Source: Chroococcus sp. CMT-3BRIN-NPC107 (GTDB taxonomy: Bacteria; Cyanobacteriota; Cyanobacteriia; Cyanobacteriales; Chroococcidiopsidaceae). Taken from it: a stretch of DNA of 64,000 bases. Numbering within the stretch: position 1 is the first letter of the stretch; the number at the start of each line of letters is the position of its first letter. This document shows positions 1 through 64,000 of the stretch, piece by piece. The notes beneath the pieces were generated by a model, which was not told where the DNA came from, ran no database searches, and saw nothing but the letters and a program-made list of their open reading frames with translations. The stretch is taken from the NCBI GenBank assembly GCA_019359635.1, contig JAHHGY010000008.1, positions 6,768-70,767 on the forward strand. The letters are read 5' to 3'. The translations under genes were made by a program, and so were the position numbers.

Positions 1-420
1 ACAAGTTTGCAAGTCTTCTGAATTAATTATCTGAGCCGTTTTGAGGAGAATTTCTTTAATTTCTTGAACATTACCAATGCTTTCGTAGGCGGTCTTTAGC
101 ATTCGCGCGATCGCCCAAAATAAGTTTACCGCCGTCGGACGAGTGGAACGTAATAATTGAGCAACTTTTTCTAACCGCGTCAAAAAGTAATCTCGATCTT
201 GGGTGTCAATTTCCCTTGCTCCCAAATACATCCCATAAGCCGCCGCTACTCCAATTGCTGGCGCACCACGCACAATCATAGTTTTAATCGCCTGCGCCAT
301 ATCATCGCAGCGATGAATCTCTACTAAAGAGTATTCGCTAGGTAAGCGAGTTTGATCGATTAGCCATACCGCGTTTTCAGACCAAATCACCGGATAAACT
401 TGTGTATTTTGAGCCATCAT
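1..420 (-). CDS. mtnA: S-methyl-5-thioribose-1-phosphate isomerase (5' part; runs off window)
   Basis: Manual translation from ATG at 420: [27 protein letters not shown]...[16 protein letters not shown]...[12 protein letters not shown], which are MtnA motifs. Confidence 0.92.
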
Positions 421-505
421 AAAAGTATTTGTAATTAGTGTTATTTACACTTCACGCAAATTGAATTATCAGGGTGAGTATAGCCCACCCTGTAACTATT
501 AAGAA

Positions 506-2410
506 TTAAACAACCGATGGCTGCTTGCTAAAAAAAGCATTTAATATTTGTTCTGCCATTTGGGGAGTTGTTAAACCTAAAGCTGCTTTAGATTCGTTTG
601 GCTCGGCATGATCGACTAATATATCGGGTACGCCTAACCGTTTGACAGGAACAACTACATCCGCATCTAGTAATGCCTCAGCTACCGCCGTACCAAAACC
701 GCCAATTAGACAGCCTTCTTCTAAGGTAACTACGCGCCCAATTTGTTTAGCCAAAGGTACAATCAACTCGGTGTCTAAAGGTTTAGCAAATCTAGCATTT
801 ACTACCGTTGCCTCAATCCCATGTTCGCTCAAGATTTCTGCTACCTGCATTGCGGGGTAAACCATTGAGCCAAAACCAACTAGCAAAACATCATCGCCAT
901 GACGCAGAAGTTCGCCTTTACCAATAGGTAGAGTTTCCCAGCCTTCTTCCATCAAAGGTACGCCGTAGCCGTTACCTCTGGGATAACGCATAGCAATGGG
1001 CCCAGAGGTATGTTCTACCCCTGTAACAATCATTTGCTGAAGCTCTGCTTCGTCTTTAGGAGCCATCAAAACCATGTTAGGCAAGCAACGCAAGTATGCA
1101 ATATCGTACATTCCTTGATGAGTTGGGCCATCTGCGCCGACAATTCCGGCTCTATCTAAGCAGAAAAATACGGGTAAGTTTTGAACGCAAACATCGTGAA
1201 CAATTTGGTCGTAACCTCGTTGTAAGAAAGTAGAATATATTGCTACAACTGGGCGCATTCCTTCGCAAGCCATACCCGCCGCTAAAGTAACGGCGTGTTG
1301 TTCGGCAATGCCAACATCAATATACTGATTGGGTAGTTTAGCCTGCAACTTATCTAACCCCGTCCCTGTAGCCATTGCTGCCGTAATCCCGATAATTTTC
1401 GGATTATTTTCTGCTAGTTTGACTAAGGCGTGAGCAAATACTTTTGAGTAGCCAGGGGGTTTGGGTTTGCTAGAAGGGTTAGCTTTACCACTGGTAAGAT
1501 TAAACGGCGATTGAGCGTGGTAGCCTACTTGATCTTGCTCGGCGATCGCATATCCTTTACCTTTCACTGTAGATACATGAACTATAACCGGCCCTGTATG
1601 CTGGTGCGCTTGCTGGAATGTAGCGATTAGTTCTTCTAAATTGTGACCGTCTACCGGCCCCATATAAGTAAAACCAAGTTCTTCAAATACTGCGCCTACT
1701 TTTGGTACAGCTAGGCGCTTCATACCTTCTCTAATTCTGCCCAGTTCTGGAGAAAGGGAATCGCCAACAAAAGGTAATTGCTTAACTTGCTCTTTGATAT
1801 TGTCAGAAATAAACTGCACTGGAGGGCTGAGGCGCATTTTATTTAGGTGACGTGAAATTGCCCCAACGTTGGGAGAAATTGACATTTCATTGTCATTTAG
1901 CACTACTAGCAAATTAGTTTTAGGCAAGTGTCCCGCGTGGTTGATTGCTTCTAAAGCCATACCGCCTGTCAAAGCGCCATCGCCAATCACGGCAACAGTT
2001 TTAAACTTTTCACCCTTCGCATCTCGCGCTAGTGCCATCCCTAAAGCGGCGGAGATGCTGGTAGAGGCGTGTCCGGCTCCAAAATGGTCAAACTTGCTTT
2101 CACAGCGTTTGAGGTAGCCTGCAACTCCGTCTTTTTGCCGCAGTGTGTCAAAGCGATCGTAGCGTCCGGTAATTAGTTTATGTGGATAGGCTTGATGACC
2201 CACATCCCAAATGACTTTATCGCAATCTAAATCTAAAGTCTGGTAAAGCGCCAGCGTCAGTTCTACCACACCCAAACCTGGGCCGAGATGTCCACCGCTT
2301 GTTGCCACAGTTTGCAGATGCTTTTCGCGTATTTCGCTGGCAATTTGCTGCAATTGGCGGATGGATAAACCGTGCAACTGGTTTGGATGGGTGATGTCAC
2401 TCAGGTGCAT
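506..2410 (-). CDS. dxs: 1-deoxy-D-xylulose-5-phosphate synthase
   Basis: [53 protein letters not shown]; start placed at [12 protein letters not shown] (2410) rather than the ORF-track start at 2515. Confidence 0.97.
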
Positions 2411-2983
2411 AGGGGGGGTACTCTCGCTGATTTTATCTATGGCGATCGCCATTGAGACTTTATCTTGATAAATTTGGATAAAGTCGCACTTGGCGATTGT
2501 ATTTCCATCTTTCACTTTAGGACTTTTTTGAGGGCTTTAACAAAAAGCCGAACCTTTTTAGTAATTCGACATTCAAAGCGATGGAAGCTCGTTACTGCTA
2601 TTAGTTATTACTGGTCGAGTAGTTTCTTCACTAATTCTTGAAATAGCCAAATAATAGTGCGGTTGGAAACCCGACTGCGGACAAGGCAAAATTTGGCGCT
2701 GTTGTTGCTTTTGTAAGACGAATTTGGCGGCTGATGTCGAGGATATCAGCCATGACCGCATACATTGCTAATTATTCGACCGATCGCGTAGCCACCGATG
2801 AAGATAATGCTGTAACGTATCAACGATAAATTTCACGCGGTAATGTTTGTAAATTCTTCCCTAATTCACCAACAAACCCTCTAAACCAAATATTATGGAA
2901 AATTTTTCCGACTCTCCAACATGAAAATTATCTGGCTACAAACTCAAGTCAAAACCTAGTTCATAAAGGGATATTGAAGAGAT

Positions 2984-3892
2984 TTATGCAGTAGTTTGTC
3001 CGCTCAACCAAGCAACCAAATCAGAAGCATCAGCAAAATCTAATAAAGCCTCACCCAAATTCTCTAACTGTGCGATCGCCAAACTGCGAATCTGGGTTTC
3101 TAATTCAGGAGCAATGCTACCAAAACGACGGTTAAGTTGACGTAAAATTAGGGCAACTTCTCCTTGCTTAATTCCTTGCTCCATCCAGCTTGTCACAATT
3201 TCCATAACTTCCTCTCGCTGATTATTTAGTTCGATTGTTCTAATTTGGGCTTGAAACTGCTGCTCCTCTTCTGCACTCAATCGTAAATAAGTGTCAATGA
3301 ATCCCGAAATTAACTGCATTCGGGCTGCATCTAATCTTAAAGTTGTCATTAAACGCAAGCATTCAACTTTTACTTGCACGCGTTCTTGTGGTGTCATTTT
3401 CATTTTAGACATTAATGCACTAGCTACTGGATTTGGCTGATGTAAAAAATCTCGCCAATTTAGACGATTTAGCTGGATAACTCGGTAATTAAACTTTAAA
3501 ACCTCAAAATCGGGGAAACTTACTTGATGAAAGTTTGGCTCTAAACGCTGGGGTGCATTGTAGGAGAATATGGCGATGGGATAAACTGAGAGGTCGAATT
3601 TTTCGTATAATCGGGCAAAATAACGAAACATTCTTTGACTAAAATCACCTTGAGGGTTTGCTTGATTTTCAACGTGAATTAAAAAAAATGATTCTTGAGT
3701 GCGAAACTGAACTTTAACAACTAAATCGGCTTCATACTGCTCCCCGGAGGTAACATCGGTAAAGAGTTCTTTATCTAAAAACGTCAGCGAATCGGGTTCT
3801 AAGTAAGCAGTGAGATTGGGGAAAAATAAATCTATAAATTCCCAAAGGAATGTTGTGAGTAACTCTTTGAACAGACGGTCATGGTCAATCAT
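2984..3892 (-). CDS. Rpn/YhgA-like (PD-(D/E)XK) nuclease/putative transposase with C-terminal DUF4351
   Basis: DHDRLFKELL...EADLVVKV...LIHVENQ...RMFRYFARL; tail LILRQLNRRFG...QLENLGEALLDF..DLVAWL. Confidence 0.85.
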   Translation of the reverse strand: MIDHDRLFKELLTTFLWEFIDLFFPNLTAYLEPDSLTFLDKELFTDVTSGEQYEADLVVKVQFRTQESFFLIHVENQANPQGDFSQRMFRYFARLYEKFDLSVYPIAIFSYNAPQRLEPNFHQVSFPDFEVLKFNYRVIQLNRLNWRDFLHQPNPVASALMSKMKMTPQERVQVKVECLRLMTTLRLDAARMQLISGFIDTYLRLSAEEEQQFQAQIRTIELNNQREEVMEIVTSWMEQGIKQGEVALILRQLNRRFGSIAPELETQIRSLAIAQLENLGEALLDFADASDLVAWLSGQTTA

Positions 3893-3907
3893 TGTTTGGA
3901 TCTATTA

Positions 3908-4183
3908 TTACAAGAGAGAGATTGGAGATCGCAGTTCATCAAGATATCTGCTCGAATAACTGCCAAAGCTAATTGCTTCCAAAAAATCAGTGAGGGGAAA
4001 TTTTTATTTTGATACAAAATCTTGCTGCACATACTGTGAATATACTTTTATTTCCATGTGCTTAATACCCTTGTCTTTATTAATTTGGGCTATTTGTTGT
4101 CTCTTATACTTAATTTCCACAGTTATTTTTTCATAATTAAGATCGCTAAAATGAACAATTTCAAAACTAGAATCTAAATTAAT
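3908..4183 (-). pseudogene. Degraded immunity-protein-like gene
   Basis: Frame reads INLDSSFEIVHFSDLNYEKITVEIKYKRQQIAQINKDKGIKHMEIKVYSQYVQQDFVSK*KFPLTDFLEAIS; ATT instead of ATG at 4183, in-frame TAA at 4006-4004; directly downstream of toxin-like relic. Confidence 0.5.
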
Positions 4184-4199
4184 AGCTACTTTTTACCGC

Positions 4200-4346
4200 C
4201 TAATCTGCGAATCCAGAAAAGCTTCCATCTGTGTTAAACTTTATTCCACGTTGCTCTGGAATTCTCACTTCAAACCCTCCTCTACCGAGTGGTACAAAAG
4301 CAGCATCTGGATTAGTCAGAATTCCTTCAACTTGTTATTGAGCAAT
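4200..4346 (-). pseudogene. Relic of polymorphic-toxin C-terminal domain
   Basis: Frame reads IAQ*QVEGILTNPDAAFVPLGRGGFEVRIPEQRGIKFNTDGSFSGFAD*, resembling toxin tips ending ..RGIRF..DGSF.GF; internal TAA at 4337-4335; no start or N-terminus. Confidence 0.5.
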
Positions 4347-4599
4347 CAATGTTTTATAGGCATTTATATCTAAACTCAATACTATAACAACCAATATTTA
4401 GTCAGATTTACTCAATCCTCATCTACAAAACCGCGTGCCTTGACAACTTTTCTCGATCGCGATATTTACAGCCGATTTATTATTAGTAAGTACGTTGCAA
4501 TTATCCAAAGCGCGATCGCTCTTTACCAAAAAGCTAACAACTAAAATCTGTCAACCGTAACACACAGGTTGTAAAATATGCCCTAATTAAGTTTCTTTT

Positions 4600-5553
4600 A
4601 TGATTTCTACACCTCAACTTCCTAGCAGCCAGCAAATTAAGCTTAAAGCTTTAGAAATTGGATTCCATAGGGTCGGAATTGCCAAGGTAGAGGATACGCA
4701 AGCAGAAGTACAGCACTTGCAAGATTGGCTAAACAAAGGTTATCAAGCAGATATGGCGTGGATGAATGATCCCAAACGTCAAGATATTCGCACGGTAATG
4801 CCAGAAGTGCAAAGTATTATTTGTGTAGCGCTAAACTATTACACCCCTCACCAACGCCCAAATAGTCCCGGATACGCCAAAATTTCTCGCTATGGTTGGG
4901 GACGAGATTATCATAAGGTGATGGATAAAAAGCTCAAGGCTTTAAATAATTGGTTGCAAGCATATCCTAATGTGCGATCGCGTTATAGTTGCGATACTGC
5001 CCCAATTCAAGATAAAGTTTGGGCGCAAAAAGCTGGGATTGGCTGGATTGCCAAAAATGGCAATATTATTACTAGAAACTATGGATCTTGGTTGTTTTTG
5101 GGGGAAATTCTCACAAACCTAGACTTAACGCCCGATATCCCTCATACTGAACACTGTGGGAGTTGTACTCGTTGCTTGGATGCTTGTCCAACAAGTGCGA
5201 TCGCCGAGCCTTTTGTTGTTGATGCCAATCGCTGCATTGCTTATCATACGATTGAAAACCGTGCCGAAAAGTTACCTGATGCGATTTCTGCTAATCTCCA
5301 AGGATGGGTTGGCGGCTGCGATATCTGCCAAGATGTTTGTCCTTGGAATCAGCGTTTTGCGAAAGAAACTGATATAGTCGAGTTTCAACCTTACCCGGAA
5401 AATGTTGCGCCGAAGTTGACCGATTTAGCAGAGATTTCTAATCAGGAGTGGGATAGACGTTTTACAGCTTCTGCATTGCGACGAATTAAACCCCAAATGT
5501 TAAGACGAAATGCTAGGGCAAATTTATCAACAGCAACTCAAAACAACGATTAA
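4600..5553 (+). CDS. queG: tRNA epoxyqueuosine reductase
   Basis: ISRYGWGRDYH, GIGWIAKN, CGSCTRCLDACPT, GCDICQDVCPWN. Confidence 0.95.
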   Translation: MISTPQLPSSQQIKLKALEIGFHRVGIAKVEDTQAEVQHLQDWLNKGYQADMAWMNDPKRQDIRTVMPEVQSIICVALNYYTPHQRPNSPGYAKISRYGWGRDYHKVMDKKLKALNNWLQAYPNVRSRYSCDTAPIQDKVWAQKAGIGWIAKNGNIITRNYGSWLFLGEILTNLDLTPDIPHTEHCGSCTRCLDACPTSAIAEPFVVDANRCIAYHTIENRAEKLPDAISANLQGWVGGCDICQDVCPWNQRFAKETDIVEFQPYPENVAPKLTDLAEISNQEWDRRFTASALRRIKPQMLRRNARANLSTATQNND

Positions 5554-5570
5554 CACCTTTTTCAACAACC

Positions 5571-6221
5571 ATGAATCCAAAAGTAATTATTTTTGATTTT
5601 GATGGTACTATTGCTGATTCTCTAGGTGTATTAGTTGATATTAGCAATCGGTTAGCTGTACAATTTGGCTATAAACAAACTAGCCTAGCTGAACTTGCTC
5701 AAATTCAAAACTTAACTTCTAGAGAAATTATTAAGCAGTCTGGTATTTCTATTTTTAAAGTTCCGTTTTTAGTTAAAAAAGTTAAAGCCGAACTAAGTTC
5801 CGAAATTGAAACTCTAGACTTATTTCCGGGGATGAAAGAGGCTTTAATTGAGCTACATAGGCTAGGTAATAAGTTAGTAATTATTAGCTCTAATTCAAAA
5901 AGTAATATCGTAGCTTTTTTAGAACACAATAACTTAGCAGATATTTTTTATTATATTTACTCTGGCTCTACTATTTTTGGTAAAGATAAAGTAATTAATA
6001 GGTTTCTTAAACAAGAAAATATTGATATTACTGATGCAATTTATGTAGGAGATGAGACGAGAGATATAGAATCGGCTAAAAAAAGTAATGTAATGGCGAT
6101 CGCTGTTAGCTGGGGCTTTAATACTAAACAAGTATTAGCAAAGCAAAATCCAGATTTTTTAATTGAGGAACCATCTGAATTGGTAGATATTCTTAAACAG
6201 AATAAAGTCAGTGCTAGGTAA
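5571..6221 (+). CDS. HAD-IA family hydrolase (phosphoglycolate phosphatase-like)
   Basis: IIFDFDGTIAD motif I; YVGDETRDI motif IV. Confidence 0.88.
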   Translation: MNPKVIIFDFDGTIADSLGVLVDISNRLAVQFGYKQTSLAELAQIQNLTSREIIKQSGISIFKVPFLVKKVKAELSSEIETLDLFPGMKEALIELHRLGNKLVIISSNSKSNIVAFLEHNNLADIFYYIYSGSTIFGKDKVINRFLKQENIDITDAIYVGDETRDIESAKKSNVMAIAVSWGFNTKQVLAKQNPDFLIEEPSELVDILKQNKVSAR

Positions 6222-6260
6222 TAATTGCGCTTAATTTCAACAATATCAAGCGCAATTATT
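6220..6260. terminator. Hairpin between convergent genes
   Basis: aataattgcgctt (6220-6232) / aagcgcaattatt (6248-6260). Confidence 0.65.
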
Positions 6261-6270
6261 TAGTAAAAGC

Positions 6271-6642
6271 TTACTTACCAGGTTGACCTTTTTCTATAGC
6301 TTTTTGCATCATATCGTCATCAACATTACCCGTCGCACCAGTACTAGCGCCAACATTTTTTGCCATTTCCATATAATCGTTAGGATCGGCTGTAGACACG
6401 GCTTCGGCTTTGGTTTCTGATGGAGTTGTAGTTGCGAATTTATTAGCAGTTACTTTATCCGCAGCTTCTGCGCCCTCAGAAGTGCGATCGATATCGCTAA
6501 CGCTAAATTGTTGCGCGGCGGCGTAATCTGCATCAACATCAACTTTAGGCGTTTTTTCTTTACCTTCGGTCATACTTTCAGCAGCTAATTGAGCATCCTG
6601 AGTTGGCGCTTGGGAAGCATTGGGTTTGATTTCATCAGCCAT
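6271..6642 (-). CDS. Small acidic hypothetical protein
   Basis: 123-aa ORF with GGAG upstream; hydrophilic, Ala/Asp/Thr-rich; no recognised domain. Confidence 0.7.
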   Translation of the reverse strand: MADEIKPNASQAPTQDAQLAAESMTEGKEKTPKVDVDADYAAAQQFSVSDIDRTSEGAEAADKVTANKFATTTPSETKAEAVSTADPNDYMEMAKNVGASTGATGNVDDDMMQKAIEKGQPGK

Positions 6643-6846
6643 AGTAGCAACTCCGAGAATTATTTTATTGGTGAAGTTATCCTATCAGAGCGATCGCTAC
6701 TCCTTATAACCCCACTAAGATAGATTTTTTGATTAAAGACAAATTGAAGACTTAAACAACAAAATCTCTCTCTTGGAGGGCGATTAAAAGTATTAATCTC
6801 TGTTAATCCTAAGCTTGAGGAATTTTATTTAAAGTAGAGATAAATT

Positions 6847-7377
6847 ATGGCTTCAAATCATGCAGCAAAGCAACCTCAAGCACAAACTGCTGAAACCCAA
6901 GATGCGGTTAAAGCTTTTGAAAGCTTAGAAACCGATCCTAAACTAGCATTGTTTTATTTTATTTATGAAAAGATGGGCGATTCAATTACTCCGGCGGCTC
7001 CGGCGGCTACAGAACCAGAATTAGCGCCTAAATTGATGGGTGATTATTACAATTTATCGAAAGACGAACAGTTGGCAATTATGCGGCAAATTGTCAACTG
7101 CGAGGATACAGAATATTCTCGTGCTTATGGAGCTTTAAAAGAAAATAATCAATTGATGGTTTGGTATGCTTGGGCGCAAGCTATGGGAGATAGCGTAGTA
7201 GGAATGCCCCAAAATTATGAAAAAACCCAAGCTATTAGTGACGTACTGTCGCAGATAGAATCATTGAGTTTTGACGATCAAATTTCTATATTGCGAACAA
7301 TTGCTGGAGACATGGGTTGTAGCGATGTTAAACCAATTGAAACTCAAGCACAGACAGGTAAAACTTCAAGCTTTTAG
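6847..7377 (+). CDS. Helical carotenoid protein (stand-alone orange carotenoid protein N-terminal domain)
   Basis: KLALFYFIYEKMGDSITPAAP, EQLAIMR, SRAYGALKENNQLMVWY, QISILRTIAGDMG; no NTF2 C-terminal domain. Confidence 0.88.
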   Translation: MASNHAAKQPQAQTAETQDAVKAFESLETDPKLALFYFIYEKMGDSITPAAPAATEPELAPKLMGDYYNLSKDEQLAIMRQIVNCEDTEYSRAYGALKENNQLMVWYAWAQAMGDSVVGMPQNYEKTQAISDVLSQIESLSFDDQISILRTIAGDMGCSDVKPIETQAQTGKTSSF

Positions 7378-7386
7378 TTAAATTCT

Positions 7387-7407
7387 TCCTCCCCCATCGG
7401 GGGAGGA
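7387..7407. terminator. GC-rich hairpin between convergent genes
   Basis: tcctccccc-atc-gggggagga just after the HCP stop. Confidence 0.6.
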
Positions 7408-7481
7408 GTGCAAAAAAATGGTTTTCTTAAAGTGCGGGTATAGCTTCAAACTGCAATTCAAACGCACATTTTGAATAGTAA

Positions 7482-8525
7482 TTATTTGGGTAAAATAAAT
7501 TGCGCTAACTGTTTTGAAAATACTTCCCCATCCCCCTTATGAGCTTCAACGCGAGGCAGTTGAAAAGTGTCCGTTGTCAAACGAACGCGATCGCCCCTAG
7601 TTGTGCAAGCACAGTTAAACCCAACAGCTTGAGCGATCGCAGGTGTTTGAGAGCTATAATTGCCGTGAGGATAGGCAAAGCTTATTACCGGACGTTCAAG
7701 GAGGGCTTCTAATTGAGCTTTGTTTTGCTGAAGTTCTTGTTGTTGCTCAGTTGCCGACAAAACAGAAAGAAAAGGGTGATGGACGGTGTGAGCGCCAATT
7801 TCAATTAGAGCTTCAGGAGCAAGATGATGAAGTTCTTGAGCAGAGAGCGATCGATGGGTTGCTCGGACTTGATTTTTAGCTCCAGACCAGTCTAAAAGCC
7901 GATCCATAATATTTTGACGGTCGGTAACGTTTTGCTGGCTGAGTAAAAGATAAAGATTGCGGTAAAGTTGTTGGCGCGAACTTGGATCGGAGCTTTCGCG
8001 ATCGTACCAAGTCCAGTGGCGATCGCGCAGGTAATTTGATTGCGAATAGCAAGCCGCTCGATCTAAATTCCACTCATAAGTTCGATCTTTCAATTTGAGA
8101 GATAGCACGGGTGGCAAAGTTCCGGGTTGCAATAACAACCGCTCTAATTCATCCCACCAAAATTCCCGTTTATTTTCCAAATCTCCCGTAGTGATAAAAA
8201 AAGTTGCGGGAATATTGTAACGCTCTAATAAAGGCTTAACAGTATATAAATTGTCAGCATAGCCATCGTCAAAGGTAAGCGCCACCCAGCGATCGATAGA
8301 TTTTTTTTCTCGGACTGCTTGAACTAATTGTGGCAAAGAGACGAGATGAGTATAGCGTTTCAACACTTCTAAGTGTTCGGCAAAATGTTGAGGTGCAACC
8401 CCAATGTGAAATGGATCGGGCGAAAGGTCTGCAACGCGGTGATACATTAAAATTAATCCACCGGGCATAAATCGCCGCCCAAACCAATTTATGCCTCGCT
8501 GAAATTTGTGATGTCCGGGAATCAT
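7482..8525 (-). CDS. Polysaccharide deacetylase (NodB/CE4)
   Basis: ILMYHRV, ALTFDDGYADN, IGAHTVHHP, FAYPHG. Confidence 0.9.
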   Translation of the reverse strand: MIPGHHKFQRGINWFGRRFMPGGLILMYHRVADLSPDPFHIGVAPQHFAEHLEVLKRYTHLVSLPQLVQAVREKKSIDRWVALTFDDGYADNLYTVKPLLERYNIPATFFITTGDLENKREFWWDELERLLLQPGTLPPVLSLKLKDRTYEWNLDRAACYSQSNYLRDRHWTWYDRESSDPSSRQQLYRNLYLLLSQQNVTDRQNIMDRLLDWSGAKNQVRATHRSLSAQELHHLAPEALIEIGAHTVHHPFLSVLSATEQQQELQQNKAQLEALLERPVISFAYPHGNYSSQTPAIAQAVGFNCACTTRGDRVRLTTDTFQLPRVEAHKGDGEVFSKQLAQFILPK

Positions 8526-8530
8526 AACTT

Positions 8531-10258
8531 TTACTCAGGTTTTGTAGCAATAACTGTAATTATTAATAGGTAGTTTGGATCTTGGTAATCTAATTCTGGT
8601 ACTTGTAATTCTTCGGCAGCCATTCCTTGCAAAAAGGCGGTTGTACTCAACACATTTCCATAGGATTCTATTTGCAGATTCTTTTGAGGAAAAACCTCTT
8701 CAAACAGCTTTGCCGTCGATAAAGTTGTAAAAGCCCAATGCCAATAATCTTTCCATCGATCGACGCTGACATAACTTACACCAGGAAGCGTAACTAGCGC
8801 CACGCCACCGGGTTTTAGAATGCGATAAACTGTTTGTACCGCCGCCCGTACGTCATAAATCATTTGCATCGTTTGAGTTAAGACAATGCAATCAAACGCA
8901 TCGGAGGGAATAGAGGTGGGATTTGCCGCTAGATCGGCGACAATCGTTGCTTGGGGATTATCATCAGTAATATGAAGCACATCGCTATGAGTAACCCGGT
9001 CGCCGCCAAATTTGAGGGTATAGTGGCGATCGCCAACTTCTAATACCCTTCCTTGAATATGCGCTGCTTGCAAGGTCAAAAAGCGTTCAATGTAGTAGCG
9101 ATCGACAGGAGAACCCCGATCGTAGCCAAAATTTCGACTAATAGGTGTAGTGCGCCGCAGATTACCAAATTGCACCTCTCCTGGCGGCGGACAATACTGC
9201 GATCCTTGCCATTGGGCGCGGAGCTTGTTTTGAAACGCAGCAGGGAGTATTTGTTTAACAATCGACTTAAGGGTTTGGTTCACTTGTTTTCCTTGATTGA
9301 GAAACGGGTTGGATATTTCAGACAAATTCGGCTGCTGATATGCAGCTAAAGCCGCCTTAAGTGCATCCCAAACTTCTTGTTCTTGAATATTTTGTGTTAC
9401 TAGATACTGTTCTAGCCACTTTAAAAATGCTAAATGAGATGAATTCGGCTGCCCTAGAGGATTATATTCCCCCATTGCTGCTGCTACGTGGCAGGTACTG
9501 GCAGGGTGTTGTCGATAGCGATCCCAGTACCCACTCTCAACGAACACCGATGCTTTGAGCCAAATCTTAGCCAAAAAAACTTGATCGTCATACATCCCCC
9601 GAAACGAGTCTTCAAAGCCGCCAACTTCGTTGACAATTTCCCGTCTAACTAAAATGCTACAAGTGCCTGGGGTTTCTGCTTCATTTTTGAGCAGAAGTGT
9701 TAGCAGCGTTGGTGGTTCGATTAGCGAATCAGGTCTTACGCCTAGTTTGCGTTGGCGATCGTATTGAATATCTTGGGGGTTGCCTGTCCAGCTATACCAC
9801 ATCAAAGTTGAGTTATAGACCATTGCCACTTCTGGGAGAGCATTTAAAATGGCAACTTGCTTTGCTAATTTTGGTGCTAGCCAAATATCATCAGCATCCA
9901 GTAACGCTATATATTCTCCCTGAGCCTTAGATATACCTAAGTTTCGTGTCGCACTCGTACCTCGATTTTGATGTCCTTCGTGTTCTAGATAGCGAATTTG
10001 ATTTGGATAACGTTCCGCACAGTCTAGGGCAATCTGAGTGCTAATATCGGTGGAGCCGTCATCAATTAGCAATAGCTCCCAGTTGTCATAGGTTTGGGCA
10101 AAGACACTCTCAACTGCCGCTTTAATATACTTGCCTGGATTGAGAAAAGGCATAATTACAGATACAAGTGGCAAATAACTCGTGTCATCAAAAATTACCT
10201 GCCCTTCTGGTTGTTTTCTGCTAATGACTGGTTCGGGTAAAGCTGAGTCGTGAGTCAT
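8531..10258 (-). CDS. GT2 glycosyltransferase fused to class I SAM methyltransferase
   Basis: LLIDDGSTD and LLDADD (GT-A fold); C-terminal GRVLEVGD...FDCIVLTQ...LKPGGVAL. Confidence 0.85.
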   Translation of the reverse strand: MTHDSALPEPVISRKQPEGQVIFDDTSYLPLVSVIMPFLNPGKYIKAAVESVFAQTYDNWELLLIDDGSTDISTQIALDCAERYPNQIRYLEHEGHQNRGTSATRNLGISKAQGEYIALLDADDIWLAPKLAKQVAILNALPEVAMVYNSTLMWYSWTGNPQDIQYDRQRKLGVRPDSLIEPPTLLTLLLKNEAETPGTCSILVRREIVNEVGGFEDSFRGMYDDQVFLAKIWLKASVFVESGYWDRYRQHPASTCHVAAAMGEYNPLGQPNSSHLAFLKWLEQYLVTQNIQEQEVWDALKAALAAYQQPNLSEISNPFLNQGKQVNQTLKSIVKQILPAAFQNKLRAQWQGSQYCPPPGEVQFGNLRRTTPISRNFGYDRGSPVDRYYIERFLTLQAAHIQGRVLEVGDRHYTLKFGGDRVTHSDVLHITDDNPQATIVADLAANPTSIPSDAFDCIVLTQTMQMIYDVRAAVQTVYRILKPGGVALVTLPGVSYVSVDRWKDYWHWAFTTLSTAKLFEEVFPQKNLQIESYGNVLSTTAFLQGMAAEELQVPELDYQDPNYLLIITVIATKPE

Positions 10259-10606
10259 ATTTTCTTAAGTTGCCATAAAAGCCGTACTTATTTCAGTACA
10301 AATTATTACCCCAGTTTACTTTGCTTATTTTAGATTTAGATTAAAAATCGTTTATTACGCCAAATTTTTACACATCGAGGTGCAATACCAATCCTATTGG
10401 TGCAAAGAACTATTTGTACCAAATATTTAATTTGCGTCTGTAGGTTGGCAGGCTGGAGTTGTGTTTGTTTCTATTGAAATGCGATCGCACTTCAATTTTC
10501 ATATCCAAGCGATCGCTATTTGTCTATTAGCTTCTAAGCCATTGGTGTAAAAGCTACTAATTGCCAAAGGTTTTAGTAACAGATAATTATCAAATCGGCG
10601 CAGATG

Positions 10607-11368
10607 CTAGGCGGCGGCAACTTGTCCAATTTCTGCGGGGGTAAGGTGGGAATGCACAACTTGCCCATCACGAAACCAAACAATGCGCCGTGTTTGCCTA
10701 GCGACATCGGCTTCGTGAGTCACCATAACGATAGTAATTCCCGTAGCGTTGAGTTCGCTAAAAATGTCCATAACTTCAGTAGTAGTGCGAGAATCGAGAG
10801 CGCCTGTAGGTTCATCAGCAAGCAGTAGCACGGGACGATTGACGATCGCGCGCGCGATCGCAACTCGTTGTTGTTGACCGCCAGACAGTTGATTAGGGCG
10901 ATTATTGAGGCGATTTTCCAAACCCACACGCTGGAGAGCAACCGTTGCGCGATCGCGTCTTTCTTTAGCACTAACACCTGCATAAACCATCGGTAGCATG
11001 ACATTTTCTAGGGCGCTAAGTTGGGATAGAAGGTGAAATTGTTGAAAAACGAAGCCAATTTTAAGGTTGCGAATACTAGCCAAATCGCCATCATCTAAAG
11101 CCGCAACATCAACAGTATCGAGGTAGTAGTGACCGCTTGTCGGGCGATCGAGGCAGCCAATTACATTCATGGCGGTAGATTTACCCGAACCCGAAGCGCC
11201 CATAATTGCACAATATTCGCCAGCTTCCACAATTAAATTGACATTTGCCAGCGCTCGTACTTCTGTTTCTCCAGCACCGTAAACCTTAGAAATATCTTCG
11301 AGGCGGATAATCGTTGTTGAAGCAGAAGTAACCTGTCCTATTTGGGGCGTAATTTTATTGTCTAACAT
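10607..11368 (-). CDS. ABC transporter ATP-binding protein (LolD/MacB-like)
   Basis: GASGSGKST, LSGGQQQRVAIARA, LLADEPTGALD. Confidence 0.93.
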   Translation of the reverse strand: MLDNKITPQIGQVTSASTTIIRLEDISKVYGAGETEVRALANVNLIVEAGEYCAIMGASGSGKSTAMNVIGCLDRPTSGHYYLDTVDVAALDDGDLASIRNLKIGFVFQQFHLLSQLSALENVMLPMVYAGVSAKERRDRATVALQRVGLENRLNNRPNQLSGGQQQRVAIARAIVNRPVLLLADEPTGALDSRTTTEVMDIFSELNATGITIVMVTHEADVARQTRRIVWFRDGQVVHSHLTPAEIGQVAAA

Positions 11369-11431
11369 GGATTTAAATAATTTTATTTACTAATATTTTG
11401 GCTATATCCACTTCACCCGAATGCAGCTAAG

Positions 11432-11481
11432 ACACAAAGACGCTTTTGCAGGGGGCTGACCGCCCAAGTCTTGGTTTTTCT
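11432..11481 (+). repeat. G-rich dispersed repeat, copy 1 (shortened)
   Basis: aagacgcttttgcagggggctgaccgcccaagtcttggtttttct aligns with copies at ~27367 and ~58255. Confidence 0.6.
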
Positions 11482-11498
11482 TAAACCAAACATCAACT

Positions 11499-12716
11499 CT
11501 AAGCACTCCGCAAAGCCACAATTGGGTCGAGTTGAGCCGCACGCCGAGCGGGAATAACGCCAAAAAACAAACCAATACCGCCAGAAACTCCCACCGCAAG
11601 AGCGATCGCTACCGGGGAAATGCCCGCTTGCAACGGAGTTAACGCCCCAACTAACAAAATACCGCCAACACCCAAACCCGTACCAAGTAGACCCCCGGCG
11701 GCTGAAAGAATTACCGCTTCAATCATAAACTGCACCAAAATATCTTGTTGAGTAGCGCCAATAGCTTTACGCAATCCAATTTCTTGAGTACGTTCGGTTA
11801 CGGAAACTAGCATAATATTCATGATGCCAATACCGCCGACAAATAACGAAATAGAGGCGATCGCACCGAGCATAATAGTTAAAGCTCCAGTGACTTTACC
11901 CACCGTTTCTAGAGCATCTTTTTGGGAACGAATGGTAAAATCATCCTCGCCATTGAGCTTATGACGCAGCCTAAGTAAATTACGCAACTGAAACTCTGCC
12001 GCTTCCACGCTTTCGGTATTTTTGGCAGAAGCCACCAGATAAGTTAAAGGGATGCCATAGGGAGAAGTGCGCCCTACAATGCGATTTGCCATTGTTGTCA
12101 CCGGGACAAAAGCCGCATCGTCGTAATCTGTCCCAAACCCCGATCCTTTAGATTCAAGTACGCCCACTATTTGATAGGTAGCACCTTTAAGGCGTATTTG
12201 CTGACCGATGGGAGGTGTATTTGCAAATAATCTAGCGGCTAAATCGGAACCTAGGACGGCAACTTGATTGCTGCGGTTGATATCTATTTGAGTGAGAAAC
12301 CGCCCTACTTTACTTTCAAAGTCGCGTACCGTTAAAAAGCTGGGGGTAGTGCCAATTACATTAACATCAGTGTTTTTGTTACGGTAAGTAACGATAGCTC
12401 TACTATTAACTTCCGGGGCGACACCTACCACGGTTGGAACTTGTGTTGCGATCGCTTCTGCGTCATCTAATACCAAAGTTTTTGGCAAATCGAAGGTAAT
12501 GCGCTGGGTTTCACGATTTCCAGGAATCACAAATAGTACATTAGGTCCCAACGATTCTAGTTCTCCAGCAATGTACTTTTGCGCTCCCTCACCAATGCCA
12601 ATCATGGCAATGACTGAAGCATTACCGATAATAATACCTAGCATTGTTAAACTGCTACGCAATTTATTGGCAAGCAGCGTAGTCACCGCCATTTTGAAGC
12701 TTTCTACAGGATTCAT
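11499..12716 (-). CDS. ABC transporter permease (MacB/FtsX-like)
   Basis: NKLRSSLTMLGIIIG, GGIGIMNIMLVSVTERTQEIGLRKAIGA, PARRAAQLDPI. Confidence 0.93.
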   Translation of the reverse strand: MNPVESFKMAVTTLLANKLRSSLTMLGIIIGNASVIAMIGIGEGAQKYIAGELESLGPNVLFVIPGNRETQRITFDLPKTLVLDDAEAIATQVPTVVGVAPEVNSRAIVTYRNKNTDVNVIGTTPSFLTVRDFESKVGRFLTQIDINRSNQVAVLGSDLAARLFANTPPIGQQIRLKGATYQIVGVLESKGSGFGTDYDDAAFVPVTTMANRIVGRTSPYGIPLTYLVASAKNTESVEAAEFQLRNLLRLRHKLNGEDDFTIRSQKDALETVGKVTGALTIMLGAIASISLFVGGIGIMNIMLVSVTERTQEIGLRKAIGATQQDILVQFMIEAVILSAAGGLLGTGLGVGGILLVGALTPLQAGISPVAIALAVGVSGGIGLFFGVIPARRAAQLDPIVALRSA

Positions 12717-14183
12717 TTATTCGTTGCTCTCTAATTTATAGTTGGGGGGAGGAGAAAGAAAAATGCGATCGCCATTTTTAACTCCCGATATAATTTGAGT
12801 TTTATTTTGAATCGCTGAACCAATTTCTACCGAACGAAACTGAGCTTGGTTTTTCTCACCGGGAATTAGTACCCCAGTTTGTCCTTGTTTGTTGGTAACA
12901 ATAGCGGCAGTAGGCACTACTAACGCATCTTCTACAGCAGCGCCCACAATAGTTAAATCGACATTCATGCCCGATTTTAGTTGCTCTTGACCTGTAGTTA
13001 AAGCAATTCGTACTTGAAAAGAAGTTACATTTTGCTCTACCACCGCCTCCGGGGAGATTAACCTTACTTTTCCCTTAAATATTTGATTTGGATAGGCATC
13101 GGCAACAACTTCTACTGTTCGCCCTTGCTTAACTTGTCCGATATCAATTTCAGGTACTTGAGCGAGAACTTCTAAGCCGCGAGATACTGCCACAATTGAG
13201 GTGGAAGTTGCCGAAGCTGTACTAGAAGCGGAAGTTGTTGGAGTCACAAAAGCGCCAACAGTGGCATATTTTTGGGTAATTATGCCAGCGAAAGGAGCGC
13301 GGATAATAGTATCATCTAACTGCACTTGCACGGCTTTGACTTCGCTTTGAGCGGCGGCTACCGATGCCTCAAGTTGGTCGATTTGTTCGGGACGCGAACC
13401 ATTTTGTAATTGTTGCAAGGCTTGTTGCGCTTCGGTTACGGCGGCAAGTCTTTGATCGATTTCTTCACTGCGGCTGCCGCTTTTTAGGTCTGCAAGTCGT
13501 CTTTGGGCTTCAAGCAAGTTGGCTTTGGCACTGCGGTCGTCGGCAATTACTTCGTCTAGGGTGTCTTGAGAAATCGCACCAGAAGTAGCTAAGTTGCGGT
13601 TGCGTTGAACTCGGCTAGAAGTCAGGTTTACTCTCGCTCTAGCAGCATCCAATTGGGCTTGTGCCTGGGCAATTTCTTCAGGACGGTTGCCTGTACGAGC
13701 TTGGTTTAGTTGCGCCCGCGCCCCCTCTAGACGCGCTCTAGATTGAGCAATTTCTTCGGGGCGCGTTCCGGCACGGGCTTCGGCTAGTTGAGCTTGTACT
13801 TGGGCTTGATTAGCACGAGCTTTGCTGAGTTGCGCTTGCAAGTTGGAGTCATCCATCCGGGCGATAATTTGTCCTTGCTCTACAGTGTCTCCTTGCTCTA
13901 CTAGCAATTGTGCTAAAACGCCGGAGTTTTTGGGGCTGAGGTTAACCGTTTGGACAGGTACAACTTTGCCACTAGCACTAATGCGGAGGGTAATATCGGT
14001 GGAGGTTACAGGGACAGTTAAAGACGCAATATCTATTTTGGGTGTTGCTTGCCTAGTTATTGCTCCGTAGGTCAGTGCGCTCGCGAGTACGCCCGCACTT
14101 AATAGTCCAATTAACCACCTAGAAGGATGTTTGACTTTGCCAATTAAGGGAATCTGTATCGGGGTGGTCATGCAATAACTCAC
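12717..14183 (-). CDS. Efflux periplasmic adaptor (MacA/HlyD family)
   Basis: N-terminal TM segment, LLVEQGDTVEQGQ lipoyl half, long coiled coil, IRAPFAG; start may be slightly downstream. Confidence 0.9.
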   Translation of the reverse strand: MSYCMTTPIQIPLIGKVKHPSRWLIGLLSAGVLASALTYGAITRQATPKIDIASLTVPVTSTDITLRISASGKVVPVQTVNLSPKNSGVLAQLLVEQGDTVEQGQIIARMDDSNLQAQLSKARANQAQVQAQLAEARAGTRPEEIAQSRARLEGARAQLNQARTGNRPEEIAQAQAQLDAARARVNLTSSRVQRNRNLATSGAISQDTLDEVIADDRSAKANLLEAQRRLADLKSGSRSEEIDQRLAAVTEAQQALQQLQNGSRPEQIDQLEASVAAAQSEVKAVQVQLDDTIIRAPFAGIITQKYATVGAFVTPTTSASSTASATSTSIVAVSRGLEVLAQVPEIDIGQVKQGRTVEVVADAYPNQIFKGKVRLISPEAVVEQNVTSFQVRIALTTGQEQLKSGMNVDLTIVGAAVEDALVVPTAAIVTNKQGQTGVLIPGEKNQAQFRSVEIGSAIQNKTQIISGVKNGDRIFLSPPPNYKLESNE

Positions 14184-14595
14184 TGAAAAATGAGCAAGCG
14201 GTAAGGAATTTATAATTCCCCAAACTTCTCCAAAAGCTTTCTATCCATATAGAGTTGAGCAGTGTTTGGGGTAATTCTTGAATAAATGTTTTGTATATTA
14301 ATTTTAACAAGTTGCGAAGCCTTGCGTGCGTACTAATACACATCATAGGAGTGATAATTACCCTACTTTTGAGTAATTCTCAATCTGTTAGCATCTGATG
14401 AGGTGACGAGCGAAACTGCACTAAGTTCCTGTAACTAAATAGGCTGTTTGCCAAGAAACAAAGCCGCAAAGAGCAAATTTTATACAAATGCAGAATTTTA
14501 GCTGCGTCCTGTGATGTTGCCTGCTTGATATTAATGGTAGTACTATCAATTATTTAATTTCTCTTAGCAGACTTAAACGTGCAAGTCACACATCG

Positions 14596-15063
14596 TTAAG
14601 AAAGTGCCTTACGGAAAACAATTTTATCAACCCCTGCGCTGTAGAAGTCTCGGATTCTTGCTTCCTCATCATAGCCGCTCTTGCTATAAAACGATCGCAC
14701 GTAGTCAAAACTCTCTGTTCCCGAAGTTTCCACCAGCAACAAACGTTCGCCGCGCTCTGTCAATATCTGTTCGACTTGGGCTAGTAGTGCTGCACCGCGT
14801 CCTTGTCTTTGACAGTCAGGGTGGACGGCAATTAGATATAAATTCCACGTTCCTTCGGTCATTCGCTCTGGCGCAACATAGGCGACTCCCACCAGCCCAT
14901 CGTCATCATCGGCGAGCCAGAAGTCAAGACTTTCGGTAGCGCTGGCGAAGTAATCGGATAACATTTGGCTGAGTGATTCGGTTTCGTGCGGCTGAAATAA
15001 ACCACTCGCTTTTGCCAAGGCAATCAATGCAGTTTTATCATCGAGCGCGATCGGTCTAATCAT
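14596..15063 (-). CDS. GNAT N-acetyltransferase
   Basis: LIAVHPDCQRQGRGAALL acetyl-CoA motif; RSFYSKSGY. Confidence 0.88.
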   Translation of the reverse strand: MIRPIALDDKTALIALAKASGLFQPHETESLSQMLSDYFASATESLDFWLADDDDGLVGVAYVAPERMTEGTWNLYLIAVHPDCQRQGRGAALLAQVEQILTERGERLLLVETSGTESFDYVRSFYSKSGYDEEARIRDFYSAGVDKIVFRKALS

Positions 15064-15190
15064 AGAGCAGTCTGCTTACTTGTAACCAGGAAGACCGTTA
15101 GAAATAATCATACAGCAGTTATTATCAGTCTTAGTTAGATAACAAATGTTACGAGTAGTTAAAATAAGAATAAAGTAGTACAAAGAAAAA

Positions 15191-16141
15191 GTGACTATTT
15201 CCGAGCATTGGCAACAAAAAGTTGGTTCGCAACGAGATTGGGTATGGCGCGGCTGGCAAACTCGTTATACTTATGTGCGATCGCCTCAAAAAACAAATAC
15301 GCCGCTAATTTTATTGCACGGGTTTGGAACTTCGATTGGACACTGGCGCAACAATTTAACTGTATTGGGGGAGTTTCATACAGTTTATGCTCTAGATATG
15401 CTGGGTTTTGGCGCTTCAGAAAAACCTGCAATTAATTACAATGTCGAGCTTTGGGTAGAGCAAGTTTACGATTTTTGGCGGACTTTTATTAATACACCAG
15501 TAGTATTAGTTGGTAATTCTACGGGTTCCTTGGTAACTTTGGCGATCGCCCAGGTTCATCCGGAAATGGTCGCAGGTATCTCTATGCTGAGTTTACCGGA
15601 TTTGTCGGTGCGCGAAGATGCTGTACCTAAGTTACTCCGTCCGGTGGTTTCTAGTATTGAAAGTTTGGTAGCTTCAAAGCTATTACTTAAAACTATATTT
15701 CGCGTCGTAAATCGACCGGGAATAGTAAAAAAATGGGCGGCTATGGCTTACTCTAACCCGGAAGTGGTGACGGATGAATTGGTAGATATTTTACTTGGCC
15801 CAGCGCAAGATCGAGGTAGTGCGAATGCTTTTGCGGGAATTTTAAAAGCCATGGTTGGGGCGGGGTTTGCGCCCAGAGTAAAAAATGTGTTGCCGAGCTT
15901 AAAAGTACCGATATTATTAATTTGGGGACAGCAAGACCGGATGGTTCCTCATAGTTTTGCGCGTCAATTTGCTGATTACAATCCCCAGTATGCCCAGCTA
16001 GTCAGTCTAGAAAATGTCGGGCATTGTCCCCATGATGAATGTCCAGATATTGTTAATCAGGCTCTTTTAGACTGGATTAATGGTTTTAGTAATAAAGGTG
16101 ATGTTGGCGCATTGGTGCAAAGCGTACCCCAAGGAAGTTAA
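15191..16141 (+). CDS. Alpha/beta-fold hydrolase
   Basis: LLHGFG, DMLGFGAS, GNSTG nucleophile elbow, GHCPHDE. Confidence 0.9.
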   Translation: MTISEHWQQKVGSQRDWVWRGWQTRYTYVRSPQKTNTPLILLHGFGTSIGHWRNNLTVLGEFHTVYALDMLGFGASEKPAINYNVELWVEQVYDFWRTFINTPVVLVGNSTGSLVTLAIAQVHPEMVAGISMLSLPDLSVREDAVPKLLRPVVSSIESLVASKLLLKTIFRVVNRPGIVKKWAAMAYSNPEVVTDELVDILLGPAQDRGSANAFAGILKAMVGAGFAPRVKNVLPSLKVPILLIWGQQDRMVPHSFARQFADYNPQYAQLVSLENVGHCPHDECPDIVNQALLDWINGFSNKGDVGALVQSVPQGS

Positions 16142-16223
16142 ATATTAGGCGTGGGTGAAAGTGTGATGATTTTCAATGGTTGGTTGACGAAAAAGACAGA
16201 ATTTCTAGTTTCACCTTCTTTAT

Positions 16224-16251
16224 CCCATTACCCATTACCCATTACCCATTA
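16224..16251 (+). repeat. Short tandem heptamer repeat (STRR-type)
   Basis: (CCCATTA)x4, downstream of tyrA. Confidence 0.85.
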
Positions 16252-16272
16252 CCAATTGGGCAACGCCAAATA

Positions 16273-17361
16273 TTAAGGGATATTGGATCTTTGAGTTTCG
16301 GCGACTTGTGCCGCAAGTAAAAGGCTGAGGCTGTCGATAATGTGGTTGCTTTCGGCGACGGCTTGATTTGCTCCTTGGGCGAAGGTGCCAGCAGTGGCTT
16401 CAAATTCGCGCTTTAAGCCTGCCCCGTCTTTGTTTTCTACTAATTGCGCTAGACGAGTATAGGTTTCTACTAATCTAGAAATGGCTTGACGGCGTTCCTC
16501 GGCTGTCAGCATGATATCGACATACAAAGCCGAATCTTGAGCAAATAGACGGCTAACCATATCAATTTCTAAGCGGTAAAGCGGGCTAGAAAAGTCTAAG
16601 CTGCGATTAATATCAATGCCTTCTTCGGCTAGAAATACGCCCAAGCTAAAGGTTGTAAAGTGTCGAATTGCCTGAATTGCCACCATCATGCGATCGTGTT
16701 CTTCAGGGGTACAAGCGATTAGTTTGCCGCCATTGCTTTCAATTAAGTCTAAAAGCCACTTAAAAGCTTGCTCTTGACGACCGGGACAAACTATAACATT
16801 TTGCGATAAAAATGATTGTATTCCTGGCCCAAACATAGGATGCAGGCTTAAAACTGGCCCCGTATGTTGCTTAAGTAATTCTTGAACTATGGGGGTTTTG
16901 ACGCTGGTAATATCTGCTAAAGCTGTATCTGCTTTGAGGTAAGGGGCGGCTTTTTGAATTACGGTTAAAGTGTGTTCGATGGGGACGCAAACTAATACTA
17001 ATTGAGCTTCGCCTAATAATTGTGGGGCTTTGTCCCAATCATTATGTTCGAGGATACTAACATCATGCCCACCATTAGCTAGTTGTTGGCTAAAAAACCG
17101 TCCTAGCTTGCCATAACCACCAATTACAGTTACTTTTCGGGGTTTGATAGGGGTAGAGGAACAGGAGGAAGCGATCGCAGCCGCGCAGCTAATTGTAATG
17201 CTTTTCCAAACAAATTCTGGTACGCCTTGTTGCGCTAAAAGCTTAGTAATATCGCCCGATTCTGCTTGTACAGATAGGTTAGAATCGTTTAAGATGGCAA
17301 TTCTTTTGCTAAGTAAGTTGATTATTTCCCGATCGATTTCTTTGAGAATCACAGGCAACAT
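16273..17361 (-). CDS. tyrA: Prephenate dehydrogenase with short chorismate-mutase-like N-terminus
   Basis: EIDREIINLLSKR; VIGGYGKLG; DITSVK; LHPMFGP; EEHDRMM. Confidence 0.92.
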   Translation of the reverse strand: MLPVILKEIDREIINLLSKRIAILNDSNLSVQAESGDITKLLAQQGVPEFVWKSITISCAAAIASSCSSTPIKPRKVTVIGGYGKLGRFFSQQLANGGHDVSILEHNDWDKAPQLLGEAQLVLVCVPIEHTLTVIQKAAPYLKADTALADITSVKTPIVQELLKQHTGPVLSLHPMFGPGIQSFLSQNVIVCPGRQEQAFKWLLDLIESNGGKLIACTPEEHDRMMVAIQAIRHFTTFSLGVFLAEEGIDINRSLDFSSPLYRLEIDMVSRLFAQDSALYVDIMLTAEERRQAISRLVETYTRLAQLVENKDGAGLKREFEATAGTFAQGANQAVAESNHIIDSLSLLLAAQVAETQRSNIP

Positions 17362-17442
17362 GACTAAACTCCGGGGGTGCGTTTGACATAGCTAGGGAAA
17401 ATAAATCCTCCAGCTATGTCATTTATCGATGAAGCTACGGTT

Positions 17443-18522
17443 TTACTTCATAAACTGGACTAATTGTTCTAATTTTGACCAGGCTGCACCACTACGCAGA
17501 ATGTCTTTGGCGATCGCAATTCCCTTAATATACTCCTCAGAAGTAATTGCTTTTCCTACACACAGCGCTAAGGCGGTGTTTAAAGCTACTACATCTTGTT
17601 GGGCTTCTGTTCCTTTACCCTGCAATACGTCCTTAAGAATTTGAGCGTTTTCGGCTACATCTCCGCCTTTAATTTCGGCGGTGGCAGCTTTTTTTAAACC
17701 AAGTTCTTCAGCGTTTAATGTCATTAGGCGGACTTGATTGTTTTCTAGTACCCCTAAATCGTTAATGTCTGCGAGTCCAGCTTCGTCTAGCTTTTCTCTA
17801 CCGCGAACAACGATCGCTCTTTCTGTTCCTAGTTGGGATAAGGCACGGGCGATCGTTTCTACTAAGTTAGGATCGCAAACGCCGATGATCTGCCCAGTGG
17901 GTTGCATCGGGTTGACTAATGGTCCTAGTAGGTTAAACACTGTCCGCACTTTTAAGGTTTTACGCAACCCTGCTACACTTTTTAACGCTGGATGCCACCC
18001 CGGTGCGAATAAAAATGTAATTCCAACTTCTTCCACGGCGGCGGTTACTTTTTCAAGTTCGGCGTTGAGGTTGATTCCCAGCGCTTCTAATACATCGGCG
18101 GAACCCGTTTTGCTAGAGGCGGAACGATTGCCGTGCTTGGCAACTTTTACTCCGGCGGCGGCGGCGACAAAGGCTACGGCTGTAGAAATATTGAAGGTAG
18201 ATGCCCCATCGCCCCCTGTCCCACAGGTGTCAATTAAGGGTGTGGAACTAGGGATGCTTTTCTTAATTGCTGATTGGGCGTGTAAAACTTGCGCCATACC
18301 TACCAATTCGGCGGCGGTTACTCCTTTAGCTTGAATAGCTGCCAAAATTGCCCCCGATAATACGGGCGGTATTGCCTCGGTTAGCCAGCCTTGCATCAAA
18401 TCGGCGGCGGTGGGAATGCTCAAGCTTTGCCCTTCTAGCAGTTGTTGCAATAACTCAGAATAATTAACATCGCTAGTTATTGCAGTTATAGAGTCGACGG
18501 GTGTTTGGGTTACAGCTATCAT
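17443..18522 (-). CDS. trpD: Anthranilate phosphoribosyltransferase
   Basis: [42 protein letters not shown]. Confidence 0.97.
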
Positions 18523-18543
18523 GGCGATTTTGTTTTTATTTAA

Positions 18544-19788
18544 TTAACCGTCTTTGTGCAAAGCTTTGGCTACGGTCTGTACGTCTTTGTCACCGCGTCC
18601 CGAACAGTTAATCACAATTCTCGGGCTACCTGTTAGCTGTGGGCAAAGAGTATCTAAGTAAGCGATCGCATGAGCGGTTTCTAAGGCGGGGATAATTCCT
18701 TCTAGTTGCGATAGTAGTTGTAATGCATCTAGTGCCTGCTGGTCGGTAACGCTGTAGTATTCTGCCCGTTTTACTTCTTTCAAGAAACTATGCTCTGGCC
18801 CCACTCCTGGATAATCTAAGCCTGCACTAATTGAATGAGCTTCTATTACTTGTCCGTCTTCGTCTTGCAATAAGTAACTCATTGCTCCATGCAGCACCCC
18901 AACTCGTCCTTTTGTCAAGGTGGCGGCGTGTTTGTCTGTTTCTACTCCTTCTCCGGCAGCTTCTACACCAATCATTCTGACATTGGGTTCGCGGACAAAT
19001 TCGTGAAATAGTCCCATTGCATTAGAACCACCGCCTACGCAAGCAAGCAGAATATCCGGCAATCCGCCCCATTTTTCTTCAGCTTGAGTGCGAGTTTCTT
19101 GTCCAATTACGGCATGAAAGTCGCGTACTAGCATCGGGTAAGGGTGAGGACCAGCTACAGAACCTAAGATGTAGTGAGTATCTTCTACGTTTGTTACCCA
19201 ATCTCGAATCGCCTCAGATGTAGCATCTTTAAGGGTTCCCGTTCCGGCCGATACGGGGCGAACTTCTGCGCCCATTAATCGCATCCGAAAAACGTTAAGA
19301 GATTGACGTTCCATATCTTGAACGCCCATGTAAATTACGCAACCAAAACCGAATCGAGCGCATACGGTGGCTGTAGCTACTCCGTGTTGTCCTGCTCCTG
19401 TTTCGGCAATGATCCGCTTTTTGCCCATCCGCTTTGCTAGTAATACTTGCGCTAAAGCATTATTAATTTTATGCGCGCCTGTGTGATTTAGGTCTTCGCG
19501 CTTGAGGTAAATTAAGGGGTTGCTGTTGGCGCTAGCGTAATGGGCTGTGAGACGTTCGGCAAAGTATAACGGTGTAGGACGACCGACATAATCTTTGAGC
19601 AAACCTTGCAATTCTTCCTGAAATCCCGGATCGTTGCAATACTTGTTAAAAGCTACTTCTAGTTCCTCTAGTGCAGGCATTAGGGTTTCGGGAACGTACT
19701 TTCCACCAAATTTACCAAAGCGACCGAGAGCGTCAGGTCTTTTAGGGTCAGAGGCGGTGATATCGTAGATTTCTTGAATGCTGACCAT
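18544..19788 (-). CDS. trpB: Tryptophan synthase beta chain
   Basis: [37 protein letters not shown]. Confidence 0.98.
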
Positions 19789-19835
19789 TAGTTGAATCCT
19801 CTATATTTTTACTTAATCTGTCCGAACGTAAGGCT

Positions 19836-20660
19836 TTACACCTCTACAGGTTGTTTAACAGTAGAAATCGCACTCTTTAATTCTTTGCACAATGTTTCTA
19901 CTGCTTGCAATCCTTGAGTGGGCGTTCCGGTTTCTAAAGCTCTAACAAAGGCGCTACCCACAATTACCGCGTCTGCACCCCATTCCATTACTTGCTTTGC
20001 TTGTTCGGGCTTGGAGATGCCAAAACCCACGCCAATGGGTTTATCGGTAACTTGGCGCATTTCTATCAGTAAGTCTTTGACTCTACTTTGAATTTGACTT
20101 CGCATTCCGGTTACGCCTGTAACGCTAACTAAATAAATAAATCCTTGGGATTTAGCCGAAATTGCTTCTATTCTGGCTTGCGAACTTGTAGGCGCAACTA
20201 ATAAAATTAGCTCTATTCCCAAACTAGCCGCCGCTTCTAACAATTCGTCTGCTTCTTCTAAAGGTAAATCTGGTACTACTAAGCCTTTGACCCCAACAAT
20301 TGCTATCTGCTCTAAAAAGGTTCTAATTCCCCGGTTCAAAATGGGGTTGTAGTAAGTAAATAGAATTATTGGCGCTTTAATTTCGTGGCTCACTTTTGCG
20401 ACTATTTCTAGTACCTGTTCTAACTTTGTGCCTTTTTGCAAGGCGCGAGTGGCGGCGGCTTGAATTACCGGGCCATCGGCTAAAGGATCGGAATAGGGAA
20501 CTCCTAATTCAATTAAGTCTGCGCCGTTGCGATCTAATAATTTTATTGCTTCGGCGGTAGTCTCTAAATCGGGATCTCCCGCCGTAATAAAGGGAATTAG
20601 AGCGCATTTAGATTCTTGGCGTAAAGCTTTGAGGCGTTGAGAAATAGCATTCATGGTCAT
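19836..20660 (-). CDS. trpA: Tryptophan synthase alpha chain
   Basis: [32 protein letters not shown]. Confidence 0.97.
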
Positions 20661-20699
20661 AATTTACCTAAAAAGTCAGCACTAATCGGCAGTTAGTAG

Positions 20700-21533
20700 T
20701 TAGCTTGTTTTATTGTCCAATAAACTTCGCACTGCTTGTTCAACATCGGGTTGTTTAATTAAAGATTCACCTACTAATACACTTCGTACCCCAGCTTCGG
20801 CGACGAAAGACAAGTCTTTTGGCGAATACAAACCCGATTCGCTGACAACAGTTACGCCTAAACTTGTCAAAGGTTGGGAGCGCTCTTGCATTAGTTGGCT
20901 AGTTGTTGCCAAATCGACGTTAAAAGTTTCCAAGTTTCGGTTGTTAATTCCAACTATTCGCAAATCGGAAAGCTTTAAAACGCGATCGCATTCTGCTAGT
21001 GTATGTACTTCTACTAAAGCATTCATGCCTAATGAATGGATTAAGTACAAAAATTCTTGCAGCTTTTGGTCTGGTAAAATAGCCGCAATTAAAAGCACCG
21101 CATCCGCCCCCGCAACTCGCGCTTTATAAATTTGGTAGGGATCAATAATAAATTCTTTACATAATAGCGGTATTTCTACTGTGGGGCGAATTTTTTGCAG
21201 ATTTTCAAAGCTACCTTGAAAAAATTTCCTATCGGTGAGGACAGATAGACAAGATGCACCACCACGCACGTAAGCCTTGGCAATTTCTACCGGATCGAAA
21301 TCTTGGCGAATTACTCCCTTGCTTGGAGATGCTTTTTTTACTTCTGCTATTAGGCTTGGGTAGTTAGAACTATTTTGCAACGCTTTGAGAAAGTCACAGA
21401 TAGGGGGAGCAGCTTTTAGTTGACGTTGCAAATCTCCTAGCGTTAACTGCTGGCGCAATTGGGCTATTTCTTGCTCTTTATGTTGAACAATTTGGGCGAG
21501 AATATGGCGGGGATTTATCTGCGTCGCAGTCAC
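20700..21533 (-). CDS. trpC: Indole-3-glycerol phosphate synthase
   Basis: IAEVKKASPSKG, LSVLTD, GINNRNL, VSESG. Confidence 0.97.
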   Translation of the reverse strand: MTATQINPRHILAQIVQHKEQEIAQLRQQLTLGDLQRQLKAAPPICDFLKALQNSSNYPSLIAEVKKASPSKGVIRQDFDPVEIAKAYVRGGASCLSVLTDRKFFQGSFENLQKIRPTVEIPLLCKEFIIDPYQIYKARVAGADAVLLIAAILPDQKLQEFLYLIHSLGMNALVEVHTLAECDRVLKLSDLRIVGINNRNLETFNVDLATTSQLMQERSQPLTSLGVTVVSESGLYSPKDLSFVAEAGVRSVLVGESLIKQPDVEQAVRSLLDNKTS

Positions 21534-21640
21534 TTCATAACTCCTGTTGGGTTGGCGAATAAAGAAAATAAACGGTGTGTTTCTAGAAGAATTTTTTATT
21601 TGAGTAGGGGTACAATACTTTACGCCCCTACCCGTATCTT

Positions 21641-23869
21641 CTAAGAGTTGGAAAATACTACACCATTAAATATTTTCTGTTGTTCAGGTTTATCTTTGGC
21701 GTAGGCACAAACAACGTTGGCAATTATTGCTAATCCAACTTCTCCAGCTAAACTCATAATTGATTCTGGATGAAACTGTACCGCCGCGATCGGTAAAGTT
21801 TGATGTTCGATGCCCATAATTACATCATCGTCAGAAATTGCCGTTACTTTTAATTCTGGTGGGAGTTTTTGCGGTAGGGCGAATAATGAATGATATCTAC
21901 CTACTTCAAAAGATTCTGGCAAACCCTCAAAAGTCCCAGAGTTTTCATCGGTGACAAAAATCCGCGATGATTTGCCGTGCTGAGGATAGTCTAAAACTCC
22001 AAGTTCTCCGCCGAAAGCTTCGACAATTCCTTGCAAACCCAAACAAACTCCAAAAATTGGCAATTGACGGCTCACGCAAGCTTTTACGGTGTCTGGTACG
22101 CCAAAATCATGAGGTCTACCAGGGCCGGGAGATAGTACAACTAAGTCAGGATCTTCGTCATCTAAGACTGATTCAGCAAAACCATGACGTAAAGTAGTAA
22201 CTGTTGCTCCAGTTTGTCGCAAATAGTTAGCTAAAGTGTGAACGAAAGAATCTTCGTAGTCGATTAGTAAAATGCGCTTGCTTTTGTCTTTAACCTCAGC
22301 TTCGCTAATACCTGCATATTCATTTTTCGGTAAGCTGTTGGTTGCAGTAATTTTGGCACGGCTAATTGTCTCAAATAAAGCGGCGGCTTTGGTTCTAGTT
22401 TCCTGTTCCTCAGCTTCTGCTACAGAATCATAAAGCACCGTGGCCCCTGCTCTAACTTCAGCTATGGAGTCTTTTAGTCTAATTGTGCGTAAGATTAAAC
22501 CTGTATTTAAGTCGCCGTTAAACGTCAAACAGCCTACTGCTCCACCATACCAGCGTCGGACGCTATGCTCGTGCTGTTCTAAAAATTGGATTGCTGCTCG
22601 TTTTGGAGCGCCTGTAACGGTCACTGCCCAAGTATGGGTCAAGAAAGCATCTAAAGCATCAAATTCTGGTCTTAGTAAGCCTTCTACGTGGTCTACGGTG
22701 TGAATTAAGTGGCTGTACAATTCAATTTGTCGCCGTCCAATTACTCTTACCGATCCTGGTTCGCAAATTCTCGATTTATCGTTGCGATCCACATCGGTAC
22801 ACATGGTTAATTCGGCTGCATCTTTGCCAGAATTGAGCAGTAGCAAAATTTGGTCTGCATCATCGATCGCATTCTGTCCTCGGCTAATTGTGCCACTAAT
22901 CGGACAAGTTTCAATTCTTTTACCTTCTACCCTGACAAACATCTCTGGCGATGCGCCAATTAAATACTCTCCGCCCAAGTTGAATATAAAACCGTAAGGG
23001 CTAGGATTGATTTGTTGCAAGGTTTGAAATAACTTACTTGGTACTTCTTCGCAAGCAGTATAAAAGTTTTGACTAGGGACGACTTCAAACAAATCGCCCC
23101 GGCGGAAGTATTCTAAAGCTGTATGTACTTTGCTAGCATATTCGCCGGGTGCGTGGTCAACGTTTCGCTCTACAACGGCGCGATCGCCTCTATAATCGAT
23201 TGCTTCCCCTAGTCTGGGTAATCCGCTTGTAGTTCCGTATTGGCTTTCAAACTCGTACTGCAATAGAAACGCACTTTGCAAGTAGTAATCAACTATAACT
23301 AATTCGTCGGGCAAATATAAAACTAAATCGCGCTGATCTTCTGGTCTAATTTGGGTTTTGGGGACAGATTCAAACTGATAAACTAAGTCGTAGCCATAAG
23401 CGCCGTACAGCCCTAAATGTTCGTCTTCGATGCTATAAAAAGCCTGGAGTATTTCGCGGACGATGCTAAATGCCGATGGTTGTTTGCTGCGTTCTTCTTC
23501 GGCAAATAAGCGATCGCTCTGTGCAATTGAACCAATAATATAAGTTGCTTCTACTGTAACTCTTTCGATTTGGGATTTTTTGGTTAAACGTGCTGCTAGA
23601 AATGGAATTAATACAGCACCGCGTTTGTTTAATGCTTTGATTGTAAAATTGCGATCGCACGTGCTTAATTCCAAAGGTGGGTTTACAAATCCCATCGCCC
23701 ATCTTTTATATCTTCCCGGATATTCGTAACTGCTGCCTAACAATCCTCCCCTTTGAGAGTTTAGACTCCATAAAATATCCTCTAAAGCTGTTTCTAGCTC
23801 TACCTCAGTAACAGTTCTCGATACATTTATTCCGCTTTTTGTTGTATAGCAGTGGGAGTCAAACATCAT
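21641..23869 (-). CDS. trpE: Fused anthranilate synthase TrpE(G)
   Basis: NPSPYGF, GASPEMFV, MCTDVDRND; C-terminal glutaminase SPGPG, GVCLG, QFHPES. Confidence 0.96.
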   Translation of the reverse strand: MMFDSHCYTTKSGINVSRTVTEVELETALEDILWSLNSQRGGLLGSSYEYPGRYKRWAMGFVNPPLELSTCDRNFTIKALNKRGAVLIPFLAARLTKKSQIERVTVEATYIIGSIAQSDRLFAEEERSKQPSAFSIVREILQAFYSIEDEHLGLYGAYGYDLVYQFESVPKTQIRPEDQRDLVLYLPDELVIVDYYLQSAFLLQYEFESQYGTTSGLPRLGEAIDYRGDRAVVERNVDHAPGEYASKVHTALEYFRRGDLFEVVPSQNFYTACEEVPSKLFQTLQQINPSPYGFIFNLGGEYLIGASPEMFVRVEGKRIETCPISGTISRGQNAIDDADQILLLLNSGKDAAELTMCTDVDRNDKSRICEPGSVRVIGRRQIELYSHLIHTVDHVEGLLRPEFDALDAFLTHTWAVTVTGAPKRAAIQFLEQHEHSVRRWYGGAVGCLTFNGDLNTGLILRTIRLKDSIAEVRAGATVLYDSVAEAEEQETRTKAAALFETISRAKITATNSLPKNEYAGISEAEVKDKSKRILLIDYEDSFVHTLANYLRQTGATVTTLRHGFAESVLDDEDPDLVVLSPGPGRPHDFGVPDTVKACVSRQLPIFGVCLGLQGIVEAFGGELGVLDYPQHGKSSRIFVTDENSGTFEGLPESFEVGRYHSLFALPQKLPPELKVTAISDDDVIMGIEHQTLPIAAVQFHPESIMSLAGEVGLAIIANVVCAYAKDKPEQQKIFNGVVFSNS

Positions 23870-24426
23870 AGAAATTTTCTCACAGTTTTACTGCTTAAGT
23901 TGTTGGCGATTGTGTTTTTACAAAGACTGATCTAATTACACATTTTTTGCTCAATTTAGTGCTTAAAATGCCTATACTTAGTACTTAAAAATAATTACTC
24001 TTAATCTAGATTATTATTTGGGCTAACAGTCTTGAAACTTTCTTATAGCAACGAATCTATTTAGCAATCTTTTTGATATTAGAGTGTCTATAAAATCGCT
24101 GCTCTCTTTGTTAGAGTAATTGATGTTGACAAGCATTCACAATGAATTTTCTTTTGATTGACTAATCAATTATTTTGATGTTGAAAAAACCATCGTTTGT
24201 TTGGGCTTTTTCAATCTATTTCTTGAGTTAGATTCAATTTAAAAAATAGCTATAAATTTAACGATATATACTTCTACATCTCTCTCTAGTAAGATTTTAT
24301 TTATTAGGTTAAGCTTGCTCTAACAATAGTTTCAAGCTTTATCTGTAAATTGTTTGTCTTAATTTATACGAGTAATTATAATTGAATTATAAGAAACAGA
24401 TAATTTTCTGCAATACCAATTACTAA

Positions 24427-25797
24427 TTATTTTGTAAGATGTTGAAGAATCAAGTTGCAAACATCGGTAGCTGCAATAGTATTTACCTTTAGCAAATTAG
24501 TTTTTTGAGTAATAAATATTGGTTCTTCTTGAGGAGAAACATTAATTGCCCCATGAGAGCCACGTACTAAAGTAGCATCCATTGGTATAACATCCATTAA
24601 GTAGCGAAAACCTAGCTTTTTCTGTAACAGTTTTAACCCAACTTTAACTTTAGGTAATTTGATTTGTGGATTGATAAATAGTTCCACCGGATCGTAGCCT
24701 GGCTTGCGGTGAATATCCACAGTAGAGGCAAAATCCGGTGCTAAAGAATCGTTTAACCAATAATAATAAGTAAACCAACTATTCGGTGCAGCGATCGCTA
24801 CCAATTCTCCAGAACGCGAATGATTGAGATGGTAAGCTGTTTTATCATCTTCTAAAACCTGTGCCACACCTGGAGTTGATTCTAAGATATCTTTGACTTT
24901 AGGTATATAAGTGCGATCGCTTACGTATATGTGAGCAACTTGGTGATCTGCAACCGCAAAAGCCGAACTTGCACCAGGATCGAGCAATTCGCGCCCCAAT
25001 TCTTCCCTGATGGCTAATAAACCATTTTCCCGCAACACGCGGTTTAAGTGGACTGGTTGCGAAACATCAGTAATACCGTACTCTGATAAGACAATAACCT
25101 CAGCATTTCGATCTTCGTAGTAAGCAATCAAATCGCCACAAATAGCGTCAATTTCTTGCAAATCTTTGTGGATTTGGCTGTTTTTAGTGCCAAGACGTTG
25201 TAAGCAGTAATCTAGGTGAGGTAAATAAACCAAAGTTAGTGTCGGATTGTAGCGTTCTTCCGTCCATTTAGCACTATCTGCAATCCATTTACTAGAGGCG
25301 ATAGTAGTGTTAGGGCCCCAAAAATTGAATAAAGGAAATTGACCTAAATCTTTGGTAAGATGCGATCGCATTTCCCCAGGTTGAGTATAGATATCGGGAA
25401 TTTTTTGACCATCGGCGGGATACATAGGACGCGGCGTAACAGCGTAATCCACCGAGGAGTACATATTGTACCACCAGAACAAGTTAGCACAGGTAAAGGA
25501 TGAATCGAGCGATCGCGCCAGATCCCAGATTTTAGGCGCTTGGACTAATTTGTTAGACTGTCGCCAAAACTTTACTTCACACTCATCGCGGAAATACCAG
25601 CCATTTGCTACAATTCCGTGTTCGTCGGGTAATTTACCAGTTAAATAAGTTGCTTGCGCTGTACAAGTAACTGCTGGGAGGACGGGTTTGATGTTGGCTA
25701 ATTGTCCATTTTTTGCCCAACGGGATAAATGAGGGGTGTGTTCTCCGAGTAAGCTAGGTGTTAAACCGACTACGTTTAAAACAACTGTCTTTTTCAT
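24427..25797 (-). CDS. eboF: EboF, alkaline phosphatase/nucleotide pyrophosphatase family
   Basis: VLNVVGLT, PAVTCTAQATYLTG, YLPHLDY, VDIHRKPGYDP, RGSHG; ebo context. Confidence 0.88.
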   Translation of the reverse strand: MKKTVVLNVVGLTPSLLGEHTPHLSRWAKNGQLANIKPVLPAVTCTAQATYLTGKLPDEHGIVANGWYFRDECEVKFWRQSNKLVQAPKIWDLARSLDSSFTCANLFWWYNMYSSVDYAVTPRPMYPADGQKIPDIYTQPGEMRSHLTKDLGQFPLFNFWGPNTTIASSKWIADSAKWTEERYNPTLTLVYLPHLDYCLQRLGTKNSQIHKDLQEIDAICGDLIAYYEDRNAEVIVLSEYGITDVSQPVHLNRVLRENGLLAIREELGRELLDPGASSAFAVADHQVAHIYVSDRTYIPKVKDILESTPGVAQVLEDDKTAYHLNHSRSGELVAIAAPNSWFTYYYWLNDSLAPDFASTVDIHRKPGYDPVELFINPQIKLPKVKVGLKLLQKKLGFRYLMDVIPMDATLVRGSHGAINVSPQEEPIFITQKTNLLKVNTIAATDVCNLILQHLTK

Positions 25798-25927
25798 AGA
25801 GTTTTAGTTAGAGGTAGTTTGAGGGGGTATTGGTTGTGTTGCGATGTGGGGAAACTCCCCTAAAAAAGGGGAAAATATTTTTCGTTAACAAAAAGGCGAA
25901 AGTAGGTTTTTAAGCAGCGATTGTAGA

Positions 25928-27148
25928 CTACGGTTGAATTGCTAAACCTTTTTCTAATACCCACTCATATTCTCTTTGGATAGATGCTAGTAAATCGATT
26001 TTCATTTCTTGGGGTAAAACATCCCAAGTATAGGTTTCAATTTCTAGATGCTGACAAACAGGATTTGCTTGAAGTAGTTGCAAAACTCCCACAATATCGT
26101 CTTGGGTAGACTGTAAAACTTGATAATCATGGATGAAAATGGGAACGTGAAAATGAGTTCGCCACTCTTTAGCTTTTGACTGTTCTAGATGCGGTAAAGC
26201 CGTAACTAAATCAGGGTAATGATGTAATGAACCATCAAAGTTGCGTTCAATTACTTGATGTAGGTAAGTAGATTCAGCAAAAGGACGCAACCGTTCTAGT
26301 AAAACACTTCTATCTAGAGGTAAAGCCGTTTGGATGGCTGCACTTAGTTGAATTTTGCCGATTTTAATGCCAGAGTCTTGAAAACGAGCAAAAACGGTAG
26401 CGGGGTTTTCGTATTCTACTGCAAAATGACAAGTATCGTAGCAAATACGGATATGTTCGAGGAGTTGTGCTTCCGCCAATTCTGTAGAGATATTTAATAA
26501 TTGGGCTAGATGTGCGCCGCCAATGGGGAGTAACCATTTAGTAAAAAAATCGATTACTTCTAGCGAATTTTCAATTAAACCATCGGGTTCGGGTTCGATG
26601 TCTAGATGTATGAGTTTCCCAGTTTGCTGACGAATTGTAACTAATTCGGCGGTGAGAGAAACAAGATAAAGGCAGCTAGAATTAAAGATGTGATTTTCAG
26701 CAGTGCGATCGCCTTTCCACCAAGGTTTGTAAGATAAAGGTAAAGTAGAAATTCCGCCTTCAACGCCTTGGGGTAATAAAGCAGCGAGAATTTTGGTTAA
26801 GTTTAGAGTGTAAGTTAATCTTTCAGGTTTAGACCAATCGGGCGCATAGACTCCATCTTTGACAACCTGGTGATGAAACCCGCCGTAAGGAAAGCCATTA
26901 AGAGTAAAGACATACAAATCTTGTTTTGTTAACCAGGATTGAAATTGAGTTAAATTATCTCCCTCTAATAGTTCTTTTGCAGCAATATTTGCTAAACGCA
27001 GTCCAATACCAAAAGAGTTGTCTGGAGATAAGCGCGACTTGAGAACAGGAATATATTGTTTTAAGTTGGCAAAAACTTCGTGCCAATCTTCACCAGGATG
27101 AATATTAGTACAGTAAGTTAAATGGATATTGTCTTTACCAATTTGCAT
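25928..27148 (-). CDS. eboE: EboE, TIM-barrel (xylose isomerase-like) metabolite traffic protein
   Basis: LTYCTNIHPGE, TLNGFPYGGFH, EPEPDG, CYDTCHFAVEYE, WRTHFHVP, LEIETYTW. Confidence 0.92.
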   Translation of the reverse strand: MQIGKDNIHLTYCTNIHPGEDWHEVFANLKQYIPVLKSRLSPDNSFGIGLRLANIAAKELLEGDNLTQFQSWLTKQDLYVFTLNGFPYGGFHHQVVKDGVYAPDWSKPERLTYTLNLTKILAALLPQGVEGGISTLPLSYKPWWKGDRTAENHIFNSSCLYLVSLTAELVTIRQQTGKLIHLDIEPEPDGLIENSLEVIDFFTKWLLPIGGAHLAQLLNISTELAEAQLLEHIRICYDTCHFAVEYENPATVFARFQDSGIKIGKIQLSAAIQTALPLDRSVLLERLRPFAESTYLHQVIERNFDGSLHHYPDLVTALPHLEQSKAKEWRTHFHVPIFIHDYQVLQSTQDDIVGVLQLLQANPVCQHLEIETYTWDVLPQEMKIDLLASIQREYEWVLEKGLAIQP

Positions 27149-27262
27149 AAGTTTTATTGAAATCGTAAATAAAGATGTTCAATCATGCACGTGATGTGGG
27201 TTCGATACTAGGAGCGTAATTTTTTGCGTCCATACCGACCAATTTTTATTAAAAATTCAAAA

Positions 27263-27309
27263 AAAGCAGATTAAACTGTCAACAATTCTCCAACAGCATC
27301 CCAATATAT
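27263..27309 (-). repeat. Diverged duplicate of the eboD 3' end
   Basis: 41/47 identical to 27438-27484; encodes IYWDAVGELLTV* versus IYWDAIRELLAV*. Confidence 0.8.
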
Positions 27310-27366
27310 TAAAAGACTAGGCTACAACACCGAGAACTAGGTCTATTGCTAAAACCTACCGAGCTT

Positions 27367-27425
27367 AAAGACAAGACCTTTTGCAGGGGGTTTGGGGGGC
27401 AGACCCCCCAATTCTTGGTTTTTCT
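27367..27425 (+). repeat. G-rich dispersed repeat, copy 2
   Basis: aagacaagaccttttgcagggggtttggggggcagaccccccaattcttggtttttct, with internal hairpin ttgggggg-caga-ccccccaa. Confidence 0.75.
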
Positions 27426-27445
27426 TCAAAATTTAGCAAAGCAGA

Positions 27446-28639
27446 TCAAACTGCCAACAATTCCCTGATAGCATCCCAATATATAGACACATCAACCTCA
27501 TGCACCTCAACCCCTTGCCCAATACCTTGCAACAACATCAAAGTAAGTTCACCGCCTAAGTGTTCTCTAAACTCCGTCAACCCTGCAAGCAAACATCGAG
27601 AAGAAGGAGGAGAATTGAGTTGTTCGGCAAGTTCTGGAACAGATAGAGTAAAACCAACAGCCTTAAGGGTATTAATAATTTGTTTCCACTCAGTTTTTGA
27701 TAGCAGCCCAGACAAGTAAGAATAAGTGCTATCTAAAGCAATCCCAATAGCTACGGCCTCCCCATGTCGCAAGCGAAAATCAGTTAATTGCTCTAACTTA
27801 TGGGCTGCCCAGTGACCAAAATCGAGAGGACGAGAAGAACCAGATTCAAAAGCATCGCCGCTAGTAGCAATATGTTCTAAATGCAACTGAGCGCAACGGT
27901 AAATCAATTGCTGCATAGATTCCATATCTCGCTGCGCCAAGTTTTTCGCATTAGACAAGATAAATTCAAAGAAATCCAAGTCTTTAATTAAAGCTACCTT
28001 AATTCCTTCAGCAATGCCCGATCGCCAATCGCGATCGCTCAATGTAGTCAAAAAGTCAAAATCATTTAAAACAGAGTAAGGCGGGGCAAAACTGCCTAAA
28101 AAGTTCTTTTTACCAAAAGCATTAATCCCATTTTTTACCCCTACGGCCGAATCATTTTGCGCCAATACCGTTGTGGGAATGCGAATTAGTCGTATACCCC
28201 GATGTGCTGTAGCGGCGGCGTAACCTACCATATCTAACACCGCGCCACCACCAATTGCTAAAACGTAGGAATGACGACACAACCCGACTTTACTAATAAC
28301 TTCGTGAATATCAGTTAATAATTGCGGATCGTTCTTAGCAGCCTCTCCCCCAGGAACTACAATCGGTTCGGTAGCTAAAGTTAGTACCTCACTATAAAAA
28401 TTAGTGTAGTCGGCGATTTGGGCAAGTAGGTGGGGATGATGTTCAATTAAACCAGAATCGACAATTGCGATCGCTCTTTTTGTTTCGCCACCATCGGCAA
28501 CAATCGTTTGCGCTAGTAAAGGATTTCCTATTTGAAATAAACCGTTTGTAAACAGCACATCATAACGAAAACTAACCGGAACACATTGCTGAATTGGTTT
28601 TAGAGTGTAAGAGATTTTTGATTTAGTGTTAGTTACCAT
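27446..28639 (-). CDS. eboD: EboD, 3-dehydroquinate synthase-like sugar-phosphate cyclase
   Basis: IGGGAVLD, PTTVLAQNDS, KNGIN, RPLDFGHWAAHKLE, LRHGEAVAIG; start placed at MVTNTK (28639). Confidence 0.88.
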   Translation of the reverse strand: MVTNTKSKISYTLKPIQQCVPVSFRYDVLFTNGLFQIGNPLLAQTIVADGGETKRAIAIVDSGLIEHHPHLLAQIADYTNFYSEVLTLATEPIVVPGGEAAKNDPQLLTDIHEVISKVGLCRHSYVLAIGGGAVLDMVGYAAATAHRGIRLIRIPTTVLAQNDSAVGVKNGINAFGKKNFLGSFAPPYSVLNDFDFLTTLSDRDWRSGIAEGIKVALIKDLDFFEFILSNAKNLAQRDMESMQQLIYRCAQLHLEHIATSGDAFESGSSRPLDFGHWAAHKLEQLTDFRLRHGEAVAIGIALDSTYSYLSGLLSKTEWKQIINTLKAVGFTLSVPELAEQLNSPPSSRCLLAGLTEFREHLGGELTLMLLQGIGQGVEVHEVDVSIYWDAIRELLAV

Positions 28640-28655
28640 AGTTATTAAATAATTT

Positions 28656-29285
28656 CTATAAAGATGCGGAAAATTCTGGCTGCATTGCTTGGACAAATAC
28701 ATCTACCGACTGCGAACCACTGATGCTAACTTTGTTGTTGATGACAAAAAACGGCACGCTGCTTATACCTCGCTCTCTTGCCGCTTTTGCTTCTTCCCTA
28801 ACTTCAGCTAATGCCGCATCGCTAGTTAATTGCTGCTTTAGTTTACTTTCATCAAAGCCAAAACCTTTACCCAGACGAACTAAAACATCAATATCGCCAA
28901 TATTTAACCCATCTTCAAAGTAAGCTTTATAGACGGCTTCGACAATGACGTTTTTATGGGTTTTTGGTGTTAGGGCAATAAGTCGATGAGAAAGCGTTGT
29001 ATTTACAGCTAATAAAACCTTGTCAAAATCTAGCTTTACGCCAGCCTTTGCGCCAGATTGAGTTGCATAGTCAAATAGTTGCGTTAATTGATTTGCACCT
29101 ATACCTTTTCGCAGCTTCATAAATGAGCGAAACCCAACACCTTCAGCAGGAATCGTGTCGTCTAAAAGAAAAGGATGCCAACGTATATCTATTGTCTCTC
29201 CTATTAGCGCGATCGCATCAAACAGTTGTTTTTTGCCAATCCGACACCAAGGACAAGCCGTATCGTGAAAAATGTCAATTAACAT
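28656..29285 (-). CDS. DsbA/FrnE-family thioredoxin-fold oxidoreductase
   Basis: DTACPWCRIG (CxxC), GISSVPFF cis-Pro loop, SGSQ; no signal peptide. Confidence 0.88.
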   Translation of the reverse strand: MLIDIFHDTACPWCRIGKKQLFDAIALIGETIDIRWHPFLLDDTIPAEGVGFRSFMKLRKGIGANQLTQLFDYATQSGAKAGVKLDFDKVLLAVNTTLSHRLIALTPKTHKNVIVEAVYKAYFEDGLNIGDIDVLVRLGKGFGFDESKLKQQLTSDAALAEVREEAKAARERGISSVPFFVINNKVSISGSQSVDVFVQAMQPEFSASL

Positions 29286-29288
29286 GAT

Positions 29289-30191
29289 TTAAGTTACAGC
29301 AAATACTTTTGCTAAAGCTATAGAAACAATAGACAAACCCAGCACCACTAAACCGTAGAAAAAGCCAGCAAAACCCGCCGCCATACTCGCATCTAAGATA
29401 ATTAGCGACAAAACCCCAGCTTTTACAGCTTTACGGATAATATCGGCACTAGGAACTTGCATGGCAGCAATAAAAGGTGGAAATACTCGCCAACTTAATA
29501 ATGCTAGAAATGGTAAAACTGCAAAAATATAGTAATTGGGCAGAAATACTAAAGCTAAAACTCCACCGAGAGCGATCGCAAGTAATACTAAAGCTAGTTT
29601 CCCCGTGCTACTTTTGCCGCCATGTACTTCGCCGCGACTAATGGCTGTAACTGCGGCAATATAAAAAATAGGAATGAGTGCTAAAAACCATAGTTTCCCA
29701 ACCATTGTAGGAATTGCACTCACGCCCAAAAGTAAATTGCCACCACGACAAAGACCCATATTTATAGGACTTGCGATCGCATTGTGTTTGTTCCAGGCAT
29801 CGTAAATTATTGCCCCGATTGCCACAAATACCGCAATTTCCGCACTTAGTAAGGAAACTTGAGCCGCCGCCAATACGCCTACAGTTAGTAGTAAAATCCC
29901 TAAAATAGTTGCGCCAAGTATAGATGCTTTACCTGTCGGAATCGGTCTTTCCGGGCGTTCTACGGCATCTAACTTAGCATCAAAAACATCGTTAAATACT
30001 ACACCGCCGCCATAAAGCCCTGTTGTAGCCAGGATTAACCAAGCTAAGGGAATATCTATTATTGCACCAGAAGCCGCAAAACCTGTAAGAATATCTGCCC
30101 AAGCTGTAACAATATTTGCTGGGCGCATTGTTTGCAAATATGCCCAAATACGAGTATTTAGACGGTAATTTGGCTTTAATAAAGTAGTCAT
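29289..30191 (-). CDS. eboC: EboC, UbiA-family prenyltransferase
   Basis: MRPANIVTAWAD, NDVFDAKLDAVERPERPIP; multiple TM helices. Confidence 0.92.
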   Translation of the reverse strand: MTTLLKPNYRLNTRIWAYLQTMRPANIVTAWADILTGFAASGAIIDIPLAWLILATTGLYGGGVVFNDVFDAKLDAVERPERPIPTGKASILGATILGILLLTVGVLAAAQVSLLSAEIAVFVAIGAIIYDAWNKHNAIASPINMGLCRGGNLLLGVSAIPTMVGKLWFLALIPIFYIAAVTAISRGEVHGGKSSTGKLALVLLAIALGGVLALVFLPNYYIFAVLPFLALLSWRVFPPFIAAMQVPSADIIRKAVKAGVLSLIILDASMAAGFAGFFYGLVVLGLSIVSIALAKVFAVT

Positions 30192-30200
30192 TTGTTACCT

Positions 30201-31106
30201 TTACTCAATTAAGGCGTAATTATTCACCGTTTCTACTAATGGCTCTTGTCCGCGCAATACAGAATTGTCATTAAAAGATTGACGTTGGTCGATAGGCTGA
30301 GGGGTTAACCAGTCAGATTCTTTCATTTGTCCGCTTTGGCTGTAAGCAGTTAAAGCATTTTTGTAGCAAACAGTGTTGACATAATCGGCAGAGATGCCTC
30401 GATCTAACATTAATTGAGCCGTTTTTGGTACTGCCAGAGGGTCGCTAATGCCCCAATCAGCGCTGCTATCAACAATAATGTGATCGCACCCGTACTGACG
30501 CACAACTTCCACCATCCGCGCGTTACCCATCTTTGTATGAGGATAAATTGTAAAGGCTGCCCAAAAACCTCTATCTAAAACTTCTTTGACTGTTTCCTCG
30601 TTATTGTGGTCAATAATTACCTTAGTAGGATCTACCCCATGCTCGACTACAACATCCATACTCCGGCTAGTTCCAGCTTTTTTATTGCGATGGGGGGTGT
30701 GAATTAACACCACCATATCTAATTCTTTAGCTAGTTCTAGCTGCGCTCGAAAACATTTATCTTCAGCCTCTGTCATGTCATCGTAGCCAATCTCGCCAAT
30801 GGCAACAACACCCTCTTTACAAGCAAATAAGGGCAGCAATTCTAATACTTCTGTCGCCAAAGCTTCGTTATTTGCTTCTTTAGGATTTAAACCAATAGTG
30901 CAGTAATGTTGAATCCCAAATTGCGCCGAACGAAAACGTTCCCAACCTACCAAGCTACTAAAATAGTCTTGAAAAGATCCGGCATTAGTGCGGGGTTGTC
31001 CTAGCCAAAAAGCAGGCTCAATTACCGCCACAATGCCTGATTCGCGCATAATCAAATAATCGTAAGTTGTCCGCGCGGTCATGTGAATATGAGGATCGAT
31101 AAACAT
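30201..31106 (-). CDS. eboB: EboB, TatD-family hydrolase
   Basis: MFIDPHIHM, IEPAFWLGQPR, GEIGYD, IHTPH, IIDHNNE, DSSADWG; start placed at 31106. Confidence 0.9.
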   Translation of the reverse strand: MFIDPHIHMTARTTYDYLIMRESGIVAVIEPAFWLGQPRTNAGSFQDYFSSLVGWERFRSAQFGIQHYCTIGLNPKEANNEALATEVLELLPLFACKEGVVAIGEIGYDDMTEAEDKCFRAQLELAKELDMVVLIHTPHRNKKAGTSRSMDVVVEHGVDPTKVIIDHNNEETVKEVLDRGFWAAFTIYPHTKMGNARMVEVVRQYGCDHIIVDSSADWGISDPLAVPKTAQLMLDRGISADYVNTVCYKNALTAYSQSGQMKESDWLTPQPIDQRQSFNDNSVLRGQEPLVETVNNYALIE

Positions 31107-31111
31107 AGTTA

Positions 31112-31810
31112 TTATTTTTTTGCTTTTATAACTTCTACTAATTGCCAAAGTTCTGGCGATACAGTGCGATTAGCCGCCAATCTTTCGTTGGCATAATCGG
31201 TTAACATTTGAGCTAGAGTTAGATTAGCGCGGAGTTCCAAGCCTTGAATATGCCGCAAAGAACTACCCACAAATAGCGCTTTAAGTACCATTTGATTCCA
31301 GGCCAATTCGTCAAAATAATCTTGGGGATAGGGGTTGTATGATGCGATCGCATTAAATACCGGAATCATGTTACTCCGCACCCCTTCTGTTGCCCGAAAC
31401 CGATACTGTTCTGGGTATGGTAATAAAGGCAATGCTTGATAAAGGGCGACTAATTCCCCCATATCGGCGGTAGTAAAAAGCTGCTCTAAAACTTGTAAAT
31501 ATTCTTGAGCGTTATTGTGAGGCAGCGCCAGTAATAGTAAAGTTCGGGCGGTTTGTTCGCTATTCCAGAGTTGAGGATGCCAATACGATCGCATTTCTTG
31601 GGCGGCTTGCAATTGTTCCGTTGTTAGCGATAACTTTTCTTTGCCCACGTAGCGAGGTACGGCGCTAAAAGATGTAAAAAATACTCTTTTGGCTGCACCC
31701 TCAGCAATAAGTTGACATTTGCTATCCAGCCAAGCCAAACCTTCATTGGTTGTATGCTGTGCAACCCAACTACGGAGTAAATCGGACTTATTGGCGATCG
31801 CAATTTTCAT
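31112..31810 (-). CDS. eboA: EboA family protein
   Basis: ELVALYQALPLL, ATEGVRSN, NPYPQDYFDELAWNQMVLKALF, YANERLAANRTV. Confidence 0.9.
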   Translation of the reverse strand: MKIAIANKSDLLRSWVAQHTTNEGLAWLDSKCQLIAEGAAKRVFFTSFSAVPRYVGKEKLSLTTEQLQAAQEMRSYWHPQLWNSEQTARTLLLLALPHNNAQEYLQVLEQLFTTADMGELVALYQALPLLPYPEQYRFRATEGVRSNMIPVFNAIASYNPYPQDYFDELAWNQMVLKALFVGSSLRHIQGLELRANLTLAQMLTDYANERLAANRTVSPELWQLVEVIKAKK

Positions 31811-31917
31811 TGAATTACCTTAAATTACTAAAGCGGTCACTGTTTCAGCGCGTCCAAGCTAAAGCACTAATTTTTATTCGCAGAAAAATTAGTGTTTTAT
31901 TGACTAAAGCTCAATTT

Positions 31918-32808
31918 TTAGTTTTTCCAATTAAGCTTGCTTTTTGCCTTAAATTTTTTTGACCAACAGAAATAAACCAATCCCAACGCCAACACTGGTA
32001 GCACAGAATGTGGTTCGGGGACGGGTTCGCTAGATACAGGGCCATTTTCGACACAGCTAAAAAAGCAGTGATTAGGATTGCCTGTTCCGTCGTTACCACG
32101 AGAAAGGATAAGTTCCTCAAAAGTTTGGCTACCGTCAGCATCAAGATTGCCAGTTAATACGGTAAATTCTCCGCCAAAATTGCCTGTTAACGAATCAATC
32201 AAATTGTCAACGTTTGACTTCAATTCTGGAAACAATGTTTCTAGGGTGGTGAAGTTTTGACTTGCGCCACTAGCAACATCATCGCCGAGAAACCAGTTGC
32301 CATTACCAATAACTATGTTGTTGTCAGTAAATACCCAATTGCCATTACCGATGACTACATTATTGTTGCCAAAATCCCAGTTGCCATTGCCAATGGTTGA
32401 ATTATCGCTACTAAAACTCCAATTGCCATTGCCAAGAGTAGAATTATCACTACTGGTTTTCAAATACCAGTTACCGTTACCAATGGTGGTGTTATAACTT
32501 GACTCATCTCGAAACCAGTTGCCATTACCAATAGTGGCGTTATAACTTGACTCATCTCGAAGCCAATTGCCATTACCAATAGTGGCATTGTTGCTACTCA
32601 AGTTCCAATTGCCAGTTCCAATAGCAGCGTTGTTGCTACCTAAATCGTGGTTGGCTATAAAGGGATTTTTGCCACCCGCAAAGGGGTTTTCGCCAGTAGT
32701 TAAAGGACTACCACCAGCAAAAGGGTTGCTACTACCGCCATCAGTAGAGGAATTACCGTCACCATTACCAATAACTACGTTGTCGATACTAGGTTCATTA
32801 GCTGCCAT
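31918..32808 (-). CDS. Uncharacterised PEP-CTERM protein with eight IGNGNW-type repeats (predicted beta-roll)
   Basis: 296 aa; NPF motifs, then eight GNW units at 14-16 aa period; C-terminal VPEP + hydrophobic + basic tail; no N-terminal signal peptide. Confidence 0.8.
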   Translation of the reverse strand: MAANEPSIDNVVIGNGDGNSSTDGGSSNPFAGGSPLTTGENPFAGGKNPFIANHDLGSNNAAIGTGNWNLSSNNATIGNGNWLRDESSYNATIGNGNWFRDESSYNTTIGNGNWYLKTSSDNSTLGNGNWSFSSDNSTIGNGNWDFGNNNVVIGNGNWVFTDNNIVIGNGNWFLGDDVASGASQNFTTLETLFPELKSNVDNLIDSLTGNFGGEFTVLTGNLDADGSQTFEELILSRGNDGTGNPNHCFFSCVENGPVSSEPVPEPHSVLPVLALGLVYFCWSKKFKAKSKLNWKN

Positions 32809-32926
32809 AAGTAATAGTTCTCTAGTTTCTAGTACAAAGTTCTCGAAAAGCCAGAATTAAAAGTACAAATTAATAGAGCATTGAGGGTCTACTATTTGCC
32901 TTTTAATCTTGTAAGTGCGATCGCTC

Positions 32927-33472
32927 TTATTTGTTAAAAACTTTTGCTGCCTTTCGTTGTTGCCGAAATTTAGTGGCGGCAATTCCCATACCAATTACTA
33001 CTAAACCTAGTATCGACGAAGGTTCGGGTACTGGAGTACTACCACCATGACCGGGCAATCCTGGGAAGTCGCGATCGCCCAGAAAAGGAGGTATGCTACC
33101 ACCACCAGGTAACTCTACAGGAAAAGGATTATTAGCTCCGGTTGGCAACTCTACAGGAAAAGGATTATTAGTCCCAATTGGTAAGCTACCACCAGTACCG
33201 GAGTTACTACCTATGGGGTTAGAAGGGTTCATACCACCAGCAAATAGGTTCCAGAAGTTGTCACCCGCAAAAGGATTCCCACCATAAGGCGAATTTTCAT
33301 TAAGAGGAGAGCCACCACTAGCAAAGGGATTGCTGCCACCAAAGCCGCCAACATTACCAAAAATATCTTCTACAGTCAGATTATTACCATCCGCTCCTTG
33401 AATATCTAACAACGGACCGAAGGGAGATTGCCTAAGCAATTCGTTTAAGTCTTGGGTGGTATTATCAGCCAT
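32927..33472 (-). CDS. Uncharacterised Gly/Pro/Asn-rich PEP-CTERM protein with NPF repeats
   Basis: ATG at 33472 preceded by AGGAG; GGSNPF, GGNPF, NNPFPVELP x2; C-terminal PVPEPSSILGLVVIGMGIAATKFRQQRK. Confidence 0.8.
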   Translation of the reverse strand: MADNTTQDLNELLRQSPFGPLLDIQGADGNNLTVEDIFGNVGGFGGSNPFASGGSPLNENSPYGGNPFAGDNFWNLFAGGMNPSNPIGSNSGTGGSLPIGTNNPFPVELPTGANNPFPVELPGGGSIPPFLGDRDFPGLPGHGGSTPVPEPSSILGLVVIGMGIAATKFRQQRKAAKVFNK

Positions 33473-33607
33473 TTGTTTTACTCCTGTTGGTTTTAATCTC
33501 AATACTTAGAGAAATCTGTTCAAAAAAGGCTTTCCGTTTGTACTCAATGCCAAGGAGCAGAAACATTGTGAAGTTATCTCGCCTCTGCTCCTGTGATTAA
33601 ATGGTGC

Positions 33608-34768
33608 TTACACTTTTACTGCTTTTTGCTTGCGGCGTTGCTTCAATTTTCCAGCTAATGCCCCACCACCCAAAACAGCTAAACCTAACATTGAAGAAGG
33701 TTCTGGTATGGGTTCGGCTCGATTGACATCCAATACTTGAACGCGACCTTGAAAGAAATCACCTACATAGAGCTTGTCATCTACTAGGTCTGAACCCGCC
33801 GTCCAGTTAAATACTCCTGGTTCGAGGTCTAGGGGATCGCCATAGGGGGAGGGTGCGCCCAACGCTAAAGGTGGTACGACATTTCCTTCTGCATCACGGG
33901 CAGGTTCGCCAAATGCACTCAGAAAGTTACCATTTTCATCGAATACCTGAACGCGGCTATTGATAGAATCCGTCACGTAGATGTTGCCTTCCTCGTCCAC
34001 TTCAGCATCAATCGGCTGATTGAACTCTCCCTCTCCAGTTCCTTGTGTGCCGAAAGTTTGAAGCGCATTGCCTTCTGGATCGATCACTTGAACGCGATTG
34101 TTGAACTGGTCAGTCACAACTAAATTTCCCTCTGGCGTGATTCCTATGCCTGATGGTCCTTGAAACTGTCCAGGTGCAGTGCCGCTGCTGCCAATAGAAT
34201 CAACTATTTCGCCATCTGAATTAAACTTCAAGATGCGATCGCCGCTATAATCACCCACGTATCCATAGCCACTATCATCAAATACAATACTCGTTGGTCC
34301 AGAGAAAACTCTGCCTTCAATTGGTGAGCTAAATTGACCTTCAGCAATGGAGTCGAGATAGTTACCTTGGGGATCGAATATGTTAATCCGGTTGTTGTTG
34401 ACATCACCCGCATAAAAATTTCCAGTAGTCGGTTCAAATGCGATCGCTGATTGCCCGTCAAATTGCCCAGGTCCGCTACCGTTACCGCCAAAGGCTTGAA
34501 GAAAATCACCCTCAGAACTGAACACCTGGATTTGATCGGTTACGTCATTAGCCACGAAGACATTTCCTGTTCCTTCCTGTACCGCAATGCCTTGGGGAAT
34601 GGCAATCGTACCTGGAGTAAACGGATTTTCTCCTGCGGCGAAGTTAGCTGGTCTACCGATGGAACTGTCGTAAGATAAAGTTATTGACGCAGCATCAGCT
34701 TGAGTTGCGGCTAGGAACATTAAGCCAGAACTTGCGATCGCAAATGAGAGATTTTTGAGCAATCCCAT
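33608..34768 (-). CDS. scyF: Scytonemin biosynthesis protein ScyF (NHL-repeat propeller, PEP-CTERM)
   Basis: Signal peptide ending AA-A; NHL repeats (GSGPGQF, GEFNQP, NRVQV); IPEPSSMLG tail; follows scyE. Confidence 0.85.
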   Translation of the reverse strand: MGLLKNLSFAIASSGLMFLAATQADAASITLSYDSSIGRPANFAAGENPFTPGTIAIPQGIAVQEGTGNVFVANDVTDQIQVFSSEGDFLQAFGGNGSGPGQFDGQSAIAFEPTTGNFYAGDVNNNRINIFDPQGNYLDSIAEGQFSSPIEGRVFSGPTSIVFDDSGYGYVGDYSGDRILKFNSDGEIVDSIGSSGTAPGQFQGPSGIGITPEGNLVVTDQFNNRVQVIDPEGNALQTFGTQGTGEGEFNQPIDAEVDEEGNIYVTDSINSRVQVFDENGNFLSAFGEPARDAEGNVVPPLALGAPSPYGDPLDLEPGVFNWTAGSDLVDDKLYVGDFFQGRVQVLDVNRAEPIPEPSSMLGLAVLGGGALAGKLKQRRKQKAVKV

Positions 34769-34854
34769 GATGTTCGACTCCTAATAGTGTATGATTTACG
34801 CGGACTAAACAAAGCGATCGCCCTAATGCCAGTAAGAGCGATCGCATTTATCGA

Positions 34855-36204
34855 TTAAGCTTTAAATTTTTGTAGTTGCTGCTTCAACTTGCCCTTAAAT
34901 TTAGAGCCAATACCTGTAGCGCCCAAAGCTAATATTCCTAGAACTGAAGCAGGTTCTGGTACGGGTTCCGAGCCTGTATTTACCCGCACTACGCTTCCCG
35001 CTTCTGGACCAACACCCCGCGTGGTTACGTAAATTTGGTTGTCAGGACCGATGGTTACACCATCGGCAGACTCCAAGCCTTCACCCGCCGCAACTAAAGT
35101 TGTCCGAGTTCCATCAGGCGCTACTTGAATTAAAGAACCGGGTAAAGCTGTCAAGTCACCCGTAAGCTGAGAGGTATCGCCAAATTGTAAAACTAGCAAA
35201 TTGCCCTCTGCATCGAACGTCAAATCACTGATGTGGGTAAATCCCTCAGCATAAACGACAGGTTCGCCATCTTCACCAATCCTAAAGATCCTGGCTTCAT
35301 TTTCTGGGTAAGGAAAGCCAACGTATTCGCCAACATAAAATGCACCATCAGGCCCAATTGCGCCGCCTGTTGGTACAGATTGCAAGGCAACACCGCCTTC
35401 AACTTCTTCTATTAATCCTGGTGGTAGTCCTAAATCTGGAGGAATTAACGCCGGGTCGACAATGTTATCGGGAATGGCTGTGGCGGTGAAGCTACTACCA
35501 TCGAGTTTGATGCTGTAGGCTGCGTTGCCACCACCATCAACTACATAAGCCGTGTCGCCACTAATAGCCAAGTCGTAAGGATTGGTAACTACATCCCCAC
35601 CGTCGGGATTGTTGGTGATTTCATATTCAGCAAAGTCAAAAATCTCTGTTAGCTCCCCAGTTTCTAGGTCAACGGCAAATAGTTTTGCCAAATCAGGGGT
35701 ATTCAAAACCGAATCCGGCGTGGACGGCGGAAAAGTTACAAGTTGCACTTCTGGTATTGAATATTGCGAACCTAAAGCTAAGGTTTCGGCATCGCGGTTT
35801 CCTGGGTAGCCAGCAAATCCGGTTAGCAAATAAGCATTACCTTGAGAATCAAATTCCAAAGCTTGGGGTCCTGCTCCTTGGTTGCCTGAAGGTTGTTCGG
35901 CTAAGGAATCAAAGTTTGTCAAGATTCGCTCTTGCTGACCATCGGGTGAAACTTTGACAATCGAGCCAGAATTACCCGCGCAAATTGGCTGAAACAAGGT
36001 GCTTGGGGAAGGCTGACAGTTGCCGTCGCCGCCAATACCAGGTTCGCCGACGTAGAGGCTACCATCGGGTCCAAAGCTCACCGCCCGTGCATTGCTAATT
36101 CCAGAAACAATTGTAGTTAGCGATGCCGCTTGAGCAACAGGTACTCCAGCCACAGCAGCGAAACAAAAAGAGAGAATTGTCAAAGCAGATAACTTGAACT
36201 TCAT
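34855..36204 (-). CDS. scyE: ScyD/ScyE-family protein ScyE (PEP-CTERM)
   Basis: Start MKFKLSAL (36204) with signal peptide AQA-A; SVPTGGAIGPDGAFYVGE..GFPYP; VPEPASVLG tail. Confidence 0.85.
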   Translation of the reverse strand: MKFKLSALTILSFCFAAVAGVPVAQAASLTTIVSGISNARAVSFGPDGSLYVGEPGIGGDGNCQPSPSTLFQPICAGNSGSIVKVSPDGQQERILTNFDSLAEQPSGNQGAGPQALEFDSQGNAYLLTGFAGYPGNRDAETLALGSQYSIPEVQLVTFPPSTPDSVLNTPDLAKLFAVDLETGELTEIFDFAEYEITNNPDGGDVVTNPYDLAISGDTAYVVDGGGNAAYSIKLDGSSFTATAIPDNIVDPALIPPDLGLPPGLIEEVEGGVALQSVPTGGAIGPDGAFYVGEYVGFPYPENEARIFRIGEDGEPVVYAEGFTHISDLTFDAEGNLLVLQFGDTSQLTGDLTALPGSLIQVAPDGTRTTLVAAGEGLESADGVTIGPDNQIYVTTRGVGPEAGSVVRVNTGSEPVPEPASVLGILALGATGIGSKFKGKLKQQLQKFKA

Positions 36205-36284
36205 ATTTTTCAACGATTTACTGATATTTGATTGGGAAACTTGGTTAACAAGATGGCTAAGATGATGGAAAGATTTTTCCAAAG

Positions 36285-37547
36285 CTATATGCGCCACTGG
36301 CGATTAATTGAGCGTTTCGTGTACCACTTTTTAAGCCCCAAAGCACTAAAAGTTAGTACGCCAAGGACGGAAGTAGGTTCGGGAACAGGCTCTGTATTGC
36401 CAATTCTCAGCACTTGACTTGCGCCTGGGCGATCGCTTTGGTTGGTGACATAAACATCGCCATCAGGGCTAACTGCCAAACTAGAAGGGGCAGTTAGTCC
36501 ATCACCACTAAGGAGAGTGGTTTGCGTCCCATCGGGGGATATTTGAATGACAGAGCCATCAAAATTTCCCTTCCAGGCTGACTCGTTGGCATACTGCAAG
36601 GCATACAAGTTGCCTTCAGCATCAAATTCCAAGTCGGTCAGTTGAGTAAATCCGTCAGCATATACACTGGTTTCCCCATCAGGATCGATACGATAGATCC
36701 TGGCTCCACCTTCTGGAAAAGGAAAACCAGTAAACTGACTGACATAGTAAGCACCATCAGGACCTACCGCTACACCTGTCGGGGTAGCTTGGATGCTAAA
36801 TTCGGTCGGTACTCCGTCCGTTGATGGAACTTGGGTAGGGTCAAAGGGAACGGAATTAGAAGGTGGAAAGACTGGATTAGTTAAAACTTCTTGAGGAAAA
36901 ATTGCGACTTGTTGTAGGTTGCTACCATCGGTTCCTACGCTTAGTAAAGCGTTTGCGCCCGCGTCTACAGCGATCGCTTTATCTCCATCAAGCACAAAAG
37001 CTGTGGGGTTGCTGCCAATATCTCCATTGTCAGGATTATTAGCTAATTCGTAGTTAGAAAAGTCAGCAACGACTTCCCACGAATTAGTAGCAAAGTCTGC
37101 TACTACTAGCTTGCCCAAGTCGGGACTATTTAAAGCGGTGTCGCGCAAGGCTGGGTCGGCAGCGTAGCCAATTAGTACGTAAGGATTGCCTACACTGTCA
37201 AACTTGATATCTTGAGCGCCAAAGGAGCTAGTACCATCGGCTAGAGCAATAGAAGGTAAGTCGGTGAGGACGCGCTCTGTTGTACCATTGGCAATTTTTG
37301 TGACTGCGCCGCTAGTTCCGTAACACAAGTCACCCCCTGTGGGCGAGGGAATGCAAGCCCCCGTACCGCCCGACCCAGCTTCGGTAACATAAAGAGTGCC
37401 ATCAGGAGCAAAACTTAGTCCTCTAGCATTATCCAAGCCGTCTGCGACTACAGTAAATGATGCCGCGATCGCGTTTTGCGGGTTTAAAAGCGCTGTAGTT
37501 GCGATCGCACAACCTGTAGTTAGTCCAATAAGTAGCTTTAATCGCAT
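36285..37547 (-). CDS. scyD: ScyD/ScyE-family protein ScyD (PEP-CTERM)
   Basis: Start MRLKLLIG (37547) with signal peptide; GLDNARGLSFAPDG, ATPTGVAVGPDGAYYVSQFTGFPFP; VPEPTSVLG tail; paralogue of scyE. Confidence 0.85.
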   Translation of the reverse strand: MRLKLLIGLTTGCAIATTALLNPQNAIAASFTVVADGLDNARGLSFAPDGTLYVTEAGSGGTGACIPSPTGGDLCYGTSGAVTKIANGTTERVLTDLPSIALADGTSSFGAQDIKFDSVGNPYVLIGYAADPALRDTALNSPDLGKLVVADFATNSWEVVADFSNYELANNPDNGDIGSNPTAFVLDGDKAIAVDAGANALLSVGTDGSNLQQVAIFPQEVLTNPVFPPSNSVPFDPTQVPSTDGVPTEFSIQATPTGVAVGPDGAYYVSQFTGFPFPEGGARIYRIDPDGETSVYADGFTQLTDLEFDAEGNLYALQYANESAWKGNFDGSVIQISPDGTQTTLLSGDGLTAPSSLAVSPDGDVYVTNQSDRPGASQVLRIGNTEPVPEPTSVLGVLTFSALGLKKWYTKRSINRQWRI

Positions 37548-37554
37548 AGGACGA

Positions 37555-38517
37555 CTACTTAGCACCGACTAAAGAGCGAGGAATGTAGCTCATACCGCGC
37601 GCAAAGGTTTCGGTATTACCTGCTTTTGCTTCTAGAGTGCGCTTGATATTCATGCTCTCCGCACCGTAGTCTTCAATTTGCAGCTTGCCGTGAGGTAGAG
37701 TTTCGCCTACTTTCCAAAAACTAATTCGGTGTTGAATAAATCCCGATGCTGAGGGATCGTTAAAAGCGTAAGCACAAGGAATCAAAATTGCTGGAGAACG
37801 CTGGTAATAGTTGTATTCAGGATAAAAATATTCCTGTTCGAGCAAGTAATACTTACTCAAATTATTGAGACGGAATGTCGCTTGGACTTTTTGCCCGTAC
37901 TCGTCTACAAATTCTCCAGATTCAGGAGTAATTTCGCCACTGGGATGCAATAAGTGCGCCCATTCGTCTAAATTGCGGACATCTTTTAAATATTCTGCCC
38001 CCATTTCTACGGGTGCATCGATGTACATAGTGTCTACATCAATGTAATAACGCCCCTTAGCTGCTTGAGTTAGCCCGGCTTTGCGCTCTAAGTTGCCTTT
38101 TAAAGAACGGCACTCAGAACTATGCACCGTATGAATCCCCTCCATAATCATCGGCGGGCGGCGAATAGGATCGATGAAGCTCAACCAGTGAAAGTAAACT
38201 CCTTGCTCGTCAGTTCCCGGTTCTATATAGTCGGGAGGAAATAGCAGTACGGGATAAACTTGAAAGTATTGGTTGTACTCCACTCCGCAATGCCACTCAA
38301 TGCCGTAAAAAAGCGGGTGTTGGAGCTTTTTAATGTGATAGTACAAATTGTTTTGATAGCCCGAAGCCGTACCCAGCCAGGTATCGTCATCAATTTGTTC
38401 GATCATGCGGCTAAACAGCGTCCATTCGTCTAAATTCTCTAATTTAGAGAGATAGTCAAAGGCGGTTTCCGGCGTTGTGGCGATAAAAGCAGAGGTAGCA
38501 AATGTATTTTTTTCCAC
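37555..38517 (-). CDS. scyC: Scytonemin cyclase/decarboxylase ScyC
   Basis: Position after scyB; internally duplicated halves (ENLDEWT / RNLDEWA; HWLSF / HRISF). Confidence 0.85.
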   Translation of the reverse strand: MEKNTFATSAFIATTPETAFDYLSKLENLDEWTLFSRMIEQIDDDTWLGTASGYQNNLYYHIKKLQHPLFYGIEWHCGVEYNQYFQVYPVLLFPPDYIEPGTDEQGVYFHWLSFIDPIRRPPMIMEGIHTVHSSECRSLKGNLERKAGLTQAAKGRYYIDVDTMYIDAPVEMGAEYLKDVRNLDEWAHLLHPSGEITPESGEFVDEYGQKVQATFRLNNLSKYYLLEQEYFYPEYNYYQRSPAILIPCAYAFNDPSASGFIQHRISFWKVGETLPHGKLQIEDYGAESMNIKRTLEAKAGNTETFARGMSYIPRSLVGAK

Positions 38518-38520
38518 CGG

Positions 38521-39573
38521 TTACTCCTTGGTTTTCAGACTTTTAGCTTTAGCAATTCGCTCCTGGGCTATGCGCCGAGAAGCCTCGTAAGTAGTGATTT
38601 CTGCTTTTTGAGCGGATGCAAAAATCTCTGACAAAGTGTCATAGATATTGTTTAGTTGTTGAAAAGCTTTGGTTTCGTCATAACCAATCATTTCGTTGTA
38701 AACATTGATTAGTCCGCCGCCATTAATCACGTAATCTGGGCAATACAAAATGTCCTTAGATTTCAATGCTTGGCTGTGCAGCTTCTCGTTTTCTAGCTGG
38801 TTATTTGCTGCTCCGGCGACAATGGGTGCAATAATTTGCGGGATAGTTTTGCTATTTAAAATTCCCCCCAAAGCACAGGGTGCAAACACATCAACGTCTT
38901 GGGCATAAATTTCGTCGGGGGCGACAACTTTAGCTCCGTACAATGAGGCTGCTTGCTCTGCTTTTTCCTGGCTGACATCAGTAACGTATAGACTAGCCCC
39001 GTGTTCGTACAGGTATTTGCAAAGATTTCCTCCCACATTTCCCAAGCCCTGAACGGCAACTTTTAGTCCGTCAAGACTGCGGTTTTGCAAGCGAAAATTG
39101 ACGGCGGCTTTAATACCCAAAAGCACCCCTCTAGCGGTAATTGGCGCAGGTCCGCCAGATTTTTCGGAAGTACCAACTACGTAGCTAGTTTGGCGGCGAA
39201 TTGTACAGACATCCTGGGGGGTAATATTGACATCTTGTCCGGTGATAAAACGCCCGTTAAGATTTTCAATAAACCGCCCGTAAGCCTCGAATAACGCGTC
39301 AGATTTTTCGGCGGGATTGGCAATAATTACCGCTTTACCGCCGCCAACGGGAATATTGGCACAAGCAGCTTTGTAAGTCATCCCCCGACTGAGACGCAAA
39401 ACGTCTTTGAGGGCGGCTTCTTCGTCAACGTAAGGCAGCATCCGGGTTGCTCCCATTGCTGGCCCCAAACCTGTATCGTGGATAGCAATAATTGCTTTGA
39501 TATTTGGGTTTTGTCCGTGACAAAAGAGAACTTGCTCGTGACCCATTTCTTCTACAGTTTCAAAAAGCTTCAC
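38521..39573 (-). CDS. scyB: Tryptophan dehydrogenase ScyB (leucine dehydrogenase family)
   Basis: LGPAMGATR, LSRGMTYK, GGGKAVI, VQGLGNVG, GAANNQL; follows scyA. Confidence 0.92.
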   Translation of the reverse strand: MKLFETVEEMGHEQVLFCHGQNPNIKAIIAIHDTGLGPAMGATRMLPYVDEEAALKDVLRLSRGMTYKAACANIPVGGGKAVIIANPAEKSDALFEAYGRFIENLNGRFITGQDVNITPQDVCTIRRQTSYVVGTSEKSGGPAPITARGVLLGIKAAVNFRLQNRSLDGLKVAVQGLGNVGGNLCKYLYEHGASLYVTDVSQEKAEQAASLYGAKVVAPDEIYAQDVDVFAPCALGGILNSKTIPQIIAPIVAGAANNQLENEKLHSQALKSKDILYCPDYVINGGGLINVYNEMIGYDETKAFQQLNNIYDTLSEIFASAQKAEITTYEASRRIAQERIAKAKSLKTKE

Positions 39574-39605
39574 GTTAGCGCTCCAATTAAAAGCAAAACG
39601 AACTA

Positions 39606-41456
39606 TTAAACCAAGGGAAAGGAAACTTGTTTAGCGCTATTAGTTGCCTTAACGCCTTGGGATGCGAGTCCTTGATTGCGACCTTTAGAAGGTGCGGGAC
39701 GACTGGGATCGATGAGAACATCAATCACAAAAGGACCGTTATGGGCGATCGCTTTTTCTAAGGCGGCGGTTAAATCTGCTTCGGTGGTAACGCGGATTCC
39801 ATCAGCGCCCATACCGCGAGCTACGGTGACAAAATTTGTTTCGGGAATTAAAGCGTCAGCTCCGGTAAGTCCCAGTAGTTTCATGCCTTGGAAGCACATA
39901 TTGTACCGAGCGTCGTTGAGGACAATCCAAATTGCCGGAACTTGGTACTTTACGGCGGTACTAATTTCGTTATTCATTAGCATTGCACCATCGCCAACAA
40001 TTGCTACTGCTAAACCATCTCGAGCGATCGCTGCCCCCACTACGCCCGTCACCGCATGACCCATTGCGCCCACTCCGGTACTTACCCGATAACGCCCTGT
40101 TTGATTGAATCGCAGCAGGTTTGTTGACCAAGTAAAAGAGTTGCCAGATTCTGCCATAACTACAGCGTCTGTGCCTTCAACTATGGTTTTTTGAATAGCT
40201 GACATCAACACTTCGGGGCGAACTAAGTTGTCTGTACCCGGTGGTATCGCTTCTATTTCGGGATTCGGTAGAGAATTATTTGTTGGCTCTAATTCTGGCA
40301 TTTGCGCTAACAACTCTTGCACAAATGCTTGAATATCTGACTGTACGGGCAAAGTTTCAACTTGGGGATAAGCTACCCCTGGAACTTGAGGGTCAATATC
40401 TACATGGATAAATCCACCCCTAGGAACCATTGATTGACTCCAAAAAGAAGTAGGTTCTCCTAAGCGCGTCCCTAGTACCAATATCCACAAAGGCTTTTGG
40501 GTTTGCATATAAGTCATTACTGACGAATGACCGCCTAAGCCTGTCACTCCAACAAATTGCGGATGATCTTCAGGAAATATCCCTTTACCGCGCGGCGAAC
40601 ACATTACTGCTGCTCCCGTTTTTTCGGCAAGGCTTAAAATCTCTTTAGCAGCATTTCTAGCTCCAAAACCCAGCCAAAGGGCAAAGTTTCCCTCTGTTAG
40701 CAAGCTGACACACTTAGAAATTGTGTTGACACTTGGGATAAAGCGATCGCTCTCTAAATCTAATCTTGGTAATTCTTGCTCGAATTCACTTGTTTGCACG
40801 GCGGTAGGAATGCTCAAATGAGCGACAAAACCCCCTGGTTGCGATAATCCTAAAGCAAGTCGCTTAAAAATTTGCGGTAATTGCGCCGCACATTCTACGA
40901 TAGTTGCGTAGTTAAACAACGCTCCTGACGTAAATATGCCCTCTGTTGGCAAGGTATAAGCTGTAGTTTCTTGAATTGCCCATTTACCTCGTTGGGGTGC
41001 GGAGGTACAAGCTGATAAAAATATCACCTTTGCTCCTTCCCCACGAGCCGCAAATAGCCCTGTTAGAGCGTTAGTAATGCCCGGCCCGGCGGTGGTAAAA
41101 ACTACTGTGGGACGATTGGTAGCAAAATAAGCTTCAACGGCTGCAAAGGCTGCGCCTCCTTCATGGCGAAAATTTAATACTTGCATGAGTTGGCTGTTGG
41201 ACAAAGAACCCCAGATCGTTGCCATTGCTCCGCCAGCAACCCCGAACGCGCAGCTTACTCCCAATTCTTCTAGCATGGCAACTACTGCCGCCGCAACGGT
41301 AAGAGGAGCTTTTAATGGTACGTCTATGCTTACTTCTTCTGGAGGAATGTAAGCATAATCGGGTTCAGATTGTGGCAATTCTTCAAAGCTGTTTGGTTCA
41401 AAGTCTTTGTAAGATACGCTCTCGATTGATGTTGCGTGAGTATAATTTTCAGTCAT
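39606..41456 (-). CDS. scyA: ThDP-dependent acyloin synthase ScyA (acetolactate synthase-like)
   Basis: FRHEGGAAFAA, TAGPGITNA, GDGAMLMNN...LND ThDP motif; first gene of scy cluster. Confidence 0.92.
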   Translation of the reverse strand: MTENYTHATSIESVSYKDFEPNSFEELPQSEPDYAYIPPEEVSIDVPLKAPLTVAAAVVAMLEELGVSCAFGVAGGAMATIWGSLSNSQLMQVLNFRHEGGAAFAAVEAYFATNRPTVVFTTAGPGITNALTGLFAARGEGAKVIFLSACTSAPQRGKWAIQETTAYTLPTEGIFTSGALFNYATIVECAAQLPQIFKRLALGLSQPGGFVAHLSIPTAVQTSEFEQELPRLDLESDRFIPSVNTISKCVSLLTEGNFALWLGFGARNAAKEILSLAEKTGAAVMCSPRGKGIFPEDHPQFVGVTGLGGHSSVMTYMQTQKPLWILVLGTRLGEPTSFWSQSMVPRGGFIHVDIDPQVPGVAYPQVETLPVQSDIQAFVQELLAQMPELEPTNNSLPNPEIEAIPPGTDNLVRPEVLMSAIQKTIVEGTDAVVMAESGNSFTWSTNLLRFNQTGRYRVSTGVGAMGHAVTGVVGAAIARDGLAVAIVGDGAMLMNNEISTAVKYQVPAIWIVLNDARYNMCFQGMKLLGLTGADALIPETNFVTVARGMGADGIRVTTEADLTAALEKAIAHNGPFVIDVLIDPSRPAPSKGRNQGLASQGVKATNSAKQVSFPLV

Positions 41457-41568
41457 TGCTTTTAATTACTCATAAAATTTGCAGCCGGACTTGGCTTTGA
41501 AGCTAGTAACATTTGCTAAAATCGAAAATAAGTAATATCAAATTCTCGGCTCGAAATTAAATCTGCTG

Positions 41569-41598
41569 ATTAGATGCAAAATAGTCCACAGATGTCAA
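41569..41598 (-). promoter_or_regulatory. Candidate sigma70-type promoter for scyA
   Basis: Minus strand TTGACA-18 nt-TCTAAT, about 110 bp upstream of the scyA ATG. Confidence 0.3.
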
Positions 41599-42439
41599 CT
41601 GCTTTGGTGAAATTTTTTACGATAGATGCAGACCTAACGTGGGGCTTCAGGTAACAAATGTACGGGATGTCTACTTGTAGCTGCAATGAATATTTTATCG
41701 ATCGCTATGTCAATTCTTTTGATGATGCTAACGCTAAAAACCTTACGTTTACTTGGATCTAAGATTTATTCCCTTTGGTAGATACTCGGCAAAGGTCGTC
41801 GATTTTAGAGTTTGAACAATTTGTATGTTTTGTTACTTAAAGGTGTTAATAACTACAAATATTAAGCTTTGTAAGGCAATCTGCGTAACTTGCTTAACGG
41901 TATTGATAGATACTAAGACAATTAATATGACTTGTATCTTTTGAGAGAAGATATCTTCACTTTGGCAGAGTTAGGTTTATGAGGATTTTAATAACAGTTA
42001 AGTTATTTCTGTGTAGTAATCTCTACTAAAAACTATAAATAGTTTTTAGAAAAAAATAGCTGACAGATGCAAATATTAGTAGTAATAAAGTTTTTAGGTA
42101 TTAAATTTAACCTATTAAACCCCTTACTATGCCGGAGATACGTAACTTTTATAAAGAAGCGCGCTCGCATCATAATTAAGCTAAGTTGTTCTTTTTATAC
42201 TGATTGACAAGTCATTTATATTTTGTTAGCTTAGTACGCTTTTTTCAGCAAATCAAATAAAAATTTAAGTTGTACATATCTTAGACACATCTTTTACAAA
42301 AATAAAGTATTTACTAGATAAAGTTTTGTTAAGCTGCTTTATATAGTTGGGCGAATAAAGAACAAATCTAAGTTTGCTAAAAAGTGGAGGAGACTGCATC
42401 GCTTGCCCATTGAAGTTATAGAAAGGAGTGTAGAGAACT

Positions 42440-44386
42440 GTGAGCAACAAGTATATTTCAGTTCGAGCTAACTTAAACGAACTAACCCAATTGCAGCTTA
42501 CAAAAGCTCTAATAGAGGGCGCGCCAGATGCTACTTTTTGTGTAGGAGCCGAAGGACAATTTCTTTATGTAAATGATGCCCTGTGCAAGCTTACAGAATA
42601 TTCTCGTCAAGAGTTGCTATCAAAGACTTTAGCAGCCATCGAACCAAATTTTGCGATCGCTCAATGGTCAACATATTGGCAAATTAGTCGGCAAGAAAGT
42701 ACCCTAAGTTTAAATTCTGAATATAAAGCAAAAAGCGGGCGGATAATTCCTGTAGAAGTAGTTATCAATTATGCCCAAGATGGTGGAGAATTTTGCTGTG
42801 TATTTGCAAAACAAAACTCGCACAACTTAGGCTTAAAAGTTCAAGAATGCACGACTAAATTACTAGAGACAAACCAGCATTTGCGGCAAGAAGTTTCACA
42901 ACTAAAGCAAACAGAAAATCAATTAGCTAGTTCTTTATCTTTGCTGCAATCTACTCTAGAATCAACAGCAAACGGTATTGTTGCGCTAAGTTTTGCCGGA
43001 GAAATTCTTAGCTACAACCAAAAATTTATAGATATGTGGCAAGTCCCCCAAGGGGTAATTGTTTCTAAAAAATGCTGCTACAGCTTAAAGTTTTTTGAAA
43101 ACCAAGTTAAAGATCCAGAGGCGTTTCGCAAAGCTGTATGGGAAGCGCCAATTCAGTCAGATAGTGAGAGTTACTACATTATAGAATTAATTGATGGTAG
43201 AACTTTTGCTCACCACTCCAAGCCGCAACTATTAGACGGAGAAATTATCGGCAGAGTATGGAGTATTTGGGATATTAGCGAATTTAAGTTGACAAAAGAA
43301 GCCTTAAAACATGACGAAATTGGCTTTGCAGCTTTAGCAGAGAATACCGAAACAATTATTTTTATAATTAAAGATTCGCGCCTATGTTACGTCAATTCGG
43401 CAACAGAAGTAATCGCAGGTTATACGAAAGCCGAACTACTCAGTGAAGAATTTGGCTTATCGCAACTAATTGTGCGACTTGCACCCACACAGCAAAGCGC
43501 TAACCTGCAATACCAGGAAATGAAGCTTGTAACTAAAAATGGCGACGAGCGCTGGTTAGCTGGCTCTAGTGACATACTGAGCTTTGGTGGCAAACCAGCC
43601 GAACTAATAACAGCAATTGATATCACCGAACATAAAAAAGCAGAAGTAGAAGTAAAACAAGCTTTAGAGCAAGCCAAGCAACTAAGCGAACTAAAAGAGC
43701 GCTTTGTATCGATGTTGTGCCATCAGTTTCGCACACCGCTAAATGTTGTTTCCTTCTCTGCAGACTTGCTAAAACGTCACGTCCACCAATGGACGGAAGA
43801 TAAACAATTACCTTATCTAGCGCACATTCAAGTAGCTGTAGAGCAGATTGGGCAATTGTTAGAAGAAATTATGACCTTTAGCAAGTTAGAGGCAGGAAAA
43901 TTAATATTTGAGCCTAAAAAGTTAGATTTAAAGCAATTTTGCCAGCATTTAGTTTTGCAGATGCAATTAGCTAACAACAATCAAACGCAGATTGCTTTAG
44001 TAAATAATTGCGATCGCCAAGTTTACTTAGACGAGAAATTGTTGGAGCCAATTTTAAGTAATTTACTCTCAAACGCTATTAAGTATTCACCAGCTAATAG
44101 CACCGTCAAGTTAGAAGTGGCAGAAACGGACGCAGAGATCGTTTTTCAAATTAGCGATCGCGGTATCGGCATCCCAGAACGCGATCGCGCCCAACTATTC
44201 GAGCCATTCTATCGGTGTAGCAATGTCGGCGATTTCCCTGGTACGGGCTTAGGGCTATCGATGACAAAAATGCTTGTAGAAGTGCATGGCGGGAGTATTT
44301 CTGTAGTTAGCGAAGTAGGTAGAGGTAGTACATTTACCGTCGTTTTACCTTCAACAAAAAAAAACCTAAATAACTTGAGTAATTAA
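42440..44386 (+). CDS. Multi-PAS sensor histidine kinase (scytonemin regulator by position)
   Basis: Three PAS-like segments; CHQFRTPL H-box; NLLSNAIKYS, DRGIGI, GTGLGL; divergent from scyA like Npun_F1277. Confidence 0.9.
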   Translation: MSNKYISVRANLNELTQLQLTKALIEGAPDATFCVGAEGQFLYVNDALCKLTEYSRQELLSKTLAAIEPNFAIAQWSTYWQISRQESTLSLNSEYKAKSGRIIPVEVVINYAQDGGEFCCVFAKQNSHNLGLKVQECTTKLLETNQHLRQEVSQLKQTENQLASSLSLLQSTLESTANGIVALSFAGEILSYNQKFIDMWQVPQGVIVSKKCCYSLKFFENQVKDPEAFRKAVWEAPIQSDSESYYIIELIDGRTFAHHSKPQLLDGEIIGRVWSIWDISEFKLTKEALKHDEIGFAALAENTETIIFIIKDSRLCYVNSATEVIAGYTKAELLSEEFGLSQLIVRLAPTQQSANLQYQEMKLVTKNGDERWLAGSSDILSFGGKPAELITAIDITEHKKAEVEVKQALEQAKQLSELKERFVSMLCHQFRTPLNVVSFSADLLKRHVHQWTEDKQLPYLAHIQVAVEQIGQLLEEIMTFSKLEAGKLIFEPKKLDLKQFCQHLVLQMQLANNNQTQIALVNNCDRQVYLDEKLLEPILSNLLSNAIKYSPANSTVKLEVAETDAEIVFQISDRGIGIPERDRAQLFEPFYRCSNVGDFPGTGLGLSMTKMLVEVHGGSISVVSEVGRGSTFTVVLPSTKKNLNNLSN

Positions 44387-44388
44387 AC

Positions 44389-45201
44389 ATGAACCAACAA
44401 TCGCCAGCAAAAATATTAGTAATTGAAGATGATGCCCGTACCCGCAACATCTATATAGACTGCTTAAACTCTGAAGGTTACTGTACTATGGGTGCAGAAA
44501 ATGGCATAGAAGGAATTACTAAAGTTCAAAAACACCTACCCGACTTAGTAATTTGCGATGTGATTATGCCTAAACTTGACGGTTATGACGTGCTGACAAC
44601 CCTGCGTCAAAACCCGCTTACAGCCATTACTTCGTTTATTTTTTTAACAGCCAGTGCTAGTAAAACTGAACTGCGTAGGGGGATGGAATTAGGTGCAGAT
44701 GACTATTTAACTAAGCCCACTACCGTAGAGGAATTATTAAAAGCGATCGCCATTCGACTAGAAAAACGAGCAAGTCTGCGTTCGTGGTATACAAATACCC
44801 CAGTAGCACAAAAGCCAACCACCGACAAAGCAAACCAGTCAATTTTTCCTTCAGCAACCGAATTGCAAGAAGTTTTTAAATTTATTGAAGCCAACTACAA
44901 CCAACCGATTACTTTATGCGATGTTGCTCAAGCGGTTGGTTATTCCCCAGCTTACCTAACCAACCGAGTAGGTAGCCAAACAGGTTACACCGTAAATCGA
45001 TGGATTGTCGAGCGGCGGATGGTAGAGGCGCGGACTTTGCTTCAAAATACCGACCAATCGGTAGAACAAATTGCCAACGCCTTGGGTTATCAAAATACTT
45101 GTCATTTTTCCCGTCAATTTCGCCAACATCACGGCGCACCCCCCCAAGCATGGCGCAAAGTACAGCAAAATCGTCCTCTAACCCTAGCGAGCATTGCTTG
45201 A
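44389..45201 (+). CDS. Response regulator, receiver + AraC HTH (scytonemin regulator by position)
   Basis: ILVIEDD, CDVIMP, YLTKP; IANALGYQNTCHFSRQFRQHHGAPP; arrangement like Npun_F1278. Confidence 0.9.
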   Translation: MNQQSPAKILVIEDDARTRNIYIDCLNSEGYCTMGAENGIEGITKVQKHLPDLVICDVIMPKLDGYDVLTTLRQNPLTAITSFIFLTASASKTELRRGMELGADDYLTKPTTVEELLKAIAIRLEKRASLRSWYTNTPVAQKPTTDKANQSIFPSATELQEVFKFIEANYNQPITLCDVAQAVGYSPAYLTNRVGSQTGYTVNRWIVERRMVEARTLLQNTDQSVEQIANALGYQNTCHFSRQFRQHHGAPPQAWRKVQQNRPLTLASIA

Positions 45202-45213
45202 GTGGTTATTTTC

Positions 45214-45235
45214 GTAGCGGTTAACCAACCGCTAC
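45214..45235. terminator. Perfect hairpin between convergent genes (REP-like)
   Basis: GTAGCGGTT-aacc-AACCGCTAC. Confidence 0.6.
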
Positions 45236-45242
45236 TTAGGTT

Positions 45243-45602
45243 TTAGTCAACTTCTACTGAATCTGTATTTACTTCTGTTGCACCATTAACTCTTTGAGCA
45301 ACCGAAACCATTTTATTGAGAAGTTGTTGACTTGGGGCTTTACCTTTCAAAACTACAACGCTACCAGTTTGAGCAACGTAAATAGTCTCAATATCATCCA
45401 AGTCTGGCTCCTCGTCAAATTCTAAAGCTACGCGCTTGGCTAATCCGCTTTGATCGTATTCGCCGCTTAGTCCCCTACGTTCGGGGGGAATAGATTCGCC
45501 CGCAGGTGCAGCTTGAGCTTGAGGTGCAGATTGCTGTTGTGGAGCGTAGGAAGGAGCATTTTGAGGTTTTTCCATCCCAAACAAACGTTTTAACCAACCC
45601 AT
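45243..45602 (-). CDS. BON-domain (phospholipid-binding) protein
   Basis: MGWLKRLFG start; GEYDQSGLAKRVA, VAQTGSVVVLKG, VAQRVNGATEV. Confidence 0.75.
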   Translation of the reverse strand: MGWLKRLFGMEKPQNAPSYAPQQQSAPQAQAAPAGESIPPERRGLSGEYDQSGLAKRVALEFDEEPDLDDIETIYVAQTGSVVVLKGKAPSQQLLNKMVSVAQRVNGATEVNTDSVEVD

Positions 45603-45795
45603 AGTTATTTTTCTCCCTGATATAGACAACTTTAACTAAGCATAATTTATTCTGTTTATACATCCATTAAGAGAGAGAAGCTTTATTTTTTCTCTGCTGA
45701 TTGTGGCGCAATCGAGCTAGAATAAAGTGCTAAAACGGTGCTGCTTGAACTGAAGTTGGCGGTACGCGATCGCATAAAATCAAGCCTGAATAGCC

Positions 45796-46314
45796 GTGAA
45801 ACATACATTGTCAGTTTTAGTAGAAGATGAAGCCGGGGTTTTGTCCCGCATTGCTGGTTTATTTGCCCGTCGCGGCTTTAATATTGAAAGCCTCGCCGTA
45901 GGAGCCGCCGAGCAAGGGGGAGTATCTCGAATTACAATGGTTGTACCTGGAGACGAGCAGATTATTGAGCAGTTGACAAAGCAGTTGTACAAGCTCGTAA
46001 ACGTGCTAAAAGTTCAAGATATTACCGAGATTCCCTGTGTAGAGCGAGAATTGATGCTACTAAAGGTAAACGCCAGTAGCGCCAATCGTTCGGAAATTAT
46101 TGGGTTAGCGCAAATATTTCGGGCGCGAGTCGTGGATGTAGCGGAAGATTCGCTAACTTTAGAAGTAGTAGGCGATCCCGGTAAAATGGTAGCGATCGTG
46201 CAAGTATTAGAAAAGTTTGGGTTGAAAGAAATTGCCCGTACGGGCAAAATTGCTCTTACCCGCGAATCGGGAGTTAATACAGAGTTGCTGAAGTCTTTAC
46301 AAGCTAGGGTTTAA
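45796..46314 (+). CDS. ilvN: Acetolactate synthase small subunit
   Basis: [48 protein letters not shown]. Confidence 0.96.
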
Positions 46315-46344
46315 TGACTGCTTTGAGGCGAACAAACTGTTCGC

Positions 46345-46396
46345 CTACTTAAGATAAATCAGCAAATTCAACCCTGGAATCGTGCGCGATAAAGTC
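46345..46396 (-). repeat. Direct-repeat copy of the 3' end of the 47207-49363 gene
   Basis: 50/52 identical to 47207-47258; both encode TLSRTIPGLNLLIYLK*. Confidence 0.92.
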
Positions 46397-46415
46397 TATA
46401 ACCCAAAGTAAAACA

Positions 46416-46862
46416 TTATTTAGGTTGAATTGTTTGAGGAGAAATCGCTACAATTTCTGAAAAACGGGTAAAATCATCAACGTTAAAAGTTAATAAGTGA
46501 GAGATTTTATAAGTAATCATTGCCGCTACCAATCGGGCATCATGTCCTTGTTTGCCTTTGACTTGATACTTAATTACTAAATCTTCCCAGACTGTCAAAA
46601 CTGAAGGGCTACTAGCCTTAATTGCGAACAGTTGCTTCAAAAGAGTCATTTCATGAGTTGCTTCTTCTACGGTCAATCCTAGCCCATTGACATTGGCTGG
46701 ACGGGTAGCAACAACCCAAAACTCAAATAAATTTTGTGGCACTATGTTTAGCTCAATACCTTGCTGTAGCAGCCTATTAATAGCATTCTGAGCTTGAGGA
46801 TATTGCGAGTCACGAGAGTTGATTAATCGTAACAAAACATTTGTGTCCACCAGATAACTCAT
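46416..46862 (-). CDS. vapC: PIN-domain toxin (VapC-like)
   Basis: YLVDTNVL, QNLFEFW, HDARLVA, LLTFNVDDF acidic PIN residues. Confidence 0.88.
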   Translation of the reverse strand: MSYLVDTNVLLRLINSRDSQYPQAQNAINRLLQQGIELNIVPQNLFEFWVVATRPANVNGLGLTVEEATHEMTLLKQLFAIKASSPSVLTVWEDLVIKYQVKGKQGHDARLVAAMITYKISHLLTFNVDDFTRFSEIVAISPQTIQPK

Positions 46863-47146
46863 AACTGAGCATCTTCTCTTTCGCGGTAAATGCTTTCACG
46901 CCCAGTCGCATCTTCTGACAGTGACGGAGCTTGAGCCAACGAAGGGCTTTTTCCCAACGCCTTGAGTAAAGGTAGTCTATTTTTGGGAGCGGCTAGGCGA
47001 TCGCTTTGTTGCTCTGGTTGCAACGAGAATACGCAGCCCTCAATCAGTATTTCTAGCAAATGTTCTACAGAAACGCTTTGAGCCTTTGCCTGAGCCAGCA
47101 ATCGAGCCTCTATTTCTGGTTTTAACTCAATAGTAATACTCATCAC
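46859..47146 (-). CDS. Putative antitoxin
   Basis: 95 aa; SITIELKPEIEARL ribbon-helix-helix-like start; SLSEDATGRESIY tail; 4-nt overlap with PIN gene. Confidence 0.75.
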   Translation of the reverse strand: MMSITIELKPEIEARLLAQAKAQSVSVEHLLEILIEGCVFSLQPEQQSDRLAAPKNRLPLLKALGKSPSLAQAPSLSEDATGRESIYREREDAQL

Positions 47147-47206
47147 TTCTCCTAAATTGGCATTGACACAACAACTTTGGTTTCTTCCTCTATTGTACTA
47201 AGGAGT

Positions 47207-49363
47207 CTACTTCAAATAAATCAGCAAATTCAACCCTGGAATCGTGCGCGATAAAGTCCACAATAGCAGCGTTAAATAAAGCAAACCAATCACCCACTCA
47301 TACCAAGCAAGGGTAGTAACAATTCCTGGTAAATGTTCGTCCCGCAGCCGGATATCGTTAAAACCTAACTTCAGCAAATTATTTAAACTAAAATCGTAGT
47401 AATTTAGCCAATTCCAGCGATTTGACCATAATACAGGCATATAACGCTCTCTAAATAGCGGAAATCGCGGCATGACTGGCAATCTACCAATTAATAATCT
47501 TAGTTGCCGCATACTGCCATCTTCGACAAAATAGCTGCTATTCATCAAGTCGTGATAGCGTCCTTTTTGATAAAGTCTAGCTACTAAAACTAACGGAATT
47601 GGTAAAACGATCGCTTCTACACAGCCTAAAGTTAAAAATGGTTGGGTTGAGGTGCGAAAAATAGCAATTAATCCAAACAGTATCAATAAGCAAAAACTAC
47701 TGAGTACGCAGCTAGTTTCGTAAACTGTGGGTAAAATCTTTTGCGGGTGCAATCGTCGCCAACGGTCGATTAGCCAAAATATTAACCCAAAATGGGCGAT
47801 CGCAATTGTCCCGACTCCAAACACTAACCAAAAACTCGTACCGTAACGACTAAGCAAGAGCAACAAACCTAAAGCCAACCATTGCCAAGCTAATATTATC
47901 CATTCGGCGGCAGAAATAGGAGAAGTTGCTACCAGGCGATCGCGGACTTTAATATAAGTATTGAGATCGATTTGCTCTAAGCTCAAAACCTCGCTGAGAT
48001 TACGAAAAGGTTGCTCTTGACGATAGGCAGCGATCGCCTTAACTTGAAGGGGTGAAAATCCTAGTTTTAGCAAAGTTGCAGAATTTGCTGTATTAATATT
48101 GATCCCCGACAACCTGCGAAGTAATTCATTGCGGCGCAGCTTTTGAGTAGTGTAATCTAACTGATTGGCATCGCCTATTTGCTGCAATTGTCGAAAGTTT
48201 TGAATCAGATTTCGCAAGACATTTTCATTGCCTTGCAGTATTGGTACTTGAATAACGCTGCCAATTTGTCCGGGATTGCCAAGAATTTTGGCTTCTTCCG
48301 CATCAAAACCCAGATCGGATACGTTTAAATAAGCTGAAGAATTTGCAAAAGCTGCATCGCTAAAATCTGCCTGATTTAAAATACTAGCACCGCGCAAATT
48401 TACCGGGCGATCGAATTGCGTTTCTCGAAACGTTACCGCTTGATTAAAAGTTGCTTCGGTGAGAAACAAAGATTTATAGAAGCGATTTTTTGCAAATAAG
48501 GCTCGATTTGCAAACTGTACTTGCGAAAAATCGGCATTTCCTCGCCATTGCATCCGGTTAAAGCTTGCCCGATCGTTAAACATTGCCTGATTGAAATTGC
48601 CCGTGTCTTCAAAAGTAGCGCCGCTAAAAGTCGCTGCTTCCAGAAATTGAGCTTGATTAAAACCCGCCGTAGAAAAGAAAATACTGCCCCGAAATATTCC
48701 TTGTTTGCGGAAACTCGCCCCCGCAAAGTTGACATTGCGACTAAATCTCGTCTCTGTCCAATTAGAGTTTTGGGTGAATATCGCCCCCGAAGCATCTACA
48801 GGCTGAAGAAAAAAAGTATTAGTAAAATTTGCTTCGCCACTAAAACGAGTCTGCACTAACTTTAAACCGCCGCGAAATACTGTAATTTGGGCAGGGGTAG
48901 CACTTTTTGAACCTAATAGAGACGTGGATAGTTGACTCAATTGAGCATAGCGACGGCGATCGCGTTGCAGTTGTGTTTGTTCTGTAGGCGTAAATATGGG
49001 TGCTAAAGCTTGTCCGTATAGGGGCGATCGCAATCCTAAATTATTCCCCACAAAATCCCCCTGAATCAGAGAATAACTCAAATCTAAGCCTAGAGGACTA
49101 GATCCCGCTCTTTGCAATCCTGCTTGCAGAATTTGCTCAAAATTGGCGCGAAAACCCGTATTTTCTGGGCGCAAGTCGATAATAAAATGCTGTAAATCTA
49201 TGGTGAGGATACCGCCACTTAGTTTTGGCGATTTAACCCTCGATTGCAGCAATTCTAAAGTTAAAACTGTCCGCTCTGGCTGGGCTAAAGCTGCCCATAC
49301 TGGTTGAGGTAAGATGAGCAACACAATTAATAGTGCGATCGCAAGTGTCTTGATTAATCGCAT
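47207..49363 (-). CDS. Pentapeptide-like repeat membrane protein with helix-hairpin-helix segment
   Basis: Signal peptide; A.F..A.F repeats; ININTANSATLLKLG HhH-like segment; C-terminal TM helices. Confidence 0.78.
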   Translation of the reverse strand: MRLIKTLAIALLIVLLILPQPVWAALAQPERTVLTLELLQSRVKSPKLSGGILTIDLQHFIIDLRPENTGFRANFEQILQAGLQRAGSSPLGLDLSYSLIQGDFVGNNLGLRSPLYGQALAPIFTPTEQTQLQRDRRRYAQLSQLSTSLLGSKSATPAQITVFRGGLKLVQTRFSGEANFTNTFFLQPVDASGAIFTQNSNWTETRFSRNVNFAGASFRKQGIFRGSIFFSTAGFNQAQFLEAATFSGATFEDTGNFNQAMFNDRASFNRMQWRGNADFSQVQFANRALFAKNRFYKSLFLTEATFNQAVTFRETQFDRPVNLRGASILNQADFSDAAFANSSAYLNVSDLGFDAEEAKILGNPGQIGSVIQVPILQGNENVLRNLIQNFRQLQQIGDANQLDYTTQKLRRNELLRRLSGININTANSATLLKLGFSPLQVKAIAAYRQEQPFRNLSEVLSLEQIDLNTYIKVRDRLVATSPISAAEWIILAWQWLALGLLLLLSRYGTSFWLVFGVGTIAIAHFGLIFWLIDRWRRLHPQKILPTVYETSCVLSSFCLLILFGLIAIFRTSTQPFLTLGCVEAIVLPIPLVLVARLYQKGRYHDLMNSSYFVEDGSMRQLRLLIGRLPVMPRFPLFRERYMPVLWSNRWNWLNYYDFSLNNLLKLGFNDIRLRDEHLPGIVTTLAWYEWVIGLLYLTLLLWTLSRTIPGLNLLIYLK

Positions 49364-50352
49364 TGCAAAACAATTTTTCCCGTAATCGATCCCGCTTCTA
49401 ATAATTGATGGGCTGCAACGGCAACAGATAACGGAAACACCTTATTTACATGAATTTTGAGCTTCCCGGAATCAATCAAATCTGCACACTGAGTCAAAAT
49501 ATCTGCTTGGTGTTGTTGCGCCGCTACTAATCCCTGTAGCATCGGTACTAGAATTAGTTCGTAGCTAATTCTCAGGTTGCGCGATCGCGCGGTTTTCCAA
49601 TCGGTATTAGGATCGGCTTCTAATATTGTCACCACATCCCCATAAATTTTTGTAGCGCTAAAAGTAAGCCCAAAAGTTTCTTTTCCTACCGTATCAAAAC
49701 CTATATTTACCCCTTCGCCCTCTGTCCAATCCAATGCAGCTTGCACAAAATCGGTTTCTTTGTACAAAATCGTTTGCTCTGCGCCTAATTGCCGCACAAA
49801 ACTAGCTTTTTCATTATCTCCCACCGTTGTACATACTTTAGCTTGATGAAGAACGGCTAATTGAATGGCTACATGACCAACACCACCCGCGCCAGCATGG
49901 ATTAAAACTTTTTGGTTCAGTTGCATAGAAGCGCGATCGCACAAAGCTTCCCAGGCTGTAATTAATACTAAAGGAGCCGCCGCCGCTTCTACAAAAGAAA
50001 TTGAGCTAGGTTTACGCGCTGCAAACTTCTCATCTACCACCGTCATTTGAGCATAATTGCCTCTTTTACCGCCCAATCCACCATCGCAAAAATAAACTTC
50101 ATCTCCTACCTTAAACTTACTAACATTTGTACCCACAGCTTCAATTATTCCCGCACCATCGCAACCTAAAATAGCTTGCTGATTTTCTGGGTAAAAAGTA
50201 CCTCTATTCCGCAGTTTTGTATCAATGGGATTTACACCCGCAGCTTTAAGACGCACTAATATTTCTGTAGGTTTTTCTATTTGTGGTTCTGGTATTTCTC
50301 GAACTTCTAAAACTTCGAGTTTCCCGGCGGCGGTCATTAATATTGCTTTCAT
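49354..50352 (-). CDS. MDR-family NADPH:quinone oxidoreductase/alcohol dehydrogenase-like protein
   Basis: AAGVNPID, LGCDGAG, LIHAGAGGVGH, GKIVL. Confidence 0.9.
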   Translation of the reverse strand: MKAILMTAAGKLEVLEVREIPEPQIEKPTEILVRLKAAGVNPIDTKLRNRGTFYPENQQAILGCDGAGIIEAVGTNVSKFKVGDEVYFCDGGLGGKRGNYAQMTVVDEKFAARKPSSISFVEAAAAPLVLITAWEALCDRASMQLNQKVLIHAGAGGVGHVAIQLAVLHQAKVCTTVGDNEKASFVRQLGAEQTILYKETDFVQAALDWTEGEGVNIGFDTVGKETFGLTFSATKIYGDVVTILEADPNTDWKTARSRNLRISYELILVPMLQGLVAAQQHQADILTQCADLIDSGKLKIHVNKVFPLSVAVAAHQLLEAGSITGKIVLQCD

Positions 50353-50377
50353 TATCTTTTGTTTCTGGTGCGTTTCG

Positions 50378-51382
50378 TTAGTTTAAATGCTTGGTTACAA
50401 AAGCTTCCACACAATTCATCATTTCGTTAAAAACTGGATTGCGCTTTTCTAAAATCTCCTCACCAACTTTAATATCTTCTTCTAATACAATACTTGGATG
50501 AGCAACATTCAAACTTTTCTCAATCCGGAAAAATTCTGTTTTCTCTTCGCAATGAGGATGATTTTTAAGTAATAGCTCAATTTCTCCTATACCTGCGGCT
50601 ATATCTGCTTCAGAATGTGCTGCAAAAACAGGCTGGATGATGTCGCTGTATTTATCTCGCCCTTTATACAAATCTTCAGTTCGCTTAATTAAATTGGCTA
50701 ATTGTCCTGCACCGTTTAAAGTCATTTCTACGTAACGATAGGGATTATTACCAATTGCCCAAACATCTTGAGATTTCTTTTGTAAATTGGCAGGAACTAC
50801 AATTTTTTTAAGTCCTTTTTTAATAGAATCTTTTTTAATCAAAGCCTCTTTAACTAAATCAGCTACATCTTTATTTCTATTAACTTGAATATAAGAAGCA
50901 ACTTTTAAAAAACTATCAATTCTTAAAACATTTTCAATCGGATCGTGAATATCTAAAGCAGCCGCAAACAAAAATAAAGCCCCATTTATACTTTGCTTAT
51001 CAGTAATAGTTTTATAAGTAGCAAGATTTCCCCCCGCAGACAAACCACCAATAGAAACTTGTTCGCCTAAACTTTTAGCACAATTTACCGCAAAATTTAC
51101 CTCCTCTAGCCATTCGGTAAATGTTACTGTATCTATTTGAGTATCGGGAATTTTTAAACCGTGTCCAGGTAGCAAAGGTAGTAAAACATTAAAACCCATA
51201 GCATGAAACCTTTTGGCGATCGCTTTCATAAAATAAGGCGAATCGGTTAAACCATGTACCAAAACGATCGCATTTTTCCTCGGTTTCCCATGATACATAA
51301 TTTCAGGATAATTCCCGGCTCGAATCGCGTCATTATCAAATAAGTCTTGATAGTGGGTTGTCCAAGATTGTAAGGCTTGCAT
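50378..51382 (-). CDS. Alpha/beta hydrolase (esterase/lysophospholipase-like)
   Basis: LVHGLTDSP, LLPGHG, GLSAG nucleophile elbow. Confidence 0.82.
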   Translation of the reverse strand: MQALQSWTTHYQDLFDNDAIRAGNYPEIMYHGKPRKNAIVLVHGLTDSPYFMKAIAKRFHAMGFNVLLPLLPGHGLKIPDTQIDTVTFTEWLEEVNFAVNCAKSLGEQVSIGGLSAGGNLATYKTITDKQSINGALFLFAAALDIHDPIENVLRIDSFLKVASYIQVNRNKDVADLVKEALIKKDSIKKGLKKIVVPANLQKKSQDVWAIGNNPYRYVEMTLNGAGQLANLIKRTEDLYKGRDKYSDIIQPVFAAHSEADIAAGIGEIELLLKNHPHCEEKTEFFRIEKSLNVAHPSIVLEEDIKVGEEILEKRNPVFNEMMNCVEAFVTKHLN

Positions 51383-51607
51383 AAATCAAAGTAATGTATA
51401 TGTGCAATAAAATAACATCTTGACGCAGCGTAAACTTTGCAATCCTAAAAACTTTGCAGTCTGTATACCTGCCATAGCGATTCCGTAGCGAGTACCAAAA
51501 GTACCTCAACTCCTTAAAAAGTTTTATTATAGGTTTTCCTCTTTTTAAGGGGATTAGAGAAAATTCCAGCGTGCAAGTCAAAATATCAATAAGCAAAGGT
51601 GTAAGTA

Positions 51608-52948
51608 GTGAGTAAAAAAATTAACCTGGTAGATAGGCTAACTCTAGCGCTTGCAGTATCTATAGCCAAAACCGTCACCTTTGGGGTGCGACTACTACGT
51701 TTAGGTGCAGCAAGTGTATTGCCAGGAGAAATCTCGCGGCGGATTCAACCCAACCTCTTACAGCTACTAAGTTGTCAGGTAAAACAGGGAGTAATTTTAG
51801 TTGCGGGGACAAATGGCAAAACTACCACATCTTTGCTGCTAAAAACCATGTTAGAACGCCAAGGCTGGAAAGTTACCCACAATACGGCGGGTGCAAATCT
51901 AGAAAATGGCTTAATGACAGCACTGCTAGAAGATACTAATCTAATCGGTACTCTAAACGCAGACTTCGCAATTTTAGAAGTAGACGAAAATATATTGCGC
52001 CGAGTATTGCAGCCAATTCAACCGCGGCTCATTATGTGCTTAAATCTCTTTCGAGATCAACTAGATAGGTACGGAGAGGTCGATACAATTAGCACTAGAT
52101 GGAGAGAGGCGATCGCCCTATTACCAACCCAAACCGTAGTAGTTGCCAATGCAGACGATCCTACCCTTGCTTCTATGGGGCAACAATTGCCGCAGAAAGT
52201 GCGGTATTTTGGTTTAAATGAGTCAAAACTGTATTTAGATAAAATTCCCCACGCTGTAGACTCTATCTACTGCCCTAAATGCGGTCATTTGCTTAACTAT
52301 GCTGGAGTTTATTTGTCGCACTTAGGCGATTATCAATGTCCTAGTTGCGACTTTACCAAACCCAAATTAGATATTGACAGCAGTCAATGGCAACAAATAT
52401 TAATAGGCGTATATAACAAATACAACACCGTCGCCGCCATTCTCGCCGCCCAAGAATTAGGGGTAGATGAGGCAATTATCACGGGTAGTATAAATAACTT
52501 TCAAGCTGCTTTTGGACGCGCTGAGGTTTTAGAAGTTGGAGGTAAGCGCGTTTTAATATTGTTATCCAAAAACCCTGTAGGCATGAATGAAACTATTCGC
52601 GCGGTAATCCACGCTGGGGGAAACACTAAATTATTAGTTTTAAACGATCGCACGCCCGATGGCACCGATGTATCTTGGATTTGGGATGTAGACACCGAAA
52701 CCTTGGTAGGAAAAGGCGGTACTTTGGTAATTAGTGGCGATCGCGTCTACGATCTGGCGCTGCGTTTGCGTTATAGTCAGCCCGAATTAAATAGCGATAA
52801 TATGCAGTTAATTATTGAAGAAGATTTAAAAAAGGCGATCGCCGTTGCTTTAGAGCATACCCCCGCCGATGAAACTCTGCATATATTACCTACTTATTCC
52901 GCCATGCTAGAAGTGCGAGAAGTGTTGACAGGAAGAAAAATTCTTTAA
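51608..52948 (+). CDS. murT: MurT-like Mur ligase (C-terminal DUF1727)
   Basis: GTNGKTTT, EVDE, NLFRDQLDRYGE, CPKC/CPSC zinc finger, KNPVG, DGTDVSWIWD, PTYSAML. Confidence 0.85.
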   Translation: MSKKINLVDRLTLALAVSIAKTVTFGVRLLRLGAASVLPGEISRRIQPNLLQLLSCQVKQGVILVAGTNGKTTTSLLLKTMLERQGWKVTHNTAGANLENGLMTALLEDTNLIGTLNADFAILEVDENILRRVLQPIQPRLIMCLNLFRDQLDRYGEVDTISTRWREAIALLPTQTVVVANADDPTLASMGQQLPQKVRYFGLNESKLYLDKIPHAVDSIYCPKCGHLLNYAGVYLSHLGDYQCPSCDFTKPKLDIDSSQWQQILIGVYNKYNTVAAILAAQELGVDEAIITGSINNFQAAFGRAEVLEVGGKRVLILLSKNPVGMNETIRAVIHAGGNTKLLVLNDRTPDGTDVSWIWDVDTETLVGKGGTLVISGDRVYDLALRLRYSQPELNSDNMQLIIEEDLKKAIAVALEHTPADETLHILPTYSAMLEVREVLTGRKIL

Positions 52949-52953
52949 CACAG

Positions 52954-52983
52954 TGAGAGTTGTAATATCAAGTGCAACTCTCA
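52954..52983. terminator. Hairpin between convergent genes
   Basis: tgagagttg...caactctca. Confidence 0.55.
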
Positions 52984-52998
52984 GCAATTCCTCTCTTC

Positions 52999-53901
52999 TT
53001 ATTCTGCTACAGGAGTTTTGGCTTTATTGGCGCGTTCTTCAGCAGTTGCCATTACTTCAGCCATTTTTTCAACCATTTCGCCGGGATAACTCTCTAATAC
53101 TCTGGTAGATAAAGAAATTCGCCCTTTAACTTCATCTAAATCGATAATTACGGCTTTAATTATTTGTCCTGGTTGAAATAGAGTTGACAGCGATTCAATA
53201 AATTTTTGGCTAATTTGCTTAATATGCAATAAACCGCTTACACCTTGCAAGTCAACAAACATTCCAAAAGGTTTGATTCCAGTAATTTTTCCTTCTACCA
53301 ATTGACCGACTTCTAACTGACTGAAACTAGCCGAACGAGTTGCTAAACGATTGGAAAGGACGAGTTTGTTGTTAGTAAGATCGACTTCTAAAAAACTAGC
53401 GCTCAAAGTTTGACCTTTTAAGCTGTCTAAATTATCCCGTTCTAAAAGATGCGATCGCGGTATAAACCCTCTTACTCCCTGCACGTCTACCGTCACGCCG
53501 CCTTTGTTGACACCCGTTACCCGCACTTGCAAAGTTTGGCTGCTTTCTTGCATCTCGGTGAGGCGTTGCCAAATTTGCTGAACTTCTAACTGGCGGCGAG
53601 AAACAGTAACTTGACCGTCTGCGTCTTGCTCTTTAATAATTACAAACTCTAATTCTTCCTGCAATGGCAACGCTTCTTTTAAATCTGTCACCGGACGCAT
53701 AGATACTTCTTCAGTGGGAATAAAAGCCGCCGACTTGCCCCCAATATCTACGTATGCGCCATTATTTTCGTATTGAAACACTTTGCCCAAAACTTTTTGT
53801 CCTTGCTGAAATTGAAAGTCTTGTTGTTCCAAGGCTTTAGCAAAATCATCCATTGAAAAGGCTGATTCGGTGGCGGTCGTAGATTTTGATTTAGAATTCA
53901 T
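52999..53901 (-). CDS. S1 RNA-binding protein (ribosomal protein S1 paralogue)
   Basis: Three S1 domains: AYVDIGGKSAAFIP, GVRGFIPRSH, GVSGLLHIKQIS. Confidence 0.88.
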   Translation of the reverse strand: MNSKSKSTTATESAFSMDDFAKALEQQDFQFQQGQKVLGKVFQYENNGAYVDIGGKSAAFIPTEEVSMRPVTDLKEALPLQEELEFVIIKEQDADGQVTVSRRQLEVQQIWQRLTEMQESSQTLQVRVTGVNKGGVTVDVQGVRGFIPRSHLLERDNLDSLKGQTLSASFLEVDLTNNKLVLSNRLATRSASFSQLEVGQLVEGKITGIKPFGMFVDLQGVSGLLHIKQISQKFIESLSTLFQPGQIIKAVIIDLDEVKGRISLSTRVLESYPGEMVEKMAEVMATAEERANKAKTPVAE

Positions 53902-53972
53902 AACATTAGCTAGTGGGGCAGTAAAAGCAGAAAATTATATTTATCTGCCAATTTTATATTTAAGCGCAAAAA

Positions 53973-54716
53973 TCAGTTAGGCAAATGTTGTTGAAACAAC
54001 TCTTTGACCTGCTGCCAAGCATCCGATGCAGCTAATTCATTATAACTAGCCCGCGCGTCGCAAAAAAAACCATGTTCCGCGCCGTCGTAACGAAATATAC
54101 GATGAGGTGTCCTAGCTTTTTCTAATTCTGTTTTCATAGCTTCTACCTGTTCTACCGGAATACTCCCATCTTCCATCCCAAACAAAGCGTATAAAGTGCC
54201 TTTAATTTCCGGTGTCCGAGTTAGAGTAGGTGCGCCGCCTCCAGGGGTTTGCGTGGCAATACCCGCACCATAAAAAGATGCGGTCGCTTTGATATCGTCT
54301 AAAATAGCCGCCAGATACGCAACATGACCGCCAAAACAAAAACCAATGCAACCAAAAGCATCTTTTTTAACTTGGGGGCAATCTTTGAGATAATTGATTG
54401 TTGCTTGAATATCGAACTAAAGCTCCGAAGCTTTGGTTTGCTCTTTGTAGCTTCTGCCTGTAAGAATATTTTGGGGCGTATAGCCTGTTTCAAAATCGGG
54501 AGCGATGCGCTGAAAAATAGCGGGAGAAATCGCCGCATAACCAAGTCGAGCAATTCTTTCGGTTACATTTCTAATATGAGCGTTGACACCAAAAATTTCT
54601 TGGATGACTACAATCCCAGGGTAAGATCCTCCGCCGATAGGACAAGCCATATAAGCGTCAATCAGCAAATTGCTATTTGGAATACGAACAAAAGACGTAA
54701 AAATATCTTGGTTCAT
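53973..54716 (-). pseudogene. Dienelactone hydrolase interrupted by one in-frame TAG
   Basis: QEIFGVN...ASEL*FDIQAT...GFCFGG...FYG...AEHGFFCD all in one frame; TAG at 54419-54417. Confidence 0.85.
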
Positions 54717-54860
54717 AACAATTTCCTCAATTGTGTAAGTTAAAAACAAGCTACCAAAATACGCGTCAGAAGTTAGAACAATAGAGAGAAGATGAGAGAT
54801 TTAGTTATTTTTGCCTGATTTTAGTCACCCTTTTGCGTTATCCTCTACTCTCGTCCCAAC

Positions 54861-55835
54861 ATGATTCAATTCCACATTCAGCCCGATAGCGAAATTCCTT
54901 CCTCAACTCAATTGTTGAATCAAATTCGTTATGCGATCGCTTCCCGGCAATTTTCCCCTGGTCATCGCTTACCTAGCACTAGAGCTTTAGCAACGCAAAC
55001 GGGCTTACACCGCAATACTATCAGCAAGGTTTATCGCCATCTTGAAGAAGATGGATTAGTAGAAAGCGTTGCAGGTTCGGGTATTTACGTCCGCGCTCAA
55101 CCCATTCGGCGCAATCCGGCTTTAATTCCCTTACTTGAACAATATCCCCAAGCAGATAAAATTGTGCAACTCTGTTTAGATCAACTTTTGCAGCAAGGTT
55201 GTTCTTTAAACCAAGCGCGAGAACTATTTTCCGCCGAAATTGACTGGCGATTGCGATCGATCGCTCAAGTTATAGTTACAGTACCAGAAGATGATATTGG
55301 TGCAGGAAAATTAATTGTTGAGGAGTTAGAACAATCTTTAAAAATCCCCGTACAGCTAATATCTTTAGAAGAATTAAAAGAATTAGCCCAAATCACCGGG
55401 ACGGTAGTCACTACTAGATATTTTATCGGTCAAGCGGAAGCGATCGCGGCGGTTAAATCTGTTCGTGCTATTCCTGTTGATATTTACGACTACGAACAAG
55501 AAATTAAACTGCTCAAAAAACTTGCCAAAGATAGTTGTGTCGGCGTTGTTAGCCTTAGTTCGGGGTTGTTGAGGTCAGCAGAAGTAATTATTCATAGTTT
55601 GCGAGGCAGCGAATTACTGGTACTTACAGCCCAAGTAGGAGATGCTTACAAACTCAATGCGATTGTCAAAAGCGCTCAAGTAATTATTTGCGATCGCCCA
55701 AGTCTTACTACACTCAAAACCGCAGTGCAAGCCGTGAGGGAAGATATTATTCGTCCCCCTCAGCTAATTTGTTGCGAAAACTTTGTCGGCACAAAATCTG
55801 TTGATTTGCTCAAACGAGAACTTGGTTTAGGATAG
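54861..55835 (+). CDS. plmA: GntR-family regulator, PlmA type
   Basis: MIQFHIQPDSEIP, LPSTRALA, LHRNTISKVY, GSGIYV, DIIRPPQ. Confidence 0.82.
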   Translation: MIQFHIQPDSEIPSSTQLLNQIRYAIASRQFSPGHRLPSTRALATQTGLHRNTISKVYRHLEEDGLVESVAGSGIYVRAQPIRRNPALIPLLEQYPQADKIVQLCLDQLLQQGCSLNQARELFSAEIDWRLRSIAQVIVTVPEDDIGAGKLIVEELEQSLKIPVQLISLEELKELAQITGTVVTTRYFIGQAEAIAAVKSVRAIPVDIYDYEQEIKLLKKLAKDSCVGVVSLSSGLLRSAEVIIHSLRGSELLVLTAQVGDAYKLNAIVKSAQVIICDRPSLTTLKTAVQAVREDIIRPPQLICCENFVGTKSVDLLKRELGLG

Positions 55836-56492
55836 CTTTTTTAAATAAATGCAGTGGCGGATGCTTTGAGTTGTTGGTGTTGTAAAGCTATCTACCGAGT
55901 CAATAATTCCATTTAAGGGCGCGATCGCCCTAAGTAAAGCTTCTTGTTCTGCTTCCGCCCAATTTCCCCGATAAAGTACCGCCATTCCTCCCGGTTTAAC
56001 TAAAGGTAATGCGTATTCCGCACAAATAACCGCCGAACCAACCGCGCGAATGGTAGCCAAGTCGTAAGCGTTGCAGTATTGAGGAATTTTACCCAAAGCT
56101 TCGGCTCGTGATGTTACGGTTAAAGCGTTTGAGATATTTAATTTTTCCAGCACCGAATCAAGAAAAGTAATTTTTTTGCGGGTTGAATCTACTAAAGTAA
56201 CGGTACTTTCTGGTAAGGCGATCGCTATAGGCAATCCGGGAAACCCTGCACCCGTACCAATATCAATTATTTGGGGCCCCTCCAGCGTCAGCAACGGCAA
56301 AATTCCCCGCAAAGAATCCCATAAATGTTTTTCCCAAAACTCCCCAGGCTCAGTAATGCGAGTTAAATTAAATTGACTATTGCCTTGAAGTACCAAGTCG
56401 TAAAGCTGTTGAAACTGCGACTGTTGTAGAGCGTTGGGTTGCCAATGGAGGGTTTTGCGCCACAAATCAGTTTCTAGTAATAAATTAGACAT
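55827..56492 (-). CDS. rsmG: 16S rRNA m7G527 methyltransferase
   Basis: FNLTRIT, KHLWDSL, DIGTGAGFPGLP, RAE, RAV. Confidence 0.95.
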   Translation of the reverse strand: MSNLLLETDLWRKTLHWQPNALQQSQFQQLYDLVLQGNSQFNLTRITEPGEFWEKHLWDSLRGILPLLTLEGPQIIDIGTGAGFPGLPIAIALPESTVTLVDSTRKKITFLDSVLEKLNISNALTVTSRAEALGKIPQYCNAYDLATIRAVGSAVICAEYALPLVKPGGMAVLYRGNWAEAEQEALLRAIAPLNGIIDSVDSFTTPTTQSIRHCIYLKKLS

Positions 56493-57138
56493 TTTGATTT
56501 ACAGCAACGGGTGACAGGGTACTCAATTCACCGTAATTTAAGTTCCAAGTGCGATCGCTTATTGCTAATAAATCTCCCGCATCGTGAGTTACTACTAACA
56601 GCGTCCAATCTTGTTTTAATTTTGCCAGCAAACTCACCAATTGCCGACGCATTGACCAATCTAAGCCTGCGGTTGGCTCATCTAACAGCAACAAAGGTGG
56701 CTGACGAATTAATTGTACCGCCAACGCCAAACGGCGCTGCTGACCGCCGCTCAGAGCTTGGGGTGAAGTATGAATTGATAATTGCTCTAACCCAACTTCT
56801 TGTAAAGCCTGCTTGACTCGGTTTGAGCCTAATTCTGGATGACCTAAACGCAATTCTTCTAAAATTGTGCCGCCGCAAAAATGGCGTTCGGGAAACTGAA
56901 ATACTAAACCAGCTAACTGTTGCAATTGCTCGGATATTAGTTCTTGTTCGCGCCAAGAAATATTACCCGAAGTTGTTTCCACAAGCCCCGCTAAAATTTC
57001 TAGTAGGGTACTTTTACCCGAACCACTTGCCCCCACAATTAGCCCCAACTGTTTTGGTGCAAGTTCTAAGTTAATCTCTTTTAAAATAGCTATAGGGCTA
57101 GCAGGCGGGTGATAGGTGAGATTTTTGAGATAAAGCAT
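56485..57138 (-). CDS. ABC transporter ATP-binding protein (ECF/CbiO-like)
   Basis: GASGSGKST, VFQFPE, LSGGQQRR, LLDEPTAGLD. Confidence 0.9.
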   Translation of the reverse strand: MLYLKNLTYHPPASPIAILKEINLELAPKQLGLIVGASGSGKSTLLEILAGLVETTSGNISWREQELISEQLQQLAGLVFQFPERHFCGGTILEELRLGHPELGSNRVKQALQEVGLEQLSIHTSPQALSGGQQRRLALAVQLIRQPPLLLLDEPTAGLDWSMRRQLVSLLAKLKQDWTLLVVTHDAGDLLAISDRTWNLNYGELSTLSPVAVNQNV

Positions 57139-57249
57139 TCAAGTAAAAAATTGGCTATAAATCAATTGTGGCTAACAAATGCTATTTCCGAGCAACAAGA
57201 GCGCAAATTTATCGTCACTACGAACACAATTTAGGTTTAATTTTTAAAT

Positions 57250-58206
57250 ATGAGCAATTATCGATTTTGGGGCGCGATTGCGCCAAGCACAGGGTTAAAA
57301 GTGATTGCGCCAGGCGCAGCGCTAAAAGCGATCGCCCTCAGCACTACTTTACTAATACTTACATCAATTAGCCCAACTTTAGCCGCCGATCCTTTTCGGA
57401 CAACAAACCCACGCCCTATAGGCGATCGCACCGAAGCAGCTTTTAAAGCTATATTTCAAGACGGTAACTACAAAGCTGCCCAAGGTTATCTCAAACAAGC
57501 TCAAACAAGCGAACCACAGGAGCCTTTAGCCTATGCTATGCAAGCATCCTTGGCTTACGGTTTAGACAAAGACTTGGCAGCCTTCAATTTATACGGCAAC
57601 AAAACTTTAGAAACCGCCAAACAATTAATAAGTACCGATGCCTTGCGGGGAAACTTGTATGCGGCGGTAGGTTATTTTTTACAAGGTGCGTCAGTTTTGG
57701 CGCGGGATGGTACAGTTAGAGGCACTCCCGAAGCATTATCTAAATTGCGCCTAGTATACGAACACTTAGACAAAGCTCAATCAGTTTCAGCAAACGATCC
57801 AGAAATCAACTTAATGCGCGGTTATATGGATTTACTGTTAGCGGTCAACTTGCCCTTTTCCAACCCCGAACAAGCGATCGCCCGACTAGAAAAATTTGCC
57901 GCCCCTCAATATTTAGCCGCTCGTGGTTTAGCTATTGGCTACCGCGATTTAGAGCAGTATAGCGAAGCATTAGCAGAGGTAAATAGGGCAATAAACCTGA
58001 CACCCAACAACCCAGAATTGTTTTATCTCAAAGCCCAAATTCTTGCCGAATCCAGTAAAAAACTTGGCGATCGCTCTATGCTGCAAGAGTCGATTCAAAA
58101 CTTTGATAAAGCGATTTCTAAAAAAGCCCAACTTCCCACTACTTTAGTCAAGCAAATGGAGCGCGAACGAAGTAAAGCTGCTAGTCGTTTAATAAACCTC
58201 AAGTAA
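57250..58206 (+). CDS. Exported TPR-repeat protein (Sll0314/Alr1548-like)
   Basis: Signal peptide then DPFR; DPEINLMRGYMDLLLAVNLPF; TPR PNNPELFYLKAQIL; start uncertain. Confidence 0.75.
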   Translation: MSNYRFWGAIAPSTGLKVIAPGAALKAIALSTTLLILTSISPTLAADPFRTTNPRPIGDRTEAAFKAIFQDGNYKAAQGYLKQAQTSEPQEPLAYAMQASLAYGLDKDLAAFNLYGNKTLETAKQLISTDALRGNLYAAVGYFLQGASVLARDGTVRGTPEALSKLRLVYEHLDKAQSVSANDPEINLMRGYMDLLLAVNLPFSNPEQAIARLEKFAAPQYLAARGLAIGYRDLEQYSEALAEVNRAINLTPNNPELFYLKAQILAESSKKLGDRSMLQESIQNFDKAISKKAQLPTTLVKQMERERSKAASRLINLK

Positions 58207-58254
58207 AAAAGAGATATGGCTAAAATAACAGTACTTCCAAAAACTTGCATACCC

Positions 58255-58349
58255 AAGGATAAGACCCTGATGGGGAAGACAAAGTAATTCCCCTACTGGC
58301 TCCCCACTGATGGGGTTTGGGGGGCAGACTCCTCAATTCTTGGTTTTTC
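58255..58349 (+). repeat. G-rich dispersed repeat, copy 3, with nested 40-bp insertion
   Basis: aaggataagacc-ctgatgggg-[31 nt]-ctgatgggg-tttggggggcagactcctcaattcttggtttttc. Confidence 0.7.
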
Positions 58350-58412
58350 CTTATGCAAATACAGCTTCAAGAATTTAATCTTTTGGATCGACACACCTAA
58401 CTTTTAGCCAAA

Positions 58413-58874
58413 ATGCAAATACAGTTTCGAGAATTTAATCCTTTTGACCTGTGGATCTGGGTGGAATTTAGTACAGTTCCGTCAGAAATGGAGAAAAAGT
58501 ATTTAGAAGAAGCCTTCAACTCTTGGTTCTACCTAGGAAAACTCGGAGCCTTTAACGCCGAAAACCTCCAAGTTCAAGACGAGGGATTAGACATTAGCTA
58601 CATGAATTATGACGACTTCAGAGCCGATGATAGCTTGATGTCATTAATGCACAACATGGGAGCTTTTGAGTATCAAGGTACTTGGGCGCGTTGTTGGTTC
58701 GATTTGGGGACAAGCGATGCGATCGCTTTAGATATTTTAATTAATTGCCTGATTCAATTAGATAAAGAATACCTACCGATGGAGCAAATATATATTGGCG
58801 GCGAAAATGCCGATTGGACGGTAGAAGATAGCGAAAGCCGCCCCGAAGAATCTATTTACGATTACAACAACTAA
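58413..58874 (+). CDS. DUF3531 family protein
   Basis: FREFNPFDLWIWVEF, SWFYLGKLGAFNAENLQV, WARCWFDLGTSD. Confidence 0.82.
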   Translation: MQIQFREFNPFDLWIWVEFSTVPSEMEKKYLEEAFNSWFYLGKLGAFNAENLQVQDEGLDISYMNYDDFRADDSLMSLMHNMGAFEYQGTWARCWFDLGTSDAIALDILINCLIQLDKEYLPMEQIYIGGENADWTVEDSESRPEESIYDYNN

Positions 58875-58880
58875 TAGTTT

Positions 58881-59309
58881 ATGCGCGTTGAAGGTCAAAT
58901 TCGAGTTTTAGCTTTGGGCTTAATTAAAAAAGGCGAACGAGTTTTTATCTCCCAAGGCTACGATCCAGTCAAACAGCAAACTTTTTATCGCGCAATGGGC
59001 GGTGGAGTTGATTTTGGCGAAACTAGCCTTGAAGCTCTACAAAGAGAGTTTCAAGAAGAAATTCAGGCAGAACTAACAAATATTTCTTACCTAGGGTGCT
59101 TAGAAAATCTATTTACTTTTAATGGCAAACAAGGACACGAAATTCTCCAAATTTATCAATGCGATTTCGCCCTACCTAAGTTTTATGAATTGGAAAGCCT
59201 AGTTTTTGCCGAAGGTAAGCGACAAAAAACCGCCCTGTGGGTAGATATTTCCCGTTTTAAGTCGGGGGAACTATTATTAGTTCCAGAGCCATTTTTAGAG
59301 TTTTTATAA
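58881..59309 (+). CDS. NUDIX hydrolase
   Basis: GGGVDFGETSLEALQREFQEEI Nudix box. Confidence 0.92.
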   Translation: MRVEGQIRVLALGLIKKGERVFISQGYDPVKQQTFYRAMGGGVDFGETSLEALQREFQEEIQAELTNISYLGCLENLFTFNGKQGHEILQIYQCDFALPKFYELESLVFAEGKRQKTALWVDISRFKSGELLLVPEPFLEFL

Positions 59310-59313
59310 AAAT

Positions 59314-59349
59314 AAATGCGATCGCCGAGAAGTTAGAGCGATCGCATTT
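59314..59349. terminator. HIP1-based hairpin between convergent genes
   Basis: aaatgcgatcgc-12 nt-gcgatcgcattt. Confidence 0.6.
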
Positions 59350-59371
59350 CTGGGCAAATATTCAGTTTTTA

Positions 59372-60394
59372 CTAGCGAAACATACTGCTAACTGACGTAT
59401 CTTCATGTACCCGCCAAATAGTTTCTCCTAGCAAATTGGCAACAGAAAGCACTGTTAATTGCTCGAATTGATGCTCAAAGGGAACAGGAATTGTATTTGT
59501 GACAATTACTTCTTCAAATAAGCCACTCGATAGCCGCTCTACTGCCGGAGGAGAAAATACAGCGTGAGTTGCACAAGCATACACCTGACGCGCCCCTTCT
59601 TCTCGCAATAATTTAGCCCCCGCCGCGATCGTTCCCCCCGTATCAATCATGTCGTCTACCAATACGGCAGTTTTACCCGCCACATCGCCAATTACGTTGA
59701 GTACCTCCGCAACATTATGAGCTTGACGACGCTTATCAATAATTGCTAGGGGCGCGTCATTTAACTTTTTAGCAAAAGCTCTTGCTCTTGCTACACCGCC
59801 GACATCGGGAGAAACCACCACAATATCTGACAACTGTTTGCTAGCTAAATAATCAATTATTACTGGCGAACCATAAACATGATCGAAAGGGATATCAAAA
59901 TATCCCTGAATCTGGGCTGAGTGCAGATCCATGGCTATAACTCGGTGCGCGCCTCCTTGAACGATCAAGTTAGCCACCAATTTAGCTGTAATTGATTCTC
60001 GTCCGGCGGTTTTGCGATCTGCCCTAGCATAACCGTAATAAGGAATTACTGCGGTAATTTGTCGCGCCGACGCGCGCCGACAGGCATCAATCATAATCAG
60101 CAATTCCATCAAATGATCGTTTACTGGATTGCAAGTGGGCTGAATCAGATAAACATCACAGCCCCGAATTGATTCTTGAATTTGAATGTAAAGCTCTCCG
60201 TCAGCAAATCGCTTGCGGATCATTGGTCCCAAGTCCATACCCAAATAACGAGCAACTTCTTGAGAAAATGGTACGTTGGCAGAGCCAGAGAACAAACGTA
60301 GGCGGTTATTGTCAGTTATAACCGCGTTTTGAGTTGACGGAAGCGTCAAAGTAGTTGCAGATCGTAGCACAACAGACCCTCTAAGCGGCTTCAT
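59372..60394 (-). CDS. prs: Ribose-phosphate pyrophosphokinase
   Basis: FADGE, PYYGYARADRK, DLHSAQIQGYF, VSPDVGG, VDDMIDTGGT; start may be about 10 codons downstream. Confidence 0.97.
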   Translation of the reverse strand: MKPLRGSVVLRSATTLTLPSTQNAVITDNNRLRLFSGSANVPFSQEVARYLGMDLGPMIRKRFADGELYIQIQESIRGCDVYLIQPTCNPVNDHLMELLIMIDACRRASARQITAVIPYYGYARADRKTAGRESITAKLVANLIVQGGAHRVIAMDLHSAQIQGYFDIPFDHVYGSPVIIDYLASKQLSDIVVVSPDVGGVARARAFAKKLNDAPLAIIDKRRQAHNVAEVLNVIGDVAGKTAVLVDDMIDTGGTIAAGAKLLREEGARQVYACATHAVFSPPAVERLSSGLFEEVIVTNTIPVPFEHQFEQLTVLSVANLLGETIWRVHEDTSVSSMFR

Positions 60395-60876
60395 GGCAAT
60401 CCTATCATCACAAATTTATCTACTTCCTCAGCAATTCTAGGGAGATTTAATTATAAGCTTGGATGAAGTTATTAATTAATATTAGTTTAAGAGTTTGATA
60501 AAAATTGCCAGTATAGGCACGCTTGTGACCTATATTTTAATTTTATTTTTTAGGCAAATATGTAAGCAAAATTACTTAACTATAAAATAGTAGGGGGAGT
60601 AACTAATAGTTAGCAGCAAGCTAAGAAATTTTAAAATGAGTGTAATGGTTCGTTTAGGCTACTTTAGTTGCTTGTTTGTTAGATTTTTGGCATGAATACA
60701 CTTTTTAGCCCTCATCTCCCTCAAAATATTATGTCAGTCATGGGGCTACGGGGAGTCTATTTCTTAAATTTCTCTGTTTATTAGCAGAGGGTTTAGGGCG
60801 AAAACCCTTCAAAGCAAGGATATCTTGGCTAACACAAACGCTCGCTAAGTTTTAAAATTACTCAAAGTTCGTCGCA

Positions 60877-62064
60877 ATGCAATTACCCATTCCCCTGCAA
60901 ACAGTTCTTCAAGATCGCTATCGTTTGATCGACATTTTAGGTCAAGGGGGGTTTGGGCGTACCTATTTAGCAGAAGATATAGGGCGCTTTAACGAGCTTT
61001 GCGCCCTTAAAGAATTGATTCCCTTTCAACGTAAGCCAGATTCTTTAATCTCGGCAAAACAATTATTTCAAAAAGAAGCAAGCATTTTATACAAAATTCA
61101 CCATCCCCAAATTCCCCAATTTAGAGCCACTTTCGAGCAAGATGAACGCTTATTTTTAGTTCAAGATTATGTGGAAGGTAAAACTTATTGGAAACTACTA
61201 CAAGAAAAACAAGCCAAAGGTAAAACTTTCACTGAAATAGAAGCCATACAATTATTGCAGCAAATATTACCCGTACTTGCTCACCTACATATTAGAGGGA
61301 TTATTCACCGTGATATTTCTCCAGATAATATTATTCGGCGCGAAATCGATTCTAAGCCTGTATTGATTGATTTTGGGGTAGTAAATGAAATAGCCACCCG
61401 AATTCAAGCAATTAACCCGGCGGTAAAAACAACGGTAGGAAAGTTAGGCTACGCCCCCATTGAACAAATGCAAACAGGCAGAGCTTACGCTAGTAGCGAC
61501 TTATACTCGTTAGCAGTGAGTATTATAGTTTTACTTACAGGCAAGCAACCCCCAGAATTGTTTGATGACGAACAATTTATTTGGAATTGGCAAGGGTGGA
61601 CAAAGGTAAGTCAAGAATTTGCCGCCTTGCTCGATCGGATGCTTAGTTACAAGCCAAGCGATCGCTATCAATCGGTTGCCGAAGTTGCTAAAGTGTTGCA
61701 ATCTGTAGCAACTCCCCAAAGCCCTGAATTACAAACCCCTGATAGTCCACAGCCTCTAGGTGCATTGCCCACAGAACAAAATTTTTCTCTCCCAGCTACT
61801 GCCCCCTCGCAAGTCAATACAATAGCAATAGGTCGCCGTCCCGATGAACTTAAGCCAATTATTACCAAAAAACTGCAACCAACAGCTACCAAGCTTTCTA
61901 TATGGGAACGTTGGTGGGCGATCGCTCTTACTTTTGTAGCAGTGGCTTTAATTGCTGGCGGTAGTTCTTTATTATTTGTAAGTTGGTTATTAAGCCAAAA
62001 TAATCAAGTAGAACCGCAAACTTTTCCTTCACCGCTCATCTCCGAACCACCTACATCTAATTAA
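60877..62064 (+). CDS. Ser/Thr protein kinase with C-terminal TM helix
   Basis: LGQGGFG, ALKE, HRDISPDN, DFG, GYAPIEQ. Confidence 0.93.
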   Translation: MQLPIPLQTVLQDRYRLIDILGQGGFGRTYLAEDIGRFNELCALKELIPFQRKPDSLISAKQLFQKEASILYKIHHPQIPQFRATFEQDERLFLVQDYVEGKTYWKLLQEKQAKGKTFTEIEAIQLLQQILPVLAHLHIRGIIHRDISPDNIIRREIDSKPVLIDFGVVNEIATRIQAINPAVKTTVGKLGYAPIEQMQTGRAYASSDLYSLAVSIIVLLTGKQPPELFDDEQFIWNWQGWTKVSQEFAALLDRMLSYKPSDRYQSVAEVAKVLQSVATPQSPELQTPDSPQPLGALPTEQNFSLPATAPSQVNTIAIGRRPDELKPIITKKLQPTATKLSIWERWWAIALTFVAVALIAGGSSLLFVSWLLSQNNQVEPQTFPSPLISEPPTSN

Positions 62065-62073
62065 CAGGATATT

Positions 62074-62772
62074 TTGAACGCATTACTAATTACTGGTACA
62101 GATACCGAAACGGGTAAAACCGTTTTAACTTGCGCCCTTGCAGCTTATTGGCAAAAGTTTGTTTCTGCTAATTTTGGAATTATGAAGCTAATTCAAGCCG
62201 GAATTGGCGATCGCGAACTGTACGCACAATTGTTTGTCCATCAATCTATTGATGAAATCAACCCGCTATATTTTGATGCCCCTTTAGCCCCACCTATAGC
62301 CGCCGTCAAGGAAGGGCGCAGCGTAGATTTAGGTTTAGTATGGCAAAAGTTGCAGCAATTGCAGGTGGCGCAAGATTGGGTGTTAGTAGAAGCGTTAGGG
62401 GGATTAGGCTCTCCTGTAACTTACGAATTTACCGTAGCCGACTTAGCTGCCGAATGGCGATTACCAACGGTTTTAGTCGTTCCCGTGAAATTAGGCGCAA
62501 TTTCTCAAGCCGTGGCGAATGTGGCTTTAGCTAGACTTACAGGTGTTGCTCTTAAAGGCATTATTTTAAACTGCGTTCAGCCAATGTCTGAGGAGCAAAT
62601 TAGCGATTTGACACCAATAAACTTAATTCAATCTCTAACTAATATACCTGTACTAGGTTGCTTGCCTTACTTAGATAACCCCAGAGATTTAGATAAATTA
62701 GCTCAAGCAGCAGCAAATTTAGACCTAGAAAGATTGATGCCGTCTTTGAAGGCAAGTGTCAAGATAAAGTAA
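62074..62772 (+). CDS. bioD: Dethiobiotin synthase
   Basis: [37 protein letters not shown]. Confidence 0.94.
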
Positions 62773-62787
62773 ATAGGCAGGAACTTT

Positions 62788-63250
62788 ATGCAGGCTCTAA
62801 TACATTTAATTAGTCCAACTTTAAGCCCAAAGGTTTTATCAATAATTCCGGCTGGAAAAAGCATCTTACTAAAAAATACTACTTGGCAAACTTTTGCAGC
62901 TTTGTTGGTTGCCATTAGTAAGCCTAATAAAGGAATTTTAGAAATTATTGCTTTTTTGCTAGAGCATGAATACTATATCGATTCGTCCCCTGACTTAGGA
63001 TTAGAAGTTAATATTGCTCATACATCTCAAAATTGATTGTCGATTTTTGTTCAACTTAAAGTTCCCGAATGGCACTACGAGCAAGAACAAAGCGAAATCT
63101 ATTAGTTGCAAAATAATATTTATGTTGAAACTCATATTAGTCGCCCCAATCCTCGCTTCCCCAGAACAAATAATTCCCTTTCTCTAGTCCAAGCGAGGAT
63201 TGGGAACAAAAATATACGTCTAACTTGCCGCAATTAGGTAAAACAAATAA
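62788..63250 (+). pseudogene. Degraded Uma2 (DUF820) endonuclease gene
   Basis: Fragments ILLKNTTWQTF, GILEII..LLEHEYY, PDLGLEVNI, LKVPEW, LQNNIYVE, with deletions, stops and a frameshift; end approximate. Confidence 0.65.
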
Positions 63251-63287
63251 GCTTGCTTAAAATTGTTTAATTTAAAACTTACTAAAC

Positions 63288-64000
63288 ATGATTGCTACTT
63301 CAACAACTCCCCTTAATATCGACTTATCTAGCATTCGAGAAGAAATTAAAGCCTTACAGCCGCAAATTGTCCAATGGCGGCGACAAATTCATCAATACCC
63401 AGAATTAGGCTTTAAAGAACACTTAACGGCGCAATTTATTACTCACAAGCTCCAAGAATGGGGCATAGAACATCAAACAGAAATTGCCCATACGGGAATA
63501 GTTGCCACTATCGGCAGCCACAAAATCGGGAAAGTATTGGCAATTCGGGCAGATATGGATGCTTTGCCAATTCAAGAACAAAACGAAGTAGATTATTGCT
63601 CGAAACACGATGGGATCATGCACGCTTGCGGACATGATGGGCATACTGCGATCGCTCTTGCTACAGCCTACTACTTATCCCAACACCGCGATGATTTTAC
63701 AGGAATTGTCAAAATTATCTTTCAACCCGCCGAAGAAGCCCCAGGGGGTGCTAAACCAATGATTGCTGCCGGGGTATTAACTAATCCTGATGTTGATGCG
63801 ATTATTGGCTTGCACTTGTGGAACAATTTACCCCTGGGTACGGTAGGAGTGCGCGAAGGTGCTTTGATGGCGGCAGTGGAGTGTTTTCGCGCTCGAATTT
63901 TAGGCAAAGGCGGACATGGAGCGATGCCTCATCAAACCGTAGACTCAATTTTAGTTGGAGCGCAAATTGTCAACGCCTTGCAAACTATTGTGGCGCGAAA
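63288..64000 (+). CDS. M20-family amidohydrolase (5' part; runs off window)
   Basis: Manual translation: WRRQIHQYPELGFKE, IRADMDALPI, MHACGHDGH, FQPAEE, GKGGHGAMPH. Confidence 0.92.
   Translation, partial: MIATSTTPLNIDLSSIREEIKALQPQIVQWRRQIHQYPELGFKEHLTAQFITHKLQEWGIEHQTEIAHTGIVATIGSHKIGKVLAIRADMDALPIQEQNEVDYCSKHDGIMHACGHDGHTAIALATAYYLSQHRDDFTGIVKIIFQPAEEAPGGAKPMIAAGVLTNPDVDAIIGLHLWNNLPLGTVGVREGALMAAVECFRARILGKGGHGAMPHQTVDSILVGAQIVNALQTIVAR

What the first reader, a model, noticed from the sequence alone, without database searches (positions are those of the whole stretch)
31918..32808. Trp-ladder beta-roll protein with PEP-CTERM tail inside the scytonemin cluster
Seen: eight tandem units of consensus N-x-x-I-G-N-G-N-W-x-x-x-x at 14-16 aa period, each with an invariant Trp. 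A near-perfect 48-bp DNA duplication (32491-32513 vs 32539-32561) shows recent expansion, and the protein ends in VPEP-TM-basic. Known: 7+7 NxxxG coils form beta-rolls, as in ryegrass ice-binding protein. Inference: in that register the Trp residues stack in one exposed row, giving a flat aromatic surface. It could bind or template the planar scytonemin pigment, bind sheath polysaccharide, or absorb UV itself. I do not recognise this gene from the described Nostoc punctiforme scy operon.
Basis: partly seen in the sequence, partly recalled or inferred. Interest (0 to 1): 0.82.

Follow-up and report, generated by a model that had tools for sequence, protein, structure and literature searches.

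The report
Overlooked tryptophan-faced scytonemin-regulon protein
An unnamed cyanobacterial protein family, found almost only in genomes with the sunscreen (scytonemin) genes and preceded by the same promoter box even when it lies far from them, is predicted to fold into a small beta-roll with a row of exposed tryptophans that likely binds the pigment and holds it in the sheath.

Summary
The ORF (31918-32808, minus strand, 296 aa) is real. It has eight NxxIGNGNW units and a PEP-CTERM-like tail, and lies between scyF (plus one companion ORF) and eboA.

AlphaFold2 gives a 14-residue beta-roll matching ryegrass IBP (Z 16.9, rmsd 1.1 Å) and YadA-type heads; outward Trp is inferred from that register.

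The scytonemin link is strong. In 401 genomes, all 28 genuine family carriers have scyC, and none of 369 scyC-negative genomes has a genuine member. The gene occupies six different cluster positions. A 39-bp box learned only from scyA promoters lies upstream of 32 of 35 copies with no scy genes nearby (0 of 35 downstream). One complete genome has four box sites: two at scyA, two at this gene pair 1.3 Mb away.

Verdict: an unnamed accessory member of the scytonemin regulon. Pigment binding is the best guess and untested; export route and expression are unknown. Two full clusters lack the gene, so it is probably not essential.

The parts
31918..32808 (-). Trp-roll protein P0001, 296 aa, acidic (28 D/E vs 6 K/R in residues 1-262), no signal peptide
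32653..32808 (-). Residues 1-52: Gly/Asn-rich low-complexity region with NPFAGG repeats, low confidence in the model; much longer in relatives
32284..32634 (-). Residues 59-175: eight-coil beta-roll (W68, W82, W98, W114, W130, W144, W158, W172), predicted LpIBP/YadA-head-like
32466..32561 (-). 48-bp tandem duplicate (92% identical): unit 2 overwritten by a copy of unit 3
32101..32253 (-). Residues 186-236: conserved helical region after the roll
32053..32067 (-). C248-x3-C252 pair, conserved in the 15 closest relatives only; possible disulfide
31918..32025 (-). PEP-CTERM-like tail (PVPEP, membrane helix, basic end); below the Pfam cut-off
32927..33472 (-). Companion ORF (181 aa from ATG; TTG at 33502): signal-less, LRQSPFG motif, NPF repeats, PEP-CTERM. 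A related ORF lies directly upstream in 60 of 80 related loci, and the motif is fused to the roll in others (L087, L089, L093, L098)
41682..41720 (-). 39-bp scy box upstream of scyA (one of the six PWM training sites); direct repeat with about 21-bp offset, inferred ScyR (AraC-type) site
24138..24176 (-). Second scy box upstream of the cluster's trpE (31.3 bits); the only other site of 20 bits or more in this genome
33608..41456 (-). scyA-B-C, two ScyD/E-family genes and scyF, upstream on the same strand
24427..31810 (-). eboA, eboB-like, eboC, DsbA-like, aroB/eboD, eboE, eboF-like, downstream on the same strand

Best explanation
This gene belongs to a family that co-occurs with scytonemin genes and shares their promoter box, and its product is predicted to be a beta-roll with an exposed Trp/Phe face that likely binds the water-insoluble pigment and keeps it dispersed in the periplasm or sheath. 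Shown by sequence comparison: family, co-occurrence, cluster positions and the box. Predicted: the fold. Inferred steps: (1) UV-A activates ScyR, which binds the box; here the gene is read through from the scyA promoter, while most detached copies have their own box. (2) The acidic, signal-less protein crosses the inner membrane by an unknown route. Tailed members would use the C-terminal helix as an N-out anchor and be cut by the cyanoexosortase. (3) The stacked W9 row and neighbouring F/W11 row form a flat aromatic strip on which scytonemin or its monomer stacks. The NPF-rich tails and the LRQSPFG companion proteins would form a loose scaffold. The role is accessory, not catalytic and probably not essential.
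For: Co-occurrence: in an order-level sample of 401 genomes, 29 hit the family profile. 28 are genuine and all 28 are among the 32 scyC-positive genomes; the 29th (G632) is an unrelated tandem repeat. Two of the four scyC-positive misses (G050, G638) lack EboA and a ScyD/E over cut-off and are other clusters. In the overlapping phylum sample, 11 of 12 carriers had scyC; the exception G385 holds a 5'-truncated remnant and lacks ScyC, ScyD/E and EboA. A profile of distant members hit 28 of 331 genomes: 25 scyC-positive, 3 unrelated. Linkage: 18 of 28 carriers have the gene within 40 kb of scyC, in six positions: scyF|eboA, scyF|trpE, trpD|trpE, after trpD-aroG, upstream of scyA, after eboF. Box: a PWM from six scyA promoters scores 16 bits or more upstream of 32 of 35 loci with no scy/ebo/trp hit in their flanks; downstream 0 of 35, antisense maximum 7.5, column-shuffled PWMs 0. 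Genome-wide pattern sites: G095 has four (two at scyA, two at the gene pair 1.28 Mb away); G549 has four (scyA, trpE, an LRQSPFG gene, the roll gene). Fold: pLDDT 85, pTM 0.80; 3ULT Z 16.9, rmsd 1.1 Å over 113 residues; the Atlas model also lists grass antifreeze and YadA rolls first. In NXVXG the X positions are exposed (PMC5744647, passage). W9 is replaced by R/K/Q/T, and in distant members the opposite face turns polar while W/F persists. A cyanoexosortase A is encoded in this genome. How scytonemin crosses the outer membrane is called undefined in PMC12188702 (Discussion).
Against: No binding, expression or localisation data. No signal-like hydrophobic stretch in 0 of 72 complete relatives, and only 44 of 72 pass my PEP-CTERM test, so export is not shown. 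G145 and G225 have full clusters without the family, and G355 (scyC-positive, cluster not inspected) also lacks it. Nodularia spumigena carries the family, although the Nodularia strain tested in PMC2726228 made no scytonemin. Side-chain directions were not read from coordinates. Position 10, inward in the LpIBP register, is variable and often polar (N22, D14, H13, L13, Q10 %), which would also fit Trp pointing inward. The full-length AlphaFold2 model (pLDDT 68) appears mirror-handed (3ULT rmsd 8.2 Å). Most of the 35 detached loci are Nostoc and are not independent; several have short flanks; 3 of 35 lack the box. G578 has no pattern match.
Confidence: 0.47

Rival explanations
1. A UV-induced sheath structural protein. 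It is co-regulated with scy, but its aromatic row binds polysaccharide, as Trp platforms do in carbohydrate-binding modules, and thickens or tethers the sheath that receives the pigment.
For: PEP-CTERM proteins link cells to EPS (PMC12188702, intro and Discussion). UV-A elicits both pigment and capsule (PMC6282210, passage). The nearest folds include adhesin heads. All genomic evidence fits equally well.
Against: The family was found only in scy genomes apart from one remnant, although sheaths are far more widespread (recalled). No EPS gene was among the recurrent neighbours I annotated.
Confidence: 0.24
2. A cytoplasmic or inner-membrane-face carrier or scaffold. It is never exported; it sequesters the monomer or indole intermediates, or clusters ScyABC with the Ebo exporter, possibly as a condensate of NPF/Gly tails.
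For: No signal peptide in 0 of 72, and 28 of 72 fail the tail test. In three genomes the ScyD/E-like protein is also signal-less and acidic, one with a related LLEESPFG motif.
Against: PVPEP and a Cys pair are kept in the closest relatives, and the basic residues follow the membrane helix, which favours N-out topology (positive-inside rule, recalled). YidC can move negatively charged N-tails, though the examples in the passages seen are small proteins (PMC9360617).
Confidence: 0.17
3. A protein sunscreen: the Trp row itself absorbs UV.
For: Invariant stacked Trp and co-regulation with a UV response.
Against: Trp absorbs near 280 nm, not in UV-A, and can photosensitise (recalled); only 10 of 296 residues are Trp.
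Confidence: 0.04
4. An ice-binding or desiccation protein that travels with the cluster without touching the pigment.
For: The best structural match is LpIBP; distant members have a Thr/Asn/Ser-rich face.
Against: In this protein the outward positions carry W, F/L/R and I/L/V rather than Thr/Ser arrays. Detached copies keep the scy box. No Pfam family but a weak PEP-CTERM match at E 0.1.
Confidence: 0.04

Closest known systems
Lolium perenne ice-binding protein, PDB 3ULT (LbR_Ice_bind, PF21300)
   Same: 14-residue coils of 7+7 NxxxG; predicted superposition Z 16.9, rmsd 1.1 Å, 113 residues, 25% identity.
   Different: Outward positions carry W and F/W on one face and A/T and I/L/V on the other; three 16-residue coils; helical region, PEP-CTERM tail and NPF tail; sequence match not significant (E 3).
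YadA-type trimeric autotransporter heads (AtaA 3WP8, UspA1 3NTN, CbpF 9GH4, YadA 1P9H; PF05658)
   Same: Same-handed beta-roll, Z 11.4-13.1, rmsd 1.5-2.2 Å; the NxTIG strand resembles their SxAIG strand.
   Different: No signal peptide, stalk or beta-barrel anchor found; the Ile face is polar in distant members; trimer not established.
ScyD, ScyE, ScyF (PEP-CTERM proteins of the scy operon; NF033206, NF035926)
   Same: Same cluster and strand; PEP-CTERM-type tail.
   Different: They are beta-propellers with hydrophobic signal peptides (score 1.9-2.4 vs 0.3 here); this protein matches neither model.
NpR1259, last gene of the N. punctiforme cluster
   Same: Unknown membrane protein after aroG, the position this family and its companion hold in many Nostocales (PMC2726228).
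   Different: Described with two membrane helices and no orthologue in Anabaena, Nodularia or Lyngbya. I could not obtain its sequence, so identity with the companion or roll family is untested.
WspA of Nostoc commune / N. flagelliforme
   Same: Matrix protein proposed to interact with scytonemin (PMC7997468, passage): a functional analogue.
   Different: Characterised as a beta-galactosidase (PMC8445988, search listing); no sequence comparison was made.

Membership tests
PEP-CTERM/exosortase substrate | C-terminal PEP motif, membrane helix, basic cluster | tested here: met
   Seen directly; PVPEP invariant in A1; but below the Pfam cut-off (13.6 vs 20.7 bits)
PEP-CTERM/exosortase substrate | N-terminal Sec signal peptide | tested here: not met
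   Hydropathy proxy 0.34; 0 of 72 complete relatives reach 1.6, ScyD/E/F controls 1.9-2.4. A proxy, not SignalP.
PEP-CTERM/exosortase substrate | Exosortase in the genome | tested here: met
   CrtA TIGR03763 270.9 bits, over cut-off; CrtB not over cut-off
PEP-CTERM/exosortase substrate | Cleavage of the tail and export | not testable with these tools
   Needs proteomics
Grass ice-binding beta-roll (PF21300) | 14-residue beta-roll fold | tested here: met
   (predicted models); the full-length model appears mirror-handed
Grass ice-binding beta-roll (PF21300) | NxVxG repeats with outward Thr/Ser/Val ice-binding face | tested here: not met
   Outward positions are W 100%, F 91%, I/L/V 99% in 260 distinct 14-mers; no Pfam hit
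Trimeric autotransporter (YadA-like) | Left-handed beta-roll head | tested here: met
Trimeric autotransporter (YadA-like) | Signal peptide and C-terminal beta-barrel anchor | tested here: not met
   Neither present
Trimeric autotransporter (YadA-like) | Homotrimer | tested here: inconclusive
   Complex job returned no answer
Scytonemin regulon | Co-occurrence and clustering with scy genes | tested here: met
Scytonemin regulon | Shared promoter element with scyA | tested here: met
   Detached copies. In the window there is no box between scyF and the gene, so read-through is inferred.
Scytonemin regulon | UV-A and ScyR-dependent transcription; pigment phenotype | not testable with these tools
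   No expression or mutant data for this family were obtained

The most novel reading that the evidence does not exclude
Scytonemin has an unrecognised fifth module: signal-peptide-less acidic proteins (Trp-faced beta-rolls plus LRQSPFG/NPF scaffolds), switched on through a ScyR box, that carry the insoluble pigment out of the periplasm and array it in the sheath. This would be the missing carrier or matrix of the sunscreen, exported by a non-canonical route, and the box would define the wider regulon.
Probability: 0.3. Interest if true: 0.88.

Novelty: new variant of a known kind. Interest (0 to 1): 0.72.

Why it matters
How scytonemin crosses the outer membrane and associates with the sheath is described as undefined, and heterologous hosts have made only the monomer (PMC12188702, Discussion). 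This family is a concrete candidate for that gap and can be tested by knockout and binding assays. The 39-bp box is a candidate ScyR site; a 2021 review calls finding the UV-specific cis element crucial for engineering (PMC7997468, passage), and the box predicts further regulon genes. A PEP-CTERM family with no signal peptide is also a test case for how cyanoexosortase substrates reach the envelope.

Tried and rejected
Trimer prediction (3 copies of residues 53-236): no answer, scores 0.00, 0.85, 0.00; used neither way.

Foldseek against PDB: no match at E<=0.001 for either model. Sequence search of PDB: best relevant E 3. Sigma-70 and terminator scan: at chance level. Earlier findings by sequence: nothing.

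N. punctiforme orthologue: no record so named among the members listed, so the published scyTCR RNA-seq could not be read for this gene. The PMC9127174 supplement yielded only primer text; its Figure S2 heatmap was not visible. 'GNGNW' does not occur in the two PMC12188702 supplements; the protein has few tryptic sites, so this says little.

Dropped as spurious after inspection: G632, G457 and G225 (tandem DNA repeats) and G488 and G514 (an unrelated protein). The weakest G189 hit (two stops inside) was not inspected or counted. In the representatives search, P0139, P0147 and P0151-P0159 were judged unrelated by reading.

Literature: ten searches. 'GNGNW' gave three unrelated papers; 'PEP-CTERM + lack signal peptide + cyanobacteri' gave none; the ScyR motif search gave one paper, whose text gives no promoter motif. 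Subscription papers, including Naurin 2016 on the regulator, were not searchable, so the box or family may be described there.

Rejected: recent repeat expansion; a missed upstream start carrying a signal peptide.

Full report
OBSERVATION. The stretch 31918-32808 is one ORF on the minus strand, 296 aa. It reads: 52 residues of Gly/Asn-rich sequence with NPFAGG repeats; eight units N-x-x-[IL]-G-x-G-N-W spaced 14,16,16,16,14,14,14 (shuffle maximum 3 in 10,000); a helical region; a CxxxC pair; and PVPEP, a hydrophobic helix and a basic end. Upstream on the same strand lie scyA, B, C, two ScyD/E genes, scyF and a 181-aa companion ORF; downstream lie the ebo, aroB, dsbA-like and trp genes; the scytonemin kinase is divergent. 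No Pfam or NCBIfam family covers the protein beyond a sub-threshold PEP-CTERM match.

THE DUPLICATION. It is real (32466-32513 vs 32514-32561, 92%) but is not an expansion. All 15 closest homologues align with eight units. Units 2 and 3 share 43 of 48 nt in the window but 31-34 of 48 in four relatives, and window unit 2 resembles unit 3 of the three closest relatives. One unit was overwritten.

FAMILY. The first search gave 147 proteins at E<=0.001, of which 120 were listed; where named they are hypothetical or PEP-CTERM proteins of cyanobacteria, plus one automatic 'PPE family' label. The 50%-cluster search gave 55 hits, including distant members whose strand-1 Ile is polar. Near and distant profiles match each other (probability 99.6%). 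No member has a signal-like N-terminus: 0 of 72 complete ORFs among 80 loci, against 1.9-2.4 for ScyD/E/F on the same hydropathy proxy. In this genome's rough PEP-CTERM list the other full-length entries begin with signal-like sequences by eye; the companion ORF does not. 44 of 72 pass my PEP-CTERM test, which misses some real tails such as L004; many long forms end after the helices. The genome has cyanoexosortase A.

STRUCTURE. AlphaFold2 on residues 53-236 (26-row alignment) gave pLDDT 85 and pTM 0.80. It matches LpIBP 3ULT at Z 16.9, rmsd 1.1 Å over 113 residues, then AtaA, UspA1, CbpF and YadA heads. The full-length model (pLDDT 68) had the same top hit at rmsd 8.2 Å and low rmsd to right-handed helices, which I read as a mirror image. 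The Atlas model sides with the LpIBP/YadA hand.

TRP DIRECTION. I could not see coordinates. Taking the aligned ranges with the 3ULT sequence shown, and assuming its numbering follows that sequence, Gly falls on Gly and N-W-x-F-G falls on N-x-V-x-G, whose X positions are solvent-exposed (PMC5744647, passage). W9 and F/W11 would then form two outward rows. Substitutions agree: W9 goes to R, K, Q or T, and position 4 on the other face becomes N/S/T/E/D in distant members (that regex includes a few off-register matches). Against this, position 10 would point inward yet is variable and often polar. Outward Trp is likely, not shown.

LINK TO SCYTONEMIN: CO-OCCURRENCE. In 401 genomes of the order, 29 hit the family profile and 32 have ScyC; 28 overlap. 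The one scyC-negative hit is a tandem repeat. Of the four scyC-positive misses, G050 and G638 have scyA-like plus scyC in other clusters without EboA; G145 and G225 have full clusters and no family member. I did not verify full clusters in all 28 carriers. The phylum sample, which overlaps the order sample, gave 11 of 12 carriers scyC-positive; the exception G385 has a start-less remnant and no ScyC, ScyD/E or EboA. A distant-member profile over 331 genomes found no genuine member in a scyC-negative genome. Carriers span eight family labels, and presence tracks scyC within genera (g3 1 of 2, g18 1 of 8 for both). Kin are not independent, and only 8-11 candidates per genome were scored.

POSITION. 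18 of 28 carriers have the gene within 40 kb of scyC, 4 have it more than 1.2 Mb away, and 6 on other contigs. Positions differ: scyF|eboA (window, L002-L004, L089), scyF|trpE (L095), trpD|trpE (L006), after trpD-aroG (many Nostocales, L093), upstream of scyA (L090-L092, L096, L097), after eboF (L098). Among the 80 best GTDB loci, 34 have scy, ebo or trp-cluster genes in their flanks.

SHARED PROMOTER BOX. A motif search on seven scyA upstream regions gave a conserved element; six regions carried it and trained a 39-column PWM; L089, truncated, was dropped. In this genome only two of 6.9 million positions score 20 bits or more: the scyA promoter (training) and the promoter of the cluster's trpE. 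Of 35 loci with no scy/ebo/trp hit in their flanks, 32 have a sense-strand site of 16 bits or more within 3 kb upstream of the roll gene, typically 250-500 bp before the first gene of the pair. Downstream controls gave 0 of 35 and 200 column-shuffled PWMs gave none. Of the other 45 loci, 24 also have their own box and 3 have a downstream site. Five unlinked distant paralogues score 19-30.

A degenerate pattern, designed with both sets of sites in view and so not held out, was then run on whole genomes. It finds four sites in G095 (scyA twice, this pair twice), four in G549 (scyA, trpE, companion-type gene, roll gene), nine in G189, seven in G243 and none in G578. Five more scy genomes have 2-6 sites. 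Five genomes without a scytonemin cluster have 0-3, none perfect. The box looks like a direct repeat about 21 bp apart, as for AraC-family sites (recalled), and the cluster's regulator has an AraC domain; ScyR binding is inferred. In the window no box lies between scyF and this gene, so read-through from scyA is inferred.

MECHANISM. Most likely the protein is made with the pigment under UV-A, reaches the periplasm or sheath, and offers a flat aromatic strip that binds the planar, insoluble pigment, with NPF-rich tails and companions as scaffold (0.47). Rivals: sheath-polysaccharide binding (0.24), a cytoplasmic carrier or scaffold (0.17), Trp as UV absorber (0.04), ice binding (0.04). Membership of the regulon I put near 0.9; the ligand and the export route are the open steps. 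Two full clusters lack the gene, so it is accessory, as ScyD and ScyF are (PMC9796282, passage).

COMPARISON WITH THE KNOWN. It folds like LpIBP and YadA heads but fails defining features of both families, and it is a non-canonical PEP-CTERM protein without a signal peptide. The passages I read describe scy, trp/aro, ebo, regulator and exosortase modules without this family: PMC2726228 (parts 2-3 of 5), PMC7997468 (passages), PMC6282210 (passages), PMC13308351 (passages; its synteny figure has unnamed shared genes that I could not see), PMC12188702 (abstract, introduction, passages, Discussion, supplement rows), PMC9127174 (passages, one results section, supplement text), PMC13707963 (abstract and a term search). 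NpR1259 may be related; untested.

VERDICT. Real feature; unnamed family; strong genomic evidence that it belongs to the scytonemin regulon; predicted beta-roll with a likely exposed Trp face; function untested. New variant of a known kind, interest 0.72.

Noticed in passing
L103:2142-5828, L104:2034-5222, L105:1583-4963: In G534, G562 and G613 a single 1060-1230 aa signal-less, tail-less, very acidic (D+E 18-20%) ScyD/E-like protein stands between scyC and the ebo genes in place of scyD-F. L103's has a GDSL lipase domain and an LLEESPFG motif.
   Followed up: partly
L109 (G638:C42), L110 (G050:C92): scyA-like and scyC genes without scyB, scyD-F or ebo, next to a P450 or an RPE65-type oxygenase: probably other indole-phenol pathways.
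   Followed up: partly
L134, L127 (about 220 bp after the box); L137, L141: Other genes led by the scy box: a low-complexity protein with FDFDKYGIPKEGS-type repeats in G189 and G243, and a gene with a signal-like start in G189. Candidate further regulon members.
   Followed up: no
L086 vs window 15191-16141 and 45243-50352: In G095 the detached gene pair sits between hydrolase/BON-like/ilvN and pentapeptide-HhH/Zn-dehydrogenase genes that by their N-terminal sequences resemble those flanking the whole scy cluster in the window. The pair may mark the ancestral scy site.
   Followed up: partly
window 31860-31899: AT-rich 16-bp inverted repeat just after the stop codon, before eboA; possible terminator or RNA-stability hairpin.
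   Followed up: no
window 32782-32801 and 32998-33017: 20-nt arms, 90% complementary, linking the start of this ORF with the PEP-CTERM end of the companion ORF; probably chance.
   Followed up: no
L081 (G385:C1:1134848-1135168): Start-less remnant of the family with three coils left, in a complete genome lacking scy genes.
   Followed up: yes
L083-L085, L088, L099: A second, tail-less paralogue with polar strand 1, unlinked to scy but box-led, in Nostoc-like and own-family genomes.
   Followed up: partly
window 46416-46862: A 148-aa ORF that looks like a PIN-domain toxin (recalled motif, not scanned) between ilvN and the pentapeptide gene.
   Followed up: no
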